Shown here: in pieces, positions 1 through 32,000 of the stretch | Position numbering within the stretch: the first letter of the stretch is position 1 | Layout of the letters: the number at the start of each line of letters is the position of its first letter | DNA from: Thermofilum pendens Hrk 5 | Lineage (GTDB): Archaea > Thermoproteota > Thermoprotei > Thermofilales > Thermofilaceae | Assembly (NCBI RefSeq): GCF_000015225.1 | Contig: NC_008698.1 | Span: 1,470,001 to 1,502,000 of the forward strand | Direction of reading: 5' to 3' | Length of the DNA: 32,000 nt | Position numbers and translations under genes: made by a program | Notes under the pieces: generated by a model | The model's input: only the letters and a program-made list of their open reading frames with translations | Database searches by the model: none | Told to the model about the DNA's origin: nothing

Positions 1-297
1 CACAGAGAGATACTCGGCCTTCCCGCCCGGCTCGAGGGGTTGTAGCGATACGACGACCACGAGCCTCGGGTCGTAGGAGCTCCTGTAGGCCACGCCTTTG
101 CGCAACGCCTCCCCGAGCCACGACTCATCGACGCCTAGTAGCTCCGCGAGCCTCGACGCGTCGTAGCCCACCCCGGGCTTGTTGAGCACTACTTCGACGG
201 CGTACCTGTCGGCCTCGGAGTAGCAAGCACCAGCGACCACTGCTAGCACCACGGACAAGACACCTGCCAGCACCAGTACACGTTTCAAGCCCGCCAC
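1..297 (-). CDS. Hypothetical exported (lipoprotein-like) protein; only the N-terminal part is in the window and the gene runs past the window start
   Basis: Absent from the ORF track because it has no stop in the window. The minus-strand frame is open from nt 1 to beyond 440. Candidate starts are GTG 297, TTG 288 and ATG 336. From 297 it translates as MAGLKRVLVLAGVLSVVLAVVAGACYSEADRYAVEVVLNKPGVGYDASRLAELLGVDESWLGEALRKGVAYRSSYDPRLVVVVSLQPLEPGGKAEYLSV. That gives a K/R n-region, a hydrophobic core and an AGAC lipobox-like end. Codon usage (AGG, GC3-rich) matches neighbouring genes. Confidence 0.4.
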   Translation of the reverse strand, partial: MAGLKRVLVLAGVLSVVLAVVAGACYSEADRYAVEVVLNKPGVGYDASRLAELLGVDESWLGEALRKGVAYRSSYDPRLVVVVSLQPLEPGGKAEYLSV

Positions 298-394
298 CGG
301 TATTAATGCAACGCGCACAGATATCAAGCCGCGCATTGAACGATAGGAGTCCAGGGCTCTGAACGCAGACCTTCCGGAAAACCGAACTAAAAAG

Positions 395-402
395 TTTAAA
401 TA
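395..402 (+). promoter_or_regulatory. Archaeal TATA box (TTTAAATA) with an A-rich BRE-like stretch, for the 438-1007 gene
   Basis: AAAAAG-TTTAAATA lies 36 nt upstream of ATG 438. A GGGTGA Shine-Dalgarno-like element sits at 427-432. The element is near-palindromic and could also serve the divergent minus-strand gene. Confidence 0.5.
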
Positions 403-437
403 CCCCCGCTCCCATCGGTGGTTCAAAGGGTGAAAAC

Positions 438-1007
438 ATGCAAGTGAAAAAGACAACCTTGGTAGCACTCCTAATAGCGCTGGCATCCACAGCCTTCGCC
501 GTAGCCGCGGTGACGCTGACAAACATAACCGAGTGGCACATCCAGGCAGCCGGCACGCCCCCAATAGTCAAGGTAGCGGGAGCCGACGCCGGTACCGGGC
601 TCATAAGCGTGTCGACGACCACTGCTAGCGACGGGACGAACAGGACAGTGATAACGATTAAGGGCTACACCGGGGATCCCACCCGCTACAGCGAGGTCAT
701 AAAGATCTGCAACAAGGACACCACGAAGACCTACACCGTCAGCCTAGTATACAAGGGAGTGATAAGTAGCGGTGGCTGGAACAACTACGTCAAGTACCTA
801 ACCCTATGGCTTGGCGGCTACCCCAGCGGGCCCTCGATAACGATAACCTCCACGACCACACCACCCGCTTCCACGGGCACCGTACAGGTCGGGCCCGGTA
901 TTTGCGTCCCCGTATCCGCCGAGGTACTCGTAGACGCATCCACACCGCAGAGCTCCTGGAACACGGACCTCATGAGCATTCAGATCGACGTCGTATCCCA
1001 AGGGTAA
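438..1007 (+). CDS. Small secreted T/S/V/G-rich protein (189 aa) of unknown function; candidate surface or structural subunit
   Basis: ATG start with SD and TATA. Sec-type signal MQVKKTTLVALLIALASTAFAVAA, then VTLTNITEWHIQA, a motif shared with the 2475-4061 protein. N-x-S/T sequons, a TTTPPAST linker and no TM segment beyond the signal. Confidence 0.85.
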   Translation: MQVKKTTLVALLIALASTAFAVAAVTLTNITEWHIQAAGTPPIVKVAGADAGTGLISVSTTTASDGTNRTVITIKGYTGDPTRYSEVIKICNKDTTKTYTVSLVYKGVISSGGWNNYVKYLTLWLGGYPSGPSITITSTTTPPASTGTVQVGPGICVPVSAEVLVDASTPQSSWNTDLMSIQIDVVSQG

Positions 1008-1013
1008 AAGGAA

Positions 1014-1023
1014 TTCTTTTTTT
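1014..1023 (+). terminator. Oligo-T tract (TTCTTTTTTT) just after the 438-1007 gene; possible partial terminator
   Basis: Archaeal termination uses oligo-T. The tract begins 7 nt after the stop at 1005-1007. Confidence 0.4.
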
Positions 1024-1034
1024 GAACTAAACCC

Positions 1035-1042
1035 TTTATATT
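1035..1042 (+). promoter_or_regulatory. TATA box (TTTATATT) for the 1064-4061 gene pair
   Basis: Centred about 26 nt upstream of GTG 1064 (ATG 1073 is an alternative start), consistent with a leaderless or short-leader transcript. Confidence 0.4.
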
Positions 1043-1063
1043 TCTTTACCGCCTTTCTAGTAG

Positions 1064-2482
1064 GTGGGTGGTATGGTCGTGCGGCTCAGGAAGAGGGACG
1101 TCTACCTCTACCTAGCATCGCTGCTCGTCGCCGCGTTCGCAACGCTGGTACTGCTATACCCCCTCGGCGTCCAGGCCGTGGTCGTGGGGGGCGCGCGGGA
1201 CGTCGAGGCAAAGCCCGCCGAGCTCGACGTCTACGCCTCGAATACCACCGTCTACTGCTACGGCGGAGCGCTGGAACTGAAGAACCTCGGCGCCGCGGGG
1301 CAGGCGTACCGCTTGAGGATCAGCGCCTCCCCGCCGAGGGGGCTGAGCCTCCTGGAGCTCAGGCTCAACGGTAGCGCTGTCTTCGCGCTGGGCGCTGTAA
1401 ACGCGTCGAGGGAGGTGGTCCTGCCGGCGGGCTCGTCCGCTAGGCTCGACCTCTGCGTCAAGGCTTCGAGCCCGGGCAGCGTGGAGCTGGTGTTCGTGGA
1501 TCCGGCTTACGCCAGGGCTACGGAGTCGAGGGTCAGGGTTTCCTACAGGCTTACCGACTGGTGGAACAACACGTTCCCGAGGAGGGTGGAGCTCGTGCCA
1601 GTAGTCTCGAAGCCGGGGGTGGCGCTGTTCGAGGTCACGGGGTCCGGGGAGGTCTACGTCAACGGGAGGCTCGTCAGGAGGATCTCCGGGATAGCCGGGC
1701 TCGGTAGCGACGCTTTCGCCGTTGTGTTGCGGAGGAGCGGGGCCGACTACCTGTTGCCCTACCAGGTCGAGGCTTGGACGGTGAGGGGGGACGGCGTCGC
1801 CGAGCCCTCCGGGGTTAGGCGGCCCGGGGAGGCCGTCTGGGGGGACGACAGGCTCGTCTTCGCGGCGTACCTGGAGAACGGCTCCAGGATCTACATCTAC
1901 ATGGGCGGGAGGTACCCCTGGGGTGAGGCGGGCGACGTGCAGGTCCTCGAGGGGGCCGCGCTACTCGGGGGCGAGAGGCTGAACCTGTCGAGGTGGGGCG
2001 TGGAGGCGAGGGGCTTCTCGCTGAACCTGTCTGGCTACGTGGTGTTCCCCTACCAGTCGGTGAAGGAGGAGCTCAGCGACCCCGGCTCCTGGAGAAACGC
2101 GGCTTCGGGCCCCGTGAGGACTGTCCTCTGGTTCTCCACGACAGGCTTCTCGAACTACAGGGTCGAGGCGGCGGTGACACTGTGGGGGCGCGGCGTGAAC
2201 GCAGCGCTCGTATACGTGTGGCCCAGCCTCAGCTACAGGGGGATAGTTCTGGAGTGGGTCTCCCCGAGGATCGCGCTGCGCGGCAACACCTCGCTCGCCT
2301 TCAACCCGGGTACGACCGGCAACTACCTGCCGCTGAGGCTCGAAAAATACGGCGTGGCTCTCTGCAGGGACTTCTTCCTCTCGGGGGGCACTTACGGCTA
2401 CTTCTCCCTAGCCCTCGGCCCAGCCCCCTTCGCCGAGCTGAAGAGGCTGGACGCCGCGTACTCGAGCTTCCCGGGTGGCTAG
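1064..2482 (+). CDS. N-terminally membrane-anchored extracellular protein with a DUF2341-like domain (about aa 160-285)
   Basis: N-terminal TM or signal anchor VYLYLASLLVAAFATLVLLY. Many N-x-S/T sequons. The segment TDWWNNTFPRRVEL...YLLPYQVEAW...RIYIYMGG resembles the DUF2341 pattern (W..yR..i ... lpyeiE.W ... iyvYYGn). The stop TAG 2480-2482 overlaps or abuts the next gene's start. Confidence 0.75.
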   Translation: MGGMVVRLRKRDVYLYLASLLVAAFATLVLLYPLGVQAVVVGGARDVEAKPAELDVYASNTTVYCYGGALELKNLGAAGQAYRLRISASPPRGLSLLELRLNGSAVFALGAVNASREVVLPAGSSARLDLCVKASSPGSVELVFVDPAYARATESRVRVSYRLTDWWNNTFPRRVELVPVVSKPGVALFEVTGSGEVYVNGRLVRRISGIAGLGSDAFAVVLRRSGADYLLPYQVEAWTVRGDGVAEPSGVRRPGEAVWGDDRLVFAAYLENGSRIYIYMGGRYPWGEAGDVQVLEGAALLGGERLNLSRWGVEARGFSLNLSGYVVFPYQSVKEELSDPGSWRNAASGPVRTVLWFSTTGFSNYRVEAAVTLWGRGVNAALVYVWPSLSYRGIVLEWVSPRIALRGNTSLAFNPGTTGNYLPLRLEKYGVALCRDFFLSGGTYGYFSLALGPAPFAELKRLDAAYSSFPGG

Positions 2483-4061
2483 CATGAGGAAAACCGTTCT
2501 AGCCCTCTCGATAGCCATGCTCGCGCTGGCAGGCGCCTACGCCGCCGTCACGATAATCAACCTGACGGAGTGGCACGTCCAGGCGACCCAGCCCCCCGTC
2601 AAGAAGCTAGCCGCTTACGGAGTCAAGAGAACCGCCGCGTACGCGCAAGCGGAGAACGGCTTAAACGTGACGTACGTCGAGGTGACTGCGCCGCTCGGTT
2701 GCAGGGTCATTTTCGACCCAGCACTAGTCCTGTCCGCTTCAACCAATCTACCCGCGAAACTATATGCGGAGTCCGTAACCGGTAACTACGCGTTTCAGCT
2801 ATCGGTAAACGTAAGCCTCGGCGGCACGCAACAAGTACAGGTAGTAAGCGGGTCGATAACGCAGAGTGCCGGCGCGCCTGTAAGCGTGCAGGGAAGCGCG
2901 AACTTCAGGCTAGAAGTCCTCGTGGGCTCTGGAGCACCTCTGGGCTCGGAAGTCGCCAGGCTCTACACGTGGCTTTACTTCAATGCAAGCACGTCCAAGG
3001 CTAGGCAGAAGATAGTCTGGGTATTCAAAACAATGAGCTGGCTCTACTGCGGCTGGCTGTATAGGAAGGGCCACGACATTGTTGGCTCTACTGCGGGGGC
3101 TGTTTCCGGCTACCAGGTGAGGCTCAGGGTGTGTAGTGGTAGCGGGACTGACTCGGGGGATACTGTCTACTTGAACGGGAAGGGGAGGGCGGACTTCGGG
3201 GACCTCAGGTTCTCGTACCTCCAGCCCGACGGGAGAGAGGTAGCTATACCGTACTGGGTGGAGAGCGTTAGCGGCGGCTGCGCCACCGTATGGGTGAAGG
3301 TGCCGAGCATACCTGCCAGCCCCGGGACAGCCAGGATATACGTCTACTACGGAAACCCCTCTGCTACTAGCGAGAGCAACGGAGCGGCGACGTTCATCTA
3401 CTTCAACGACTTCTCGAGCGCCATAGGTTTCACGAGCTTCCCATACGACAAGGGGGCGGACGGCTGGGGCGACGTGGACGGTAGCGACTCTTCTGGCTGG
3501 CAGCTCTTCCAGGGGGCTCTCAAGCACCGCGTGACTGTTGACGCTAGCCACATGTACGCGTTGACGGACGTCCAGAATGGTAACGTGGCTGTATGTGTCC
3601 TCATAAACCTCGGGAAGCTCGAGGAGATAGAGGAGGCGGGAGTAGCGGCTAGGCACAGTGTCGACGCCAACGGCTACATAAGGCAGTACTACGCTAGGCT
3701 CATATACGCGCCGAGCCTGATCGACTCGTTAACGTTTAGGCCAAGAGTTAACGTGGAGCTCGTTAAGAGTACTGGTCTGCCGAGCGAGGTAGAGCCCGTG
3801 CACGTCTATTACAGCTTGCAGGCTAATACTTGGTACAAGCTTGAGATGAGGCTGTACGGTGGGCACATAACAGTGTACGTGGACGACTCTAAGGTTATCG
3901 ACTGGACCGACTCAAGCCCGATAACCTCCGGCTCCAGGCTAGGCCTCTTCAGCGCGTACAACAAGAACGTCGACCACCTATATGACAACTTCTACGTCCG
4001 CAACTACGTAGAGCCAGAGCCAAGCCACGGGCAGTGGCTCCCGGAGGAGACGGATCCTTAA
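2475..4061 (+). CDS. Secreted 528-aa protein: shared N-terminal module, then a DUF2341-like domain (about aa 192-300) and a concanavalin/LamG-like lectin region (about aa 305-520)
   Basis: Signal MASMRKTVLALSIAMLALAGAYAA, then VTIINLTEWHVQA. With GTG 2475 the motif has the same residue numbering as in the 189-aa protein (ATG 2484 is an alternative start). WLYRKGHDIV..GDLRFSY..IPYWVES..ATVWVKVPSIP..ARIYVYYGNPSA is a good DUF2341 pattern. The C-terminal WYKLEMRLYGGHITVYVDDSKV...GLFSA is LamG/DUF1080-like. Confidence 0.85.
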   Translation: MASMRKTVLALSIAMLALAGAYAAVTIINLTEWHVQATQPPVKKLAAYGVKRTAAYAQAENGLNVTYVEVTAPLGCRVIFDPALVLSASTNLPAKLYAESVTGNYAFQLSVNVSLGGTQQVQVVSGSITQSAGAPVSVQGSANFRLEVLVGSGAPLGSEVARLYTWLYFNASTSKARQKIVWVFKTMSWLYCGWLYRKGHDIVGSTAGAVSGYQVRLRVCSGSGTDSGDTVYLNGKGRADFGDLRFSYLQPDGREVAIPYWVESVSGGCATVWVKVPSIPASPGTARIYVYYGNPSATSESNGAATFIYFNDFSSAIGFTSFPYDKGADGWGDVDGSDSSGWQLFQGALKHRVTVDASHMYALTDVQNGNVAVCVLINLGKLEEIEEAGVAARHSVDANGYIRQYYARLIYAPSLIDSLTFRPRVNVELVKSTGLPSEVEPVHVYYSLQANTWYKLEMRLYGGHITVYVDDSKVIDWTDSSPITSGSRLGLFSAYNKNVDHLYDNFYVRNYVEPEPSHGQWLPEETDP

Positions 4062-4331
4062 CGCTAGCATGCGCTGTGACCTTCATGGCCGCTGATGCCC
4101 GGCGCTGTACCCCCGCAATCCCTGGCACGAAAAAGGTTATTTCTGGGTTGTTCTGGGACGACCTCTCGTTGACCTACTACGCCTGCGACCCCTGCCTTCC
4201 GGTCTAGCGGGAACCTCGTCTGCATACCCCTCGTCGCCGGCGGGGCTTCATACGCGGCGAACTTCACGGGGACGGGTTCCTACGGCTTCTACCTCCTCGG
4301 CTCAAACCTGAACAAGCTGTTCGGGGTCTAC

Positions 4332-4559
4332 GTGAGCGGTGGGAGCTACTACGCGGTGTGCGGCGCGGCGACTGCGCCCTTGTACACCGGTAGCGCTTAC
4401 TGGGTTGACCTTAGGCTTTTATCCGGTGTCTACGAAGCCATAGTGAGGGGGTCGGATGGCTCCATACTCTCCAGGTATAGCTGCGCGCCGCCCGGCTCGC
4501 CGAGCTACGTGGGCTTCGAGAACGTCGGCTCGTTCACGTTGAACGTTTGGGGACCGTAG
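4332..4559 (+). CDS. Short lectin/jelly-roll-like ORF, probably the tail of a decayed or mis-started gene (frame open from 4173)
   Basis: Only a GTG at 4332 is available as a start. The same frame is open back to the TGA at 4170 with no ATG/GTG/TTG. YWVDLRLLSGVYEAIVRGSDGS...YVGFENVGSFTLNVWG resembles the C-terminal lectin-like region of the upstream protein. Confidence 0.3.
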   Translation: MSGGSYYAVCGAATAPLYTGSAYWVDLRLLSGVYEAIVRGSDGSILSRYSCAPPGSPSYVGFENVGSFTLNVWGP

Positions 4560-4598
4560 AGCTGAGGGTAGTGCTTCTACCTGTGCTAGCGGTGCGTG

Positions 4599-5543
4599 CT
4601 ACGGTGCTTCCTCTACCGTTACTTGGAGCCTGCGGAGCGTACCCGCGTAGAAGACTTCTAGGACCGCTTTTTCCCCTACCTCCTTCTGCCTGAGCTTAGA
4701 CACGAGGTCTCCCGTGCCTTTGACCTCCGAGCCGTCCAGCTTCAGTATGACTGCCCCGGGCTTTACGCCAGCCCTGGCGGCGGGGCTCCCGGGGACAACC
4801 CTTAGTACGAGCACTCCGGCCGCTCTCGGCAACCCTAGCTGGTAGGCTATCGCCGGGTTCACGTCTAGCCCGTAGACGCCTATCCACGGTCTGAGAATCC
4901 TGCCGTACTTTTCAAGCTGGGCCAGGGCGTACTTCACCTCGTTTATGGGTATGGCGAACCCTATGCCTTGGGCGAACGGTATCATAGCGGTCGTTATCCC
5001 CACGACCCTCCCTTCGAGGTCGACGAGGGGGCCTCCGCTGTTCCCGGGGTTTACCGGCGCGTCCGTCTGTATGAGGTTCTCGTATATTTTTCCCTCGGCC
5101 CTCAGGCTTCTCCCGAGCCCGCTCACAACGCCGAACGTCAGGCTGGGACCTCCGAGGAGCTGGCCGAAGGGGTTTCCCACAGCTACAACGAACTGCCCGA
5201 CCCTCAAGCTGTCGGAGTCGCCCAGCTCGGCTGGCTTAAGCCTCGCCCTCTCTACTCGAAGAAACGCTATGTCGTAGTGCGGATCCACGTCTACGACCTC
5301 CGCTCTTACGTGGTCCCCACCTGGAGTCGTCACGGAGATCTCCTCGAAGCCCTCGACGACGTGGGCATTCGTAGCCACCAAGCCGTCCTCGCTTACCGCT
5401 ACGCCGGACCCTAGCCCCGAGACTGGTTCGCGTACGAAGAGGAAGTCCAGGACCTTTACCGCCGTTACGCTTACAACGCTGTCCCTAACCTTCTCGTAGG
5501 CTCTGATAACCCTTTCCTGGAGGTCTTCCGCCAAGCCAACCAC
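4599..5543 (-). CDS. htrA: HtrA/DegP-family trypsin-like serine protease with a C-terminal PDZ domain
   Basis: Catalytic triad contexts TNAHVV, YDIAFL and GNSGGPL. The C-terminal PDZ-like region includes GSPAARAGVKPGAVILKLDG. GTG start; no obvious signal peptide. Confidence 0.9.
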   Translation of the reverse strand: MVGLAEDLQERVIRAYEKVRDSVVSVTAVKVLDFLFVREPVSGLGSGVAVSEDGLVATNAHVVEGFEEISVTTPGGDHVRAEVVDVDPHYDIAFLRVERARLKPAELGDSDSLRVGQFVVAVGNPFGQLLGGPSLTFGVVSGLGRSLRAEGKIYENLIQTDAPVNPGNSGGPLVDLEGRVVGITTAMIPFAQGIGFAIPINEVKYALAQLEKYGRILRPWIGVYGLDVNPAIAYQLGLPRAAGVLVLRVVPGSPAARAGVKPGAVILKLDGSEVKGTGDLVSKLRQKEVGEKAVLEVFYAGTLRRLQVTVEEAP

Positions 5544-5566
5544 CCGGAAAGATACCGCGCGCGGGG

Positions 5567-5575
5567 TTTATATTT
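5567..5575. promoter_or_regulatory. Single central TATA element (TTTATATTT) in the 58-nt divergent htrA/MFS intergenic region
   Basis: It is the only A/T-rich element between starts 5543 (-) and 5602 (+). Its centre, 5571, lies 28 nt and 31 nt from the two start codons. Confidence 0.45.
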
Positions 5576-5601
5576 GTGGGGGCTCTCTGCATCCTCTTTG
5601 A

Positions 5602-6804
5602 GTGTTCGGGGTGGTATGTGTGTCGCGTAAGGCTGAAACTCAGAGCGGAGAGAGAGCGGAGCCCCGCGCCTCGACGGGCGGTGGAAGAGCGGAGAAAGTG
5701 CTCGTAGCGTACGGGCTTGCGAGTAGCTTCGCCGGTAACCTCGTATCGCCGTTCATGGCTCTCTACCTCTACGGGCTCGCCGGCGGGAGGTTTTTCCAGG
5801 CAGGTATTGCCAGCCAGGCCCCGGTGGCGGTCTCAGTGATCATGGGGCTCTTCTGGGCCAGGCTGTCTGATACTAATGGGTCGAGGAAGAAGTTCGTTCA
5901 GCTGAGCTTGGCTACGGGCTCCCTGGCTTCCCTGGCTCTCAGCTTCGCGTCAAGCATTAACGATGCGATACTCGTCCAGATACTCGGGGCGTTCACCGGG
6001 AGCGCTGGGGGAGCGGCGTTCTCCGCCTTGATGGCGGAGGTCTTCAAGGACAAGAGGGGGTCGAGGCTCGGGGTTTACAACGCGTCCACGGTCATCGGCG
6101 GCTTCGCCGGTAGCATGCTTTCAGGGTTCCTGTACAACTGGATAGGCTTCAGGTGGATGCTCAGGCTGAACGCCTTGCTCGGGGTCTTGCCCCTAGTCCT
6201 GATAAGCATGATCCCCGAAGAGGGTAACCGGAACCCCGTTAGCTCGAGGAAGCTTGTAAGCATCCCGAAGATACCCCGGAGGTTCTGGAAGCTCTACCTA
6301 GCTAGGCTCGTGCTCAGCCTCCCCGGGGCTCTGAGCGGAGGAGTGTTCTCGGTGTACTTCGTGAAGTACCTTAACGGCCCGCCTGAAGCTTGGTCGACGC
6401 TCGTGGCAGTCACAACTCTCTTCGGGCTAGCGTCCATCCCTTACGGCAGGCTCGCCGACAGGCTCTCGACGCGGGAGATGTTCGTGCTCGCAGGGCTCGG
6501 GTGGACCGCTCTCTACCTGGGGTACTTTCTGTCCCCGAACTACCTCGTCTTCTCCCTGTTCTTCGTGATACCGGTGTGGCCGGCGTTCTGGCTCGCGTAC
6601 TCCAAGGCCTTGATGGACCTGAGCGACGAGTCGGAGAGAGCTACGTTCTACGCCTTCGAGGGGACGCTCTCGGCGCTATTCGGGTCCGCGGTCGGCGTAG
6701 CCGCGGGGCTCGTCGCGGACCTCTACAGCCCGAGAACCCTCTTCCTGCTGTCCTCCGCCTCCGCGTTGCTGGGCGCCGCCGTAGCAGGCGTACTGCTCAG
6801 GTAG
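5602..6804 (+). CDS. Major facilitator superfamily (MFS) transporter
   Basis: 400 aa with about 12 hydrophobic segments. Short basic loops such as ARLSDTNGSRKK and GRLADRLSTREM match the MFS motif-A pattern (G-x-L-x-D-R-x-G-R-[KR]) in both halves. Confidence 0.85.
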   Translation: MFGVVCVSRKAETQSGERAEPRASTGGGRAEKVLVAYGLASSFAGNLVSPFMALYLYGLAGGRFFQAGIASQAPVAVSVIMGLFWARLSDTNGSRKKFVQLSLATGSLASLALSFASSINDAILVQILGAFTGSAGGAAFSALMAEVFKDKRGSRLGVYNASTVIGGFAGSMLSGFLYNWIGFRWMLRLNALLGVLPLVLISMIPEEGNRNPVSSRKLVSIPKIPRRFWKLYLARLVLSLPGALSGGVFSVYFVKYLNGPPEAWSTLVAVTTLFGLASIPYGRLADRLSTREMFVLAGLGWTALYLGYFLSPNYLVFSLFFVIPVWPAFWLAYSKALMDLSDESERATFYAFEGTLSALFGSAVGVAAGLVADLYSPRTLFLLSSASALLGAAVAGVLLR

Positions 6805-6856
6805 AGTGTAGAGGCGGTAGGCTTAAAGGCTTGGTCGGAGCTTCTCTTCGGGCACT

Positions 6857-7588
6857 ATGACTCTCTTAGAGGCTTTGGACTTGCACGTCGAGGTGGGAGG
6901 CGCCGAGGTGCTGAGAGGGGTTAGCCTCGGCGTCGGCGAGGCCGAGGTGCACTTCCTGATGGGGCCCAACGCAGCTGGCAAGACTACCCTCCTGTCGGCG
7001 CTGGCGGGGCTTCCCAGGGTCCGCGTGGTCTCCGGAAGAGTCCTCTTGGACGGCGAGGACGTGACCGGTCTACCGGTGGTGGAGAGGGCTAGGAGGGGCG
7101 TGGCGCTGGCCTACCAGATCCCGCCGGAGCTCGTGGGGGTCCCCTTGAGGAGCCTCGCCAAGCTGGTTTCTGGGAGGTTCGGCACCGGGGCGTACGTGGA
7201 GGAGCTTTCACGCAGGCTACGACTGGAGCACCTGATGGGCAGGGACTCCTTCAGGGGTTTTAGCGGGGGCGAGCGGAAGAGGGCGGAGCTGTTCCTAGTC
7301 GCGTTGATGCGCCCCAGGCTCGCGTTGCTCGACGAGCCGGACAGCGGGGTGGACCTTGACAGCCTCTGGTTGATAGCGGATGCCCTGAGCTTCGTCTCGG
7401 AGGAGTTCGGCACGGCAATGATCGTGGTGACACACACCAGGGCTCTCATAGAGAAGGTTGGCGGCACGGCTGCACACGTCCTCTGCGATGGGAGGATAGT
7501 GTACAGCGGCGCCCCGGGGAGCGTGGCCGGGCTCGTAGAGGAGAGGGGCTTTAAGGGGCTGTGCGGTGAGGCTGATGGAGCGCGTTGA
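6857..7588 (+). CDS. sufC: Fe-S cluster assembly ATPase SufC
   Basis: Walker A GPNAAGKTT, signature FSGGERKR, Walker B LALLDEPDSGVD, H-loop VTHT. Length of about 243 aa and adjacency to a SufB/D gene. Confidence 0.92.
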   Translation: MTLLEALDLHVEVGGAEVLRGVSLGVGEAEVHFLMGPNAAGKTTLLSALAGLPRVRVVSGRVLLDGEDVTGLPVVERARRGVALAYQIPPELVGVPLRSLAKLVSGRFGTGAYVEELSRRLRLEHLMGRDSFRGFSGGERKRAELFLVALMRPRLALLDEPDSGVDLDSLWLIADALSFVSEEFGTAMIVVTHTRALIEKVGGTAAHVLCDGRIVYSGAPGSVAGLVEERGFKGLCGEADGAR

Positions 7589-8786
7589 AGCGGCTAGGAA
7601 GGCGCTGTCGAAGCCCTCTCCCTATGGCCCGGACCTCGATTTATCGTCCTTCAGGGTCGCGGCGCCGGGGTACTCCGCCGGGGAGCCGCCCAGGGCTGTC
7701 TCCTCCTCCGTGAAGGAGAGAGTCGGCATAGACGTTTCCCGGGCGAGCTACGTCCAGGTGGGCGAGACTATCTTTGCGAGGGTTCTAGCCGAGAGGCTAT
7801 TCCGGGAATACGGGGTCGTGGTGAAGCCCCTCTCGAAGGCTTTGAAGGAGGACGGGCCCGCCGCGAGGGTAGCTTGGTCCCTGATAGACCCGGCGACGGA
7901 CAAGTACACCGCCTACGCCTACCTCTACGGCGGGGAGGCCGGCTACTACGTCTACGTACCGCCAGGCGTCAAGGTCGACGTGCCGATATACACCTGCCTG
8001 AGCCTCTTCACAGGGGAGGAGGTCCAGTTCGCTCACAACGTCGTCTACCTCGACGAGGGGGCGGAGGCTGTCGTCACGACGGGTTGCCTCGTGCCGCACG
8101 GCGTCAAGGGAGGGCTCCACGTGGGGCTTTCGGAGTTCTTCGTGGGTCCCGGCGCGAGGCTCGTCTTCACCATGCTCCACGCGTGGGGCGAGGGTACGCA
8201 CGTACGCCCCAGGACTGCGGTGAGGGTGGAGGAGGGCGGAGAATACGTGAGCTACTACGCCGTGTACAGCCCGGTAGCGTCCCTGCAGACGTACCCCAGG
8301 GTTTACCTGTATAGGCGGGCGAGCGCCAAGCTAACCTCCGTAGTCGCCGGCACGGGGCCCGGCGTCTACGACGTGGGTGGAGGGGCCGTGCTTCTGGGAG
8401 AGGGGAGCAGCGCGGAGCTCGTCTCCAGGGTGCTCGGGAGCAAGGGGTCTACGATAGTCTCCAGGGGGTCTGTAGAGGCGGAGGCCAACGACGTGAAGGG
8501 GCACATAGAGTGCCTTGGGGTCATGCTCGACCCCTCTTCGACCATAGAAGCTGTCCCGGTGCTGAAGTCCAGGGTGGAGAGGGCTGAGCTGACGCACGAG
8601 GCGGCTATAGGCATGCTCTCCGGGGAGAAGATAGAGTACCTTATGGCTAGGGGGTTCAGCGAGGAGGAGGCGAGGTCTATACTCCTGAGGGGCTACCTCA
8701 CAGCGGAGACCCCGGGCCTACCTGAGAGCGTTAAAGGCGAGATCGAAAGGGTAATAGAGTACGTCGTGAGGCACGCCCTCGGGTAG
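7566..8786 (+). CDS. sufB: Fe-S cluster assembly scaffold of the SufB/SufD family (SufB-like, 406 aa)
   Basis: Overlaps sufC by 23 nt (GTG 7566; ATG 7575 is an alternative). The C-terminal pattern KGHIECLGVML...THEAAIGMLSGEKIEYLMARGFSEEEARSILLRGYL matches SufB/SufD (..C.sLll..HEA.vg.i.eeqlfYL.sRG.seeeA). The conserved Cys favours SufB over SufD. Confidence 0.8.
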   Translation: MRLMERVEAARKALSKPSPYGPDLDLSSFRVAAPGYSAGEPPRAVSSSVKERVGIDVSRASYVQVGETIFARVLAERLFREYGVVVKPLSKALKEDGPAARVAWSLIDPATDKYTAYAYLYGGEAGYYVYVPPGVKVDVPIYTCLSLFTGEEVQFAHNVVYLDEGAEAVVTTGCLVPHGVKGGLHVGLSEFFVGPGARLVFTMLHAWGEGTHVRPRTAVRVEEGGEYVSYYAVYSPVASLQTYPRVYLYRRASAKLTSVVAGTGPGVYDVGGGAVLLGEGSSAELVSRVLGSKGSTIVSRGSVEAEANDVKGHIECLGVMLDPSSTIEAVPVLKSRVERAELTHEAAIGMLSGEKIEYLMARGFSEEEARSILLRGYLTAETPGLPESVKGEIERVIEYVVRHALG

Positions 8787-8790
8787 GGGC

Positions 8791-10701
8791 TCACGCCTTG
8801 TCGAACTTGAAGGGGCTTATCACCGGCCCGTAGCGCGCGCCGGCGTCTTTAAGCCTCCTCTCCTGGTCCCTGAGTATTTCGAAGAGTAGTGGAGGGGCAT
8901 CGCTGTCCTCCAGGTACGCTTTGTACACTCTCTCCACCTTGCCCAGGTAGTTTAGAACCCTCACGGAGAACATCTCTTCGTAGAGCCCCTCGGGGAACTC
9001 CTTGCCGAGGTGCTTGTCGAAGATCTCCCTGAGATCCTCGTAGACAGGCACGTAGCCTACGGGCGTTTTAACCGCGCCTACCTCGCCGTTAACCCTCGCC
9101 TCCATCCACCTCAGCCACGCCAGCTTGTCGCGCTTCTCCGCTAGGTAGTTGCCGTCCTTCCCCCTCAGGAAGTAGTTGACCCCGAATATCTTCGGCGTGA
9201 CTCTGAGCTTCCCCGCGAACCTGAAGTGGAGCTCCGTGAAAGCCCCGGGGGATATGGGCAGGAAGTCGAGGATAGCGTAAGGGTTTAGCTCTGTCACCCC
9301 TACCTGCCCGATCACGGCGGCGGTCTTCTCGCTTTCAAGCGCCGCGCCCATCATCACCACTCCGTGGTTCCAGTCGAAGGACTCGAGTACGGGGGGAAGG
9401 GTAGAGGAATCCCTGCCACCAAACACCATCGCGGAGAGGGGGACTCCGCCCGGGTCGTCTATTCTCGGGTCTAGCTTCGGGAAGTGCCTGATGCTGAGCG
9501 TGAACCTAGCGTTGGGGTGCGAGGGTGGAACCTCCTTTCCGCCTTCGTCCCTCTTGCCGGGCCACCACTCGCCTGCGTAGTTTAGGCCTTCCCTGGGCTC
9601 CTCGGGCTTCCCCCTCCACCACACCTCCCCGTCCCTCGTGAGCAACACGTTGCTGAATATTACTTCCACCTCGGGGTTCGTGAGTAAACTGTAGATCTCC
9701 GGGTCGTCGGCCGGGTTCACGCCGTCTATTATCCCGAACATGCCGACCTCTGGGTTCACCGCAACCGCTACGCCGTTAACGGCGTGTATCAGCGCTAGGT
9801 CGTCCCCAACGACCGTGTCCGCGATCATGGCGGTGGACGTTTTCCCGCAACCAGCCGGGAAAGCCCCCGCGAAGTAGGTTAGCCTGCCTCCGCGCCCCTT
9901 CAACCCGACGATGAACATGTGCTCGGCAAGCCAGCCCTCCTTGTAGCCCTTGTATACAGCAAGCCTGAGGGCGAGCTTTTTCAGGCCCACGGTGTTCCCG
10001 GCGTACTGAGTGTTGACGGAGTAAACAGTGCTGTTCTCAACGTCGATGTAGATCCTGCGCTTATCAGTGTTCTTGCTCCAACCCCTCTCGTCCCTCTCCC
10101 CCGCAGAGTGCACGAACAGCATGTACTCCACGTCCTCTCCTTTCTCCACGAAGTCCCGGTAAGCGTTTCTGTAGAGCAGTTCCTCGCTGTGAGTAACGTA
10201 CGCCGAGTCCGTTACCTGGACGCCGTAGAGGGAGAAGGGAGAGCCCCGGGGTCCGTAGAGGTAGAAGGACACGAAGGCTTCCCTTCCGCGCATTACTCCC
10301 TCGAAGAGCTCCCTTAGCTCCTCCACGCCCCTCCCCCTGTCGTAGGTATTGACCATCGCTACCCGCCTTCCGCCGGGGTAGAGGATTCTCGTGTTCGCGA
10401 CGTCCCTTGCGAGGTCCTTCGCTCCGTCGAAATGGACGGTGTGCCTCTCGTATCTCGTCGGGAGCTCCTCCCCGTTATCGAGCGCCCTCCTCCTTATGTA
10501 CTCTCTGTCGCTCTCGCTACCCGTGTTCACGAATAGGCTTGAGGGCTTAGCCACCAGGATGACGGCAGCTATGTCCCTCAGGAGCCTGGAGTTCCTCGTC
10601 CTCAGGAGCCTCTCGAAGTGCTCGTCCGAGGTTTTCCCCCTTATAAGGCTCAGCGATTCCTCTGTTGACAGCTCGACCCCCAGTACCGGTAGCCTATTCA
10701 C
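8791..10701 (-). CDS. pckG: GTP-dependent phosphoenolpyruvate carboxykinase
   Basis: 636 aa with kinase-1a P-loop context FPAGCGKTSTAM. Overall architecture of the archaeal/eukaryotic-type GTP-PEPCK, including PNARFT and GVNYFLR-type motifs. An ATTATTTAT TATA-like element lies about 25-30 nt upstream, around 10725-10735. Confidence 0.92.
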   Translation of the reverse strand: MNRLPVLGVELSTEESLSLIRGKTSDEHFERLLRTRNSRLLRDIAAVILVAKPSSLFVNTGSESDREYIRRRALDNGEELPTRYERHTVHFDGAKDLARDVANTRILYPGGRRVAMVNTYDRGRGVEELRELFEGVMRGREAFVSFYLYGPRGSPFSLYGVQVTDSAYVTHSEELLYRNAYRDFVEKGEDVEYMLFVHSAGERDERGWSKNTDKRRIYIDVENSTVYSVNTQYAGNTVGLKKLALRLAVYKGYKEGWLAEHMFIVGLKGRGGRLTYFAGAFPAGCGKTSTAMIADTVVGDDLALIHAVNGVAVAVNPEVGMFGIIDGVNPADDPEIYSLLTNPEVEVIFSNVLLTRDGEVWWRGKPEEPREGLNYAGEWWPGKRDEGGKEVPPSHPNARFTLSIRHFPKLDPRIDDPGGVPLSAMVFGGRDSSTLPPVLESFDWNHGVVMMGAALESEKTAAVIGQVGVTELNPYAILDFLPISPGAFTELHFRFAGKLRVTPKIFGVNYFLRGKDGNYLAEKRDKLAWLRWMEARVNGEVGAVKTPVGYVPVYEDLREIFDKHLGKEFPEGLYEEMFSVRVLNYLGKVERVYKAYLEDSDAPPLLFEILRDQERRLKDAGARYGPVISPFKFDKA

Positions 10702-10793
10702 AAGTATTCCTCGCTATCCGGGATAAATAATTTTTCTCGTTTCAGAACATATGGTAAACCCTCTAGCCGCATGCTTTTTGAAATTATTTCATT

Positions 10794-12155
10794 CTACAAG
10801 AGTAGGAACGGCGCGTATACGAGCATGTTCAGCGCAGTTACGAGCACGCCTACCCTGAGGAACTCCGTGAATGTTATCGTCGTCTTGAAGCGCCTTTCGA
10901 GCATCTCGAGAATGATGATATTCGAAGCCGCGCCCAGCAGGGTAAGGTTGCCGGCGATGGTTGAAGCTGTTGCCAGCGTTAGCCAGGCTCGGACATCGGT
11001 ACTCGAGTAGCCTAGCCCCCTCATGTACTCCACCATTATGCTTGCCAGCGGCACGTTACTCAGGAACTGGCTCAGCGCCAGCGAGAGGAGGGCTATCGCG
11101 AAGAGATCCCGGGCTCCGGTAGCCTTCTCGGGGAGCAAGAGCCGTAGTGCGGGGTCGACGACCCCGCTCCTCATAACCCCCGCGACCGTTATGAACATGG
11201 TTATGAAGAACACTACGGTGGACCAGTCGACCCTCGAGAGGATCCTCCTCGGGTTGGAGGTGAACGGGTAGATAGCGGCGGCAGCGACGAACGGTATAAT
11301 GCCCCTGTCCGATACGTGCGGCATCCCGGCGAGCTCGAGGAAGTCGTTGACCACCAGCGCGAGAACTGTTCCGGCGAGGCCGGCGGCCGCCAGGGCGGCA
11401 TCCCTCCTGTTCCTTATGGCTTCCTCCGGGATCAGCGCCACCTGCACCTTAGCGTCCCTCAGCCCATAGAGCTTGGAGAGCAGGTAGGCCGTTAGGAGCA
11501 GGTTGACGAGCGTGGGTACCGCCAGCCTAGCCGTGAATACCAGCATTGGGGCCGGCATCCCGGAGCCCGAGGCTATGAGCACGTTCTGGGGGTTCCCTAT
11601 GGGGGTCATCGCCGACCCTATCGTTATCGAAAAGGCCAGGAGGAGGAACATCGCCTTGGGGTCTATGCCGGCCGCCCGCGAAATCACGTACGCCACCGCG
11701 GGGCCCATGAGGGCAACGGTGTCGTTTACCGCGAACGCGGCGAGCAGGCCGAAGAGAACGGCCGACGCGTAGAAGAGCTTCACCCTGCTGTGAAACCTGG
11801 ATACGAAGAAGTAGGAGGCGGCAGTGAGGAGCCCGCTCGTCTCCGCGAGCCCTACTATGCTGAACATACCCACGAGGAATAGTATCACGTCTACGTCTAC
11901 GCTCTTCCTCACGTCGTCTATGCCGAGAAGCCCCGTGGCTACGACTATGAAAGAGGCAAACGCCATGATGCTCCACACAGGAGTCTTAGGCCTCCTGCTA
12001 CGCGCCACGAGGGCTACCGTTAGGTACACCAGTACACCGGCACCTATCAGGGGCTTCGCGTCGAACATACGCTTCCAACACTCAGAACCCGTTGCGAAAA
12101 ACGTTTCTCTCATGTGCACGGAGTAGACGAATGCCACCCGCAAGGCGAGCATCAC
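10794..12155 (-). CDS. ArsB/NhaD-superfamily anion or ion permease (CitMHS/P-protein-like)
   Basis: A polytopic membrane protein with the duplicated pattern typical of the family (GSAMTPIGNPQNVLI ... ASTIAGNLTLLGAASNIIIL) and SQFLSNVPLA. The true start is more likely ATG 12068 (MFDAKPLIGAG...) than 12155. Confidence 0.8.
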   Translation of the reverse strand: MMLALRVAFVYSVHMRETFFATGSECWKRMFDAKPLIGAGVLVYLTVALVARSRRPKTPVWSIMAFASFIVVATGLLGIDDVRKSVDVDVILFLVGMFSIVGLAETSGLLTAASYFFVSRFHSRVKLFYASAVLFGLLAAFAVNDTVALMGPAVAYVISRAAGIDPKAMFLLLAFSITIGSAMTPIGNPQNVLIASGSGMPAPMLVFTARLAVPTLVNLLLTAYLLSKLYGLRDAKVQVALIPEEAIRNRRDAALAAAGLAGTVLALVVNDFLELAGMPHVSDRGIIPFVAAAAIYPFTSNPRRILSRVDWSTVVFFITMFITVAGVMRSGVVDPALRLLLPEKATGARDLFAIALLSLALSQFLSNVPLASIMVEYMRGLGYSSTDVRAWLTLATASTIAGNLTLLGAASNIIILEMLERRFKTTITFTEFLRVGVLVTALNMLVYAPFLLL

Positions 12156-12336
12156 GGATACGAGCTCGGAGAGTGTTAAGGGCCTGAATCAGCTCGATGA
12201 AAATTGCAGACGAAAACGCTAGCACAAGTATAACCGGCATGGTTGTAGACGCGTGGAGAAGTGGGCTAACGATAAAGCTGTCTTCCGCGGCATTAAAGCG
12301 AAAAAGTTTATCTTAGACTAAAAGGCTACTAAGAAC

Positions 12337-12912
12337 GTGGCTACAGAGCTAAAGCGTTCAAGAAAAGTGCTGTCTACTACAGATATTGTCGCCATGGGTA
12401 TTGGAACGGCGCTCTACGCTGCCTTCAACGTTTTCTTCAACATTCTCCAGATACCTGGATCACAACTCGTCTCCGTGCGTCCCAGCGTAAGTATACCCAT
12501 GTTCTTCGGCCACGTATTCGGCCCAGTTGTAGGCTTTGTAGTGGGGTTTCTCGGAAACACGATAAGTGACGCTGTGAGCTGGGGAGGTTTCTGGTGGAAC
12601 TGGGACGTGGGCAACGGGCTCCTCGGACTGATATCCGGGCTGGCATCGTACATTATTAAGCGCGAAGAGCTACTAGAGAAGAAGGGGTTAATGGTAGCGT
12701 CGGTACTCGCAGTCGTAGGATCTATAGTCGGCATGGGCTTCGCGTCCTTTACTGACTACATTTTCGGGTATGGGATATCTACGATCGAAGAGGCAATATA
12801 CGCGTTGTTCCTACCAGCCGCTGTGACCGACGCCGTTAACGGCGCCATACTCACCCCTGTCTTGATCAAAGCTTATAGTGCGGCGGTAAAAGGCAGGTCT
12901 AGGAGAACCTAG
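12337..12912 (+). CDS. ECF transporter substrate-capture (S) component, module 1; specificity unknown
   Basis: 191 aa, about 6 TM segments, GTG start 30 nt downstream of AAGTTTAT (12303-12310). It sits immediately upstream of ecfT (1-nt gap). A small Gly/aromatic-rich integral membrane protein, typical of S components. Confidence 0.65.
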   Translation: MATELKRSRKVLSTTDIVAMGIGTALYAAFNVFFNILQIPGSQLVSVRPSVSIPMFFGHVFGPVVGFVVGFLGNTISDAVSWGGFWWNWDVGNGLLGLISGLASYIIKREELLEKKGLMVASVLAVVGSIVGMGFASFTDYIFGYGISTIEEAIYALFLPAAVTDAVNGAILTPVLIKAYSAAVKGRSRRT

Positions 12913-12913
12913 A

Positions 12914-13705
12914 ATGTCGAGCAGAATAGTTAGGTACATTGAAGGGAGTAGCATCGTACACAGACTGGATCCCAGGGTTAAACTATTTTTTGTTGGAAGC
13001 GTGGTTTTAGCGGCTTCGCTTTCCTACAACCTCCTTCTAGCGGTACTAACACTAGCATTAGGCCTATCGTTCTATCTTCTCGCAAGGCTTCCCTTCTCGA
13101 AAACGAAGAACACTTGGAAGTTCATACTGATCGTAGCCCTGGTTCTGTCTTTCCTGAACTATCTGTTCGTAGCTGTGCTCTACCATAGGCCGCGCGGAGA
13201 GCTATTAGAGGCATTTATGAGCGCGGAGCTCCTCTCCAGGTCTATCACTCCTGTACTCAAGCTTCTAGCGGTAGCAACAGTTACGGTCGCGTTCGTTTAC
13301 ACAACTCCTCCTCACCTTTACGCTCCTGCGCTAGGACAACTCGGGCTGAGCTACAGGGCCGCGTATGCCGTACATCTAGGTTTTAGGTACTTCCCTCAGT
13401 TCGTGGACGAGTTAAGGCGCACATTAGAAGCGCAGATGGCTAGGGGGTATAGGCCGCGGGGTGGGAAGAATCCTCTCGGCAGGATCTTAGCGGTAATCCC
13501 GTTGATAGTGCCCGTAACCGTGTCTGCAACGCTCTCCATCTACGATGTCTCCGATGCGATGGAGCTGAGGGGGTTCGGAGGGACAAAGTGCCATACGTGG
13601 TATAGAAAACTGTCCATGAAAACTCTGGACAAGGCTTTCGCTATACTTTCGGCTGTAATCTCGCTGGTATTCCTCGCTTTATACGTTCTTCGCCCCTTAC
13701 CATAG
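12914..13705 (+). CDS. ecfT: ECF transporter transmembrane (T) component EcfT/CbiQ family, module 1
   Basis: N-terminal VHRLDPRVKL motif and the coupling-helix motif AQMARGYRP (x-R-G). 263 aa with about 5-6 TM segments. Confidence 0.85.
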   Translation: MSSRIVRYIEGSSIVHRLDPRVKLFFVGSVVLAASLSYNLLLAVLTLALGLSFYLLARLPFSKTKNTWKFILIVALVLSFLNYLFVAVLYHRPRGELLEAFMSAELLSRSITPVLKLLAVATVTVAFVYTTPPHLYAPALGQLGLSYRAAYAVHLGFRYFPQFVDELRRTLEAQMARGYRPRGGKNPLGRILAVIPLIVPVTVSATLSIYDVSDAMELRGFGGTKCHTWYRKLSMKTLDKAFAILSAVISLVFLALYVLRPLP

Positions 13706-13754
13706 GCGCAAGCCTCTCACCAGCAAACCTTAAGCGTGAAAAGAATATCTGGCT

Positions 13755-13819
13755 GGGGGGCTTAGGAGGGTTGCACAACGTCATCCGCTACCCCGGGTGA
13801 GGTTGCCCTCCAGCCCCCC
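13755..13819 (-). ncRNA. Candidate small structured RNA: a 65-nt GC-rich imperfect hairpin (strand assignment tentative)
   Basis: Stems are 13755-13762/13812-13819 (8 bp), 13765-13770/13806-13811 (6 bp) and an apical 13781-13786/13795-13800 (6 bp including one G-U) with an 8-nt loop. On the minus strand, ATTTAAAA (13850-13843) lies about 26 nt upstream of the hairpin base, and TTCTTTTC (complement of 13738-13745) follows it. No tRNA or C/D-box features recognised. Confidence 0.3.
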
Positions 13820-13985
13820 TGTTCCTCGCTAAATGATCGGGGTTTTAAATGCTCTTCTACTGCTCCTTCGTAAAGATTTCTTGCCAATAGCCGTTTTCGT
13901 TAAATAGATTTCCTCCATTTTTTGGAAAAAGGTTCTAATCTTTATACACCCTCTTCGAAGACAAAGTAACGTTTCCGAGGGCTTG

Positions 13986-14654
13986 TTAAGGCATGCCCGT
14001 CAGCGCCAGGATTGGTGCCAGCAGGAGCGCCGGGAGCATGTTCCCCACGCGGATCCTCTTCAGCTTCAACAAATTGATGCCTACGCCTATTAGGAGCACT
14101 CCGCCTGCCGCGGTCAGCTCGTTCACCGACGCCTCTGGCAGGAGCGCCCCCGTCAGCGCTCCGAGCAACGCCAGGGATCCCTGGAAGGCCAGCACCAAGA
14201 CGGAGCTAAACACCACGCCTACACCCATAGCCGCGGCGTAGGCAACCGATGCGACGCCGTCCATGACGGACTTTGCCAGCAGTATGCTCGGGTCTCCCAA
14301 GCCGTCCCTGATAGACCCCACTACGGTCATTGGCCCCACGCAGAACGTCAGGAAGGCTGTGAGCATCCCGTCGACCACGCCCTGGGACCTCGTCCTCGAT
14401 ACTCTCTCCGAAAGCCTCTGAAGAGCTCCCTCCACGCCGAGGGCTTCGCCCACCAGGGAGCCGAGGAGCAACGAGACTATCATCGCCACGGGCTTTCTCG
14501 CTTGGAGCGCCATTTGAACCCCGATCGCCACTGTGAAAAGCCCAAGCACGTCGGCGACAAACGCTACTCTCTCGGCGTTCACGCTCTTCCTGAGGAGCAA
14601 ACCGACGAGGGACCCTGCCAGCACGGTCAGCGTGTTTACCAGGGTTCCGAGCAC
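13986..14654 (-). CDS. DUF554-family (YqgA/YdfK-like) membrane protein
   Basis: N-terminus MLGTLVNTLTVLAGSLVGLLLRK, and the 222-aa polytopic layout matches the DUF554 pattern (MiGtivN...iGsliG.llkk). GTG start. Confidence 0.8.
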   Translation of the reverse strand: MLGTLVNTLTVLAGSLVGLLLRKSVNAERVAFVADVLGLFTVAIGVQMALQARKPVAMIVSLLLGSLVGEALGVEGALQRLSERVSRTRSQGVVDGMLTAFLTFCVGPMTVVGSIRDGLGDPSILLAKSVMDGVASVAYAAAMGVGVVFSSVLVLAFQGSLALLGALTGALLPEASVNELTAAGGVLLIGVGINLLKLKRIRVGNMLPALLLAPILALTGMP

Positions 14655-14827
14655 CCCTAGATGTGGCAGAGAGCCTTTTTTAGCTTTTCTACGCCGGGGC
14701 TGAACACTTTCCCGCGAACCGCCAGTGGAAGTCTATGTGCCGAAAGTTTTGCCGGGGCAAAATGCTCGCCGTGTTTCAACCGCGTAGAGTATAGTTTTGC
14801 CTCGGACTTCCCGGGCTCCTTTTTCTT

Positions 14828-14857
14828 TTAAACCCTCCTAGCAATACAAGGGTTTAA
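14828..14857. promoter_or_regulatory. Perfect 9-bp inverted repeat TTAAACCCT-N12-AGGGTTTAA; candidate operator overlapping TATA-like elements
   Basis: The arms are 14828-14836 and 14849-14857. The right arm ends 38 nt upstream of GTG 14895, and a GGTGA SD-like element sits at 14887-14891. Each arm contains a TTTAA TATA-like core. Confidence 0.4.
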
Positions 14858-14894
14858 TCCTCAGGGGTGTAACGTCTAGAATCGACGGTGAAGG

Positions 14895-15878
14895 GTGAAG
14901 GTGGAGGAGGGAGACTCATCTAGTAGTAAACTTTTAGCGCTCTCAACCCCCCTGCTCAAGCTCACATCTCTCAGGAAGCTTCTCAACCTTGACGGCGCCG
15001 CTGTCTACTTGAAGTACGAGGGCTACAACCCCACGGGTACGCACAAGGACAGGGCTGCCCTCGCGCACGTGGGAGAGGCCGTTCTCAACGGCTACGACAC
15101 GGTGACGGTCGGGACCTGCGGTAACTACGGCGTCGCGGTAGCGTACTACGCTAGGCTCGCGGGGCTTAGGGCGGTGATATTCGTCCCGAAGGGCTACAGC
15201 AACAGTAGGGTGCCGGAGATGAAGAGGTACGGGGCGCGTGTAGTGGAGGTGGAGGGGCCCTACGAGGACGCGGTCGCGGTAAGCGTGAGCTCCGCAAGGG
15301 CTAACGGGTGGTACGACGCGAACCCCGGTAGCGTGAACGACCACGTTAGCATAGAGGCTTACTCCCTCATAGCGAGGGAGATCGTGAGGCAGCTCGGAGA
15401 CGCCCCTGCCGTAGTGGCTGTACCCGTGGGGAACGGAACCACGCTCGTAGGGATATACCACGGCTTCTACAGGCTGTACAGAGCCGGGGAGACTACGAGG
15501 ATCCCGAGGATGGTCGCTGCCAGCACGTCCAACGCGAACCAGCTCGTCTACTCCTGGAGCAGGGGGTCGACGGAGCCCCTACCGGTCGAGGTCTCCGAGG
15601 TGCGCGAAACCCCGGTGAACGAGCCGCTCGTCGCGATTAGGTCGCTGAACGCCGAGGAGGCTCTGAGAGCTATATACGCGTCTAAGGGCGCGGCGTTCGG
15701 CTTCAGCGACTCCGAGATGGTCGAGATGTCGATACTCCTCAGGGCGTTCGAGGGGGTAAGCGCTCTACCCGCGTCGGCGTCCGCGCTCCTGGCTGTACGC
15801 GAGTACCTTAAGGCAAACGAGGTCGACGGCCCGGTAGTAGCGGTGATAACGGGGAGATGGAGGAGGGAGAAGCGGTAA
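14895..15878 (+). CDS. Fold-type II PLP-dependent enzyme (threonine synthase/cysteine synthase-like PALP family)
   Basis: PLP-lysine motif YNPTGTHKDRAA, Gly-loop VPVGNGTTLVG, 327 aa. Shorter than canonical archaeal ThrC, so the specific reaction is unknown. Confidence 0.85.
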   Translation: MKVEEGDSSSSKLLALSTPLLKLTSLRKLLNLDGAAVYLKYEGYNPTGTHKDRAALAHVGEAVLNGYDTVTVGTCGNYGVAVAYYARLAGLRAVIFVPKGYSNSRVPEMKRYGARVVEVEGPYEDAVAVSVSSARANGWYDANPGSVNDHVSIEAYSLIAREIVRQLGDAPAVVAVPVGNGTTLVGIYHGFYRLYRAGETTRIPRMVAASTSNANQLVYSWSRGSTEPLPVEVSEVRETPVNEPLVAIRSLNAEEALRAIYASKGAAFGFSDSEMVEMSILLRAFEGVSALPASASALLAVREYLKANEVDGPVVAVITGRWRREKR

Positions 15879-16918
15879 TACTGGCGGAGGGTCTCTACTC
15901 GACGACTGACGGCAAGACGGCGCACGGGCTCGTCAGGAAGAGCCTACGCTACAAGATAGTCGGGGTGATAGACAGCACCCTCGCTGGGAGGGATGCAGGC
16001 GAAGTGCTCGACGGGAAACCTCGCGGCATAAAGATATACTCCTCCCTCGAGGAGGCGTTGAAGGAGCACCCCGGGGTAAAGTTCCTCATAATCGGCGTGG
16101 CGACTCCTGGTGGCAGGCTCCCGCCGTCCTACAGGGAGGTGGTGAAGGAGGCGTTGAAGAGGGGGATAAGCGTGGTTTCTGGTTTACACGAGTTTCTCAG
16201 TGACGACCCGGAGCTCTCTAGGATAGCCAGGGAGACTGGCGCCGAAATAATAGACGTGAGGAAGATATACTACAACACCAGGAAGTTCTACACAGGGAAG
16301 ATAAAGGAGGTCAAAGCCCTCAAAGTGGTCGTGATAGGGACGGACTCGGCTGTCGGCAAGAGGACGGTTGCCCACATGGTGACCGACGAGCTCAACGCGA
16401 GGGGAATTAAAGCCGTCTTCGTCGGTACGGGGCAGACTGCCTGGATGCAGGGCGCCAAGTACGTCTTCGTGCTTGACAGCGTGATAAACGACTTCGTCCC
16501 CGGAGTACTGGAGGACGTCGTGTGGAGGGCGTACAGCGAGGAGAAGCCCAAGGTCATAGTCGTGCCGGGTCAGGGTAGCCTGCTTCACCCGGTGTTCCCG
16601 GGGAGCTACGAGATACTGAACCTGTTGAAACCCGAGGTCACCATCCTGCACCACGCGCCAGGTAGGAAGCACTTGGACGGGTTCCCCGAGTACCCGGTTC
16701 CACCCCTGGAGAAGTTCCTGAAGCTCGTCGAGATAATAACCGATAGGAGGGTCTTCGCGATCACTCTCAGCACCGAGGGGCTCTCGGAGCGGGAGGTGCT
16801 CGCCGAGAGGGAGAAGCTTGAGAAGGAGCTCGGGATCCCCGTCGTGGTCCCGATGATCGAGGGCGTCGGGAGGATTGTCGACGAGATAACCAGGAGGTTC
16901 CCGGAAGTGGTGGGCTAA
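15857..16918 (+). CDS. DUF1611-family protein (DgcN-like; CoA-binding-like N-domain plus P-loop-like C-domain)
   Basis: AVILAEG...GKTAHGLVR...VGVIDS..AGRDAGEVL...LIIGVATPGGRLP...VVSGLHEFLSDDPEL...VVIGTDSAVGKRT matches the DUF1611 pattern I recall. The ATG overlaps the upstream gene by 22 nt. Confidence 0.8.
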   Translation: MEEGEAVILAEGLYSTTDGKTAHGLVRKSLRYKIVGVIDSTLAGRDAGEVLDGKPRGIKIYSSLEEALKEHPGVKFLIIGVATPGGRLPPSYREVVKEALKRGISVVSGLHEFLSDDPELSRIARETGAEIIDVRKIYYNTRKFYTGKIKEVKALKVVVIGTDSAVGKRTVAHMVTDELNARGIKAVFVGTGQTAWMQGAKYVFVLDSVINDFVPGVLEDVVWRAYSEEKPKVIVVPGQGSLLHPVFPGSYEILNLLKPEVTILHHAPGRKHLDGFPEYPVPPLEKFLKLVEIITDRRVFAITLSTEGLSEREVLAEREKLEKELGIPVVVPMIEGVGRIVDEITRRFPEVVG

Positions 16919-16920
16919 GA

Positions 16921-18375
16921 GTGGACCTGAAGTGCTTTGACAAGATAACTGTCGGGCCAGTGAAGGTCAAGGGTAGGCGTACGAGCGTTAGGTACGTCTT
17001 GGAGTTCGACGGGTTGAGGAAGGAGTACGAGCTCGTGAACGTTTACCCAGAGGACCTCGACCCTAGGGTGCTCGAGGAGGCTTCCAGCATGGCCGGCATA
17101 GTGCCGGCGGTTAACTACGCACTGTTCGCAGACGAGATAAGGCTCGACGTGAAGCTTCACAGCCTGGACTTGAGGTTCTTCGAGGACATGGCGCGGGTAA
17201 CGGCAGGGGACATCTTCGTGAACAGAATCGTCGCGCGCACAGGGCTCATAAAGGAGGAGTACCTCCCCGACCCGGAGAGCGTGACGCCGGAGGACGCCGA
17301 GCCTCGGGCGACCGTTGTCGCCGAGAACGTGGACGACTCGACGTACCTGGAGGCCGAGCCGGACTACTCGAAGTGCGGCGTCATGTCGTCGGGGGGCAAG
17401 GAGAGCCTGTTCGCGTACGGACTCCTCAGGGAGGCCGGGTGCGAGGTCTACCCGTTCTTCCTCAACGAGGCCGGGAGGCACTGGTGGACGGCGCTCACGG
17501 CCTACAGGGAGCTGTCGAGGAGGGACCCCAACACCAGGAGGGTTTGGAGCAACGTGGACAGGCTGTTCGCGTTCATAGAGAAGAACATGAAGATAGTCGT
17601 CCCGAACTACTGGAGGAAGAACAGGGAGATATATCCCGTCAGGCTCTTCTGGTACGCTCACTACATACTCTCGTTCCTCCCCTTGGCGCTCAAGTACGGC
17701 GTGGGCAACATAGTCATGGGAAACGAGTTCGACGACCCCTCGGGGCTGACGTTCGAGTACAAGGGTATAAGGCACTACTACGCGACTTACGACCAGTCCC
17801 TAGACTTCGACGTCTACATGACGCGGTACTTCGAGGAGAGGGGGCTGGGCATCAAGCAGTGGTCGCCTCTAAGGCCGGTAACACCCATAACGATACTCAG
17901 GATACTCTTCGACAGGTACCCGGACCTCGCGCCGCTCGTAACGAGCTGCCACTCGACGCACGTAGAGAACGGGGTTGTGAAGCCCTGCGGTACCTGCTAC
18001 AAGTGCAACGGCGTCCTGCTCATGCTTCTCGCGGTCGGCGCGGACCCGAGGCTCCTGAGGTACGATGAGAGGCACGTCGAGACTCTCCCGGAGAGGCTGT
18101 CAAAGGGGCTTGTAAGGCTCGAGCCATCCCTGGTCAAGCACTCCCTCTACCTCGTCGCGAGCAGGGGGCTCTGGAGGCTTCCGGGCGCGGAGCCCGTCTG
18201 GCACGTCGAGATGATACACTTCGACGGCATAAACAGCACCCCGGACTTCATCCCGCACAGGGACCTGAGGCTGAGGGTGCTGAGTATCTACGAGAAGTAT
18301 ACGAGGGGGTACGCGAAGCTCGAGAACGGGCAGTGGGTCCAAGTAGACCCGGAGTCGATCCCCGGCCTCAGGTAG
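16921..18375 (+). CDS. PP-loop ATP-pyrophosphatase-like protein with a QueC-like C-x12-C-x2-C-x2-C cluster and an uncharacterised N-domain of about 150 aa
   Basis: PP-loop variant GVMSSGGKESL (SGGxDS with D replaced by E). Later motifs are GNEFDD and SCHSTHVENGVVKPCGTCYKCNG. GTG start 2 nt after the upstream stop. 484 aa. Confidence 0.75.
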   Translation: MDLKCFDKITVGPVKVKGRRTSVRYVLEFDGLRKEYELVNVYPEDLDPRVLEEASSMAGIVPAVNYALFADEIRLDVKLHSLDLRFFEDMARVTAGDIFVNRIVARTGLIKEEYLPDPESVTPEDAEPRATVVAENVDDSTYLEAEPDYSKCGVMSSGGKESLFAYGLLREAGCEVYPFFLNEAGRHWWTALTAYRELSRRDPNTRRVWSNVDRLFAFIEKNMKIVVPNYWRKNREIYPVRLFWYAHYILSFLPLALKYGVGNIVMGNEFDDPSGLTFEYKGIRHYYATYDQSLDFDVYMTRYFEERGLGIKQWSPLRPVTPITILRILFDRYPDLAPLVTSCHSTHVENGVVKPCGTCYKCNGVLLMLLAVGADPRLLRYDERHVETLPERLSKGLVRLEPSLVKHSLYLVASRGLWRLPGAEPVWHVEMIHFDGINSTPDFIPHRDLRLRVLSIYEKYTRGYAKLENGQWVQVDPESIPGLR

Positions 18376-18387
18376 CGGTGCACGGGC

Positions 18388-18900
18388 ATGCCGTTCACGC
18401 CGTTTCACCTGGGGCCTGCTCTCGCCGTGGGGCTTCCGCTCAGGGAGAGGATCCACGCCCCCACGTTCATACTGGCCAGCATCGCGGTGGACGTCGAGCC
18501 GCTAGTAGTGCTCGTGCTGGGGCTCGACTACCCCCTCCACGGCTACCTCCACACGTTCGCCGGCGCCGCGTTGCTGGGGCTGTGCCTAGGGCTCCTGATG
18601 CACGCGACGGAGAAGGTACTCGGGAACGCCTGGAAGAGAGCCCTGCTGGAAGGGTCGCGGAGCGTTGGCTTCGAGGGCTTCGCGGTGGCCGGGATCCTAG
18701 GGTGCACGGTTCACGTTCTGCTCGACTCGCCGCTGTACCCCGACATCAGGCCGCTCTACCCCTACGCCGCGAACCCTCTCTACGACCCCAGTTTAACCCC
18801 GGCCGTCTACCTGCTCTGCTCCGTGCTCCTCCTGGGAGGGCTGGCGTACTACCTATACCTCGCCCTGCAGCATCAGGCGAAGCAAGGGTTAGCCCGCTAG
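18388..18900 (+). CDS. Small polytopic membrane protein, membrane-bound metal-dependent hydrolase-like (DUF457/DUF4184-like)
   Basis: MPFTPFHLGPALAVG N-terminus, with conserved His/Asp in hydrophobic contexts (PLHGYLHTF, VHVLLDSP). ATG lies 12 nt after the upstream stop, with GGTG upstream. Confidence 0.5.
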   Translation: MPFTPFHLGPALAVGLPLRERIHAPTFILASIAVDVEPLVVLVLGLDYPLHGYLHTFAGAALLGLCLGLLMHATEKVLGNAWKRALLEGSRSVGFEGFAVAGILGCTVHVLLDSPLYPDIRPLYPYAANPLYDPSLTPAVYLLCSVLLLGGLAYYLYLALQHQAKQGLAR

Positions 18901-18978
18901 GTCTCTCGGCGGGTTTCTCCGAGCATCTGTGTTGGTTTAGTAGGTGGATCCCACGGGAAAGTAGGGCGCAAGGTATTT

Positions 18979-20625
18979 TTGCGTTCAGCCGTGGAGTTCC
19001 CGGTGGTCTTACGGGTGCCTGAAATAGAGGTCGAGGAGCTTTCGTTTACTTACGCCGGTAAAGGGGAGCCAGCGTTAAGGAACGTTAGCTTGGAAGTAGA
19101 CAAGGGCGAAGTGGTGCTTCTTGCCGGTAGGAGCGGGAGCGGGAAATCTACGCTTTTAAAGGCCATCAATGGGCTGATACCCCATAGGTACTCGGGAACT
19201 TATAAGGGAGCCGTCAGGGTAAGGGGGCTTACCGTAGCAGAAACTCCCGTCTACGAATTGTCGAGAATTGTAGGCACAGTTATGCAGGAGGTCTCGAAGC
19301 AACTATTTCTGCCAACAGTAGCGGATGACGTAGCGTTTGGCCCCTCCAACCTATGCATCGAGAGAGAGGAAATTGAGAGGAGGGTTGAAGAGGCGCTGAG
19401 TAGACTCGGCATACTGCACCTGAAGGATCGCGACGTGAACGAGCTGAGTGGCGGCGAGAAACAGAGAGTAGCCATAGCCGGCGTCTTAGCCATGAAGCCC
19501 GAAATAATACTCATGGATGAGCCTCTAGCCAATCTCGATAGCGAAGGTGTAGCCACGGTTCAAGAGGTGATAAAGAGTTTCCGCGAAGAGGGAAAAACAG
19601 TCGTAATAGCGGAACACAGAGTTGAGGAAGTTCTGGAGGTAGGGGTGGACCGGGTCTTCGTGATGAGAGAGGGAACCATAGTTAGGGAGGTGGAGAGAGT
19701 AGAGGAGCTCGCCAACTTTGCGGATGAACTGAAGGTTCCAGCAGAGGCTTACTTGCCCCCGGGCATCGTGGAGGCTCCACGCATCTCTCTGCCGCATCAC
19801 TCTCCGGGGGTAGTCGCCGTAGAGTTTAGGAATGTGAGCTTTAGCTACGAGGACAAGCCCGTACTCAAAGGGATAAACCTTGAGATACGCGAGGGGGAGA
19901 GAGTCGCGCTTCTCGGAAACAATGGCGCCGGTAAAAGCACAATGGCGAAGCTCATGCTCGGCTTGCTTAAACCTACGGAGGGTAGCGTCCTGGTCTACGG
20001 ACGGGATACCCACACGATGGAAGTCTATGAAGTCGCGCCGATGGTCGGGCTAGTGTTTCAGGATCCTTTCAGCATGCTATTCGCGGAGACCGTGCGAGAA
20101 GAAATAGCATTTGGGCCTAGAAATCTGGGAGTTCCGCCCTCCGAGATACCTGGGAGAGTGGAGGAGGCGGCGGAGAGGTGCTTTGTGAAGCACTTGCTCG
20201 ACTTCTCCCCCTTTGCGTCTAGCCATGGGGAGAAGAAGAGAATATGCGTTGCCTCAATACTATCTATGAAGCCAAGGATTCTGGTGCTGGACGAGCCTAC
20301 AGCGGGGCAGGACTACGCTACATATACTGCTTTCATGGAGTTCGTAGACTCCCTGGTAAACGCCGGCGTCATTAAAACACTTGTACTAATAACGCATGAC
20401 ACCGATCTCGCAGTGGAATACACAGACAGAACAATAGTGCTTGCTAACGGAGAGATAGTGGCAGACGGACCAACTAGGAAAGTGCTTTCAGACTCCTCTG
20501 TGCTTGCAAAGGGGAAGATTCGTGAGACAAGCCTTATTAGGCTAGGCAAAAGGCTCACCGGTGGAAACTACATCTTGTCGAGAAAAGAACTAGCTATGCT
20601 AGCACGTAGCAGGACGCATTCGTAG
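18979..20625 (+). CDS. Fused tandem ECF/CbiO-type ABC ATPase (A-A'), module 1
   Basis: Two NBDs. NBD1: GRSGSGKST / LSGGEKQR / IILMDEP. NBD2: GNNGAGKST / degenerate SSHGEKKR / ILVLDEP. The track start is TTG 18979; GTG 19015 (MPEIEVEELSFTY) aligns better with the paralog's N-terminus. Confidence 0.92.
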   Translation: MRSAVEFPVVLRVPEIEVEELSFTYAGKGEPALRNVSLEVDKGEVVLLAGRSGSGKSTLLKAINGLIPHRYSGTYKGAVRVRGLTVAETPVYELSRIVGTVMQEVSKQLFLPTVADDVAFGPSNLCIEREEIERRVEEALSRLGILHLKDRDVNELSGGEKQRVAIAGVLAMKPEIILMDEPLANLDSEGVATVQEVIKSFREEGKTVVIAEHRVEEVLEVGVDRVFVMREGTIVREVERVEELANFADELKVPAEAYLPPGIVEAPRISLPHHSPGVVAVEFRNVSFSYEDKPVLKGINLEIREGERVALLGNNGAGKSTMAKLMLGLLKPTEGSVLVYGRDTHTMEVYEVAPMVGLVFQDPFSMLFAETVREEIAFGPRNLGVPPSEIPGRVEEAAERCFVKHLLDFSPFASSHGEKKRICVASILSMKPRILVLDEPTAGQDYATYTAFMEFVDSLVNAGVIKTLVLITHDTDLAVEYTDRTIVLANGEIVADGPTRKVLSDSSVLAKGKIRETSLIRLGKRLTGGNYILSRKELAMLARSRTHS

Positions 20626-20665
20626 CACTTAAACGCTAGACCGCGAACCTCCTTCCAGAAAACCA

Positions 20666-20674
20666 TTTTAAATA
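20666..20674 (+). promoter_or_regulatory. TATA box (TTTTAAATA) for the coiled-coil gene
   Basis: Lies 31-39 nt upstream of GTG 20705. Confidence 0.45.
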
Positions 20675-20704
20675 CTTCCGGTTAGTTTTTCTCGGGTTTG
20701 GCTG

Positions 20705-21658
20705 GTGGCGGCGCTGGGTAGGAGGGAGTGGGAGAGGCTTATCAAGGCTTTGGAGGAGGATAGGGAGCTTAGGTACGCGTTAGCCGGTTTGCTGGGCTTC
20801 AGGGATTTGCTCGAGAAGATGGACGCGACGCTGAGCGAGATAAAGGCTTTGAGGGAGGGACAGGAGCAACTGTGGAGAAAACAGGAGAAGCTGTGGGGAG
20901 AGGTGAGAAAGCTCTGGGAGGAAGTCAGAGCGCTGAGAGAGGATCAAAGAAAGCTGTGGGAAGAGGTAAAAGCTCTGAGGGAAAACCAGGAAAAGCTATG
21001 GGAGGAAGTGAAGTCCCTCAGAGAGGGGCAGGGAAAGCTATGGGAAGAAGTTAAGGCGCTGAGAGAGGATCAGAGGAGGCTGTGGGAGGAGGTGAAGGCT
21101 CTCAGGGAAAACCAGGAAAAATTATGGGAGGAAGTTAGAGCTTTAAGAGAGGACCAGGGGAAGCTGTGGGAAGGCCAGCAGAGGCTCTGGGAGGAGGTCA
21201 GGGCGCTGAGAGAAGGGCAGGAGAGGTTGCGTGGAGATGTGGATGGGCTACGCGCCAGTTTTAGGCAACTAGGCGAAGCTGTTGGCATGACACTCGAGTT
21301 CTACGCCGCCGCTTTCCTGGAGAGACTCCTGGCGGAGAAGGGGTACCCGGAGGCTAGGGTCAGGGTTGGCGTCAACCTAGCGTACAAAGGCGTACTAGTA
21401 GAGCTCGACCTCTTCTGCGAGGAGCCGTTGCTAGTGGGGGAAGTGACTACCTACCTGCGCTCCGCCGAGGATGCCGAGAGGGAGGCGGCTAAGCTTATGG
21501 AGAGAGTTAAGGTAGTCGAGGAGATCAGCGGGAGAAAAGTGGAGCTAGCAGTGCTGGCTGTAGCGAACCTCGGCAGAGAAGCCCTAGAGGTCCTGGAGAA
21601 GCTACATAGAGAGAAAGGAGTACTGGTCGTAACCGGTAGAGAACTAGAGTACCCCTAA
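20705..21658 (+). CDS. Coiled-coil repeat protein with a C-terminal alpha/beta domain resembling a PD-(D/E)xK-type nuclease fold
   Basis: aa 43-190 are about 10 units of LWEEV(K/R)ALRE(D/N/G)Q(R/E/G)K. The C-terminal part, LEFYAAAFLERLL...VLVELDLF..LLVGEVTTYL...VELAVLAV, has an E...D...E-x-(K replaced by T) layout. Confidence 0.8.
   Translation: MAALGRREWERLIKALEEDRELRYALAGLLGFRDLLEKMDATLSEIKALREGQEQLWRKQEKLWGEVRKLWEEVRALREDQRKLWEEVKALRENQEKLWEEVKSLREGQGKLWEEVKALREDQRRLWEEVKALRENQEKLWEEVRALREDQGKLWEGQQRLWEEVRALREGQERLRGDVDGLRASFRQLGEAVGMTLEFYAAAFLERLLAEKGYPEARVRVGVNLAYKGVLVELDLFCEEPLLVGEVTTYLRSAEDAEREAAKLMERVKVVEEISGRKVELAVLAVANLGREALEVLEKLHREKGVLVVTGRELEYP
20831..21268 (+). repeat. In-frame tandem repeat, 42-nt (14-aa) period with three 21-nt half units
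   Basis: Unit starts are at 20831, 20870, 20891, 20912, 20954, 20996, 21038, 21080, 21122, 21164, 21185 and 21227. The units differ mostly at synonymous or conservative positions. Confidence 0.9.
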
Positions 21659-21743
21659 ACCACTCAAAACCCAGCCGCCGGTGCATGCTCCGCGCGCCCA
21701 GGAGAAGCCTTTAAGCATTCTTCCCGTATTTCTGAGCGTTAGG

Positions 21744-21751
21744 TATTTATA
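21744..21751 (+). promoter_or_regulatory. TATA box (TATTTATA) for ECF module 2
   Basis: Lies 29-36 nt upstream of TTG 21780. Confidence 0.45.
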
Positions 21752-21779
21752 GGACCTGGAAACAGGGCTTGAAGGGCAC

Positions 21780-22532
21780 TTGGGTACCACCCTTAAGGAA
21801 AGCTCGGGTGTAAAGAGAAGGATAAGCACGCAGGACGTTGCCCTCGTCGCCGTTATGGCTGCTCTCGCCAACGTCCTGGGCTTCTTCGCTATACCTGGCC
21901 CCTGGAACATACAGTTCAGCATGACCGGGATCCCGATACTTCTAGTAGCCTTCACGAGAGGCCCTCTGCTAGGAGCCCTTACAGGCCTCCTCGGCGGCTA
22001 CGTCCAGGCGGTGAAGTACGGGTGGGAGGGCTACGTTGTCTACACAGCCATACAGGGCGGCGTGGCAGGCTTCTTCGCGAAGAAGGTGAGACTGCTCAGG
22101 GTACTAGCGCCTCCATTCTTCTTCTTCGGCGGCTTCTTCTTAACGTGGTGGGTCGACCAGATGAGGTACGGCAAGGTGACCTTCGAGGACCTAGTATCAA
22201 TGACCCAGCGAGCCGTGGCGGCAGGTCCGGAGACCGGGCTGGCCGTGCCCTACGTCTCCATAGTCAGCGGCGTTGTGGCAGCGGCGGTAGCCGCCCTGCT
22301 GGTCCTAAGGTTCCCCGAGAATAGAAGGTTGTTGCTCACGCTGGCTGGCTGCATGGGGGCCATAGCCTACGTGCCCTACGATGCCTTCGCCCTCTACGTT
22401 GTGCAACAGTACCCGTGGATCCCCACGTGGTTCGTGCTGGCAAAGGACCTAGTCCAGGACTTCGTAGCGGCAGGCATCACGGCCAGCATACTCGAGAACA
22501 AGAGGGTTAGGAGGCTACTGGGGGGTGCGTAG
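21780..22532 (+). CDS. ECF transporter S component-like membrane protein, module 2; specificity unknown
   Basis: 250 aa, polytopic. The N-terminal ISTQDVALVAVMAALANVLGFFAIPGP..FSMTGIPILLVAF is typical of S components. TTG start. Its stop lies 2 nt before the ATPase start. Confidence 0.6.
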   Translation: MGTTLKESSGVKRRISTQDVALVAVMAALANVLGFFAIPGPWNIQFSMTGIPILLVAFTRGPLLGALTGLLGGYVQAVKYGWEGYVVYTAIQGGVAGFFAKKVRLLRVLAPPFFFFGGFFLTWWVDQMRYGKVTFEDLVSMTQRAVAAGPETGLAVPYVSIVSGVVAAAVAALLVLRFPENRRLLLTLAGCMGAIAYVPYDAFALYVVQQYPWIPTWFVLAKDLVQDFVAAGITASILENKRVRRLLGGA

Positions 22533-22534
22533 GA

Positions 22535-24067
22535 GTGGGCGAAGTAGTTAGAGTGGAAAACCTGTCTTTCTCTTACCCCAACGGGAGGAGGGCGCTGGAC
22601 TCCGTAAGCCTCTCGATAAGCCAAGGCGAGTTCGTCGCGGTTATGGGTCCTTCCCCGTCCGGCAAGTCCACGCTGGTCTACGCCCTCTCGGGCCTGATAC
22701 CGCACTGCGTAAAAGGCGAGATTAAGGGGTCAGTGAAGGTAGACGGGCTGGACACCAGGGAGCACCCCGTAGCAGAGCTGGCGAAGCGCGTCGGCGTAAT
22801 CCTGCAGGACCCGGAGGCTCAGCTACTCGAGCTCCGGGCGGTAGACGAGGTGGCATTACCCCTGGAGAACCTGGGGGTCCCGGCGGAGGAGATAAGGCTC
22901 AGGGTCGGCGAGGCGCTGGAGATGGTCGGGCTTAGGGGGTACGAGGAGAGGAGCCCCTCGGAGCTCTCCGGGGGCGAGAAGCAAAGGCTAGCCATAGCCT
23001 CCGTACTGGCCCTCAGGCCTAAGGTCATAGTGCTGGACGAGCCGACGGCGAACGTAGACCCTCCGGGAACACTGCAGGTCTACGAGACCTTGAAGAGGCT
23101 AAACGAGGAACACGGCCTGACGGTTATAGTCGTGGAGAACAAGGTGGAGGTAGCGCGGAGGTACGCTAAGAGGGCCGTGCTCATGGAGGGAGGGCGCGTG
23201 GTAGCCGACGGGGAGCCGAGCAAGGTGCTCCGCTCCGACGTTCTCGCTAGGCTGGGGCTGGACGCCCGCCCGGCGAGGCGCCCTGCGAAGGCGAGGGCGG
23301 GTAGCCGCGGGCGCGAGGTGGTCAGGTTCGAGGAAGTGAGCTTCAGGTATCCCGACGGGACTCTGGCCCTCGACCACGTGGATTTAACGCTTAGGGAGGG
23401 CGAGGTAGTCTTCCTGATGGGTAGGAACGGTAGCGGTAAAAGCACCCTGGTGAAGCACATGAACGGTCTTCTCAAGCCGAGCAGCGGGAGGGTGCTCGTC
23501 GACGGCTGCGACACTCGGACGTGCCCTACTTACAGGCTGTCGAGGATAGTGGGGCTGGTTTTCCAGAACCCGGCGCACCAGATAGTAGGGGAGAGCGTGT
23601 ACGACGAGATAGCGATGGGGCTCCGGCACCTGGGTGTAGGCGGGGACGATGTTAGGAGAGAGGTCGCGAGGATCGCCAGGGCGTTCGAGCTGGAAGACAA
23701 GCTGGACATGATACCGGAGGAGCTCAGCGTCGGTGAGCTCAAGAGGTTGATGATAGCGTCGATCGTAGCGATGAGGCCCAAGGTCCTAGTCCTCGACGAG
23801 CCTATGACGGGGATGACCAGTGCCCACTCGAGGAGGGTGCTGGACACCGTCCTGGGGATGCTGGGGGAAAGCTCTACAATCGTTGTCATAACACACGACC
23901 CGCGGTTGGCGTTCGAGTACGCCACGAGAGTCGTTGTGATGTCAAGGGGTAGGGTTGTGCAGGACGGCTCTCCAGAGGTGCTGGCCCGGTGCGAGCTTCT
24001 CTCAAGCTACCTGGAGGTGGTGCCGGATGTTCAGGTATGGCGGCATAACCGTGATCCACAGGCTTGA
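22535..24067 (+). CDS. Fused tandem ECF/CbiO-type ABC ATPase (A-A'), module 2
   Basis: NBD1: GPSPSGKST / LSGGEKQR / VIVLDEP. NBD2: GRNGSGKST / degenerate LSVGELKR / VLVLDEP. GTG start. Confidence 0.92.
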   Translation: MGEVVRVENLSFSYPNGRRALDSVSLSISQGEFVAVMGPSPSGKSTLVYALSGLIPHCVKGEIKGSVKVDGLDTREHPVAELAKRVGVILQDPEAQLLELRAVDEVALPLENLGVPAEEIRLRVGEALEMVGLRGYEERSPSELSGGEKQRLAIASVLALRPKVIVLDEPTANVDPPGTLQVYETLKRLNEEHGLTVIVVENKVEVARRYAKRAVLMEGGRVVADGEPSKVLRSDVLARLGLDARPARRPAKARAGSRGREVVRFEEVSFRYPDGTLALDHVDLTLREGEVVFLMGRNGSGKSTLVKHMNGLLKPSSGRVLVDGCDTRTCPTYRLSRIVGLVFQNPAHQIVGESVYDEIAMGLRHLGVGGDDVRREVARIARAFELEDKLDMIPEELSVGELKRLMIASIVAMRPKVLVLDEPMTGMTSAHSRRVLDTVLGMLGESSTIVVITHDPRLAFEYATRVVVMSRGRVVQDGSPEVLARCELLSSYLEVVPDVQVWRHNRDPQA

Positions 24068-24857
24068 CCCTAGAGCGAAGATTGTGTGGCTAACCTCGCT
24101 GATGGTGATTGCCCTGATAGTGATCGACCCGCTATACCTGCTACCCCCGCTAGCCTTCGCGGTAGCATTCCTCCTGCTGTCTAGGGTATACGAGCTTAAG
24201 GAGTTCCACTCGAAGTGGATAATGTCGACCCTCCTCGGGAGCACGCTACTACTAGTGCTCTTCAACGGCCTCTTCGCCGCAGTTGAGGTGAAAAAGGGCA
24301 CCGTGCTGTTCTACATCAGCTTCCTCGGGTTGAAGTACCCGGTAACCGTCGAGGGCTTCTACCTAGGGGTGGGAGCCGCGCTGAGGCTACTAGTGATAAT
24401 GCTCAGCTTTCTAACCGTAGCCTTCACCACGTACCCAAGAGACCTGGCGAACTCCCTGGAGAAGGTGGGGTTACCCTACGAACTGACCTTTACGGTAGCC
24501 CTAACCTTCAGGTTCATACCGTTCCTCGAAGAGGAGGCGAGGAGGATAGCCGACGCTCTCAAGTCCAGGGGCTACAGGGGGTTCGAGGAGGGAGGCTTCC
24601 TCGAGAGGCTTAGGGCTTACTCCACACTGTTCACCGTTCTCATCGTTAACAGCCTGAGCCTCGTTAGAAGGGTTGGAATGGTCTTGGAGGCCAGGTGCTT
24701 CGGCGCGTCGCCCAGGAGGAGCAGCCTGAGGGAGTACAGGTTCAGGAGGGAGGACTACCTGGTCGTAGCATCCTCCCTCCTGCTCCTAGCGTTGTACATA
24801 GTCCTCAGGTACTGCTACGGGCTGGGGTGGCTCGAGTATGCGCACGGCTACGTCTGA
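24027..24857 (+). CDS. ecfT: ECF transporter T component (EcfT/CbiQ family), module 2
   Basis: The internal ATG 24027 gives MFRYGGITVIHRLDPRAKIVWL, parallel to module 1's ..IVHRLDPRVKL. The coupling motif is ALKSRGYRG. The track's 23955 start would add a non-hydrophobic 24-aa extension lying inside the ATPase gene. Confidence 0.85.
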   Translation: MFRYGGITVIHRLDPRAKIVWLTSLMVIALIVIDPLYLLPPLAFAVAFLLLSRVYELKEFHSKWIMSTLLGSTLLLVLFNGLFAAVEVKKGTVLFYISFLGLKYPVTVEGFYLGVGAALRLLVIMLSFLTVAFTTYPRDLANSLEKVGLPYELTFTVALTFRFIPFLEEEARRIADALKSRGYRGFEEGGFLERLRAYSTLFTVLIVNSLSLVRRVGMVLEARCFGASPRRSSLREYRFRREDYLVVASSLLLLALYIVLRYCYGLGWLEYAHGYV

Positions 24858-25812
24858 GGGAAAAGCTAGGCTGGTCAGAGTGGATACCCCCGTAGAGGGA
24901 GTGGTACTCTACAGGGTGGTAAGGGAGGACCTGCCTAGAAACCAGTACATCATGGTGTGCGACGAGGTGCTCGAGATCCACACGAAGCCGTGGCTCTGCG
25001 GCGAAAAGCTCCACGAGCTAGCCAGGGAGGTGGCCGTCAAGTTCCTCAAAGTGCTGTACCACGAGCTACCCCTGAGGGGCGTTCCGCTAAGCAGGCTGTG
25101 CGAGTTGACGATAATGTCCGGGGGCATGTACTACATGATCGACGAAGCCTTCAAGGATGTCTTCGGGAGGAGCCTTCAGAGGTGCATCGTGGGCGCGAAG
25201 CGCTACCCGATGGGGGACGGCGCGTGGGATGTTGACATAAGCTACGAGAACTTCGAGGCTCTACCCGATAGAGCCATAGTCATAGTCGGCGATACCATAG
25301 CGACCGGGGCCACTCTATCGGGCTCGCTACTCAGGCTTAAGCAAGCCGCGCTGGAAAAGGGCTACAGGGTGGACAAGGTAGCCGTTCTGACGATATCGGG
25401 CGCCGTCGAGGGTAGCCGAAGGCTGAGAAAAGTGGAGGAAGAGTTCAGGAAGACGTGGAAAGACTTCGAGCTGTACGTGTTCAACTGCTGCGCGCTGTTC
25501 GGCCTCGAACCCAATGGAACCGACATGCCGTACGGGCACCCGGACACTATAGCCCCGGAGGACGTAGTCTCCACCGTAAACGAGCGCCTAACCCCGCAGC
25601 TTGCTAGAAGGCTTTGCAGCATATTCGACTGGGGGGACAGGACCAAGAACCCGGAGAAGCACCTCAGAGAGCTCGTGGAGCTAGCCGAGAGGCTACGGCA
25701 CGAGTGTAGCGACGACGGGTGCCTCAAAGTACTCGATATCATAAAGGCTAAAGCTAGCGAAGAGCTAAAGGCGAGAATGAACCCTGTAGCCCTGAGGCAC
25801 CGACACGAATAA
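24838..25812 (+). CDS. Uracil-phosphoribosyltransferase-like (type I PRTase fold) protein with N- and C-terminal extensions
   Basis: PRPP-loop DRAIVIVGDTIATGATLSG (compare Upp's ALIVDPMLATGGS). The layout is collinear with Upp (LHELAREVA.., TIMSGGMYYM.., VAVLTISGAVEG.., ELYVFNC). Overlaps ecfT by 20 nt (GTG 24877 is an alternative start). Confidence 0.65.
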   Translation: MRTATSEGKARLVRVDTPVEGVVLYRVVREDLPRNQYIMVCDEVLEIHTKPWLCGEKLHELAREVAVKFLKVLYHELPLRGVPLSRLCELTIMSGGMYYMIDEAFKDVFGRSLQRCIVGAKRYPMGDGAWDVDISYENFEALPDRAIVIVGDTIATGATLSGSLLRLKQAALEKGYRVDKVAVLTISGAVEGSRRLRKVEEEFRKTWKDFELYVFNCCALFGLEPNGTDMPYGHPDTIAPEDVVSTVNERLTPQLARRLCSIFDWGDRTKNPEKHLRELVELAERLRHECSDDGCLKVLDIIKAKASEELKARMNPVALRHRHE

Positions 25813-25827
25813 AAAAAATATTTTATT
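25811..25827. terminator. Bidirectional oligo-T/oligo-A terminator between convergent genes
   Basis: The sequence is AAAAAAAATATTTTATT. It provides a T-run for plus-strand transcripts (25821-25827) and a T8 run for minus-strand transcripts (complement of 25811-25818). Confidence 0.5.
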
Positions 25828-26887
25828 AGCTGAAGATCCTGGCCTCTGTCTCTTTGTCGAAGAAGTGTAGCTTCGAGGGGTCAAGGTATACCTTGACTCT
25901 CTCCGACTCGGGCTTCTCTCGACTCCTCGCCCTGAGGATGACATCGCCCACGCTTACCAGCACTACGTACTCTCCTCCCAGGTTCTCCGTGACCCAGACG
26001 CTTCCCTCGACTTCTATGAAGCCTGGGGAGGCCGTTAAATGGACGTCCTCGGGCCTTATGCCCACTATGACCCTCTTGCCGCTGTACTCCTCGAGACTCC
26101 CCGCGCCCACAGGCAGAACCACGAAGCCGACGTCGACACCTCTAGGCGTAACCGTGCCTTCGAAGAGGTTTATGGGGGGCGACCCTATGAAGTGCGCGAC
26201 AAACCTGCTCGAAGGCTTGCTGTATATCTCCTCCGGGGGTCCCACTTGGAGTACCCTTCCTCTGTTCATTACCGCTACCCTGTCGGCTAGAACCATTGCT
26301 TCCACCTGGTCGTGCGTTACGTAGATCGTGGTGAGGCGGGTATCGCGCTGGAGCCTTTTTAGCTCCGCCCTCGCCTGCACCCTGAGGAGGGCATCGAGGT
26401 TGCTCAGAGGCTCGTCCATGAGCAGTACGCGCGGCGTCACTGCCAGCGCCCTGGCAACCGCGACCCTCTGTCTCTGCCCACCCGAGAGTTGCTGCGGGTA
26501 CCTGTCGAGGAGATCCTCTATCTGCACGAGCCGCGCCGCCTCCCTAACCCTGCGCTCGATCTCCTCCGGAGGGTAGCCCTGCACCTTGAGTGGTAACGCA
26601 ATGTTATCGTACACCTTCATGTGCGGCCACACGGCGTAGCTCTGGAACACCATCGAGATCTTCCTCTTGCCGGGGGGTAGCCTCGTCACGTCCTCCTCTC
26701 CGAAGAACACCCTCCCCTCGTCCGGCTCCTCTAGGCCCGCGATTATTCGGAGAGTCGTTGTCTTGCCGCAACCGCTGGGCCCCAGGAGTACGAAGAACTC
26801 TCCCTCCTTGACCTCCAGGCTAACGTCGTCCACCGCGACTACCTTCCCGTACCGCTTGGTAACGTGCTCCAGCCTAACCCCCACCAT
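25826..26887 (-). CDS. Sugar ABC transporter ATP-binding protein (MalK/UgpC/MsiK-like)
   Basis: GPSGCGKTT, LSGGQRQRVAVARAL, LLMDEPLSNLD, VTHDQ, and a C-terminal regulatory (TOBE-like) domain. 353 aa. Confidence 0.93.
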   Translation of the reverse strand: MVGVRLEHVTKRYGKVVAVDDVSLEVKEGEFFVLLGPSGCGKTTTLRIIAGLEEPDEGRVFFGEEDVTRLPPGKRKISMVFQSYAVWPHMKVYDNIALPLKVQGYPPEEIERRVREAARLVQIEDLLDRYPQQLSGGQRQRVAVARALAVTPRVLLMDEPLSNLDALLRVQARAELKRLQRDTRLTTIYVTHDQVEAMVLADRVAVMNRGRVLQVGPPEEIYSKPSSRFVAHFIGSPPINLFEGTVTPRGVDVGFVVLPVGAGSLEEYSGKRVIVGIRPEDVHLTASPGFIEVEGSVWVTENLGGEYVVLVSVGDVILRARSREKPESERVKVYLDPSKLHFFDKETEARIFS

Positions 26888-26888
26888 C

Positions 26889-27701
26889 CTAGCTCACCCG
26901 GGCACCTCCCCACATAACCGTGAGGTACTTCCTCATGTAGAGCATGACTATGAACGCCGGGAGCGCTAAAAGCGTCGCCGCGGCGAACCTGTACGGGTCA
27001 GGGGCAGCCGCGCCCGTCGAGAGTATAGTCGTCGCTACCGTGAGGGCAGGCAGGGTGCGCTCCTTGAGCGTGAGTATCGTCGAGGCGAAGACCTCGTTCC
27101 AAGAGGTGACGAACGTGAACATAGCCGCCGCGGAGAGCCCCGGGAGGGCCAGCGGGGCAGTGATCTTCGTGAATACCTGGACCCTCGACAGACCGAAGAC
27201 TAGGCCCGCCTCCTCGAGGTCCCTCGGTATGCTGACAAATATGCTCGAAGTTATTAGGACCACGAAGGGGAGCGCTAGCGCCGCGTGAACCAGCGCAACT
27301 CCCAGCAGGGAGTCGTAGAGCCCTAGCCGTATGTAGAGGCTTGCGAGAGGTATCGCCATCACCATGACGGGGAACATCCTCATCGACAGCACGGCGAGCC
27401 TGTAAGAGTCCTTGCCCCTGAACACCCACCTCCCCACGGCGTACCCCGCTGGAACGCCTACGGCGAAGCTTATAGCTATGGTTAGGAAGGCTACTAATAC
27501 GCTCCTCGCCATAGCGTCGAGGGCCCCGAGCTCGAGGAACACATTCACGTTTTCCAGCGTGTACTTGGTCGGAATAACGTGGCGGTAGTAGTCCTCGGGA
27601 TCCGCGAATGCTGCTAGCATGGTGTAGGCCAGGGGGACGAGTATCCAAGCCGAGAGCAGTGCCCCCACGATTGACAACAAGATAGACCTCCTGACCGGCA
27701 T
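26889..27701 (-). CDS. Sugar ABC transporter permease (MalG/UgpE-like)
   Basis: EAA-loop region EEAGLVFGLSRVQVFTKITAPLALPG. The internal ATG 27701 (MPVRRSILLSIVG...) lies 2 nt after the upstream gene's stop. The track's 27785 start would overlap the upstream gene by 82 nt. Confidence 0.88.
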   Translation of the reverse strand: MPVRRSILLSIVGALLSAWILVPLAYTMLAAFADPEDYYRHVIPTKYTLENVNVFLELGALDAMARSVLVAFLTIAISFAVGVPAGYAVGRWVFRGKDSYRLAVLSMRMFPVMVMAIPLASLYIRLGLYDSLLGVALVHAALALPFVVLITSSIFVSIPRDLEEAGLVFGLSRVQVFTKITAPLALPGLSAAAMFTFVTSWNEVFASTILTLKERTLPALTVATTILSTGAAAPDPYRFAAATLLALPAFIVMLYMRKYLTVMWGGARVS

Positions 27702-27703
27702 CC

Positions 27704-28558
27704 CTAGCCCACCTCGGGCGTTCTCAGCGCGCGGAGGTAGAACGCCCCGAGCGCGAAGGTAACAGCCCCTATGAGCAGGGACCACGCGGCCGCCGTCGGC
27801 ACGTCCATCACCAGTGTGTACTGGTAGAAGGCTTCCGTCGCGAGCACGGGTATGTCGAAGCCGGCGAGGATTAGCACCGGTGCGAATGTCTGTAGCGCGA
27901 AGAGGGTCCTTATGATTAGCGCCGACTGTATGCTCGGCTTGAGGAGCGGTAGCGTGACGTACCGGAGTTTCTGGAGGGAGCTTAGCCCGAAGACGTCCGC
28001 CGCCTCGAGAAGCTCGCGGTTAATAGTCTGGAACCCGGCGTAGATGTTTATGAAGACTATCGCGGTTGCCCTCCAGACCTCGGTGAGCACTATTGCCAGG
28101 AACTCCATGTTCCGGAAAGCGTAGCCGAAGAACTGTATCGGGGAGGATATCAGCCCTGCCTCCATTAGGAGCTTGTTGAGGAAACCCCTCGATGAGAGCA
28201 TAGTGTACCATATCAGCGCCGCCGAGACGTCGCTCAGCGCCAGCGGCACAGTGAAGAAGTAGAGCGAGACCTCCCTACCGGGGAAGCGCTGAACGAGTAC
28301 AAGCGAAGCTAGCAGGGCTAAGGCGAACTGTGCCGGGACTATCGCTAATAGGAGGAGGAACGTGTTCACGAGGACCTCCGAGAATCTCTCCGAGGTCAGT
28401 ATCCTCACGATGGGTATGGAGCCGTGGGAGTCCGGGAGAAGGGCCCAGGAGAGGGACTGGACTAGGGGGTAGCCTATGAAGGCGAGCATGTAGAGCATGC
28501 TGGGGAGTATCAAGAGGTAGGGCATAGCCTTAGACGGAGAAAAAAACCTGTTATTCAC
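27704..28558 (-). CDS. Sugar ABC transporter permease (MalF/UgpA-like)
   Basis: EAA-loop LEAADVFGLSSLQKLRYVTLPLLKPS. 6 TM segments, 284 aa. Confidence 0.88.
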   Translation of the reverse strand: MNNRFFSPSKAMPYLLILPSMLYMLAFIGYPLVQSLSWALLPDSHGSIPIVRILTSERFSEVLVNTFLLLLAIVPAQFALALLASLVLVQRFPGREVSLYFFTVPLALSDVSAALIWYTMLSSRGFLNKLLMEAGLISSPIQFFGYAFRNMEFLAIVLTEVWRATAIVFINIYAGFQTINRELLEAADVFGLSSLQKLRYVTLPLLKPSIQSALIIRTLFALQTFAPVLILAGFDIPVLATEAFYQYTLVMDVPTAAAWSLLIGAVTFALGAFYLRALRTPEVG

Positions 28559-28572
28559 GGCTGGGACACCGC

Positions 28573-29859
28573 TTAGGGAGGCGGTATCTTCAGCTCCTTG
28601 AATATGCTGTCAAGCTTTCCGGCGTCGTCGGCTAGAACCGCCTGGATGTCCTCTCCTTTGAGCACGATCCTCGTGAAGGCATCGCGGTACACGGAGTTGA
28701 AGCTTCCAGCCTTGGCGCCGAGCGGCGGTATCATAACCGCTATGGAGTCTGGGGCCGCCATCTGAGCGGACACACCGTCAGCCAGCTTCTTTATGGGACC
28801 CGTTATCGCCGGGCTTGCCTCCTTAACTGTCGGGAAGAAGCCTACGTTCTCGGCCACCTTGGCCTGAACCTCTGGCCTCGTCAGGAACTCTACGAGCTTC
28901 CACGCCGAGTCCTGGTCGGGGGCTCCCTTGGGTATAGCGAGCCCTGCTAGAACCACTATGTAGCCTCTCCCTTTGGGTCCCCGCGGCACGGGGCACACCG
29001 TGAACTGGTCGGGCGAGGTCGTTATAGCGGCTTTCACCCGGGCGACGTGGTCCCACGCGATCCAGACGTCACCTTTGAGCAAGGGGTCCGCCATTGCGTC
29101 GTACGTCGTGCTGGCAGGGTTCGTGTACTTCCAGAGCTCCCTCAGGTACTTCCAAAGCTCCACGGCCTCCGGGGAGTTGAACGCCTTCGCCTGGTACCCC
29201 GTGTAGGACGGGTAGAGGTAGCCGTGGAGGAACCTATGGAGGAGCCCTCCGCCCCCCGCCGGTAACCCTACTGCCTGCTTCCCGGTCTTCTCGTAGATGT
29301 TCTTGGCCCACGCTAGGAGCGCGTCGTACGTCCACTTGTCGGTTCCCTTTATCACGTCGTCCTTCGTAAGGCCCGGCGGCAGGTAGTCGAAGGCCTTGTT
29401 GTTCACCACGATAACGAAGGTCGCGGTCATCCAGGGAACCATGGCCTTAATGCCGTACATCTTCGAGGCCTGCTCGAGCGCTGGGTAGAACGTCCTGCCG
29501 GGTAGGGAGCCGAACTTAGAAAGATCCTCTACAAGCCCCTTGCTGGCGAAGTAGTCCACCTCCGAGGAGAGACCTCCGATTATGTTGGTCGAGACCTTCC
29601 CGGAGTTGACCTCTGCTTCTACCTTCGCCACCATGTCGGTGTAGCCTAGCGGCACGAAGTCGACCTTTATGCCCGTCTCGTTCCCGAACCGGGATAGTAG
29701 AGACCTCATGAAAGCTTGCTCGGTGGGAGGGCTGAGCTGCGTCGAGACGAACGTTAGGGTGACAGACTTCGGCTTCGGCCGGTAGAGAACGTAGGCGGCG
29801 AGGGCTACCAGGACAACTAGTGCTACTACCGCTGCTACCAGTACCTTTTTCTGGGGCAT
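28573..29859 (-). CDS. Extracellular solute-binding protein (family 1, sugar-binding), membrane-anchored
   Basis: N-terminal anchor MPQKKVLVAAVVALVVLVALAAYVLY. 428 aa, first gene of the ABC operon. On the minus strand, AAAAATTTATAA (29890-29902) lies about 34 nt upstream. Confidence 0.85.
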   Translation of the reverse strand: MPQKKVLVAAVVALVVLVALAAYVLYRPKPKSVTLTFVSTQLSPPTEQAFMRSLLSRFGNETGIKVDFVPLGYTDMVAKVEAEVNSGKVSTNIIGGLSSEVDYFASKGLVEDLSKFGSLPGRTFYPALEQASKMYGIKAMVPWMTATFVIVVNNKAFDYLPPGLTKDDVIKGTDKWTYDALLAWAKNIYEKTGKQAVGLPAGGGGLLHRFLHGYLYPSYTGYQAKAFNSPEAVELWKYLRELWKYTNPASTTYDAMADPLLKGDVWIAWDHVARVKAAITTSPDQFTVCPVPRGPKGRGYIVVLAGLAIPKGAPDQDSAWKLVEFLTRPEVQAKVAENVGFFPTVKEASPAITGPIKKLADGVSAQMAAPDSIAVMIPPLGAKAGSFNSVYRDAFTRIVLKGEDIQAVLADDAGKLDSIFKELKIPPP

Positions 29860-29864
29860 GCTTT

Positions 29865-29920
29865 ATCGATTACTTTGTAGAAAACTTCGTTATAAATTTT
29901 TCTGATAATCAATTACTCTG
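29865..29920. promoter_or_regulatory. Two direct copies of ATCRATTACTYTG bracketing the binding-protein TATA box; candidate TrmB operator
   Basis: ATCGATTACTTTG at 29865-29877 and ATCAATTACTCTG at 29908-29920 match at 11 of 13 positions, 43 nt apart. The TATA at 29890-29897 lies between them. Confidence 0.35.
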
Positions 29921-29990
29921 CACCCGGCGCTCTCCGGCTTTTTAAGGCGGGATGAAAAACTTTTTATTAATTCATTGTTAAGAAAAAGTC

Positions 29991-31019
29991 GTGAGCTCAG
30001 ACAGCCTAGTCGAGATGTTCCGAGTGCTCGGTGCAGGCAGACCCGAGGCAGAGATCTACCAGGCGTTACTGAAGTACGGTCCCTCCACTCTTCGCGAGCT
30101 TAGCGACAAGGTGGACATGGTTGGATCGCAGCTCCATCAATACCTCAAGAGGCTGGTAAGGCTTGGGCTGGTAGAGGTCAGCAGGGGCAAGCCCAGCATA
30201 TACAGGGCTGTCTCCGTGGAAACGTTTGACGCCATATACAGGAGCAGGGTCGAGAGCCTCAGGAAGAATGCTCTCGAGAGGCTGAAATCCATTTCCGCGC
30301 AGGCGCACCCAGCCTCGCGGGAGTACGGGGTCTACGTGCTACGTAGCTGGAGAGCGTTCCGCATTCGGGGGCTCGAGTACATACGGTCCGCTAAGTGCGA
30401 CGTCATAGTGTGCGGCGACAGCTCGTTCGTGAAGCCGTACTGGGAGGAGCTGAGAAAGAAGGAGGAAGAAGGGGTTAACGTCTTCGTCATTCTCTACGAG
30501 CTACCAGGCATACCGGTCAGGGAGGACGAGGTGGTCGTCAGGAAGGCTAGGAAGGCTGTCTCCGGGGATATGATGGTGGTCGTGGACTCCCGGGTTGCGC
30601 TTGTGGCGCAAAGGAGGCTCGGTCCCGGCGAGAGACCCGAGTACGGTCTATCCGTGGAAGAGCCCGTGCTGATAGACTACTTGGAGCAGGATTTCTTCAA
30701 CCGCTGGCTGAGGGGTAGCGTTATAAGGGATGAGCCTGTGCGCCTGCCATCCTGCTTCACCGTGAACAGGCTCGCACTCATCGAGGCACAGAGGCTCCTC
30801 TCAGAGGGAAGGAGGCTGAGCCTAACGGCGTACGGGCGGTACACGGGCTCCCGGGGAGAAGCCATCGTCGAGGGGATAGTGCGGGACGCCGTCGTAGACC
30901 AGGCAACGGGCGTGGCGCACTTCGTGGTGGACACGCGCGCCGGGAGCATCAGGATAGGGGGGCCCGACGCCGTAGTAGAGGAGTTTGCCGCGTCGAGAAT
31001 CGAGTTAAGGGGTGCGTGA
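29991..31019 (+). CDS. trmB: TrmB-family sugar-responsive transcriptional regulator
   Basis: N-terminal winged-HTH EAEIYQALLKYGPSTLRELSDKVDMVGSQLHQYLKRLVRLGLVEVSRGKPSIYRAV. The size (342 aa) and a C-terminal effector domain fit the family. Divergent from a sugar ABC operon. CTTTTTATTAA lies about 25-30 nt upstream of GTG 29991. Confidence 0.8.
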   Translation: MSSDSLVEMFRVLGAGRPEAEIYQALLKYGPSTLRELSDKVDMVGSQLHQYLKRLVRLGLVEVSRGKPSIYRAVSVETFDAIYRSRVESLRKNALERLKSISAQAHPASREYGVYVLRSWRAFRIRGLEYIRSAKCDVIVCGDSSFVKPYWEELRKKEEEGVNVFVILYELPGIPVREDEVVVRKARKAVSGDMMVVVDSRVALVAQRRLGPGERPEYGLSVEEPVLIDYLEQDFFNRWLRGSVIRDEPVRLPSCFTVNRLALIEAQRLLSEGRRLSLTAYGRYTGSRGEAIVEGIVRDAVVDQATGVAHFVVDTRAGSIRIGGPDAVVEEFAASRIELRGA

Positions 31020-31020
31020 A

Positions 31021-32000
31021 ATGGCCAGGATACTGCAGTTCAACTTCGAGGATAAGCTAGCCCAGTACGCAGACCGCGTTACCGGCGCGGACATAGTGGG
31101 GCTCGCGGCTGAGCTCCACTGCGACACTGTAGTCATCTTCGCGAGGGACGCCTGGGGGAGGGCGTACTACGACAGCGCCGTTGCAAGGAAGGTAGCAAGC
31201 CTGAAGTCCAGAGACTTGCTACGCGAAGTAGTGGAGGAGGCTCACAGGCGCGGAATAAAGGTCGTGGCGATGATAGGGCATACGACGAACCCGGAGCTGT
31301 ACAGCTCCCACCCCGAGTGGGCTCAGCGCGACAGGAACGGGAGGGTAATACACATGGACACGGATCCCCAGGGCGTTAAGGACAAGGTTAGGTGGCCGCT
31401 CATGTGCCTGAACTCCCCGTTCCTCGACTACGTGCTCAGGGAGGCGGAGGAGGTCCTGCGCTATGGTGTCGACGGCGTGTTCCTCGACTCGTTCAGGTAC
31501 ATGCCCGACGTGGAGAGAGCCTGCTTCTGCGAGAACTGCAGGAAGGCTTACGCGGAGGAGGTCGGAGGAGAGCTACCGTCGGAGGAAGACTGGGACAGCG
31601 AGGCCTTCAGGAGGGCCTTCGCGTGGAGGTACAGGGTGAACGTGAAGGCTCTCGAGAGAGTTAAGGACTTCGTGAGAAAGGCGAAGCCGGGAGCCTTCCT
31701 CGTGTACAACAGCCACCCAGCCGGCTGGAGGGGCAGGGCGAACACGATAGTCGAGATGTCCAGGAACGCCGTCGACGTCGTCTTCGCCGAGGGCTCCGAG
31801 GCTGACTACCAGCCGCCGGGCTTCCTCGCCGAGATAGTCAAGCTGTCCAAGGCTATGGGTGCAAAGAGGGTTTGGGCAACCCGCAACTCGTTCCACATGG
31901 CCCTCACAACAACCACGACGAGCCCCGTAGTAGTAAGGCAGGGGATACGCGAGATATTCGCGGCGGGAGGGGAGCCCATGCTCCTGGTATTCAGCTCCGC
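31021..32000 (+). CDS. GH42/GHL6-like TIM-barrel glycoside hydrolase-like protein; C-terminus lies outside the window
   Basis: Absent from the ORF track (no stop in the window). I translated from ATG 31021, 1 nt after the trmB stop, to nt 32000 without meeting a stop. The translation reads MARILQFNFEDKL...GIKVVAMIGHTTNPELY..PLMCLNSPFLDY..GVDGVFLDSFRY..ERACFCENCRKAY. It has a C-x39-C-x-C-x2-C cluster like the Zn site of GH42 beta-galactosidases. Confidence 0.6.
   Translation, partial: MARILQFNFEDKLAQYADRVTGADIVGLAAELHCDTVVIFARDAWGRAYYDSAVARKVASLKSRDLLREVVEEAHRRGIKVVAMIGHTTNPELYSSHPEWAQRDRNGRVIHMDTDPQGVKDKVRWPLMCLNSPFLDYVLREAEEVLRYGVDGVFLDSFRYMPDVERACFCENCRKAYAEEVGGELPSEEDWDSEAFRRAFAWRYRVNVKALERVKDFVRKAKPGAFLVYNSHPAGWRGRANTIVEMSRNAVDVVFAEGSEADYQPPGFLAEIVKLSKAMGAKRVWATRNSFHMALTTTTTSPVVVRQGIREIFAAGGEPMLLVFSS

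What the first reader, a model, noticed from the sequence alone, without database searches (positions are those of the whole stretch)
395..4061. Exported-protein cluster organised like a major-subunit plus accessory/adhesin locus: candidate novel surface filament or adhesion system
Gene 1 encodes a small (189 aa) Thr/Ser/Val/Gly-rich secreted protein. It has its own strong TATA plus SD and an oligo-T tract right after the stop, the expression architecture typical of an abundant structural subunit with read-through into accessory genes. Gene 2 is a membrane-anchored DUF2341-like protein. Gene 3 carries the same signal peptide and mature N-terminus as gene 1, followed by DUF2341-like and LamG/ConA-like (carbohydrate-binding type) regions, which is what a tip or minor adhesin subunit would look like. 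In Sec-exported donor-strand filaments (bacterial chaperone-usher pili, Sulfolobus threads, Pyrobaculum bundling pili), the conserved N-terminal strand of the mature subunit mediates polymerisation; this is an analogy only. I saw no class III (type IV pilin) cleavage motif and no TasA/SipW-type motif. If this is a filament, it is not obviously one of the described classes.
Basis: partly seen in the sequence, partly recalled or inferred. Interest (0 to 1): 0.7.

Follow-up and report, generated by a model that had tools for sequence, protein, structure and literature searches.

The report
Thermofilum bundling-pilus locus with swapped adhesin
This is the Thermofilum pendens copy of the known archaeal bundling pilus (ABP, AbpA/TasA-type) locus; its third gene is a pilin-like minor subunit that recently picked up a sugar-binding-type head from another gene in the same genome.

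Summary
There are three co-oriented genes with a TATA box, SD motifs and a T7 tract after gene 1. Genes 1 and 3 share a signal peptide and mature N-terminus. Gene 3 has DUF2341 plus a ConA-like lectin fold. Gene 2 is not DUF2341-like.

The claim that this is not a described filament class is wrong. Gene 1 (Tpen_1524) matches the cryo-EM-solved Pyrobaculum bundling pilin AbpA (PDB 7UEG) at E=1.5e-21, with the donor strand conserved. Wang et al. 2022 already reported abpA/abpB in Thermofilales. Gene 2 sits where AbpB sits and shows weak colinear profile similarity to it.

What is new concerns gene 3.
- Its N-terminal about 187 aa is a divergent AbpA-like pilin module. Profile similarity survives removal of the signal peptide and donor strand (93.5%, E=2e-7).
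- Its relatives in other Thermofilaceae are orthologues of the uncharacterised Pyrobaculum Pcal_0904-type gene (E=1e-118).
- In T. pendens the body was replaced by a DUF2341+lectin cassette that is 337/339 identical to one in another T. pendens protein.
- A frameshifted 3' remnant of the old gene remains at 4140-4559.

Most likely this is a donor-strand pilus with a modular minor pilin-adhesin: a new member of a known kind, of moderate interest.

The parts
390..402 (+). BRE/TATA-like promoter element (aaaagTTTAAATA) about 36 nt upstream of the gene 1 ATG. GGTG/GGGTGA SD-like motifs lie at 418-433.
   Evidence: Read directly from the sequence. The bacterial sigma-70 scan finds nothing, as expected for an archaeon. 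Function is inferred, not shown.
438..1007 (+). abpA homologue (Tpen_1524, WP_011753185.1, 189 aa), the major bundling pilin. The signal peptide is about aa 1-24 (438-509). The donor strand VTLTNITEWHIQA... starts at aa 25 (510 onward).
   Evidence: phmmer against PDB 7UEG 'Pilin' gives E=1.5e-21 over residues 8-186. It is 100% identical to a T. pendens protein. The alignment places A24|V25 at the experimentally determined AbpA processing site A24|T25. T26, N29, T31, W33 and the sequon N68-x-T70 are invariant.
1017..1023 (+). T7 tract 10 nt after the abpA stop, a candidate archaeal oligo-T terminator or attenuator. It is followed by the TATA-like TTTATATTT (1035-1043) and GGTGGGTGG directly before the gene 2 ATG at 1073.
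   Evidence: Sequence. Equivalent T6-T7 tracts occur in the abpA-to-gene 2 spacers of L002, L003, L005, L007 and L008. Termination itself was not tested.
1073..2482 (+). Gene 2 (Tpen_1525, 469 aa from ATG 1073, or 472 aa from GTG 1064). It has an N-terminal hydrophobic helix followed by an all-beta three-domain ectodomain. It is the probable AbpB (TapA-like) counterpart.
   Evidence: It always lies directly downstream of abpA in the Thermofilaceae loci, at 39-48% identity. The family has only 13 representatives among 1.84 billion proteins. The AF2 model has pLDDT 84.7. hhalign against Pyrobaculum AbpB scores 36.6, E=7e-4, over 208 colinear columns, compared with at most 24.8 in 22 controls. 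There is no DUF2341 signal.
2475..3035 (+). Gene 3 (Tpen_1526) N-terminal module, aa 1-187. It comprises a signal peptide, an AbpA-type donor strand (VTIINLTEWHVQA) and a divergent AbpA-like pilin domain. The likely start is ATG 2484, preceded by a GGTGG SD. It overlaps or abuts the gene 2 stop at 2480-2482.
   Evidence: BLASTP against gene 1 gives E=2e-10 for the first 47 aa. hhalign against the AbpA family gives 99.5%, E=2e-22. With signal peptide and strand removed it still gives 93.5%, E=2e-7 over 100 columns. BLASTP to the second pilin of P. neutrophilum gives 35% identity over 85 aa, E=2e-6. AF2 confidence in this module is below 50, so the fold is not shown.
3036..4061 (+). Gene 3 C-terminal cassette, aa 188-528: DUF2341 plus a ConA-like lectin/glucanase-fold domain. 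It was recently acquired by intragenomic recombination.
   Evidence: Pfam DUF2341 E=3.9e-22, plus a weak 3keto-disac_hyd hit. AF2 pLDDT is mostly 75-97. Foldseek finds CBM66, galectins and LamG-type folds. The cassette is 337/339 identical to the C-terminal module of T. pendens WP_011752612.1. Other Thermofilaceae homologues carry different C-terminal bodies.
4140..4559 (+). Remnant of the 3' end of the ancestral gene 3 (Pcal_0904-type) gene. It consists of a frameshifted stretch (FWDDLSLTYYACDPCLPV*, 4151-4207) and a 75-aa ORF (4332-4559).
   Evidence: tblastn with the 708-aa L002 homologue gives 51% identity over 127 aa, E=6e-31, plus a second-frame piece. Against the C-terminus of the P. 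neutrophilum 773-aa protein it gives E=3e-18. The same segment is a separate 111-aa gene in L005/L006 and is fused to the big protein in L002/L003.

Best explanation
The region is the archaeal bundling pilus (ABP) locus of Thermofilum pendens Hrk 5 (Tpen_1524-1526).

Shown:
- Gene 1 is a homologue of AbpA. The cryo-EM structure of AbpA (7UEG) shows a jelly-roll subunit whose N-terminal strand inserts into the groove of the neighbouring subunit.
- Gene 3 carries the same N-terminal strand, followed by a divergent AbpA-like module and a DUF2341 plus ConA-like-lectin cassette.
- The order abpA, gene 2, gene 3 is conserved across Thermofilaceae.
- The gene 3 family is orthologous to the Pyrobaculum Pcal_0904-type gene.

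Inferred:
- After Sec export and signal peptidase I cleavage near A24|V25, AbpA polymerises without a chaperone by donor-strand complementation. The resulting stable filaments bundle and link cells in biofilms.
- AbpA is made in excess because transcription from its strong promoter partly stops at the T7 tract. Genes 2 and 3 are expressed at lower levels, by read-through and/or from a second TATA, and are translationally coupled.
- Gene 3 joins the filament through its AbpA-type strand, and possibly through its own groove. It acts as a minor pilin that nucleates or caps the fibre and displays an exchangeable binding head, here a lectin-type module. This parallels TapA donating its N-terminus to TasA.
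- Gene 2 (AbpB-like) acts at the membrane as an assembly or anchoring factor.
For: - Gene 1 against 7UEG gives E=1.5e-21 and 37% identity, with donor-strand residues invariant. The AbpA structure and processing site come from PMC9245690.
- The organism is T. pendens. ABP is reported in Thermofilales.
- Synteny holds in the Thermofilaceae loci, with gene 2 at 39-48% identity.
- The gene 3 N-module against the AbpA profile gives 99.5%, or 93.5% without signal peptide and strand.
- The strand motif is shared by AbpA and the gene 3-like protein in every locus, including Pyrobaculum (7-13 of 24 identical).
- The L002 gene 3 homologue against the P. neutrophilum 773-aa protein gives E=1e-118.
- The lectin-type fold of the cassette is supported, and the cassette swap.
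- T tracts after abpA are conserved.
- The TapA strand-donation precedent is PMC10151520.
- Gene 2 against AbpB scores above all 22 controls.
Against: - No filament has been observed for T. pendens. Everything downstream of homology is inference.
- The gene 3 pilin-like module could not be modelled (pLDDT<50), so whether it has an open acceptor groove is unknown. Its position in the fibre (tip, base or interspersed) is therefore undetermined.
- The link between gene 2 and AbpB is weak (hhalign probability 26%, E=7e-4). TapA itself was not among the top Foldseek hits for gene 2, which were generic Ig, PapD-like or macroglobulin domains with low TM scores.
- T. pendens lacks the membrane-bound wHTH regulator found beside the locus in relatives. 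Its gene 3 is a recent chimera with a decayed 3' remnant, so the accessory part may be in flux.
- Oligo-T attenuation was not tested.
Confidence: 0.8

Rival explanations
1. Gene 3 is an independent secreted lectin or glycan-processing protein that is not part of the filament. Its resemblance to gene 1 would reflect only a duplicated export signal.
For: The C-terminal module resembles carbohydrate-binding modules and 3-keto-glycoside hydratases. The same cassette occurs on an unrelated T. pendens protein. DUF2341 proteins are widespread in many architectures.
Against: The similarity runs more than 20 residues past the cleavage site and covers the experimentally defined donor strand. Profile homology to the pilin domain persists after the first about 48 aa are removed. 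The strand plus N-module is conserved next to abpA in two archaeal orders, while the C-terminal bodies vary.
Confidence: 0.08
2. The accessory part of the T. pendens locus is decaying. Gene 3 would be a recent non-functional recombination chimera, and only AbpA (with or without gene 2) would still work.
For: A frameshifted remnant of the ancestral 3' end lies downstream. The cassette is 99.4% identical to its paralogue, so the event is too recent for selection to be visible. The wHTH regulator is missing from the window. abpB is frameshifted in P. oguniense, which shows that accessory genes can be lost.
Against: Gene 3 is an intact 525/528-aa ORF. It has its own SD and is tightly coupled to gene 2. 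The junction falls cleanly between domains (..KIVWVFKT|MSWLY..). The cassette models confidently as folded domains.
Confidence: 0.1
3. AbpB/gene 2, not gene 3, supplies the initiating strand and anchors the fibre, as Wang et al. proposed for AbpB. Gene 3 would be only an occasional lateral decoration.
For: Wang et al. suggest that AbpB initiates assembly. Gene 2 has an N-terminal membrane helix and PapD-like or Ig-like domains, and it always directly follows abpA.
Against: The N-terminus of gene 2 after the hydrophobic segment (VVVGGARDVEAKP..) does not resemble the AbpA strand. Only genes 1 and 3 carry the motif in the window.
Confidence: 0.2
4. The proteins are S-layer or other non-filamentous envelope components.
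For: Gene 3 has a very weak NCBIfam hit to S_layer_VapA (E=0.053, N-terminal 60 aa only).
Against: That hit lies far below the cut-off (12 bits against 200) and covers only the signal region. The T. pendens S-layer protein candidate reported in the literature is a different gene, A1RY64. Gene 1 matches a solved pilus subunit.
Confidence: 0.02

Closest known systems
Archaeal bundling pili (ABP) of Pyrobaculum calidifontis: AbpA (Pcal_0910, PDB 7UEG), AbpB (Pcal_0909), Pcal_0904 (Wang et al. 2022, PNAS, PMC9245690)
   Same: Gene 1 is a sequence homologue of AbpA with the same length, signal-peptidase site and donor strand. A roughly 410-470-aa beta-rich protein with an N-terminal hydrophobic segment follows abpA. 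A large secreted protein with an AbpA-like N-terminus (Pcal_0904 type) and, in relatives, a membrane-bound wHTH regulator belong to the locus.
   Different: The Thermofilaceae locus is compact (3-4 genes) and lacks the 4-TM proteins and the GTPase. T. pendens also lacks the regulator. Its Pcal_0904-type gene has lost its body to a DUF2341+lectin cassette. Only one of the three AbpA glycosylation sequons (N78, equivalent to N68 here) is conserved. No filament has been observed in T. pendens.
Bacillus subtilis TasA/TapA/SipW biofilm fibres
   Same: Same superfamily by published profile and structure comparisons, and the same donor-strand assembly. In TasA/TapA a minor protein (TapA) donates an N-terminal strand resembling that of the major subunit (PMC10151520). 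Gene 3 would play the analogous role.
   Different: Gene 1 shows no direct sequence hit to TasA in the PDB search at E<=10. No dedicated SipW-type signal peptidase is present in the 32 kb window. Gene 3 carries a pilin-like module plus adhesin domains, rather than a complete V-set Ig fold.
Haloarchaeal Tafi pili and AbpX-type loci, which have proposed tip, minor-pilin and membrane-anchor genes (PMC12337348; bioRxiv 10.64898/2026.01.04.697558)
   Same: The locus logic is the same: major donor-strand pilin, minor pilin or tip protein, a membrane-anchored accessory protein and a regulator.
   Different: These are different pilin subfamilies. They use Tat or dedicated SPase I with a DUF5305 partner, and AbpX uses Ca2+-dependent assembly. 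None of these features is seen here.
Chaperone-usher pili, with two-domain tip adhesins such as FimH
   Same: Assembly by donor-strand complementation. The adhesin is a pilin module fused to a lectin-type head.
   Different: There is no usher and no periplasmic chaperone gene. The domain order is reversed: here the pilin module is N-terminal and retains a donor strand, whereas FimH has an N-terminal lectin and no donor strand. The two are not homologous.

Membership tests
AbpA family (archaeal bundling pilin, TasA superfamily) | Significant full-length sequence similarity to P. calidifontis AbpA (7UEG) | tested here: met
   phmmer gives E=1.5e-21 over residues 8-186 of 189, with 37% identity in the MAFFT alignment. 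BLASTP to P. neutrophilum AbpA gives E=1.6e-23.
AbpA family (archaeal bundling pilin, TasA superfamily) | Sec signal peptide cleaved by SPase I directly before the donor strand (AbpA: AMA|T25) | tested here: inconclusive
   The alignment puts ..AVAA|V25 at the AbpA site, and the n- and h-regions are present. No signal-peptide predictor or N-terminal sequencing was available.
AbpA family (archaeal bundling pilin, TasA superfamily) | Conserved N-terminal donor strand | tested here: met
   T26, N29, T31, W33, P42 and K45 are invariant across Thermofilaceae homologues and 7UEG.
AbpA family (archaeal bundling pilin, TasA superfamily) | Jelly-roll fold lacking strand B, completed in trans; polymerisation into bundling filaments | not tested
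This feature is inferred from homology only.
AbpB (TapA-like accessory protein of ABP loci) | Gene directly downstream of abpA encoding a roughly 410-aa secreted protein with three beta-rich domains | tested here: met
   Gene 2 has 469 aa, an N-terminal hydrophobic helix and beta domains at about 44-160, 170-280 and 290-465. Its position is conserved.
AbpB (TapA-like accessory protein of ABP loci) | Homology to Pyrobaculum AbpB, or a TapA-like first beta-sandwich | tested here: inconclusive
   BLASTP finds nothing. hhalign gives E=7e-4, probability 26%, over 208 colinear columns, above all 22 controls. The top Foldseek hits are generic Ig, PapD-like and macroglobulin domains, and TapA 6HQC is not in the top 50.
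Pcal_0904-type large secreted protein of ABP loci | Full-length homology to the roughly 710-770-aa Pyrobaculum protein | tested here: not met
   T. pendens gene 3 retains only the N-module, and the C-terminal end survives as a downstream remnant. Thermofilaceae relatives in L002/L003 do meet the criterion (36% identity, E=1e-118). Gene 3 is therefore a rearranged derivative.
DUF2341 (PF10102) | Pfam model above the gathering score | tested here: met
   Gene 3 scores 78.9 bits against a cut-off of 23.4. Gene 2 and 7 relatives have no hit at E<=1, and hhalign gives probability 0.25%.
ConA-like lectin/glucanase (LamG, CBM66, 3keto-disac_hyd) fold | Structural match of a confident model; demonstrated carbohydrate binding | tested here: inconclusive
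   The fold match is met (4b1m TM 0.73, E=1e-6; galectins). The Pfam hits PF06439 and PF19763 fall below their cut-offs. Ligand binding cannot be tested here.
Type IV pili (class III signal peptide) | Short positively charged leader, then a G/A cleavage motif, then a hydrophobic helix retained in the mature pilin | tested here: not met
   Genes 1 and 3 have Sec-type signal peptides aligned to the experimentally processed AbpA. There are no pilin or flagellin family hits.
Chaperone-usher pili | Usher and PapD-type chaperone genes in the locus | tested here: not met
   There is no usher or chaperone family hit in the locus or the window. The PapD-like Foldseek hits of gene 2 have TM<=0.35 and are generic Ig-fold matches.

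The most novel reading that the evidence does not exclude
The Pcal_0904/Tpen_1526 family, not AbpB, may be the true minor pilin of bundling pili. It would be an AbpA-like pilin module with its own donor strand that plugs into the fibre and carries an interchangeable adhesin body.

T. pendens would show this modularity directly. It swapped in a DUF2341+lectin head that the same genome also displays on a protein with a type-IV-pilin-like N-terminus, so one binding specificity would sit on two unrelated filament systems.

This reading would also mean that ABP loci of Thermoproteales and Thermofilales share at least four core genes (abpA, abpB, the wHTH regulator and the minor pilin-adhesin). The published comparison reported two.
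Probability: 0.45. Interest if true: 0.5.

Novelty: new member of a known kind. Interest (0 to 1): 0.35.

Why it matters
The filament class is already known, so the locus as a whole is not a discovery. Three points are nevertheless useful.

- **Incorporation partner.** ABP fibres still have no identified tip, anchor or nucleator. The strand-bearing, pilin-like N-module of gene 3 and the Pcal_0904 family is a concrete, testable candidate.
- **Recent cassette swap.** The swap is 99.4% identical to its source and leaves a decayed 3' remnant. It is a clean natural example of adhesin-head exchange on a donor-strand pilus. It also suggests that T. pendens, an obligately dependent, biofilm- and mat-associated hyperthermophile, tunes what its fibres stick to.
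- **Annotation.** The analysis provides names for three 'hypothetical' or 'DUF2341' genes and their relatives.

Tried and rejected
- **Pfam/NCBIfam on genes 1 and 2:** no hits.
- **Gene 2 as DUF2341-like:** rejected.
- **Genome-contig scan with the AbpA alignment:** it returned only 3 Thermofilaceae loci and no Pyrobaculum locus. Pyrobaculum loci were reached instead through a protein search with the 7UEG sequence and exact-protein look-ups.
- **Look-ups not on record:** the P0093 paralogue and T. tenax AbpA. The DNA-level boundary of the cassette swap therefore could not be mapped.
- **AF2 on gene 3:** it gave no usable model of the N-terminal module (pLDDT<50). The presence of an acceptor groove remains open.
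- **Class III signal peptide in the paralogue P0093:** this was judged by eye only. NCBIfam and Pfam give no pilin-N hit.
- **Supplementary Fig. S3 of Wang et al.:** it is not held. I could not confirm which Thermofilum gene they call abpB.
- **Dedicated signal peptidase:** none was found in the window.
- **Locus tags:** Tpen_1524-1526 appear in no searchable paper.

Full report
**1. What is in the sequence**

The window carries three co-oriented ORFs on the + strand:
- Gene 1, 438-1007, 189 aa.
- Gene 2, 1064/1073-2482, 472/469 aa.
- Gene 3, 2475/2484-4061, 528/525 aa.

A BRE/TATA-like aaaagTTTAAATA lies at 390-402. GGTG-type SD motifs precede each start. A T7 run (1017-1023) follows the gene 1 stop, and a second TATA-like TTTATATTT (1035-1043) follows that. 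The gene 2 stop (TAG 2480-2482) overlaps or abuts the gene 3 start, so the two are translationally coupled.

Mature gene 1 is 47.9% T+S+V+G. Genes 1 and 3 share 23 of their first 47 residues (BLASTP E=2e-10). A pattern for the shared motif hits only these two places in the six-frame translation of all 32 kb.

Gene 3 has DUF2341 (E=3.9e-22) and sub-threshold hits to ConA-like families. Gene 2 has no Pfam or NCBIfam hit. None of 8 family members hits that model, and a profile-profile test gives 0.25% probability.

**2. Identity of gene 1**

Against all PDB chain sequences, gene 1 matches 7UEG 'Pilin' at E=1.5e-21 over residues 8-186. [quoted passage not shown] It is a jelly-roll protein whose N-terminal strand, beginning at T25 after the AMA|T cleavage, inserts into the next subunit (PMC9245690).

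The alignment places A24|V25 of gene 1 at that processing site. The strand residues T26, N29, T31 and W33 and the glycosylation sequon N68-x-T70 (N78 in AbpA) are invariant. No thread subunit, TasA or cannula chain appears at E<=10 in that search, so AbpA is clearly the nearest solved structure.

Gene 1 is 100% identical to Thermofilum pendens Hrk 5 Tpen_1524 (WP_011753185.1). Genes 2 and 3 are Tpen_1525 and Tpen_1526. Its 91 homologue clusters are, where named, almost all Thermofilum, Infirmifilum or Thermofilaceae (one is labelled Ignisphaera sp.).

Wang et al. state that AbpA is conserved in Thermoproteales and Thermofilales, and that abpA and abpB are the genes shared by the two kinds of loci. 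Later papers repeat this distribution. The filament class is therefore a described one.

**3. Synteny**

In the six other Thermofilaceae loci retrieved (L005 and L006 carry the same genes), the order abpA, gene 2-like, gene 3-like is conserved:
- abpA, 178-196 aa.
- Gene 2-like, 458-481 aa, 39-48% identity.
- Gene 3-like, 440-708 aa.

The locus is usually preceded by a membrane-anchored winged-helix regulator (HTH_24/HTH_HVO_0163_N). A T6-T7 tract follows abpA in all of them.

The regulator is homologous to the one in Pyrobaculum ABP loci (E=7e-13). It is absent from the T. pendens window, where a divergent Heavy_Cys_CGP gene lies upstream instead.

**4. Gene 2**

The family is tiny, with 13 representatives among 1.84 billion proteins. 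AF2 gives a confident model (pLDDT 84.7) with an N-terminal helix (7-38) and three beta domains. Foldseek against the PDB returns only generic Ig-like, PapD-like/ASH, macroglobulin and RbmA domains at low TM scores.

BLASTP to Pyrobaculum AbpB finds nothing. Profile-profile alignment, however, is colinear over 208 columns. It includes DWW..F.RR against DWYP..ER and GSGEVYVNGR against DG.LYVWERP. The score is 36.6 and E=7e-4, compared with at most 24.8 in 20 column-shuffled, one reversed and one unrelated control. The 440-aa gene 3-like family does not match AbpB (21.1).

**5. Gene 3**

Its first 187 aa are shared (46-59% identity) with 430-440-aa proteins of other Thermofilum and Infirmifilum species, which carry a different C-terminal domain.

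With deep profiles, this N-module aligns to the AbpA family at 99.5% probability (E=2e-22, 151 columns). After removal of the signal peptide and donor strand it still aligns at 93.5% (E=2e-7, 100 columns), in the same register. A shallower profile gave only E=1e-3. It also hits a second pilin paralogue of P. neutrophilum (35% identity over 85 aa, E=2e-6). The N-module is therefore a divergent pilin domain, not just a borrowed strand. AF2 could not model it (pLDDT<50), so whether it has a groove is unknown.

The 705-708-aa gene 3-like proteins of two Thermofilaceae MAGs are clear orthologues of the 773-aa P. neutrophilum protein that corresponds by position and size to Pcal_0904 (36% identity over 754 columns, E=1e-118). 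Wang et al. describe Pcal_0904 only as having an N-terminal TM segment and a large beta ectodomain, and no other searchable paper mentions it. These Pyrobaculum proteins also begin with an AbpA-like strand (LSFLNVVQTAVNASLAPVAKG against VTFTNVTYWLINATKPPAMKY).

**6. The cassette swap**

Residues 188-526 of gene 3 (DUF2341 plus a ConA-like domain) are 337/339 identical to the C-terminal module of another T. pendens protein, WP_011752612.1. That protein is 730 aa and has a CARDB domain. Its N-terminus looks by eye like a class III (type IV pilin-type) signal, but no family model confirms this.

The module models confidently. It matches CBM66 (TM 0.73), galectins, LamG-type domains and 3-keto-glycoside hydratases.

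Downstream of the gene 3 stop, 4140-4559 still encodes the last roughly 140 aa of the ancestral Pcal_0904-type protein. It is split by a frameshift and a stop, and ends in a 75-aa ORF. In L005/L006 this segment is a separate 111-aa gene, and in L002/L003 it is the C-terminus of the large protein. A recent intragenomic recombination therefore replaced the body of the minor subunit with a lectin-type head that brought its own stop codon.

**7. Mechanism**

Shown:
- Homology of gene 1 to a donor-strand pilin.
- Conservation of the strand in genes 1 and 3.
- Pilin-like nature of the gene 3 N-module.
- Lectin-type fold of its head.
- Synteny and the conserved T tract.

Inferred:
- Sec export and SPase I cleavage, presumably by the housekeeping enzyme, since no dedicated peptidase lies in the window.
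- Chaperone-free donor-strand polymerisation of AbpA.
- Stoichiometry set by partial termination at the T tract and/or a second promoter.
- Incorporation of gene 3 through its strand, as nucleator, cap or minor subunit displaying a binding head. This parallels TapA donating its N-terminus to TasA (PMC10151520) and the tip and minor subunits proposed for Tafi and AbpX loci.
- Gene 2 acting at the membrane in assembly or anchoring.

The position of gene 3 in the fibre cannot be decided without a model of its groove.

**8. Rivals**

- A stand-alone lectin or enzyme role for gene 3 is unlikely, because homology extends beyond the signal peptide and the N-module is conserved next to abpA in two orders.
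- A decaying chimera cannot be excluded, because the swap is very recent and the regulator is missing. Against this, the ORF, SD, coupling and domain junction are all intact.
- An S-layer role is rejected. The VapA hit is noise, and the T. pendens S-layer candidate is another gene.

**9. Verdict**

The modest new content has three parts:
- Recognition of the Pcal_0904/Tpen_1526 family as a strand-bearing, pilin-like minor subunit with exchangeable bodies.
- The very recent head swap in T. pendens.
- Evidence that ABP loci of the two orders share more than two genes.

Classification: new member of a known kind. Interest about 0.35.

Noticed in passing
window 4140-4559: A frameshifted remnant (FWDDLSLTYYACDPCLPV*, then a 75-aa ORF at 4332-4559) of the C-terminal roughly 140 aa of the ancestral Pcal_0904-type gene lies downstream of gene 3. 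The same segment is an independent 111-aa gene in L005/L006 and is fused to the large protein in L002/L003.
   Followed up: yes
T. pendens protein WP_011752612.1 (P0093), outside the window: This 730-aa paralogue has a DUF2341+ConA-like module 99.4% identical to that of gene 3. It also has a CARDB domain and an N-terminus (MSRDGCARGQASAVGAVFITMVFILLAV) that looks by eye like a class III, type-IV-pilin-type signal. The same binding head may therefore sit on two different surface structures. The locus DNA could not be retrieved.
   Followed up: partly
L009 9624-10862 (Pyrobaculum oguniense TE7): The abpB gene directly downstream of abpA is split by a frameshift and has no called gene. It is either a pseudogene or a sequencing error.
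   Followed up: partly
L010 9759-10331 (Pyrobaculum neutrophilum): A second 190-aa AbpA paralogue with its own donor strand (TVSILNVTYWYVNTTAPPVIKY) lies between abpA and abpB. It is a candidate minor pilin, and the gene 3 N-module matches it better than it matches AbpA.
   Followed up: partly
L005 4987-5844; L007 7043-7915; L008 7000-7887; L002 9080-9799; L010 12396-13067: A regulator with a signal or TM segment, an extracellular beta domain, a second TM segment and a winged-helix domain is conserved beside ABP loci in both Thermofilaceae and Pyrobaculum (E=7e-13). It is missing from the T. pendens window, where a divergent 453-aa Heavy_Cys_CGP gene lies upstream (L001 5506-6867).
   Followed up: partly
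L011 12731-13566 and L012 2232-3052: A nucleotidyltransferase/HepT-like toxin-antitoxin pair is inserted inside the Pyrobaculum and Thermoproteaceae ABP loci. P. aerophilum also has a family-2 glycosyltransferase there (L011 10531-11772).
   Followed up: no
window 4599-5543 (- strand): An HtrA-like protease (Trypsin_2 + PDZ) lies convergent to the locus, immediately after the remnant. It is not conserved next to the locus in relatives.
   Followed up: partly
window 12337-13705 and 18979-24857: There are two ECF-type transporter gene sets (S component, CbiQ-like T component, duplicated ABC ATPases). Two ORFs of about 480 and 230 aa at 16921-19022 have no family assignment.
   Followed up: no

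Follow-up and report, generated by a model that had tools for sequence, protein, structure and literature searches.

Organization of the locus

The window analysed here is a 32,000-nucleotide stretch of the Thermofilum pendens Hrk 5 genome (NC_008698.1, positions 1,470,001 to 1,502,000). It contains four tightly spaced genes, g1 to g4 (Table 1). In the open reading frame list, g1 and g2 overlap by 22 nt, g2 and g3 are separated by 2 nt, and g3 and g4 by 12 nt. These coordinates bear out the reading frames and the spacing (-22, +2 and +12 nt) given in the first-pass annotation. A DUF554 gene lies between the ECF T gene and g1 on the opposite strand, divergent from g1–g4, and the gene for the fused A-A' ATPase starts 78 nt past g4.

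Table 1. Coordinates of genes and other features at the locus, numbered from the first letter of the window.
Feature	Position	Strand	Basis
ECF S component gene	12337-12912	+	Pfam ECF-ribofla_trS; NCBIfam PRK13661
ECF T component gene	12914-13705	+	Pfam CbiQ
DUF554 membrane protein	13986-14654	-	Pfam DUF554 E 2.8e-68
Inverted repeat TTAAACCCT-N12-AGGGTTTAA	14828-14857	.	9-nt complementary arms
g1, ThrC-like PLP enzyme (327 aa)	14895-15878	+	Pfam PALP E 3e-61; NCBIfam PRK06381
g2, DUF1611 protein (353 aa)	15857-16918	+	Pfam DUF1611_N + DUF1611; Foldseek 2obn, 2g0t, 7xrj
g3, PP-loop/Cys4 ATP pyrophosphatase (484 aa)	16921-18375	+	Predicted structure; Foldseek; NCBIfam MurL
g4, DUF457/YdjM-type membrane protein (170 aa)	18388-18900	+	Weak Pfam YdjM; homolog names
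Fused A-A' ECF ATPase	18979-20625	+	Two ABC_tran domains; ECF_ATPase models

The inverted repeat previously noted ahead of g1–g4 is present. Its 9-nt arms, TTAAACCCT and AGGGTTTAA, are perfectly complementary and lie 37 nt ahead of the g1 start. In the form TTAAAC-N18-GTTTAA, the repeat occurs once in the window and is matched in none of 100 shuffles; a second Thermofilum species (L084/L085) has it with identical spacing 5' of its PALP gene. The repeat overlaps a TATA-like element and may be an operator of the module.

Conservation of the g1–g2–g3 module

Scanning one genome per species yields at least 561 confirmed relatives of g3. Gene neighbourhoods are described for the best-scoring 80 of these, a set in which the syntenic clade may be over-represented. 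A DUF1611 gene lies immediately 5' of the g3 homolog on the same strand in 71 of these 80 best-scoring loci, and in 58 of the 80 a PALP gene precedes it in the T. pendens order. The median distance is 4 nt from the DUF1611 stop to the g3 start (n = 69 loci) and 24 nt from the PALP stop to the DUF1611 start (n = 55 loci). The 80 loci cover at least six archaeal and at least five bacterial lineages; host groups include the Thermofilaceae, Thermococcus, Nitrososphaerales, Thermoplasmatota, Bathyarchaeia and several bacterial phyla.

One protein (P0135) is a single polypeptide made up of DUF1611_N, DUF1611_C and g3. Fusions of g3 to a creatininase domain are found in at least six divergent representatives and in loci L077, L078, L082 and L083, and a g3–methyltransferase fusion is also present. 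The fusions on either side of g3 therefore support a chain of DUF1611, g3 and amidohydrolase. Gene order, tight coupling and fusions are observed directly for the module, as are the folds and homologies of its proteins. The neighbourhood of the PLP, DUF1611 and PP-loop genes is conserved in order across very distant lineages, and together with the DUF1611–g3 fusion this supports the earlier view of the triad as an uncharacterised, co-transcribed unit. A literature search found no paper on this module.

The functional unit is g1–g2–g3, neither the four-gene operon nor the ECF locus. Of the four-gene operon originally described, g1–g3 stand as a conserved unit and g4 falls outside it as a local passenger, although it is probably co-transcribed with g1–g3 in T. 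pendens. No g4 homolog lies 3' of g3 in the 80 best-scoring loci. The DUF457 family of g4 is widespread in archaea, and its copies in other Thermofilaceae are in unrelated contexts. The g4 protein has a weak match to Pfam YdjM, under the cut-off (E 7.8e-4); its 866 homologs, many with PF04307, are named 'membrane-bound metal-dependent hydrolase YbcI (DUF457)'. A divergent DUF554 gene, whose product may be a transporter, is also next to the module in Infirmifilum uzonense and in Thermofilum sp., and is not found beside it in the remaining loci of the 80, outside the Thermofilaceae.

Features of the encoded proteins

The g1 protein exceeds the cut-off of NCBIfam PRK06381 'threonine synthase' (480 bits, cut-off 266), and its nearest solved structure is ThrC of T. 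thermophilus (118 bits). The PALP match bears out its motif-level assignment as a fold-type II PLP enzyme. It shares with ThrC this fold type and the aligned Schiff-base lysine (K51), and its nearest structures are short ThrCs. Unlike ThrC, g1 belongs to a separate clade that is always linked to DUF1611 and g3, and has a T-C-G-N-Y loop (T-C-G-N-Y/F in 58 of 58 orthologs) where the substrate loop of ThrC is S-T-G-N-T. The T. thermophilus positions T88, N154 and R160, which we take to be phosphate ligands of ThrC, are not kept in g1 in the alignment. A role for g1 in threonine biosynthesis is disfavoured because the Thermofilaceae have lost most biosynthetic pathways (PMC4673724).

The g2 protein consists of a CoA-binding-like Rossmann domain and a DTBS-like P-loop domain (GTDSAVGKRT). 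Its predicted structure (pLDDT 94.9) matches 2obn (TM 0.88), 2g0t and 7xrj, 'N-acetyltransferase DgcN' (TM about 0.7), in Foldseek. On the basis of this model, g2 is a predicted paralog of the D-glutamate N-acetyltransferase DgcN with the DgcN fold, which agrees with its motif-level description as a DgcN-like DUF1611 protein. The P-loop could also serve an ATP-dependent ligation as an alternative to acyl transfer.

D-acidic amino acids can be racemised irreversibly by a route of which dgcN is described as the key gene (PMC12363236). The module resembles the DgcN–DgcA pathway of D-glutamate catabolism in marine Proteobacteria and haloarchaea in having a DUF1611 protein with the DgcN fold, apparently coupled to a C-alpha-inverting enzyme acting on the N-acylated product, with deacylation next. 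An enolase-superfamily neighbour is also present in 21 of the 80 best-scoring module loci. The module differs in that g2 is only a paralog of DgcN (175 bits against the DgcN model, cut-off 480), the invariant partner is the PP-loop ATPase g3 instead of DgcA, and a ThrC-like PLP enzyme is added. Its enolase neighbour is dipeptide-epimerase-like, with an invariant ADLDS motif and the AEE model scoring above the DgcA model. No DgcR regulator is seen with the module.

The g3 protein contains an N-terminal domain, a QueC-fold core with the PP-loop S157-G-G-K-E-S162, a Cys4 zinc ribbon with invariant C343, C356, C359 and C362, and a C-terminal domain. The top Foldseek matches of its predicted structure (pLDDT 95.7) are Cap9, QatC and QueC, and on this model it can be confidently assigned as a PP-loop ATPase of the QueC/Cap9/QatC fold with a Cys4 zinc site. 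All three have the core fold, SGGxxS PP-loop and zinc site in common with g3, and its domain layout matches that of QatC. Unlike these enzymes, g3 has no Pfam QueC or PADLOC QatC/Cap9 match and no 7-deazaguanine or defence context, and has its own invariant motifs NESGxHW, VWSNVDR, GNEFDD and YDQS. PP-loop enzymes AMPylate a carboxyl or keto oxygen (PMC13376578).

No Pfam family, QueC included, matches g3. NCBIfam MurL is the sole recurrent model match of the g3 family (41 of 91 members), with the best bacterial members at E 1.6e-7 and E 2e-5. The T. pendens protein itself scores only 15.5 bits, far under the MurL cut-off of 700. Residues 256–380 of g3 are colinear with positions 224–349 of the 447 in MurL. 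Intermediate families of about 450 aa match the g3 profile at 1e-19 to 1e-35 and match MurL at up to E 7e-10 over nearly full length; they share the motifs SxGK[DE]S, GNExD, DQS, SC and CxxCxKC. By these sequence comparisons, MurL is the only curated relative of g3, and apparently a distant one; any epimerase activity of g3 is a prediction. The PP-loop and Cys4 motifs of an adenylating enzyme recognised in the first-pass annotation hold, and its likeness to QueC and asparagine synthase is refined by the relationship to MurL. MurL requires ATP and Mg, releases AMP and works unidirectionally from L to D (PMC5808125; PMC8788868), acting on the C-terminus of a peptide to epimerise the C-terminal glutamate (PMC5808125).

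Recurrent neighbours of the module

A GNAT acetyltransferase gene is near the module in at least 54 of the 80 best-scoring loci. Its product scores 81 bits against the rimI model (cut-off 86) and could be a housekeeping protein. The enolase-superfamily protein (21 of 80 loci) has L-Ala-D/L-Glu epimerase as its best match (243 bits), and an M14-like peptidase with HxxE...H...E is encoded in 17 of 80. These three neighbours point to D-amino-acid or peptide metabolism. Many loci carry a GNAT besides g2 and an enolase-type epimerase besides g3, which look redundant with the N-acylation and epimerase roles given to g2 and g3 below.

MpaA and YcjG form a murein-peptide recycling pair in E. coli. Similarly, the M14 peptidase gene adjoins the L-Ala-D/L-Glu-epimerase-like gene beside the module in 17–21 loci. 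In contrast to that pair, the M14-like protein of the archaea carries a long additional region at its C-terminus and matches Pfam only weakly, and no such pair is present in the T. pendens window.

Proposed pathway

We tentatively propose that an N-acylated, ATP-activated intermediate is the route by which the module converts its substrate, either a free amino acid or the residue at the C-terminus of a short peptide. The DgcN-like g2 would N-acylate the amino group, probably with acetyl-CoA. The g3 enzyme would then adenylate the alpha-carboxylate of the N-acyl amino acid, converting ATP to AMP and PPi, and this activation would drive epimerisation or amidation. Deacylation would fall to an amidohydrolase, which in bacteria would be the creatininase domain of the g3 fusions and in many archaea the M14-like enzyme encoded nearby. 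Finally, g1 would supply or consume the amino acid by beta/gamma chemistry. We infer the substrate, the direction, the order of the steps and epimerisation itself. Counting against the proposal are the role of g1, which is without a mechanistic account, and T. pendens, where neither a deacylase nor a GNAT is encoded adjacent to the module.

With low confidence, the pathway may be a variant of DgcN/DgcA and MurD2/MurL logic. As in MurD2/MurL, one enzyme would make an N-acyl amino acid and a second, ATP-dependent and AMP-forming, would then act on the alpha-carboxylate of this product. In contrast to that system, the partner of g3 is a DUF1611 protein and no Mur ligase, and the hosts are mostly archaea without murein.

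Alternative explanations

The module could instead encode a biosynthetic amide ligase, a possibility that we consider rather unlikely. A QueC/Cap9-like g3 would adenylate a carboxylate for attack by an amine. Ammonia or another amine would thereby be linked to an N-acyl amino acid from g1 and g2, giving a small exported metabolite (such as a compatible solute, signal or antimetabolite). The solved structural neighbours of g3 in Foldseek are all amide-forming enzymes and none are epimerases, but MurL, the one curated relative by sequence, is an epimerase. In several lineages the module is flanked by transporters from exporter-rich families (EamA in L012–L017, MFS in Thermococcus); the other neighbours, however, are catabolic in type (dipeptide epimerase and M14 peptidase), and the hosts are heterotrophs that live by scavenging and have reduced biosynthesis. 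The methyltransferase fusion and the GNATs, common in natural-product tailoring, are in keeping with amide synthesis, whereas the recurrent fusion partner of g3, the creatininase amidohydrolase, fits it poorly. It is less probable still that g3 resembles Cap9 and QatC in function, coupling a partner protein or peptide, at its N-terminus, to an activated carboxylate, or acting on a peptide C-terminus, with the RimI-like GNAT and the M14 carboxypeptidase processing the same termini. The full QatC layout of g3 (N-terminal domain, PP-loop at ~157, Cys4 at ~343–362, C-terminal extension), the GNAT score close to the rimI cut-off and the peptide C-terminus as MurL substrate (PMC5808125) are consistent with this. 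Against it, none of the PADLOC defence models match g1–g4, the enolase neighbour has dipeptide-epimerase features, and the module has small-molecule-type enzymes as partners and no conserved partner-protein candidate such as QatB or CdnD.

The position of g1–g4 between the S/T and A-A' genes in T. pendens, with the A-A' gene so close, underlies the earlier suggestion that the surrounding vitamin-type importer takes up a precursor which the pathway then processes or completes. This suggestion has no support because the ECF link is T. pendens-specific and the S component looks riboflavin-type by its match to NCBIfam PRK13661 (99.6 bits, barely passing the cut-off of 99); we regard it as very improbable. 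No ECF S or T gene is near the module in any of the 80 best-scoring loci, ECF genes are absent beside the triad in I. uzonense, another Thermofilum species and Thermococcus, and ABC-ATPase matches in other module loci occur at scattered, non-syntenic positions. Another complete ECF system follows after 1 kb, so the region is transporter-rich, and the ECF genes beside the module are local passengers. It is hardly credible that housekeeping genes (a true threonine synthase, a generic DUF1611 protein and a QueC-type 7-deazaguanine enzyme) are adjacent by chance. The NCBIfam label of g1 and the JGI label '7-cyano-7-deazaguanine synthase' of some g3 homologs would fit, but order and tight spacing are kept across phyla, fusions are present, and the hosts have lost most biosynthetic pathways (PMC4673724). 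Moreover, the ThrC loop is replaced in all 58 g1 orthologs, g3 has no Pfam QueC match, and no deazaguanine-pathway family is found among the annotated recurrent neighbour families.

If the proposed N-acylation and ATP-dependent activation pathway is correct, the module would let peptide-fermenting archaea salvage or convert D-/L-amino acids, probably acidic ones (e.g. Glu).

Conservation of the gene module

The ThrC-like PLP (PALP) gene (g1), the DUF1611 gene (g2) and the PP-loop/Cys4 gene (g3) of Thermofilum pendens form a conserved module. The products of g2, g3 and the fourth gene of the operon (g4) show 100% identity to proteins of T. pendens. The g3 family alignment was searched against one genome per prokaryotic species. 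This gave at least 561 confirmed relatives, and the 80 best-scoring loci were kept. Neighbours at these loci were detected by tblastn with T. pendens queries and by ORF clustering. In 71 of the 80 best-scoring loci, g3 is immediately preceded on its own strand by a DUF1611 gene. In 58 of the 80, a g1-type PALP gene in turn precedes DUF1611, and the order g1-g2-g3 is kept throughout. The median projected intergenic distances in this set are 4 nt (DUF1611-g3) and 24 nt (PALP-DUF1611). The first-pass annotation named a lack of conserved neighbourhood in related genomes as grounds for dropping its proposal; the triad clearly does recur as neighbours.

The archaeal loci come from Thermofilaceae, Thermococcus, Nitrososphaerales/Conexivisphaera, Desulfurococcales, Bathyarchaeia and Methanomassiliicoccales, and the Thermoplasmatota contribute a large number. 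The bacterial loci are found in Myxococcales, Deltaproteobacteria, Lysobacterales, Caldisericales, Eubacteriales and Gemmatimonadota. The g3 family is modest in size. An exhaustive profile search, clustered at 50% identity, returned 771 clusters at E<=1e-3 and 84 at E<=1e-30.

The g4 gene and the ECF importer genes that flank it are not conserved partners of the module. Both had been proposed to belong with it, g4 as a pathway member and the importer as the source of a precursor. Both are absent beside the triad in Infirmifilum uzonense, in a second Thermofilum species and in Thermococcus, and no match to an ECF S or T gene was found near the module in the 80 loci. Homologs of g4 elsewhere in Thermofilaceae occur in unrelated gene contexts. 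The g4 protein itself scores below the cut-off of PF04307 (19.4 bits, cut-off 29); homologs at 50-60% identity carry PF04307, and g4 homologs bear the JGI name 'YbcI (DUF457)'. The T. pendens ECF S component is barely above the cut-off of a riboflavin-type NCBIfam model.

Organisation of the T. pendens locus

The four ORFs are co-directional. As first described, g1 and g2 overlap by 22 nt, 2 nt separate g2 from g3, and 12 nt separate g3 from g4. Their domain assignments also stand, with support from Pfam, NCBIfam and homolog matches. An overlapping ORF was considered as an alternative to g4 and was dropped, as g4 has hundreds of homologs.

Features of the T. pendens locus (window coordinates)
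Feature	Position	Strand	Description
ECF S-T gene pair	12337-13705	+	5' of the operon
DUF554 gene	13986-14654	-	membrane protein; divergent, between the T gene and the operon
Inverted repeat	14828-14857		perfect, 9-nt arms; 37 nt 5' of g1
g1	14895-15878	+	ORF call; PALP-family PLP enzyme, closest to short threonine synthases
g2	15857-16918	+	ORF call; DUF1611_N + DUF1611
g3	16921-18375	+	ORF call; no Pfam family; PP-loop and four invariant cysteines
g4	18388-18900	+	ORF call; DUF457/YdjM-type membrane protein
Overlapping ORF	18333-19022		rejected alternative to g4
A-A' ATPase gene	18979-20625	+	fused; 3' of the operon
Coiled-coil gene	20705-21658	+	317 aa; between the two ECF systems
Tandem repeat	20905-21171		about 6.4 copies of a 42-nt unit, within the coiled-coil gene
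Second ECF importer	21780-24857	+	complete
Second ECF S gene	21780-22532	+
Second A-A' ATPase gene	22535-24067	+	fused
Second ECF T gene	23955-24857	+

The inverted repeat noted earlier upstream of the operon has perfect arms and is also present in a second Thermofilum species. The core TTAAAC-N18-GTTTAA occurs once in the window and was matched in 0 of 100 shuffles. It is kept in sequence, spacing and position 5' of the PALP gene in the second Thermofilum species (L084/L085, 4907-4936). Because it is unique in the window, absent from shuffles and recurs in this species, it is probably a genuine cis element. I. uzonense has only a version with a shorter spacer, TTAAAC-N8-GTTTAA. There is no obvious regulator gene near the palindrome, and an Rfam scan of the window found no known RNA.

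In each of the three Thermofilaceae loci (the window; L081, 5067-5732; L084, 4073-4741), a DUF554 gene stands divergently beside the module; it does so in no other locus. The protein may be a lineage-specific transporter of the pathway's substrate or product.

The region is rich in transporters, with CitMHS, MFS and a MalK-type ABC ATPase besides the two ECF systems. The repeat unit of the coiled-coil protein is 14 aa long (KLWEEVKALRE[DN]Q[ER]), and its C-terminal part is non-repetitive. The PADLOC match of this protein to 'C3a181 diadenylate cyclase' (E 3.7e-17) is probably due to the coiled coil.

Gene fusions and recurrent neighbours

Two members of the module, DUF1611 and g3, are also found on a single chain, and g3 is fused to other domains. 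Protein P0135 (855 aa) joins DUF1611_N, DUF1611_C and g3. A g3::creatininase fusion is present in at least six divergent representatives, and a g3::SAM-methyltransferase fusion in one. In Gemmatimonadota, Deltaproteobacteria and Lysobacterales, the operon reads PALP - DUF1611 - g3::creatininase - MR_MLE, with overlapping gene boundaries.

In archaea, a GNAT acetyltransferase of about 157 aa lies directly 3' of g3; the two genes converge in 43 loci and run in the same direction in at least 11. Four loci (L001, L024, L036 and L042) contain g3 and GNAT only. An M14-like metallopeptidase gene and an enolase-superfamily gene form an adjacent pair in about one fifth of the loci. The peptidase carries HxxE, H and E motifs. 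The best curated match of the enolase-superfamily protein is L-Ala-D/L-Glu epimerase. This protein has an invariant ADLDS motif, the dipeptide-ammonium-binding signature of dipeptide epimerases.

Other neighbours are restricted to particular clades. MoeA, KsgA, Pus10, DUF655 and HAD were judged incidental housekeeping neighbours in clades without the PALP gene. Deoxyhypusine synthase, Cu-ATPase, TP-methylase and PaaK-like genes are clade-specific and were likewise judged incidental. In two Bathyarchaeota loci (L049 and L056), a second PALP paralog adjoins the MR_MLE gene 3' of the module, in the order PALP-DUF1611-g3, convergent GNAT, deoxyhypusine synthase, PALP, MR_MLE. In a single instance (L001, a Thermofilaceae MAG), an Asparaginase_2 gene of the isoaspartyl-peptidase type is divergent upstream (6620-7555, minus strand).

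The PP-loop protein and its relationship to MurL

The g3 protein contains the PP-loop SGGKES at residues 157-162 and the invariant cysteines C343, C356, C359 and C362, which form a Cys4 zinc site. Its sequence has no significant match among solved structures. With the structure model (pLDDT 95.7), the best solved neighbours in Foldseek are Cap9, QatC and QueC, and the matches include the QueC-type structures 3bl5 and 2pg3. QueC shares the PP-loop (SGGxDS type), the Cys4 zinc site and the fold with g3. There is no match to Pfam QueC at E<=0.01, and no deazaguanine-pathway family is among the annotated neighbour families of g3 loci. The layout of QatC is the same as that of g3, with an N-terminal domain, a PP-loop near 157, Cys4 near 343-362 and a C-terminal extension (PMC13376578). 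Enzymes of the QueC/Cap9/QatC family AMPylate a carboxyl or keto oxygen, which is then attacked by a nucleophile (PMC13376578). The g3 module is congruent with QueC, QatC or Cap9 only as far as the common fold goes.

MurL, the ATP-dependent, AMP-forming L-to-D epimerase, is the sole curated family matched by g3 relatives (41 of 91 members); no other family recurs. The evidence for this relationship comes from the NCBIfam MurL model and from families that bridge the two. The g3 protein of T. pendens is far below the MurL equivalog cut-off (15.5 bits, cut-off 700), bacterial g3 relatives match the model at E 1.6e-7 and 2e-5, and g3 residues 256-380 are colinear with MurL 224-349 of 447. Six bridging proteins of about 450 aa (P0195, P0215, P0226, P0233, P0254 and P0264), from uncharacterised families, match the g3 profile over most of its length (1e-19 to 1e-35). 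Their matches to MurL range from 1e-6 to 7e-10, and one of these is nearly full length. The bridging proteins and g3 have SxGK[DE]S, GNExD, DQS, SC and CxxCxKC in common. By these sequence comparisons, g3 is homologous to MurL at the superfamily level, and a larger MurL-like superfamily of QueC-fold enzymes is suggested. The gene contexts differ: MurL is partnered with MurD2 in a peptidoglycan context, whereas g3 is partnered with DUF1611 and its hosts are mostly archaea. MurL was described by its authors as lacking known domains, and alpha-carboxylate adenylation was proposed (PMC5808125; PMC8788868).

The DUF1611 protein

The model of g2 (pLDDT 94.9) superposes on the DUF1611 structures 2obn (TM 0.88) and 2g0t in Foldseek. 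It also matches 7xrj, deposited as 'N-acetyltransferase DgcN', with E 6.5e-26 and a TM of about 0.7; DgcN has the same two-domain DUF1611 fold. Dethiobiotin synthetase, succinyl-CoA synthetase alpha and Mur ligases match more distantly, in keeping with a CoA-binding Rossmann domain joined to a DTBS-like P-loop domain (GTDSAVGKRT). Since g2 is below the cut-off of the NCBIfam DgcN equivalog (175 bits, cut-off 480), it is a DgcN paralog. The dgcN gene has been described as key to an irreversible route that racemises D-acidic amino acids (PMC12363236). The racemase that partners DgcN, DgcA, is absent from the window. An enolase-superfamily neighbour is present at 21 of the 80 loci; it reaches 151 bits with the DgcA model (cut-off 400), and its score with the L-Ala-D/L-Glu epimerase model is higher.

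The ThrC-like enzyme

The g1 protein matches PALP with E 3e-61. Its Schiff-base lysine, K51 in T-H-K-D-R, aligns with K61 of Thermus thermophilus ThrC (TtThrC). It scores 480 bits on PRK06381 (cut-off 266), a model that describes g1's own clade and is named by homology, and 107 bits on TIGR00260 thrC, under the cut-off of 167. The ThrC substrate loop S-T-G-N-T is replaced by T-C-G-N-Y/F in all 58 g1 orthologs. In TtThrC, the phosphate of O-phosphohomoserine is presumably bound by T88, N154, S155, R160 and N188. T88 aligns with Y/F78, a residue type that is invariant among the orthologs, and N154 aligns with the invariant G145. R160 aligns with S152 (Q/G in other orthologs) where the alignment is gapped, and N188 is kept as N180. 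On this list, g1 lacks several of the presumed ThrC phosphate ligands.

ThrC is found in a threonine-biosynthesis context; g1 genes instead always adjoin DUF1611 and g3. Of 125 biosynthetic COGs, only 20-30 are left in Thermofilaceae (PMC4673724), and for this reason a role of g1 in threonine biosynthesis is unlikely.

Proposed pathway and alternatives

The DgcN-DgcA and MurD2-MurL pairs are most alike in function to the module, which belongs to neither. The module has a new ThrC-like enzyme in addition. To our knowledge, DgcN is the one characterised DUF1611 enzyme, and it makes an N-acyl amino acid. MurL is the one characterised g3 relative that we know of; it inverts N-acylated glutamate after adenylation of the alpha-carboxylate. 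Taken together, the fusions put g3 between DUF1611 on one side and an amidohydrolase on the other.

The proposed route is one of protection, activation, inversion and deprotection. The g2 protein would N-acylate an amino acid. The g3 protein would then adenylate and epimerise the N-acyl amino acid, or possibly amidate it instead. A creatininase-type or M14-type hydrolase would take off the acyl group, and g1 would feed or drain the pathway through PLP chemistry. The dipeptide-epimerase and M14 neighbours and the peptide-fermenting lifestyle of the hosts suggest that D-amino acids, or peptides that contain them, are salvaged. The linkage, folds and homologies of the genes are observed; the substrate, the direction and epimerisation itself are what we infer. 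The sequence of N-acylation, adenylation-epimerisation and deacylation is a tentative reading, held at somewhat below an even chance. A more specific version is possible and more doubtful. It holds that g2-g3 carries out an ATP-driven, MurL-type, one-way stereoinversion of N-acylated amino acids or peptide C-termini. Such a system would work with the new ThrC-like PLP enzyme and would occur widely among peptide-fermenting archaea and in some bacteria.

The main alternative is a biosynthetic amide-ligase pathway, which we consider unlikely. Every solved structural neighbour of g3 is amide-forming, and in some lineages transporters of exporter type lie beside the module; the curated family that g3 relatives match is an epimerase. 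Modification of a protein or peptide terminus, as by Cap9 or QatC, would agree with the fold of g3 and is less likely. QatC/Cap9 defence proteins have QatABD, or CD-NTase and Cap10, as partners, whereas the partners of g3 are metabolic enzymes. A defence system of this type was rejected, as no PADLOC defence model matches g1-g4. Processing of a precursor imported by the ECF system, as first proposed, fits the arrangement in T. pendens and is also less likely, with the importer confined to that setting among the relatives compared. Chance adjacency of housekeeping genes is similarly less likely for the triad, with its constant gene order.

Implications

A literature search found no paper on the g1-g2-g3 module. 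The module joins three near-orphan families, namely DUF1611, the MurL-like PP-loop enzymes and a ThrC-like clade automatically named 'threonine synthase', which co-occur in hundreds of species. Two habitual misannotations, 'threonine synthase' and 'QueC', would be put right. With the fusions and the small gene set, three recombinant proteins would suffice for a direct test of the hypothesis.

If the chemistry is as proposed, the module would define a second means of inverting amino-acid stereocentres, one driven by ATP, and would account for the use of D-amino acids by amino-acid-auxotrophic, peptide-scavenging archaea. If the stereoinversion reading is true, this would be the first MurL-like system outside peptidoglycan synthesis, and MurL could be assigned the fold of the QueC-type PP-loop enzymes. 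Hyperthermophiles would then have a dedicated route for recovering D-amino acids, whether produced abiotically at high temperature or derived from bacterial cell walls.

Follow-up and report, generated by a model that had tools for sequence, protein, structure and literature searches.

A candidate nucleobase import-and-trap operon in Thermofilum pendens that joins an ECF transporter to a long Upp-like phosphoribosyltransferase homologue

A predicted operon of four genes in the archaeon Thermofilum pendens Hrk 5 may encode an ECF importer for a nucleobase together with a PRPP-dependent phosphoribosyltransferase (PRTase) that traps it, the base most likely being uracil or a close pyrimidine analogue. 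We put the probability of this reading at roughly one in three. In the proposed mechanism the ECF complex, consisting of the S, AA' and T components, would import the free nucleobase, and the long Upp-like PRTase would convert it with PRPP into a 5'-mononucleotide that is trapped in the cell, with the S component presumably binding the same compound as the enzyme. Uracil or a close analogue is the most likely substrate because the protein has a fold specific to uracil phosphoribosyltransferases (UPRTases) and nearly all other carriers of the gene lack canonical Upp; considered by itself, it is the modeled fold that would favor a uracil-like base.

The ECF module and its operon

All positions refer to the window, the whole stretch of 32,000 nucleotides of T. 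pendens DNA that was analyzed. On its plus strand four genes lie in series, encoding an S component with a TTG start (21780-22532, 250 aa), a fused EcfA-EcfA' ATPase (22535-24067, 510 aa), a T component of the CbiQ family (24027-24857, 276 aa counted from the ATG at 24027) and a long Upp-like PRT homologue (24838-25812, 324 aa). The S and A-A' genes are separated by a gap of 2 nt, A-A' and T overlap by 41 nt, and T and the PRT-like gene overlap by 20 nt. The longest possible reading frame of the T gene opens at 23955; the start at 24027 is supported because the protein read from there matches its orthologue in the locus L010 from residue 1. About 33 nt 5' of the TTG of the S gene lies a TATA-like box, TATTTATA (21744-21751, plus strand), that may act as a promoter, and an equivalent A/T box is kept in the orthologous loci L010 and L105. 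The TTG itself is spanned by a 13-nt block, GAAGGGCACTTGG (21771-21783, plus strand), which is invariant across three loci with differing flanks and probably represents a ribosome-binding or initiation region. As evidenced by the list of open reading frames and the sequence, the gene order, the gap, both overlaps and the TATA box of the original prediction were confirmed, and the four genes would be co-transcribed. Its bidirectional terminator was borne out in part. The PRT-like gene and a sugar-type ABC ATPase gene on the minus strand (25826-26887) do converge, and their stop codons are separated by a 13-nt spacer composed of A and T only (25813-25825, with no strand assigned), but no hairpin terminator was found. 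Archaeal oligo-T termination serving both convergent genes is plausible at this site.

In Pfam, the S component is matched by ECF-ribofla_trS (PF07155) with 29.7 bits (E 7.9e-7), above the cut-off of 26.7, and more weakly by ThiT and ECF_trnsprt, and its Atlas neighbours are clusters of ECF S components throughout. It belongs to a small archaeal S subfamily, termed S250 here; the search for relatives retrieved just 22 proteins, none below 43% identity, and orthologues lie in the genomes G258, G253 and G254. The A-A' protein contains two ABC_tran domains (Pfam) and exceeds the NCBIfam cut-offs for both TIGR04520 (413 bits, cut-off 315) and TIGR04521 (393 bits, cut-off 330), and the T component matches CbiQ (PF02361) with 111 bits (E 7e-32). 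Together these provide a membrane S component of the ECF S superfamily, two EcfA-type ATPase domains and a T component of the CbiQ/EcfT family, and the sequence supports the assignment of a dedicated ECF module with a PRT-like gene translationally coupled to it. ECF transporters are mainly vitamin importers, with cofactor precursors and metals as further known substrates. The proposed analogy to YkoEDC-type modules for HMP or other thiamine precursors found no support in the sequence: the S component matches only generic RibU/ThiT/FolT-type models, far below cut-offs, and models of the YkoE, NiaX and CblT types in Pfam and NCBIfam give no match. No Rfam family, TPP included, was detected within the window, and thiamine genes were found at none of the related loci examined.

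The PRT-like protein and its family

The PRT-like protein yielded no Pfam match at E <= 0.01 and no NCBIfam family match, and it is not recognized by the canonical Upp models PF14681 and TIGR01091. A search of the whole T. pendens genome with PF14681 retrieves another gene instead (C1:36570-37193, 161 bits), the canonical Upp of the organism. In the tree the PRT-like protein falls into a family of its own and T. pendens' own Upp attaches elsewhere on a very long branch; a clustering with canonical Upp, named beforehand as evidence to the contrary, was not seen. The original view that this is unlikely to be a standard uracil PRTase is supported.

An AF2 model of the protein (pLDDT 93.5) aligns to solved UPRTases with Z-scores of 17.2-20.8 (rmsd 2.0-3.7 A over 184-204 aligned residues, VIA-align), and these alignments span whole Upp chains with the C-terminal hood included, which assigns the model to the UPRTase fold. 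For PyrR, APRT, OPRT and HGXPRT the same program gives Z-scores of at most 12, in the range 10-12, and the best Foldseek matches are exclusively UPRTases. In hhalign, the comparison with T. pendens' own Upp reached a probability of 83.5% (E 8e-6), and the two proteins are collinear by both profile comparison and structure. The Upp core covers residues 34-275 approximately, preceded by an N-terminal extension and followed by a C-terminal helical extension (276-324), and some 28 additional residues (236-263) are inserted at the base-binding hood. Its 324 aa exceed the 217 aa of the organism's own Upp by about 110, the difference originally noted.

The PRPP-loop motif VIVGDTIATGATLSG occupies residues 148-162, and its residues 148-159, V-I-V-G-D-T-I-A-T-G-A-T, do not vary within the family and place the protein in the type I PRT superfamily. 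The Upp-type PRPP loop and collinear core read from the sequence at the outset are both retained. All 41 family members share GDTIATG, the residues D229, D264 and R268 stay unchanged even once Upp is added to the alignment, and K121-R122 aligns with the K-R of Upp. The profile of the PRT family furthermore matches the PRPP loops of Upp, APRT and HGPRT. Several elements of the Upp signature are not found, however. Where Upp has the arginine of 'LRAG', the core family has Ser or Ala, the PRPP loop reads G-D-T-I-A-T-G-A-T versus D-P-M-L-A-T-G-G-S, and the segment following the insertion reads F-D-W-G-D-R versus G-L-G-D-A-G-D-R, with just the Asp and the Arg retained. In consequence of the lost arginine and the hood insertion, the specificity and even the activity of the protein may differ from those of Upp. 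Sequence and model support a distant relative of Upp rather than a canonical Upp, and they predict catalytic activity as a phosphoribosyltransferase.

The family is unnamed and has members in Asgard archaea, Micrarchaeota, Hadesarchaea and CPR bacteria; in the minimal genomes of CPR and DPANN it is mainly stand-alone, and at 79 of 80 genome loci the gene occurs alone among lineage-specific neighbours. None of the 31 other carriers checked has a full-length canonical Upp. Among Asgard genomes Upp is present in 0 of 10 carriers versus 17 of 111 non-carriers, a difference that is not statistically significant, and in Micrarchaeota it is absent from carriers and non-carriers alike. A role as a substitute for OPRT was rejected, as pyrE is found above cut-off in four of five Micrarchaeota carriers and as a weaker match beside pyrF in the fifth, and T. 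pendens has its own pyrF-pyrE. The pyrimidine pathway of T. pendens is complete, with pyrD, pyrE and pyrF, and given its canonical Upp a second uracil PRTase is therefore unneeded in this organism. The family constitutes a well-conserved and structurally confident group of PRTases that current domain libraries overlook, and it is widespread in Asgard, DPANN and CPR, lineages for which reconstructions of nucleotide salvage draw on such annotations.

Pairing across genomes and the nature of the substrate

ECF genes and the PRT-like gene are paired in six loci and three arrangements, comprising T. pendens and five metagenomic or MAG loci. The order S250-AA'-T-PRT is found in T. pendens, in L010 (the contig of the match from G258) and in L105. 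L106 has A-T-PRT-S180-DUF4430-like, where the S type differs from S250, and L001 shows T-PRT-S180-DUF4430-like from the contig edge onward, the DUF4430 matches in L001 and L106 being weak (E 5e-4 and 1e-3, respectively). In L140, an S250 component (66% identical), AA' and T precede a divergent PRT-like gene of 28% identity (hhalign 97.8%, E 7e-13). The co-occurrence by which the association was to be judged is thus not unique to T. pendens, but it did not extend to any of the 79 other genome loci, where no ECF genes lie beside the family member. The ECF link of the PRT family is confined to a small hot-spring clade and is not general; of 120 genomes within the class, T. pendens and G258 alone have a true PRT orthologue, and gene and module are absent from the six other Thermofilum genomes. 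Two related modules differ in composition. In the sister module L139, a 201-aa gene comes after an S250-type S-AA'-T, and next in line is a Nuc_deoxyrib_tr gene (PF05014, E 1e-10). Note that this nucleoside deoxyribosyltransferase-like gene lies about where the PRT sits in T. pendens, and that it encodes another enzyme using free bases. In G254, an orthologous S250-AA'-T without PRT converges on a group of three genes, which comprises an IMPDH-like gene of 356 aa that lacks a CBS match, a gene of 369 aa, and guaA.

The solitary state of the gene at nearly all genome loci, the existence of an S-AA'-T module without PRT and the generic RibU/ThiT-type matches of the S component would all agree with the lack of any substrate link, the PRT being a housekeeping salvage enzyme, for instance the UPRTase analogue of Upp-less lineages, and only by chance, in a single small clade, the neighbor of an ECF vitamin importer. 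We consider this unlikely, as the pairing persists in each of three gene orders, with either of two unrelated S types and even with a PRT of 28% identity, start and stop codons overlap, and the S250-type module of L139 has a gene for a different base-using enzyme one gene after T.

The same import-and-trap mechanism might instead serve a non-pyrimidine base, either a purine of the type of hypoxanthine, xanthine or guanine or some other nucleobase, as part of the missing purine uptake. T. pendens is devoid of purine synthesis and of any identifiable nucleobase transporter (PMC2678158), the G254 module adjoins guaA and an IMPDH-like gene, and the hood insertion could widen the base pocket. The fold is nevertheless far nearer to UPRTases (Z about 20) than to purine PRTases (Z about 10), T. 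pendens already possesses an Apt-like and two Gpt/Xpt-like PRTases, the absence of the module from six other Thermofilum genomes would be odd for an essential purine route, and the gua neighborhood is convergent and seen in a single genome, so that a purine, too, is an improbable substrate.

There is only a slim chance that the transporter brings in the precursor of a cofactor, for example nicotinate, a different pyridine or a base related to corrinoids, and that the PRT makes the mononucleotide of this compound. This would suit the vitamins chiefly imported by ECF transporters, the LarB-like AIRC protein, ThiF and acyl-CoA-synthetase-like gene beside the Asgard relatives, the weak DUF4430 matches and the existence of a HAD phosphatase-PRT fusion, P0128. 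However, T. pendens has a 414-aa protein of the QRPTase_C type that is probably its nicotinate PRTase, PRPP-dependent type I PRTases yield beta-nucleotides and not alpha-ribazole phosphate, YkoE, NiaX and CblT-type models do not match the S component, and the Asgard neighbors are lineage-specific and not common to the Thermofilum clade. A non-catalytic PRPP or nucleotide sensor regulating transporter or operon in the manner of PyrR or PurR is very improbable, for although PyrR, itself among the fold matches, shows that a PRT domain can be turned into a sensor, and the protein has lost the LRAG arginine and has an extra C-terminal helical domain, neither the PRPP loop nor the Asp/Arg pair varies within the family, Pfam and NCBIfam reveal no DNA- or RNA-binding domain, and a salvage enzyme better fits mostly stand-alone genes in CPR/DPANN minimal genomes.

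Given its recurrence in a hot-spring clade, including the sister module with a deoxyribosyltransferase, nucleobase import-and-trap is therefore the best reading. On its side stand the tight gene coupling, the six paired loci, the base-using enzyme of L139, the UPRTase fold, the catalytic signature and the absence of Upp from 31 carriers; on the other side stand the 79 loci without ECF genes, the G254 module, T. pendens' own Upp, the replaced arginine and the non-significant complementarity with Upp. It is doubtful that S250-type transporters are the first nucleobase-specific ECF importers and that the long Upp-like family at the same time supplies the uracil-type PRTase that is missing in Asgard archaea, Micrarchaeota, Hadesarchaea and CPR bacteria. 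If import-and-trap is correct, importer and dedicated PRTase would act as a unit in which immediate phosphoribosylation drives uptake to completion, a modern, ATP-driven form of the old idea of a 'group translocation of bases', and a nucleobase-specific ECF transporter with its own trapping enzyme would add both a substrate class and a design principle to this transporter family. Anderson et al. found no nucleobase uptake capacity in T. pendens, and the unit would provide some of it; the module is a concrete candidate for this 'undiscovered' uptake, a gap made explicit in PMC2678158.

Comparison with known systems

With Upp (PF14681, TIGR01091; PDB 5e38, 3dmp, 1o5o, 1xtt and 1i5e) the PRT-like protein shares its fold over the full Upp chain, the K-R that precedes the flexible loop, a PRPP loop with ATG at its end and a C-terminal D-x-G-x-R, whose Asp and Arg are the invariant D264 and R268. 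It differs in being only 15-24% identical, outside the Upp models and in a separate tree family, in having G-D-T-I for D-P-M-L, a replaced LRAG arginine and the 28-aa hood insertion, in its N- and C-terminal extensions (324 versus about 210 aa), and in coexisting with a canonical Upp in T. pendens. Dedicated ECF transporters of the group I type, of which YkoEDC is an example, reportedly encode S within the operon and combine A and A' in one fused ATPase. The T. pendens module resembles YkoEDC in that S, fused AA' and T form one operon in the order S-AA'-T, but its S component stems from a very small archaeal subfamily without a match to YkoE-type or other substrate-specific models, and its operon includes a gene for a soluble enzyme that overlaps T. 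The CblT-CblS system of Listeria innocua is said to take up alpha-ribazole and subsequently phosphorylate it. The logic is alike, with an ECF-type S component importing a precursor to which a dedicated cytoplasmic enzyme adds a phosphate-bearing trapping group; CblS, however, is a kinase acting on a riboside, whereas the T. pendens protein is predicted to be a transferase that requires PRPP and takes a free base as substrate, and the two are unrelated in sequence.

Operon structure and class of the importer

The window (G000:C1:1470001-1502000 of the T. pendens genome G000, which comprises 1,813,393 bp in two contigs) holds the operon as four open reading frames on the plus strand, spaced by a 2-nt gap and then by overlaps of 41 and 20 nt, in agreement with the order and spacing of the original prediction. 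The S component (21780-22532) matched PF07155 just over the cut-off, the fused A-A' ATPase (22535-24067) was recognized as a double EcfA (TIGR04520, 413 bits), and the T component (24027-24857) is of the CbiQ type (111 bits in Pfam); its ATG start at 24027 is supported by the alignment of the protein from residue 1 with its orthologue. The fourth ORF (24838-25812) encodes the PRT-like protein. As all three component families are matched in sequence, we assign the importer to the ECF class, with an S component from an uncharacterized subfamily. The link to YkoEDC and HMP, offered as speculation at the outset, found no support, as searches of the window with Pfam, NCBIfam and Rfam returned neither YkoE nor any thiamine signal.

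At the head of the operon, a TATA-like box (21744-21751, plus strand) and a 13-nt block containing the TTG start (21771-21783, plus strand) are conserved in two orthologous loci. The stop of the PRT-like gene is separated from that of the convergent gene by 13 bases, A or T throughout; a hairpin terminator was sought downstream of the PRT-like gene and not found, and no Rfam element, riboswitches included, matched anywhere in the window. Note that the region directly upstream of the operon (20705-21658) encodes a 317-aa protein with a long Trp-rich coiled-coil repeat, whose Pfam matches are spurious coiled-coil ones only. The window also contains a second ECF module (12337-13705 and 18979-20625), its parts separated by unrelated genes and its fused A-A' ATPase 548 aa in length.

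The PRT-like protein and its relation to Upp

The PRT-like protein has no family match in Pfam, and in NCBIfam it matched, faintly, the PRPP loop of PRPP synthase and nothing else. A word-indexed search returned about 120 relatives and an exhaustive profile search 414 clusters at E <= 1e-3, with members from Thorarchaeota, Lokiarchaeota, Hodarchaeales, Hadesarchaea, Micrarchaeota and CPR bacteria. Across an alignment of 41 members the stretches G-D-T-I-A-T-G, Y-E-N-F-E, N-G-T-D and D-W-G-x-R-x-K-N-P-x-K-H, as well as C260, are invariant or nearly so; C260 and, in the last of these motifs, W265, K270 and H275 are invariant.

With the AlphaFold model of the protein (pLDDT 93.5, pTM 0.91) as a query, the top PDB matches in Foldseek were uracil PRTases without exception. 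As evidenced by VIA-align, the similarity covers whole Upp chains, with Z values of 17.2-20.8 and an rmsd of 2.0-3.7 Å for 184-204 aligned residues, versus Z values of only 10-12 for PyrR, APRT, OPRT and HGXPRT. The family profile matched Aquifex Upp (E 9e-4) and the Upp of T. pendens itself (83.5% probability, E 8e-6), and maps K121-R122 onto the K-R preceding the flexible loop of Upp, G-D-T-I-A-T-G onto D-P-M-L-A-T-G, N-G-T-D onto the L-N-D stretch, and D-W-G-D-R, preceded by an insertion of about 28 residues, onto D-A-G-D-R. Residues D229, D264 and R268 stay invariant when Upp is added to the alignment. Core family members have Ser or Ala where the 'LRAG' motif of Upp has its arginine. From mapping and fold together, the protein thus consists of a full Upp core that is extended at its N-terminus, carries an insertion in the base-binding hood and ends in an additional helical stretch at the C-terminus, so that the collinear Upp-like core first read from the sequence is upheld by both profile mapping and structure alignment.

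In a quick maximum-likelihood tree with long branches, nine ECF-linked sequences form one supported clade (99) within the core family, adjoining clades from CPR, Asgard and Micrarchaeota, and the Upp of T. pendens joins elsewhere on a very long branch. This position, together with sequence-based membership tests that did not return the protein as a Upp, supports the earlier view that it is not a standard one. Judging from the model, it is Upp-like in fold and expected to be Upp-like in action, yet it falls outside the family by sequence, and we propose to treat it as a new family that, among type I PRTases, is placed in the branch of Upp.

T. pendens has a paralogue of 342-358 aa from the wider superfamily outside the window (C1:1045640-1046239; L098:1027-2055), with an ADTVATG loop and a DWSER motif, which is widespread in its order and present in 29 of 120 genomes of the class. 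It is divergent to an MFS transporter gene in two Thermofilum genomes and adjoins ABC ATPase genes elsewhere. Among fusion proteins, P0128 (531 aa, L104:637-2232) joins an N-terminal HAD_2 phosphatase to a PRT-like domain, and P0186 and P0147 combine the latter with a TauD dioxygenase (636 aa) and a PF00156 PRT domain (563 aa), respectively. Asgard ORFs of 321-329 aa (G066:C175:42438-42758, G127:C21:1681-1992 and G042:C192:1424-1744) match only the central part of PF14681, at a weak 29-36 bits, and may represent further long Upp-like groups. The distant bacterial member P0225 (365 aa, L136:3018-4115) is flanked by genes resembling AllF and AllG and comes after one resembling AllH, an oxamic-transcarbamylase-type setting; the paper on the AllFGH cluster mentions no PRTase (PMC11326118).

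Distribution of the ECF link

Among 80 genome loci of the family, ECF genes are found, beside T. pendens, only in L010 from an uncultured Thermoproteales archaeon. Within 120 genomes of the class a true orthologue is restricted to T. pendens and genome G258, and it is absent from the six other Thermofilum genomes, which makes it an accessory gene. Co-occurrence across genomes is borne out in part: it recurs beyond T. pendens in a hot-spring clade, and elsewhere family loci are without ECF genes. Within that clade, at 61-72% identity, the link is robust.

The order S250-AA'-T-PRT, S250 denoting the subfamily of the window's S component, is found in L010 (the contig of the G258 match) and in L105. 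Locus L106 reads A-T-PRT-S and L001, from the contig edge, T-PRT-S; their S component has 180 aa, and no similarity between it and S250 could be detected. Next to it comes a TM-anchored protein that matches DUF4430 weakly, and then a DUF4443/CggR_N-type regulator (L001:1794-4170, L106:2653-4404), which in L106 also shows a weak wHTH-PRTase_assc match and in L001 precedes a 190-aa PF00156 PRTase. In L140 an S component 66% identical to that of the window is followed by AA', T and, 1 nt on, a 305-aa protein that is a divergent superfamily member (hhalign 97.8%, E 7e-13), with a convergent ThiF gene (L140:11687-12349).

The S250 family comprises 22 proteins, and where the flanks of its modules are known, a PRT gene follows T in four loci. 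At L139:9322-10379 the module is succeeded by a 201-aa protein without a Pfam match and then, in place of the PRT, by a protein of the nucleoside 2-deoxyribosyltransferase family (Nuc_deoxyrib_tr, PF05014, E 1e-10). No enzyme gene follows T in genome G254, so that an enzyme is not obligatory; here the genes convergent with the module are an IMPDH-like one (356 aa, without a CBS match), one of 369 aa that is not a long Upp-like family member, and guaA, and a DUF1989 gene of the urea-amidolyase-associated type is divergent to S (L134:1481-5206 and 8359-8892). Of six independent S250 loci, five would thus have, as the first or second gene after T, one for a soluble enzyme that acts on a free nucleobase.

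Throughout the context analysis, neighbouring ORFs were called by a simple longest-ORF rule. Outside the ECF-linked clade the gene neighbours are lineage-specific. Micrarchaeota have PyrD-PyrK upstream and a PNP_UDP_1-like gene downstream, Hadesarchaea ValRS and an MBL-fold protein, and Asgard genomes ThiF, acyl-CoA-synthetase-like, LarB-like AIRC and glyoxalase genes, MarR with a PNPOx-like gene, and EamA transporters. A ThiF-family gene adjoins the PRT-like gene in 16 loci, mostly labelled Asgard (L016, L020, L022, L023, L058 and others), in several arrangements, often with the acyl-CoA-synthetase-like gene upstream and the LarB-like AIRC and glyoxalase genes downstream. The CPR, Hadesarchaea and bacterial contexts examined were uninformative or lineage-specific, those of CPR lacking any informative neighbour.

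Candidate substrates

Import and trapping of a pyrimidine-type base is the reading that we prefer, at a probability of roughly one in three, and a uracil-like compound is favoured because the fold matches uracil PRTases. Against uracil itself stands that T. pendens already possesses a canonical Upp (C1:36570-37193, 161 bits) and the full de novo pathway; the genome carries pyrF-pyrE and pyrD along with two PRPP synthases, and the published account reports the pyrimidine pathway present and purine synthesis absent (PMC2678158). Full-length canonical Upp was found in none of 31 other carriers examined, two of which gave weak partial matches just over the cut-off, and this absence fits a role of the family as their UPRTase. 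The test is a weak one, as just 17 of 111 Asgard non-carriers and none of the sampled Micrarchaeota genomes have Upp; the two distributions are complementary, but not significantly so within phyla.

That a purine or another nucleobase is imported and trapped we consider rather unlikely: the purine auxotrophy of T. pendens and, in one genome, the gua neighbourhood of the S250 module argue for it, but the fold of the PRT-like protein, the Apt-like and two Gpt/Xpt-like PRTases already present and the sister species without the module argue against. A PRT-like gene with no substrate link to its importer is likewise a fairly unlikely case. Import of a cofactor precursor seems improbable, a sensor or regulator more improbable still, and other readings share the remainder. 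A complex prediction for the PRT-like protein and the fused ATPase (score 0.00) speaks neither for nor against binding.

Three specific activities were also considered. Replacement of OPRTase, prompted by the PyrD-PyrK-PRT adjacency in Micrarchaeota, was rejected because carriers have pyrE. Salvage of AICA is unlikely, as a search for PurP (PF06973) found it in none of eight Thermofilum genomes. Nicotinate PRTase is weakened by a 414-aa QRPTase_C-type protein in T. pendens; PF04095 is absent.

Literature searches returned no paper that treats ECF transporters, their S components and a phosphoribosyltransferase together in archaea, and none on an ECF-PRTase pairing, and nothing relevant on uracil phosphoribosyltransferase-like proteins, and the T. 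uzonense paper contains nothing about nucleotides. The closest known functional analogy is the CblT/CblS system, where uptake is followed by the action of a dedicated trapping enzyme.
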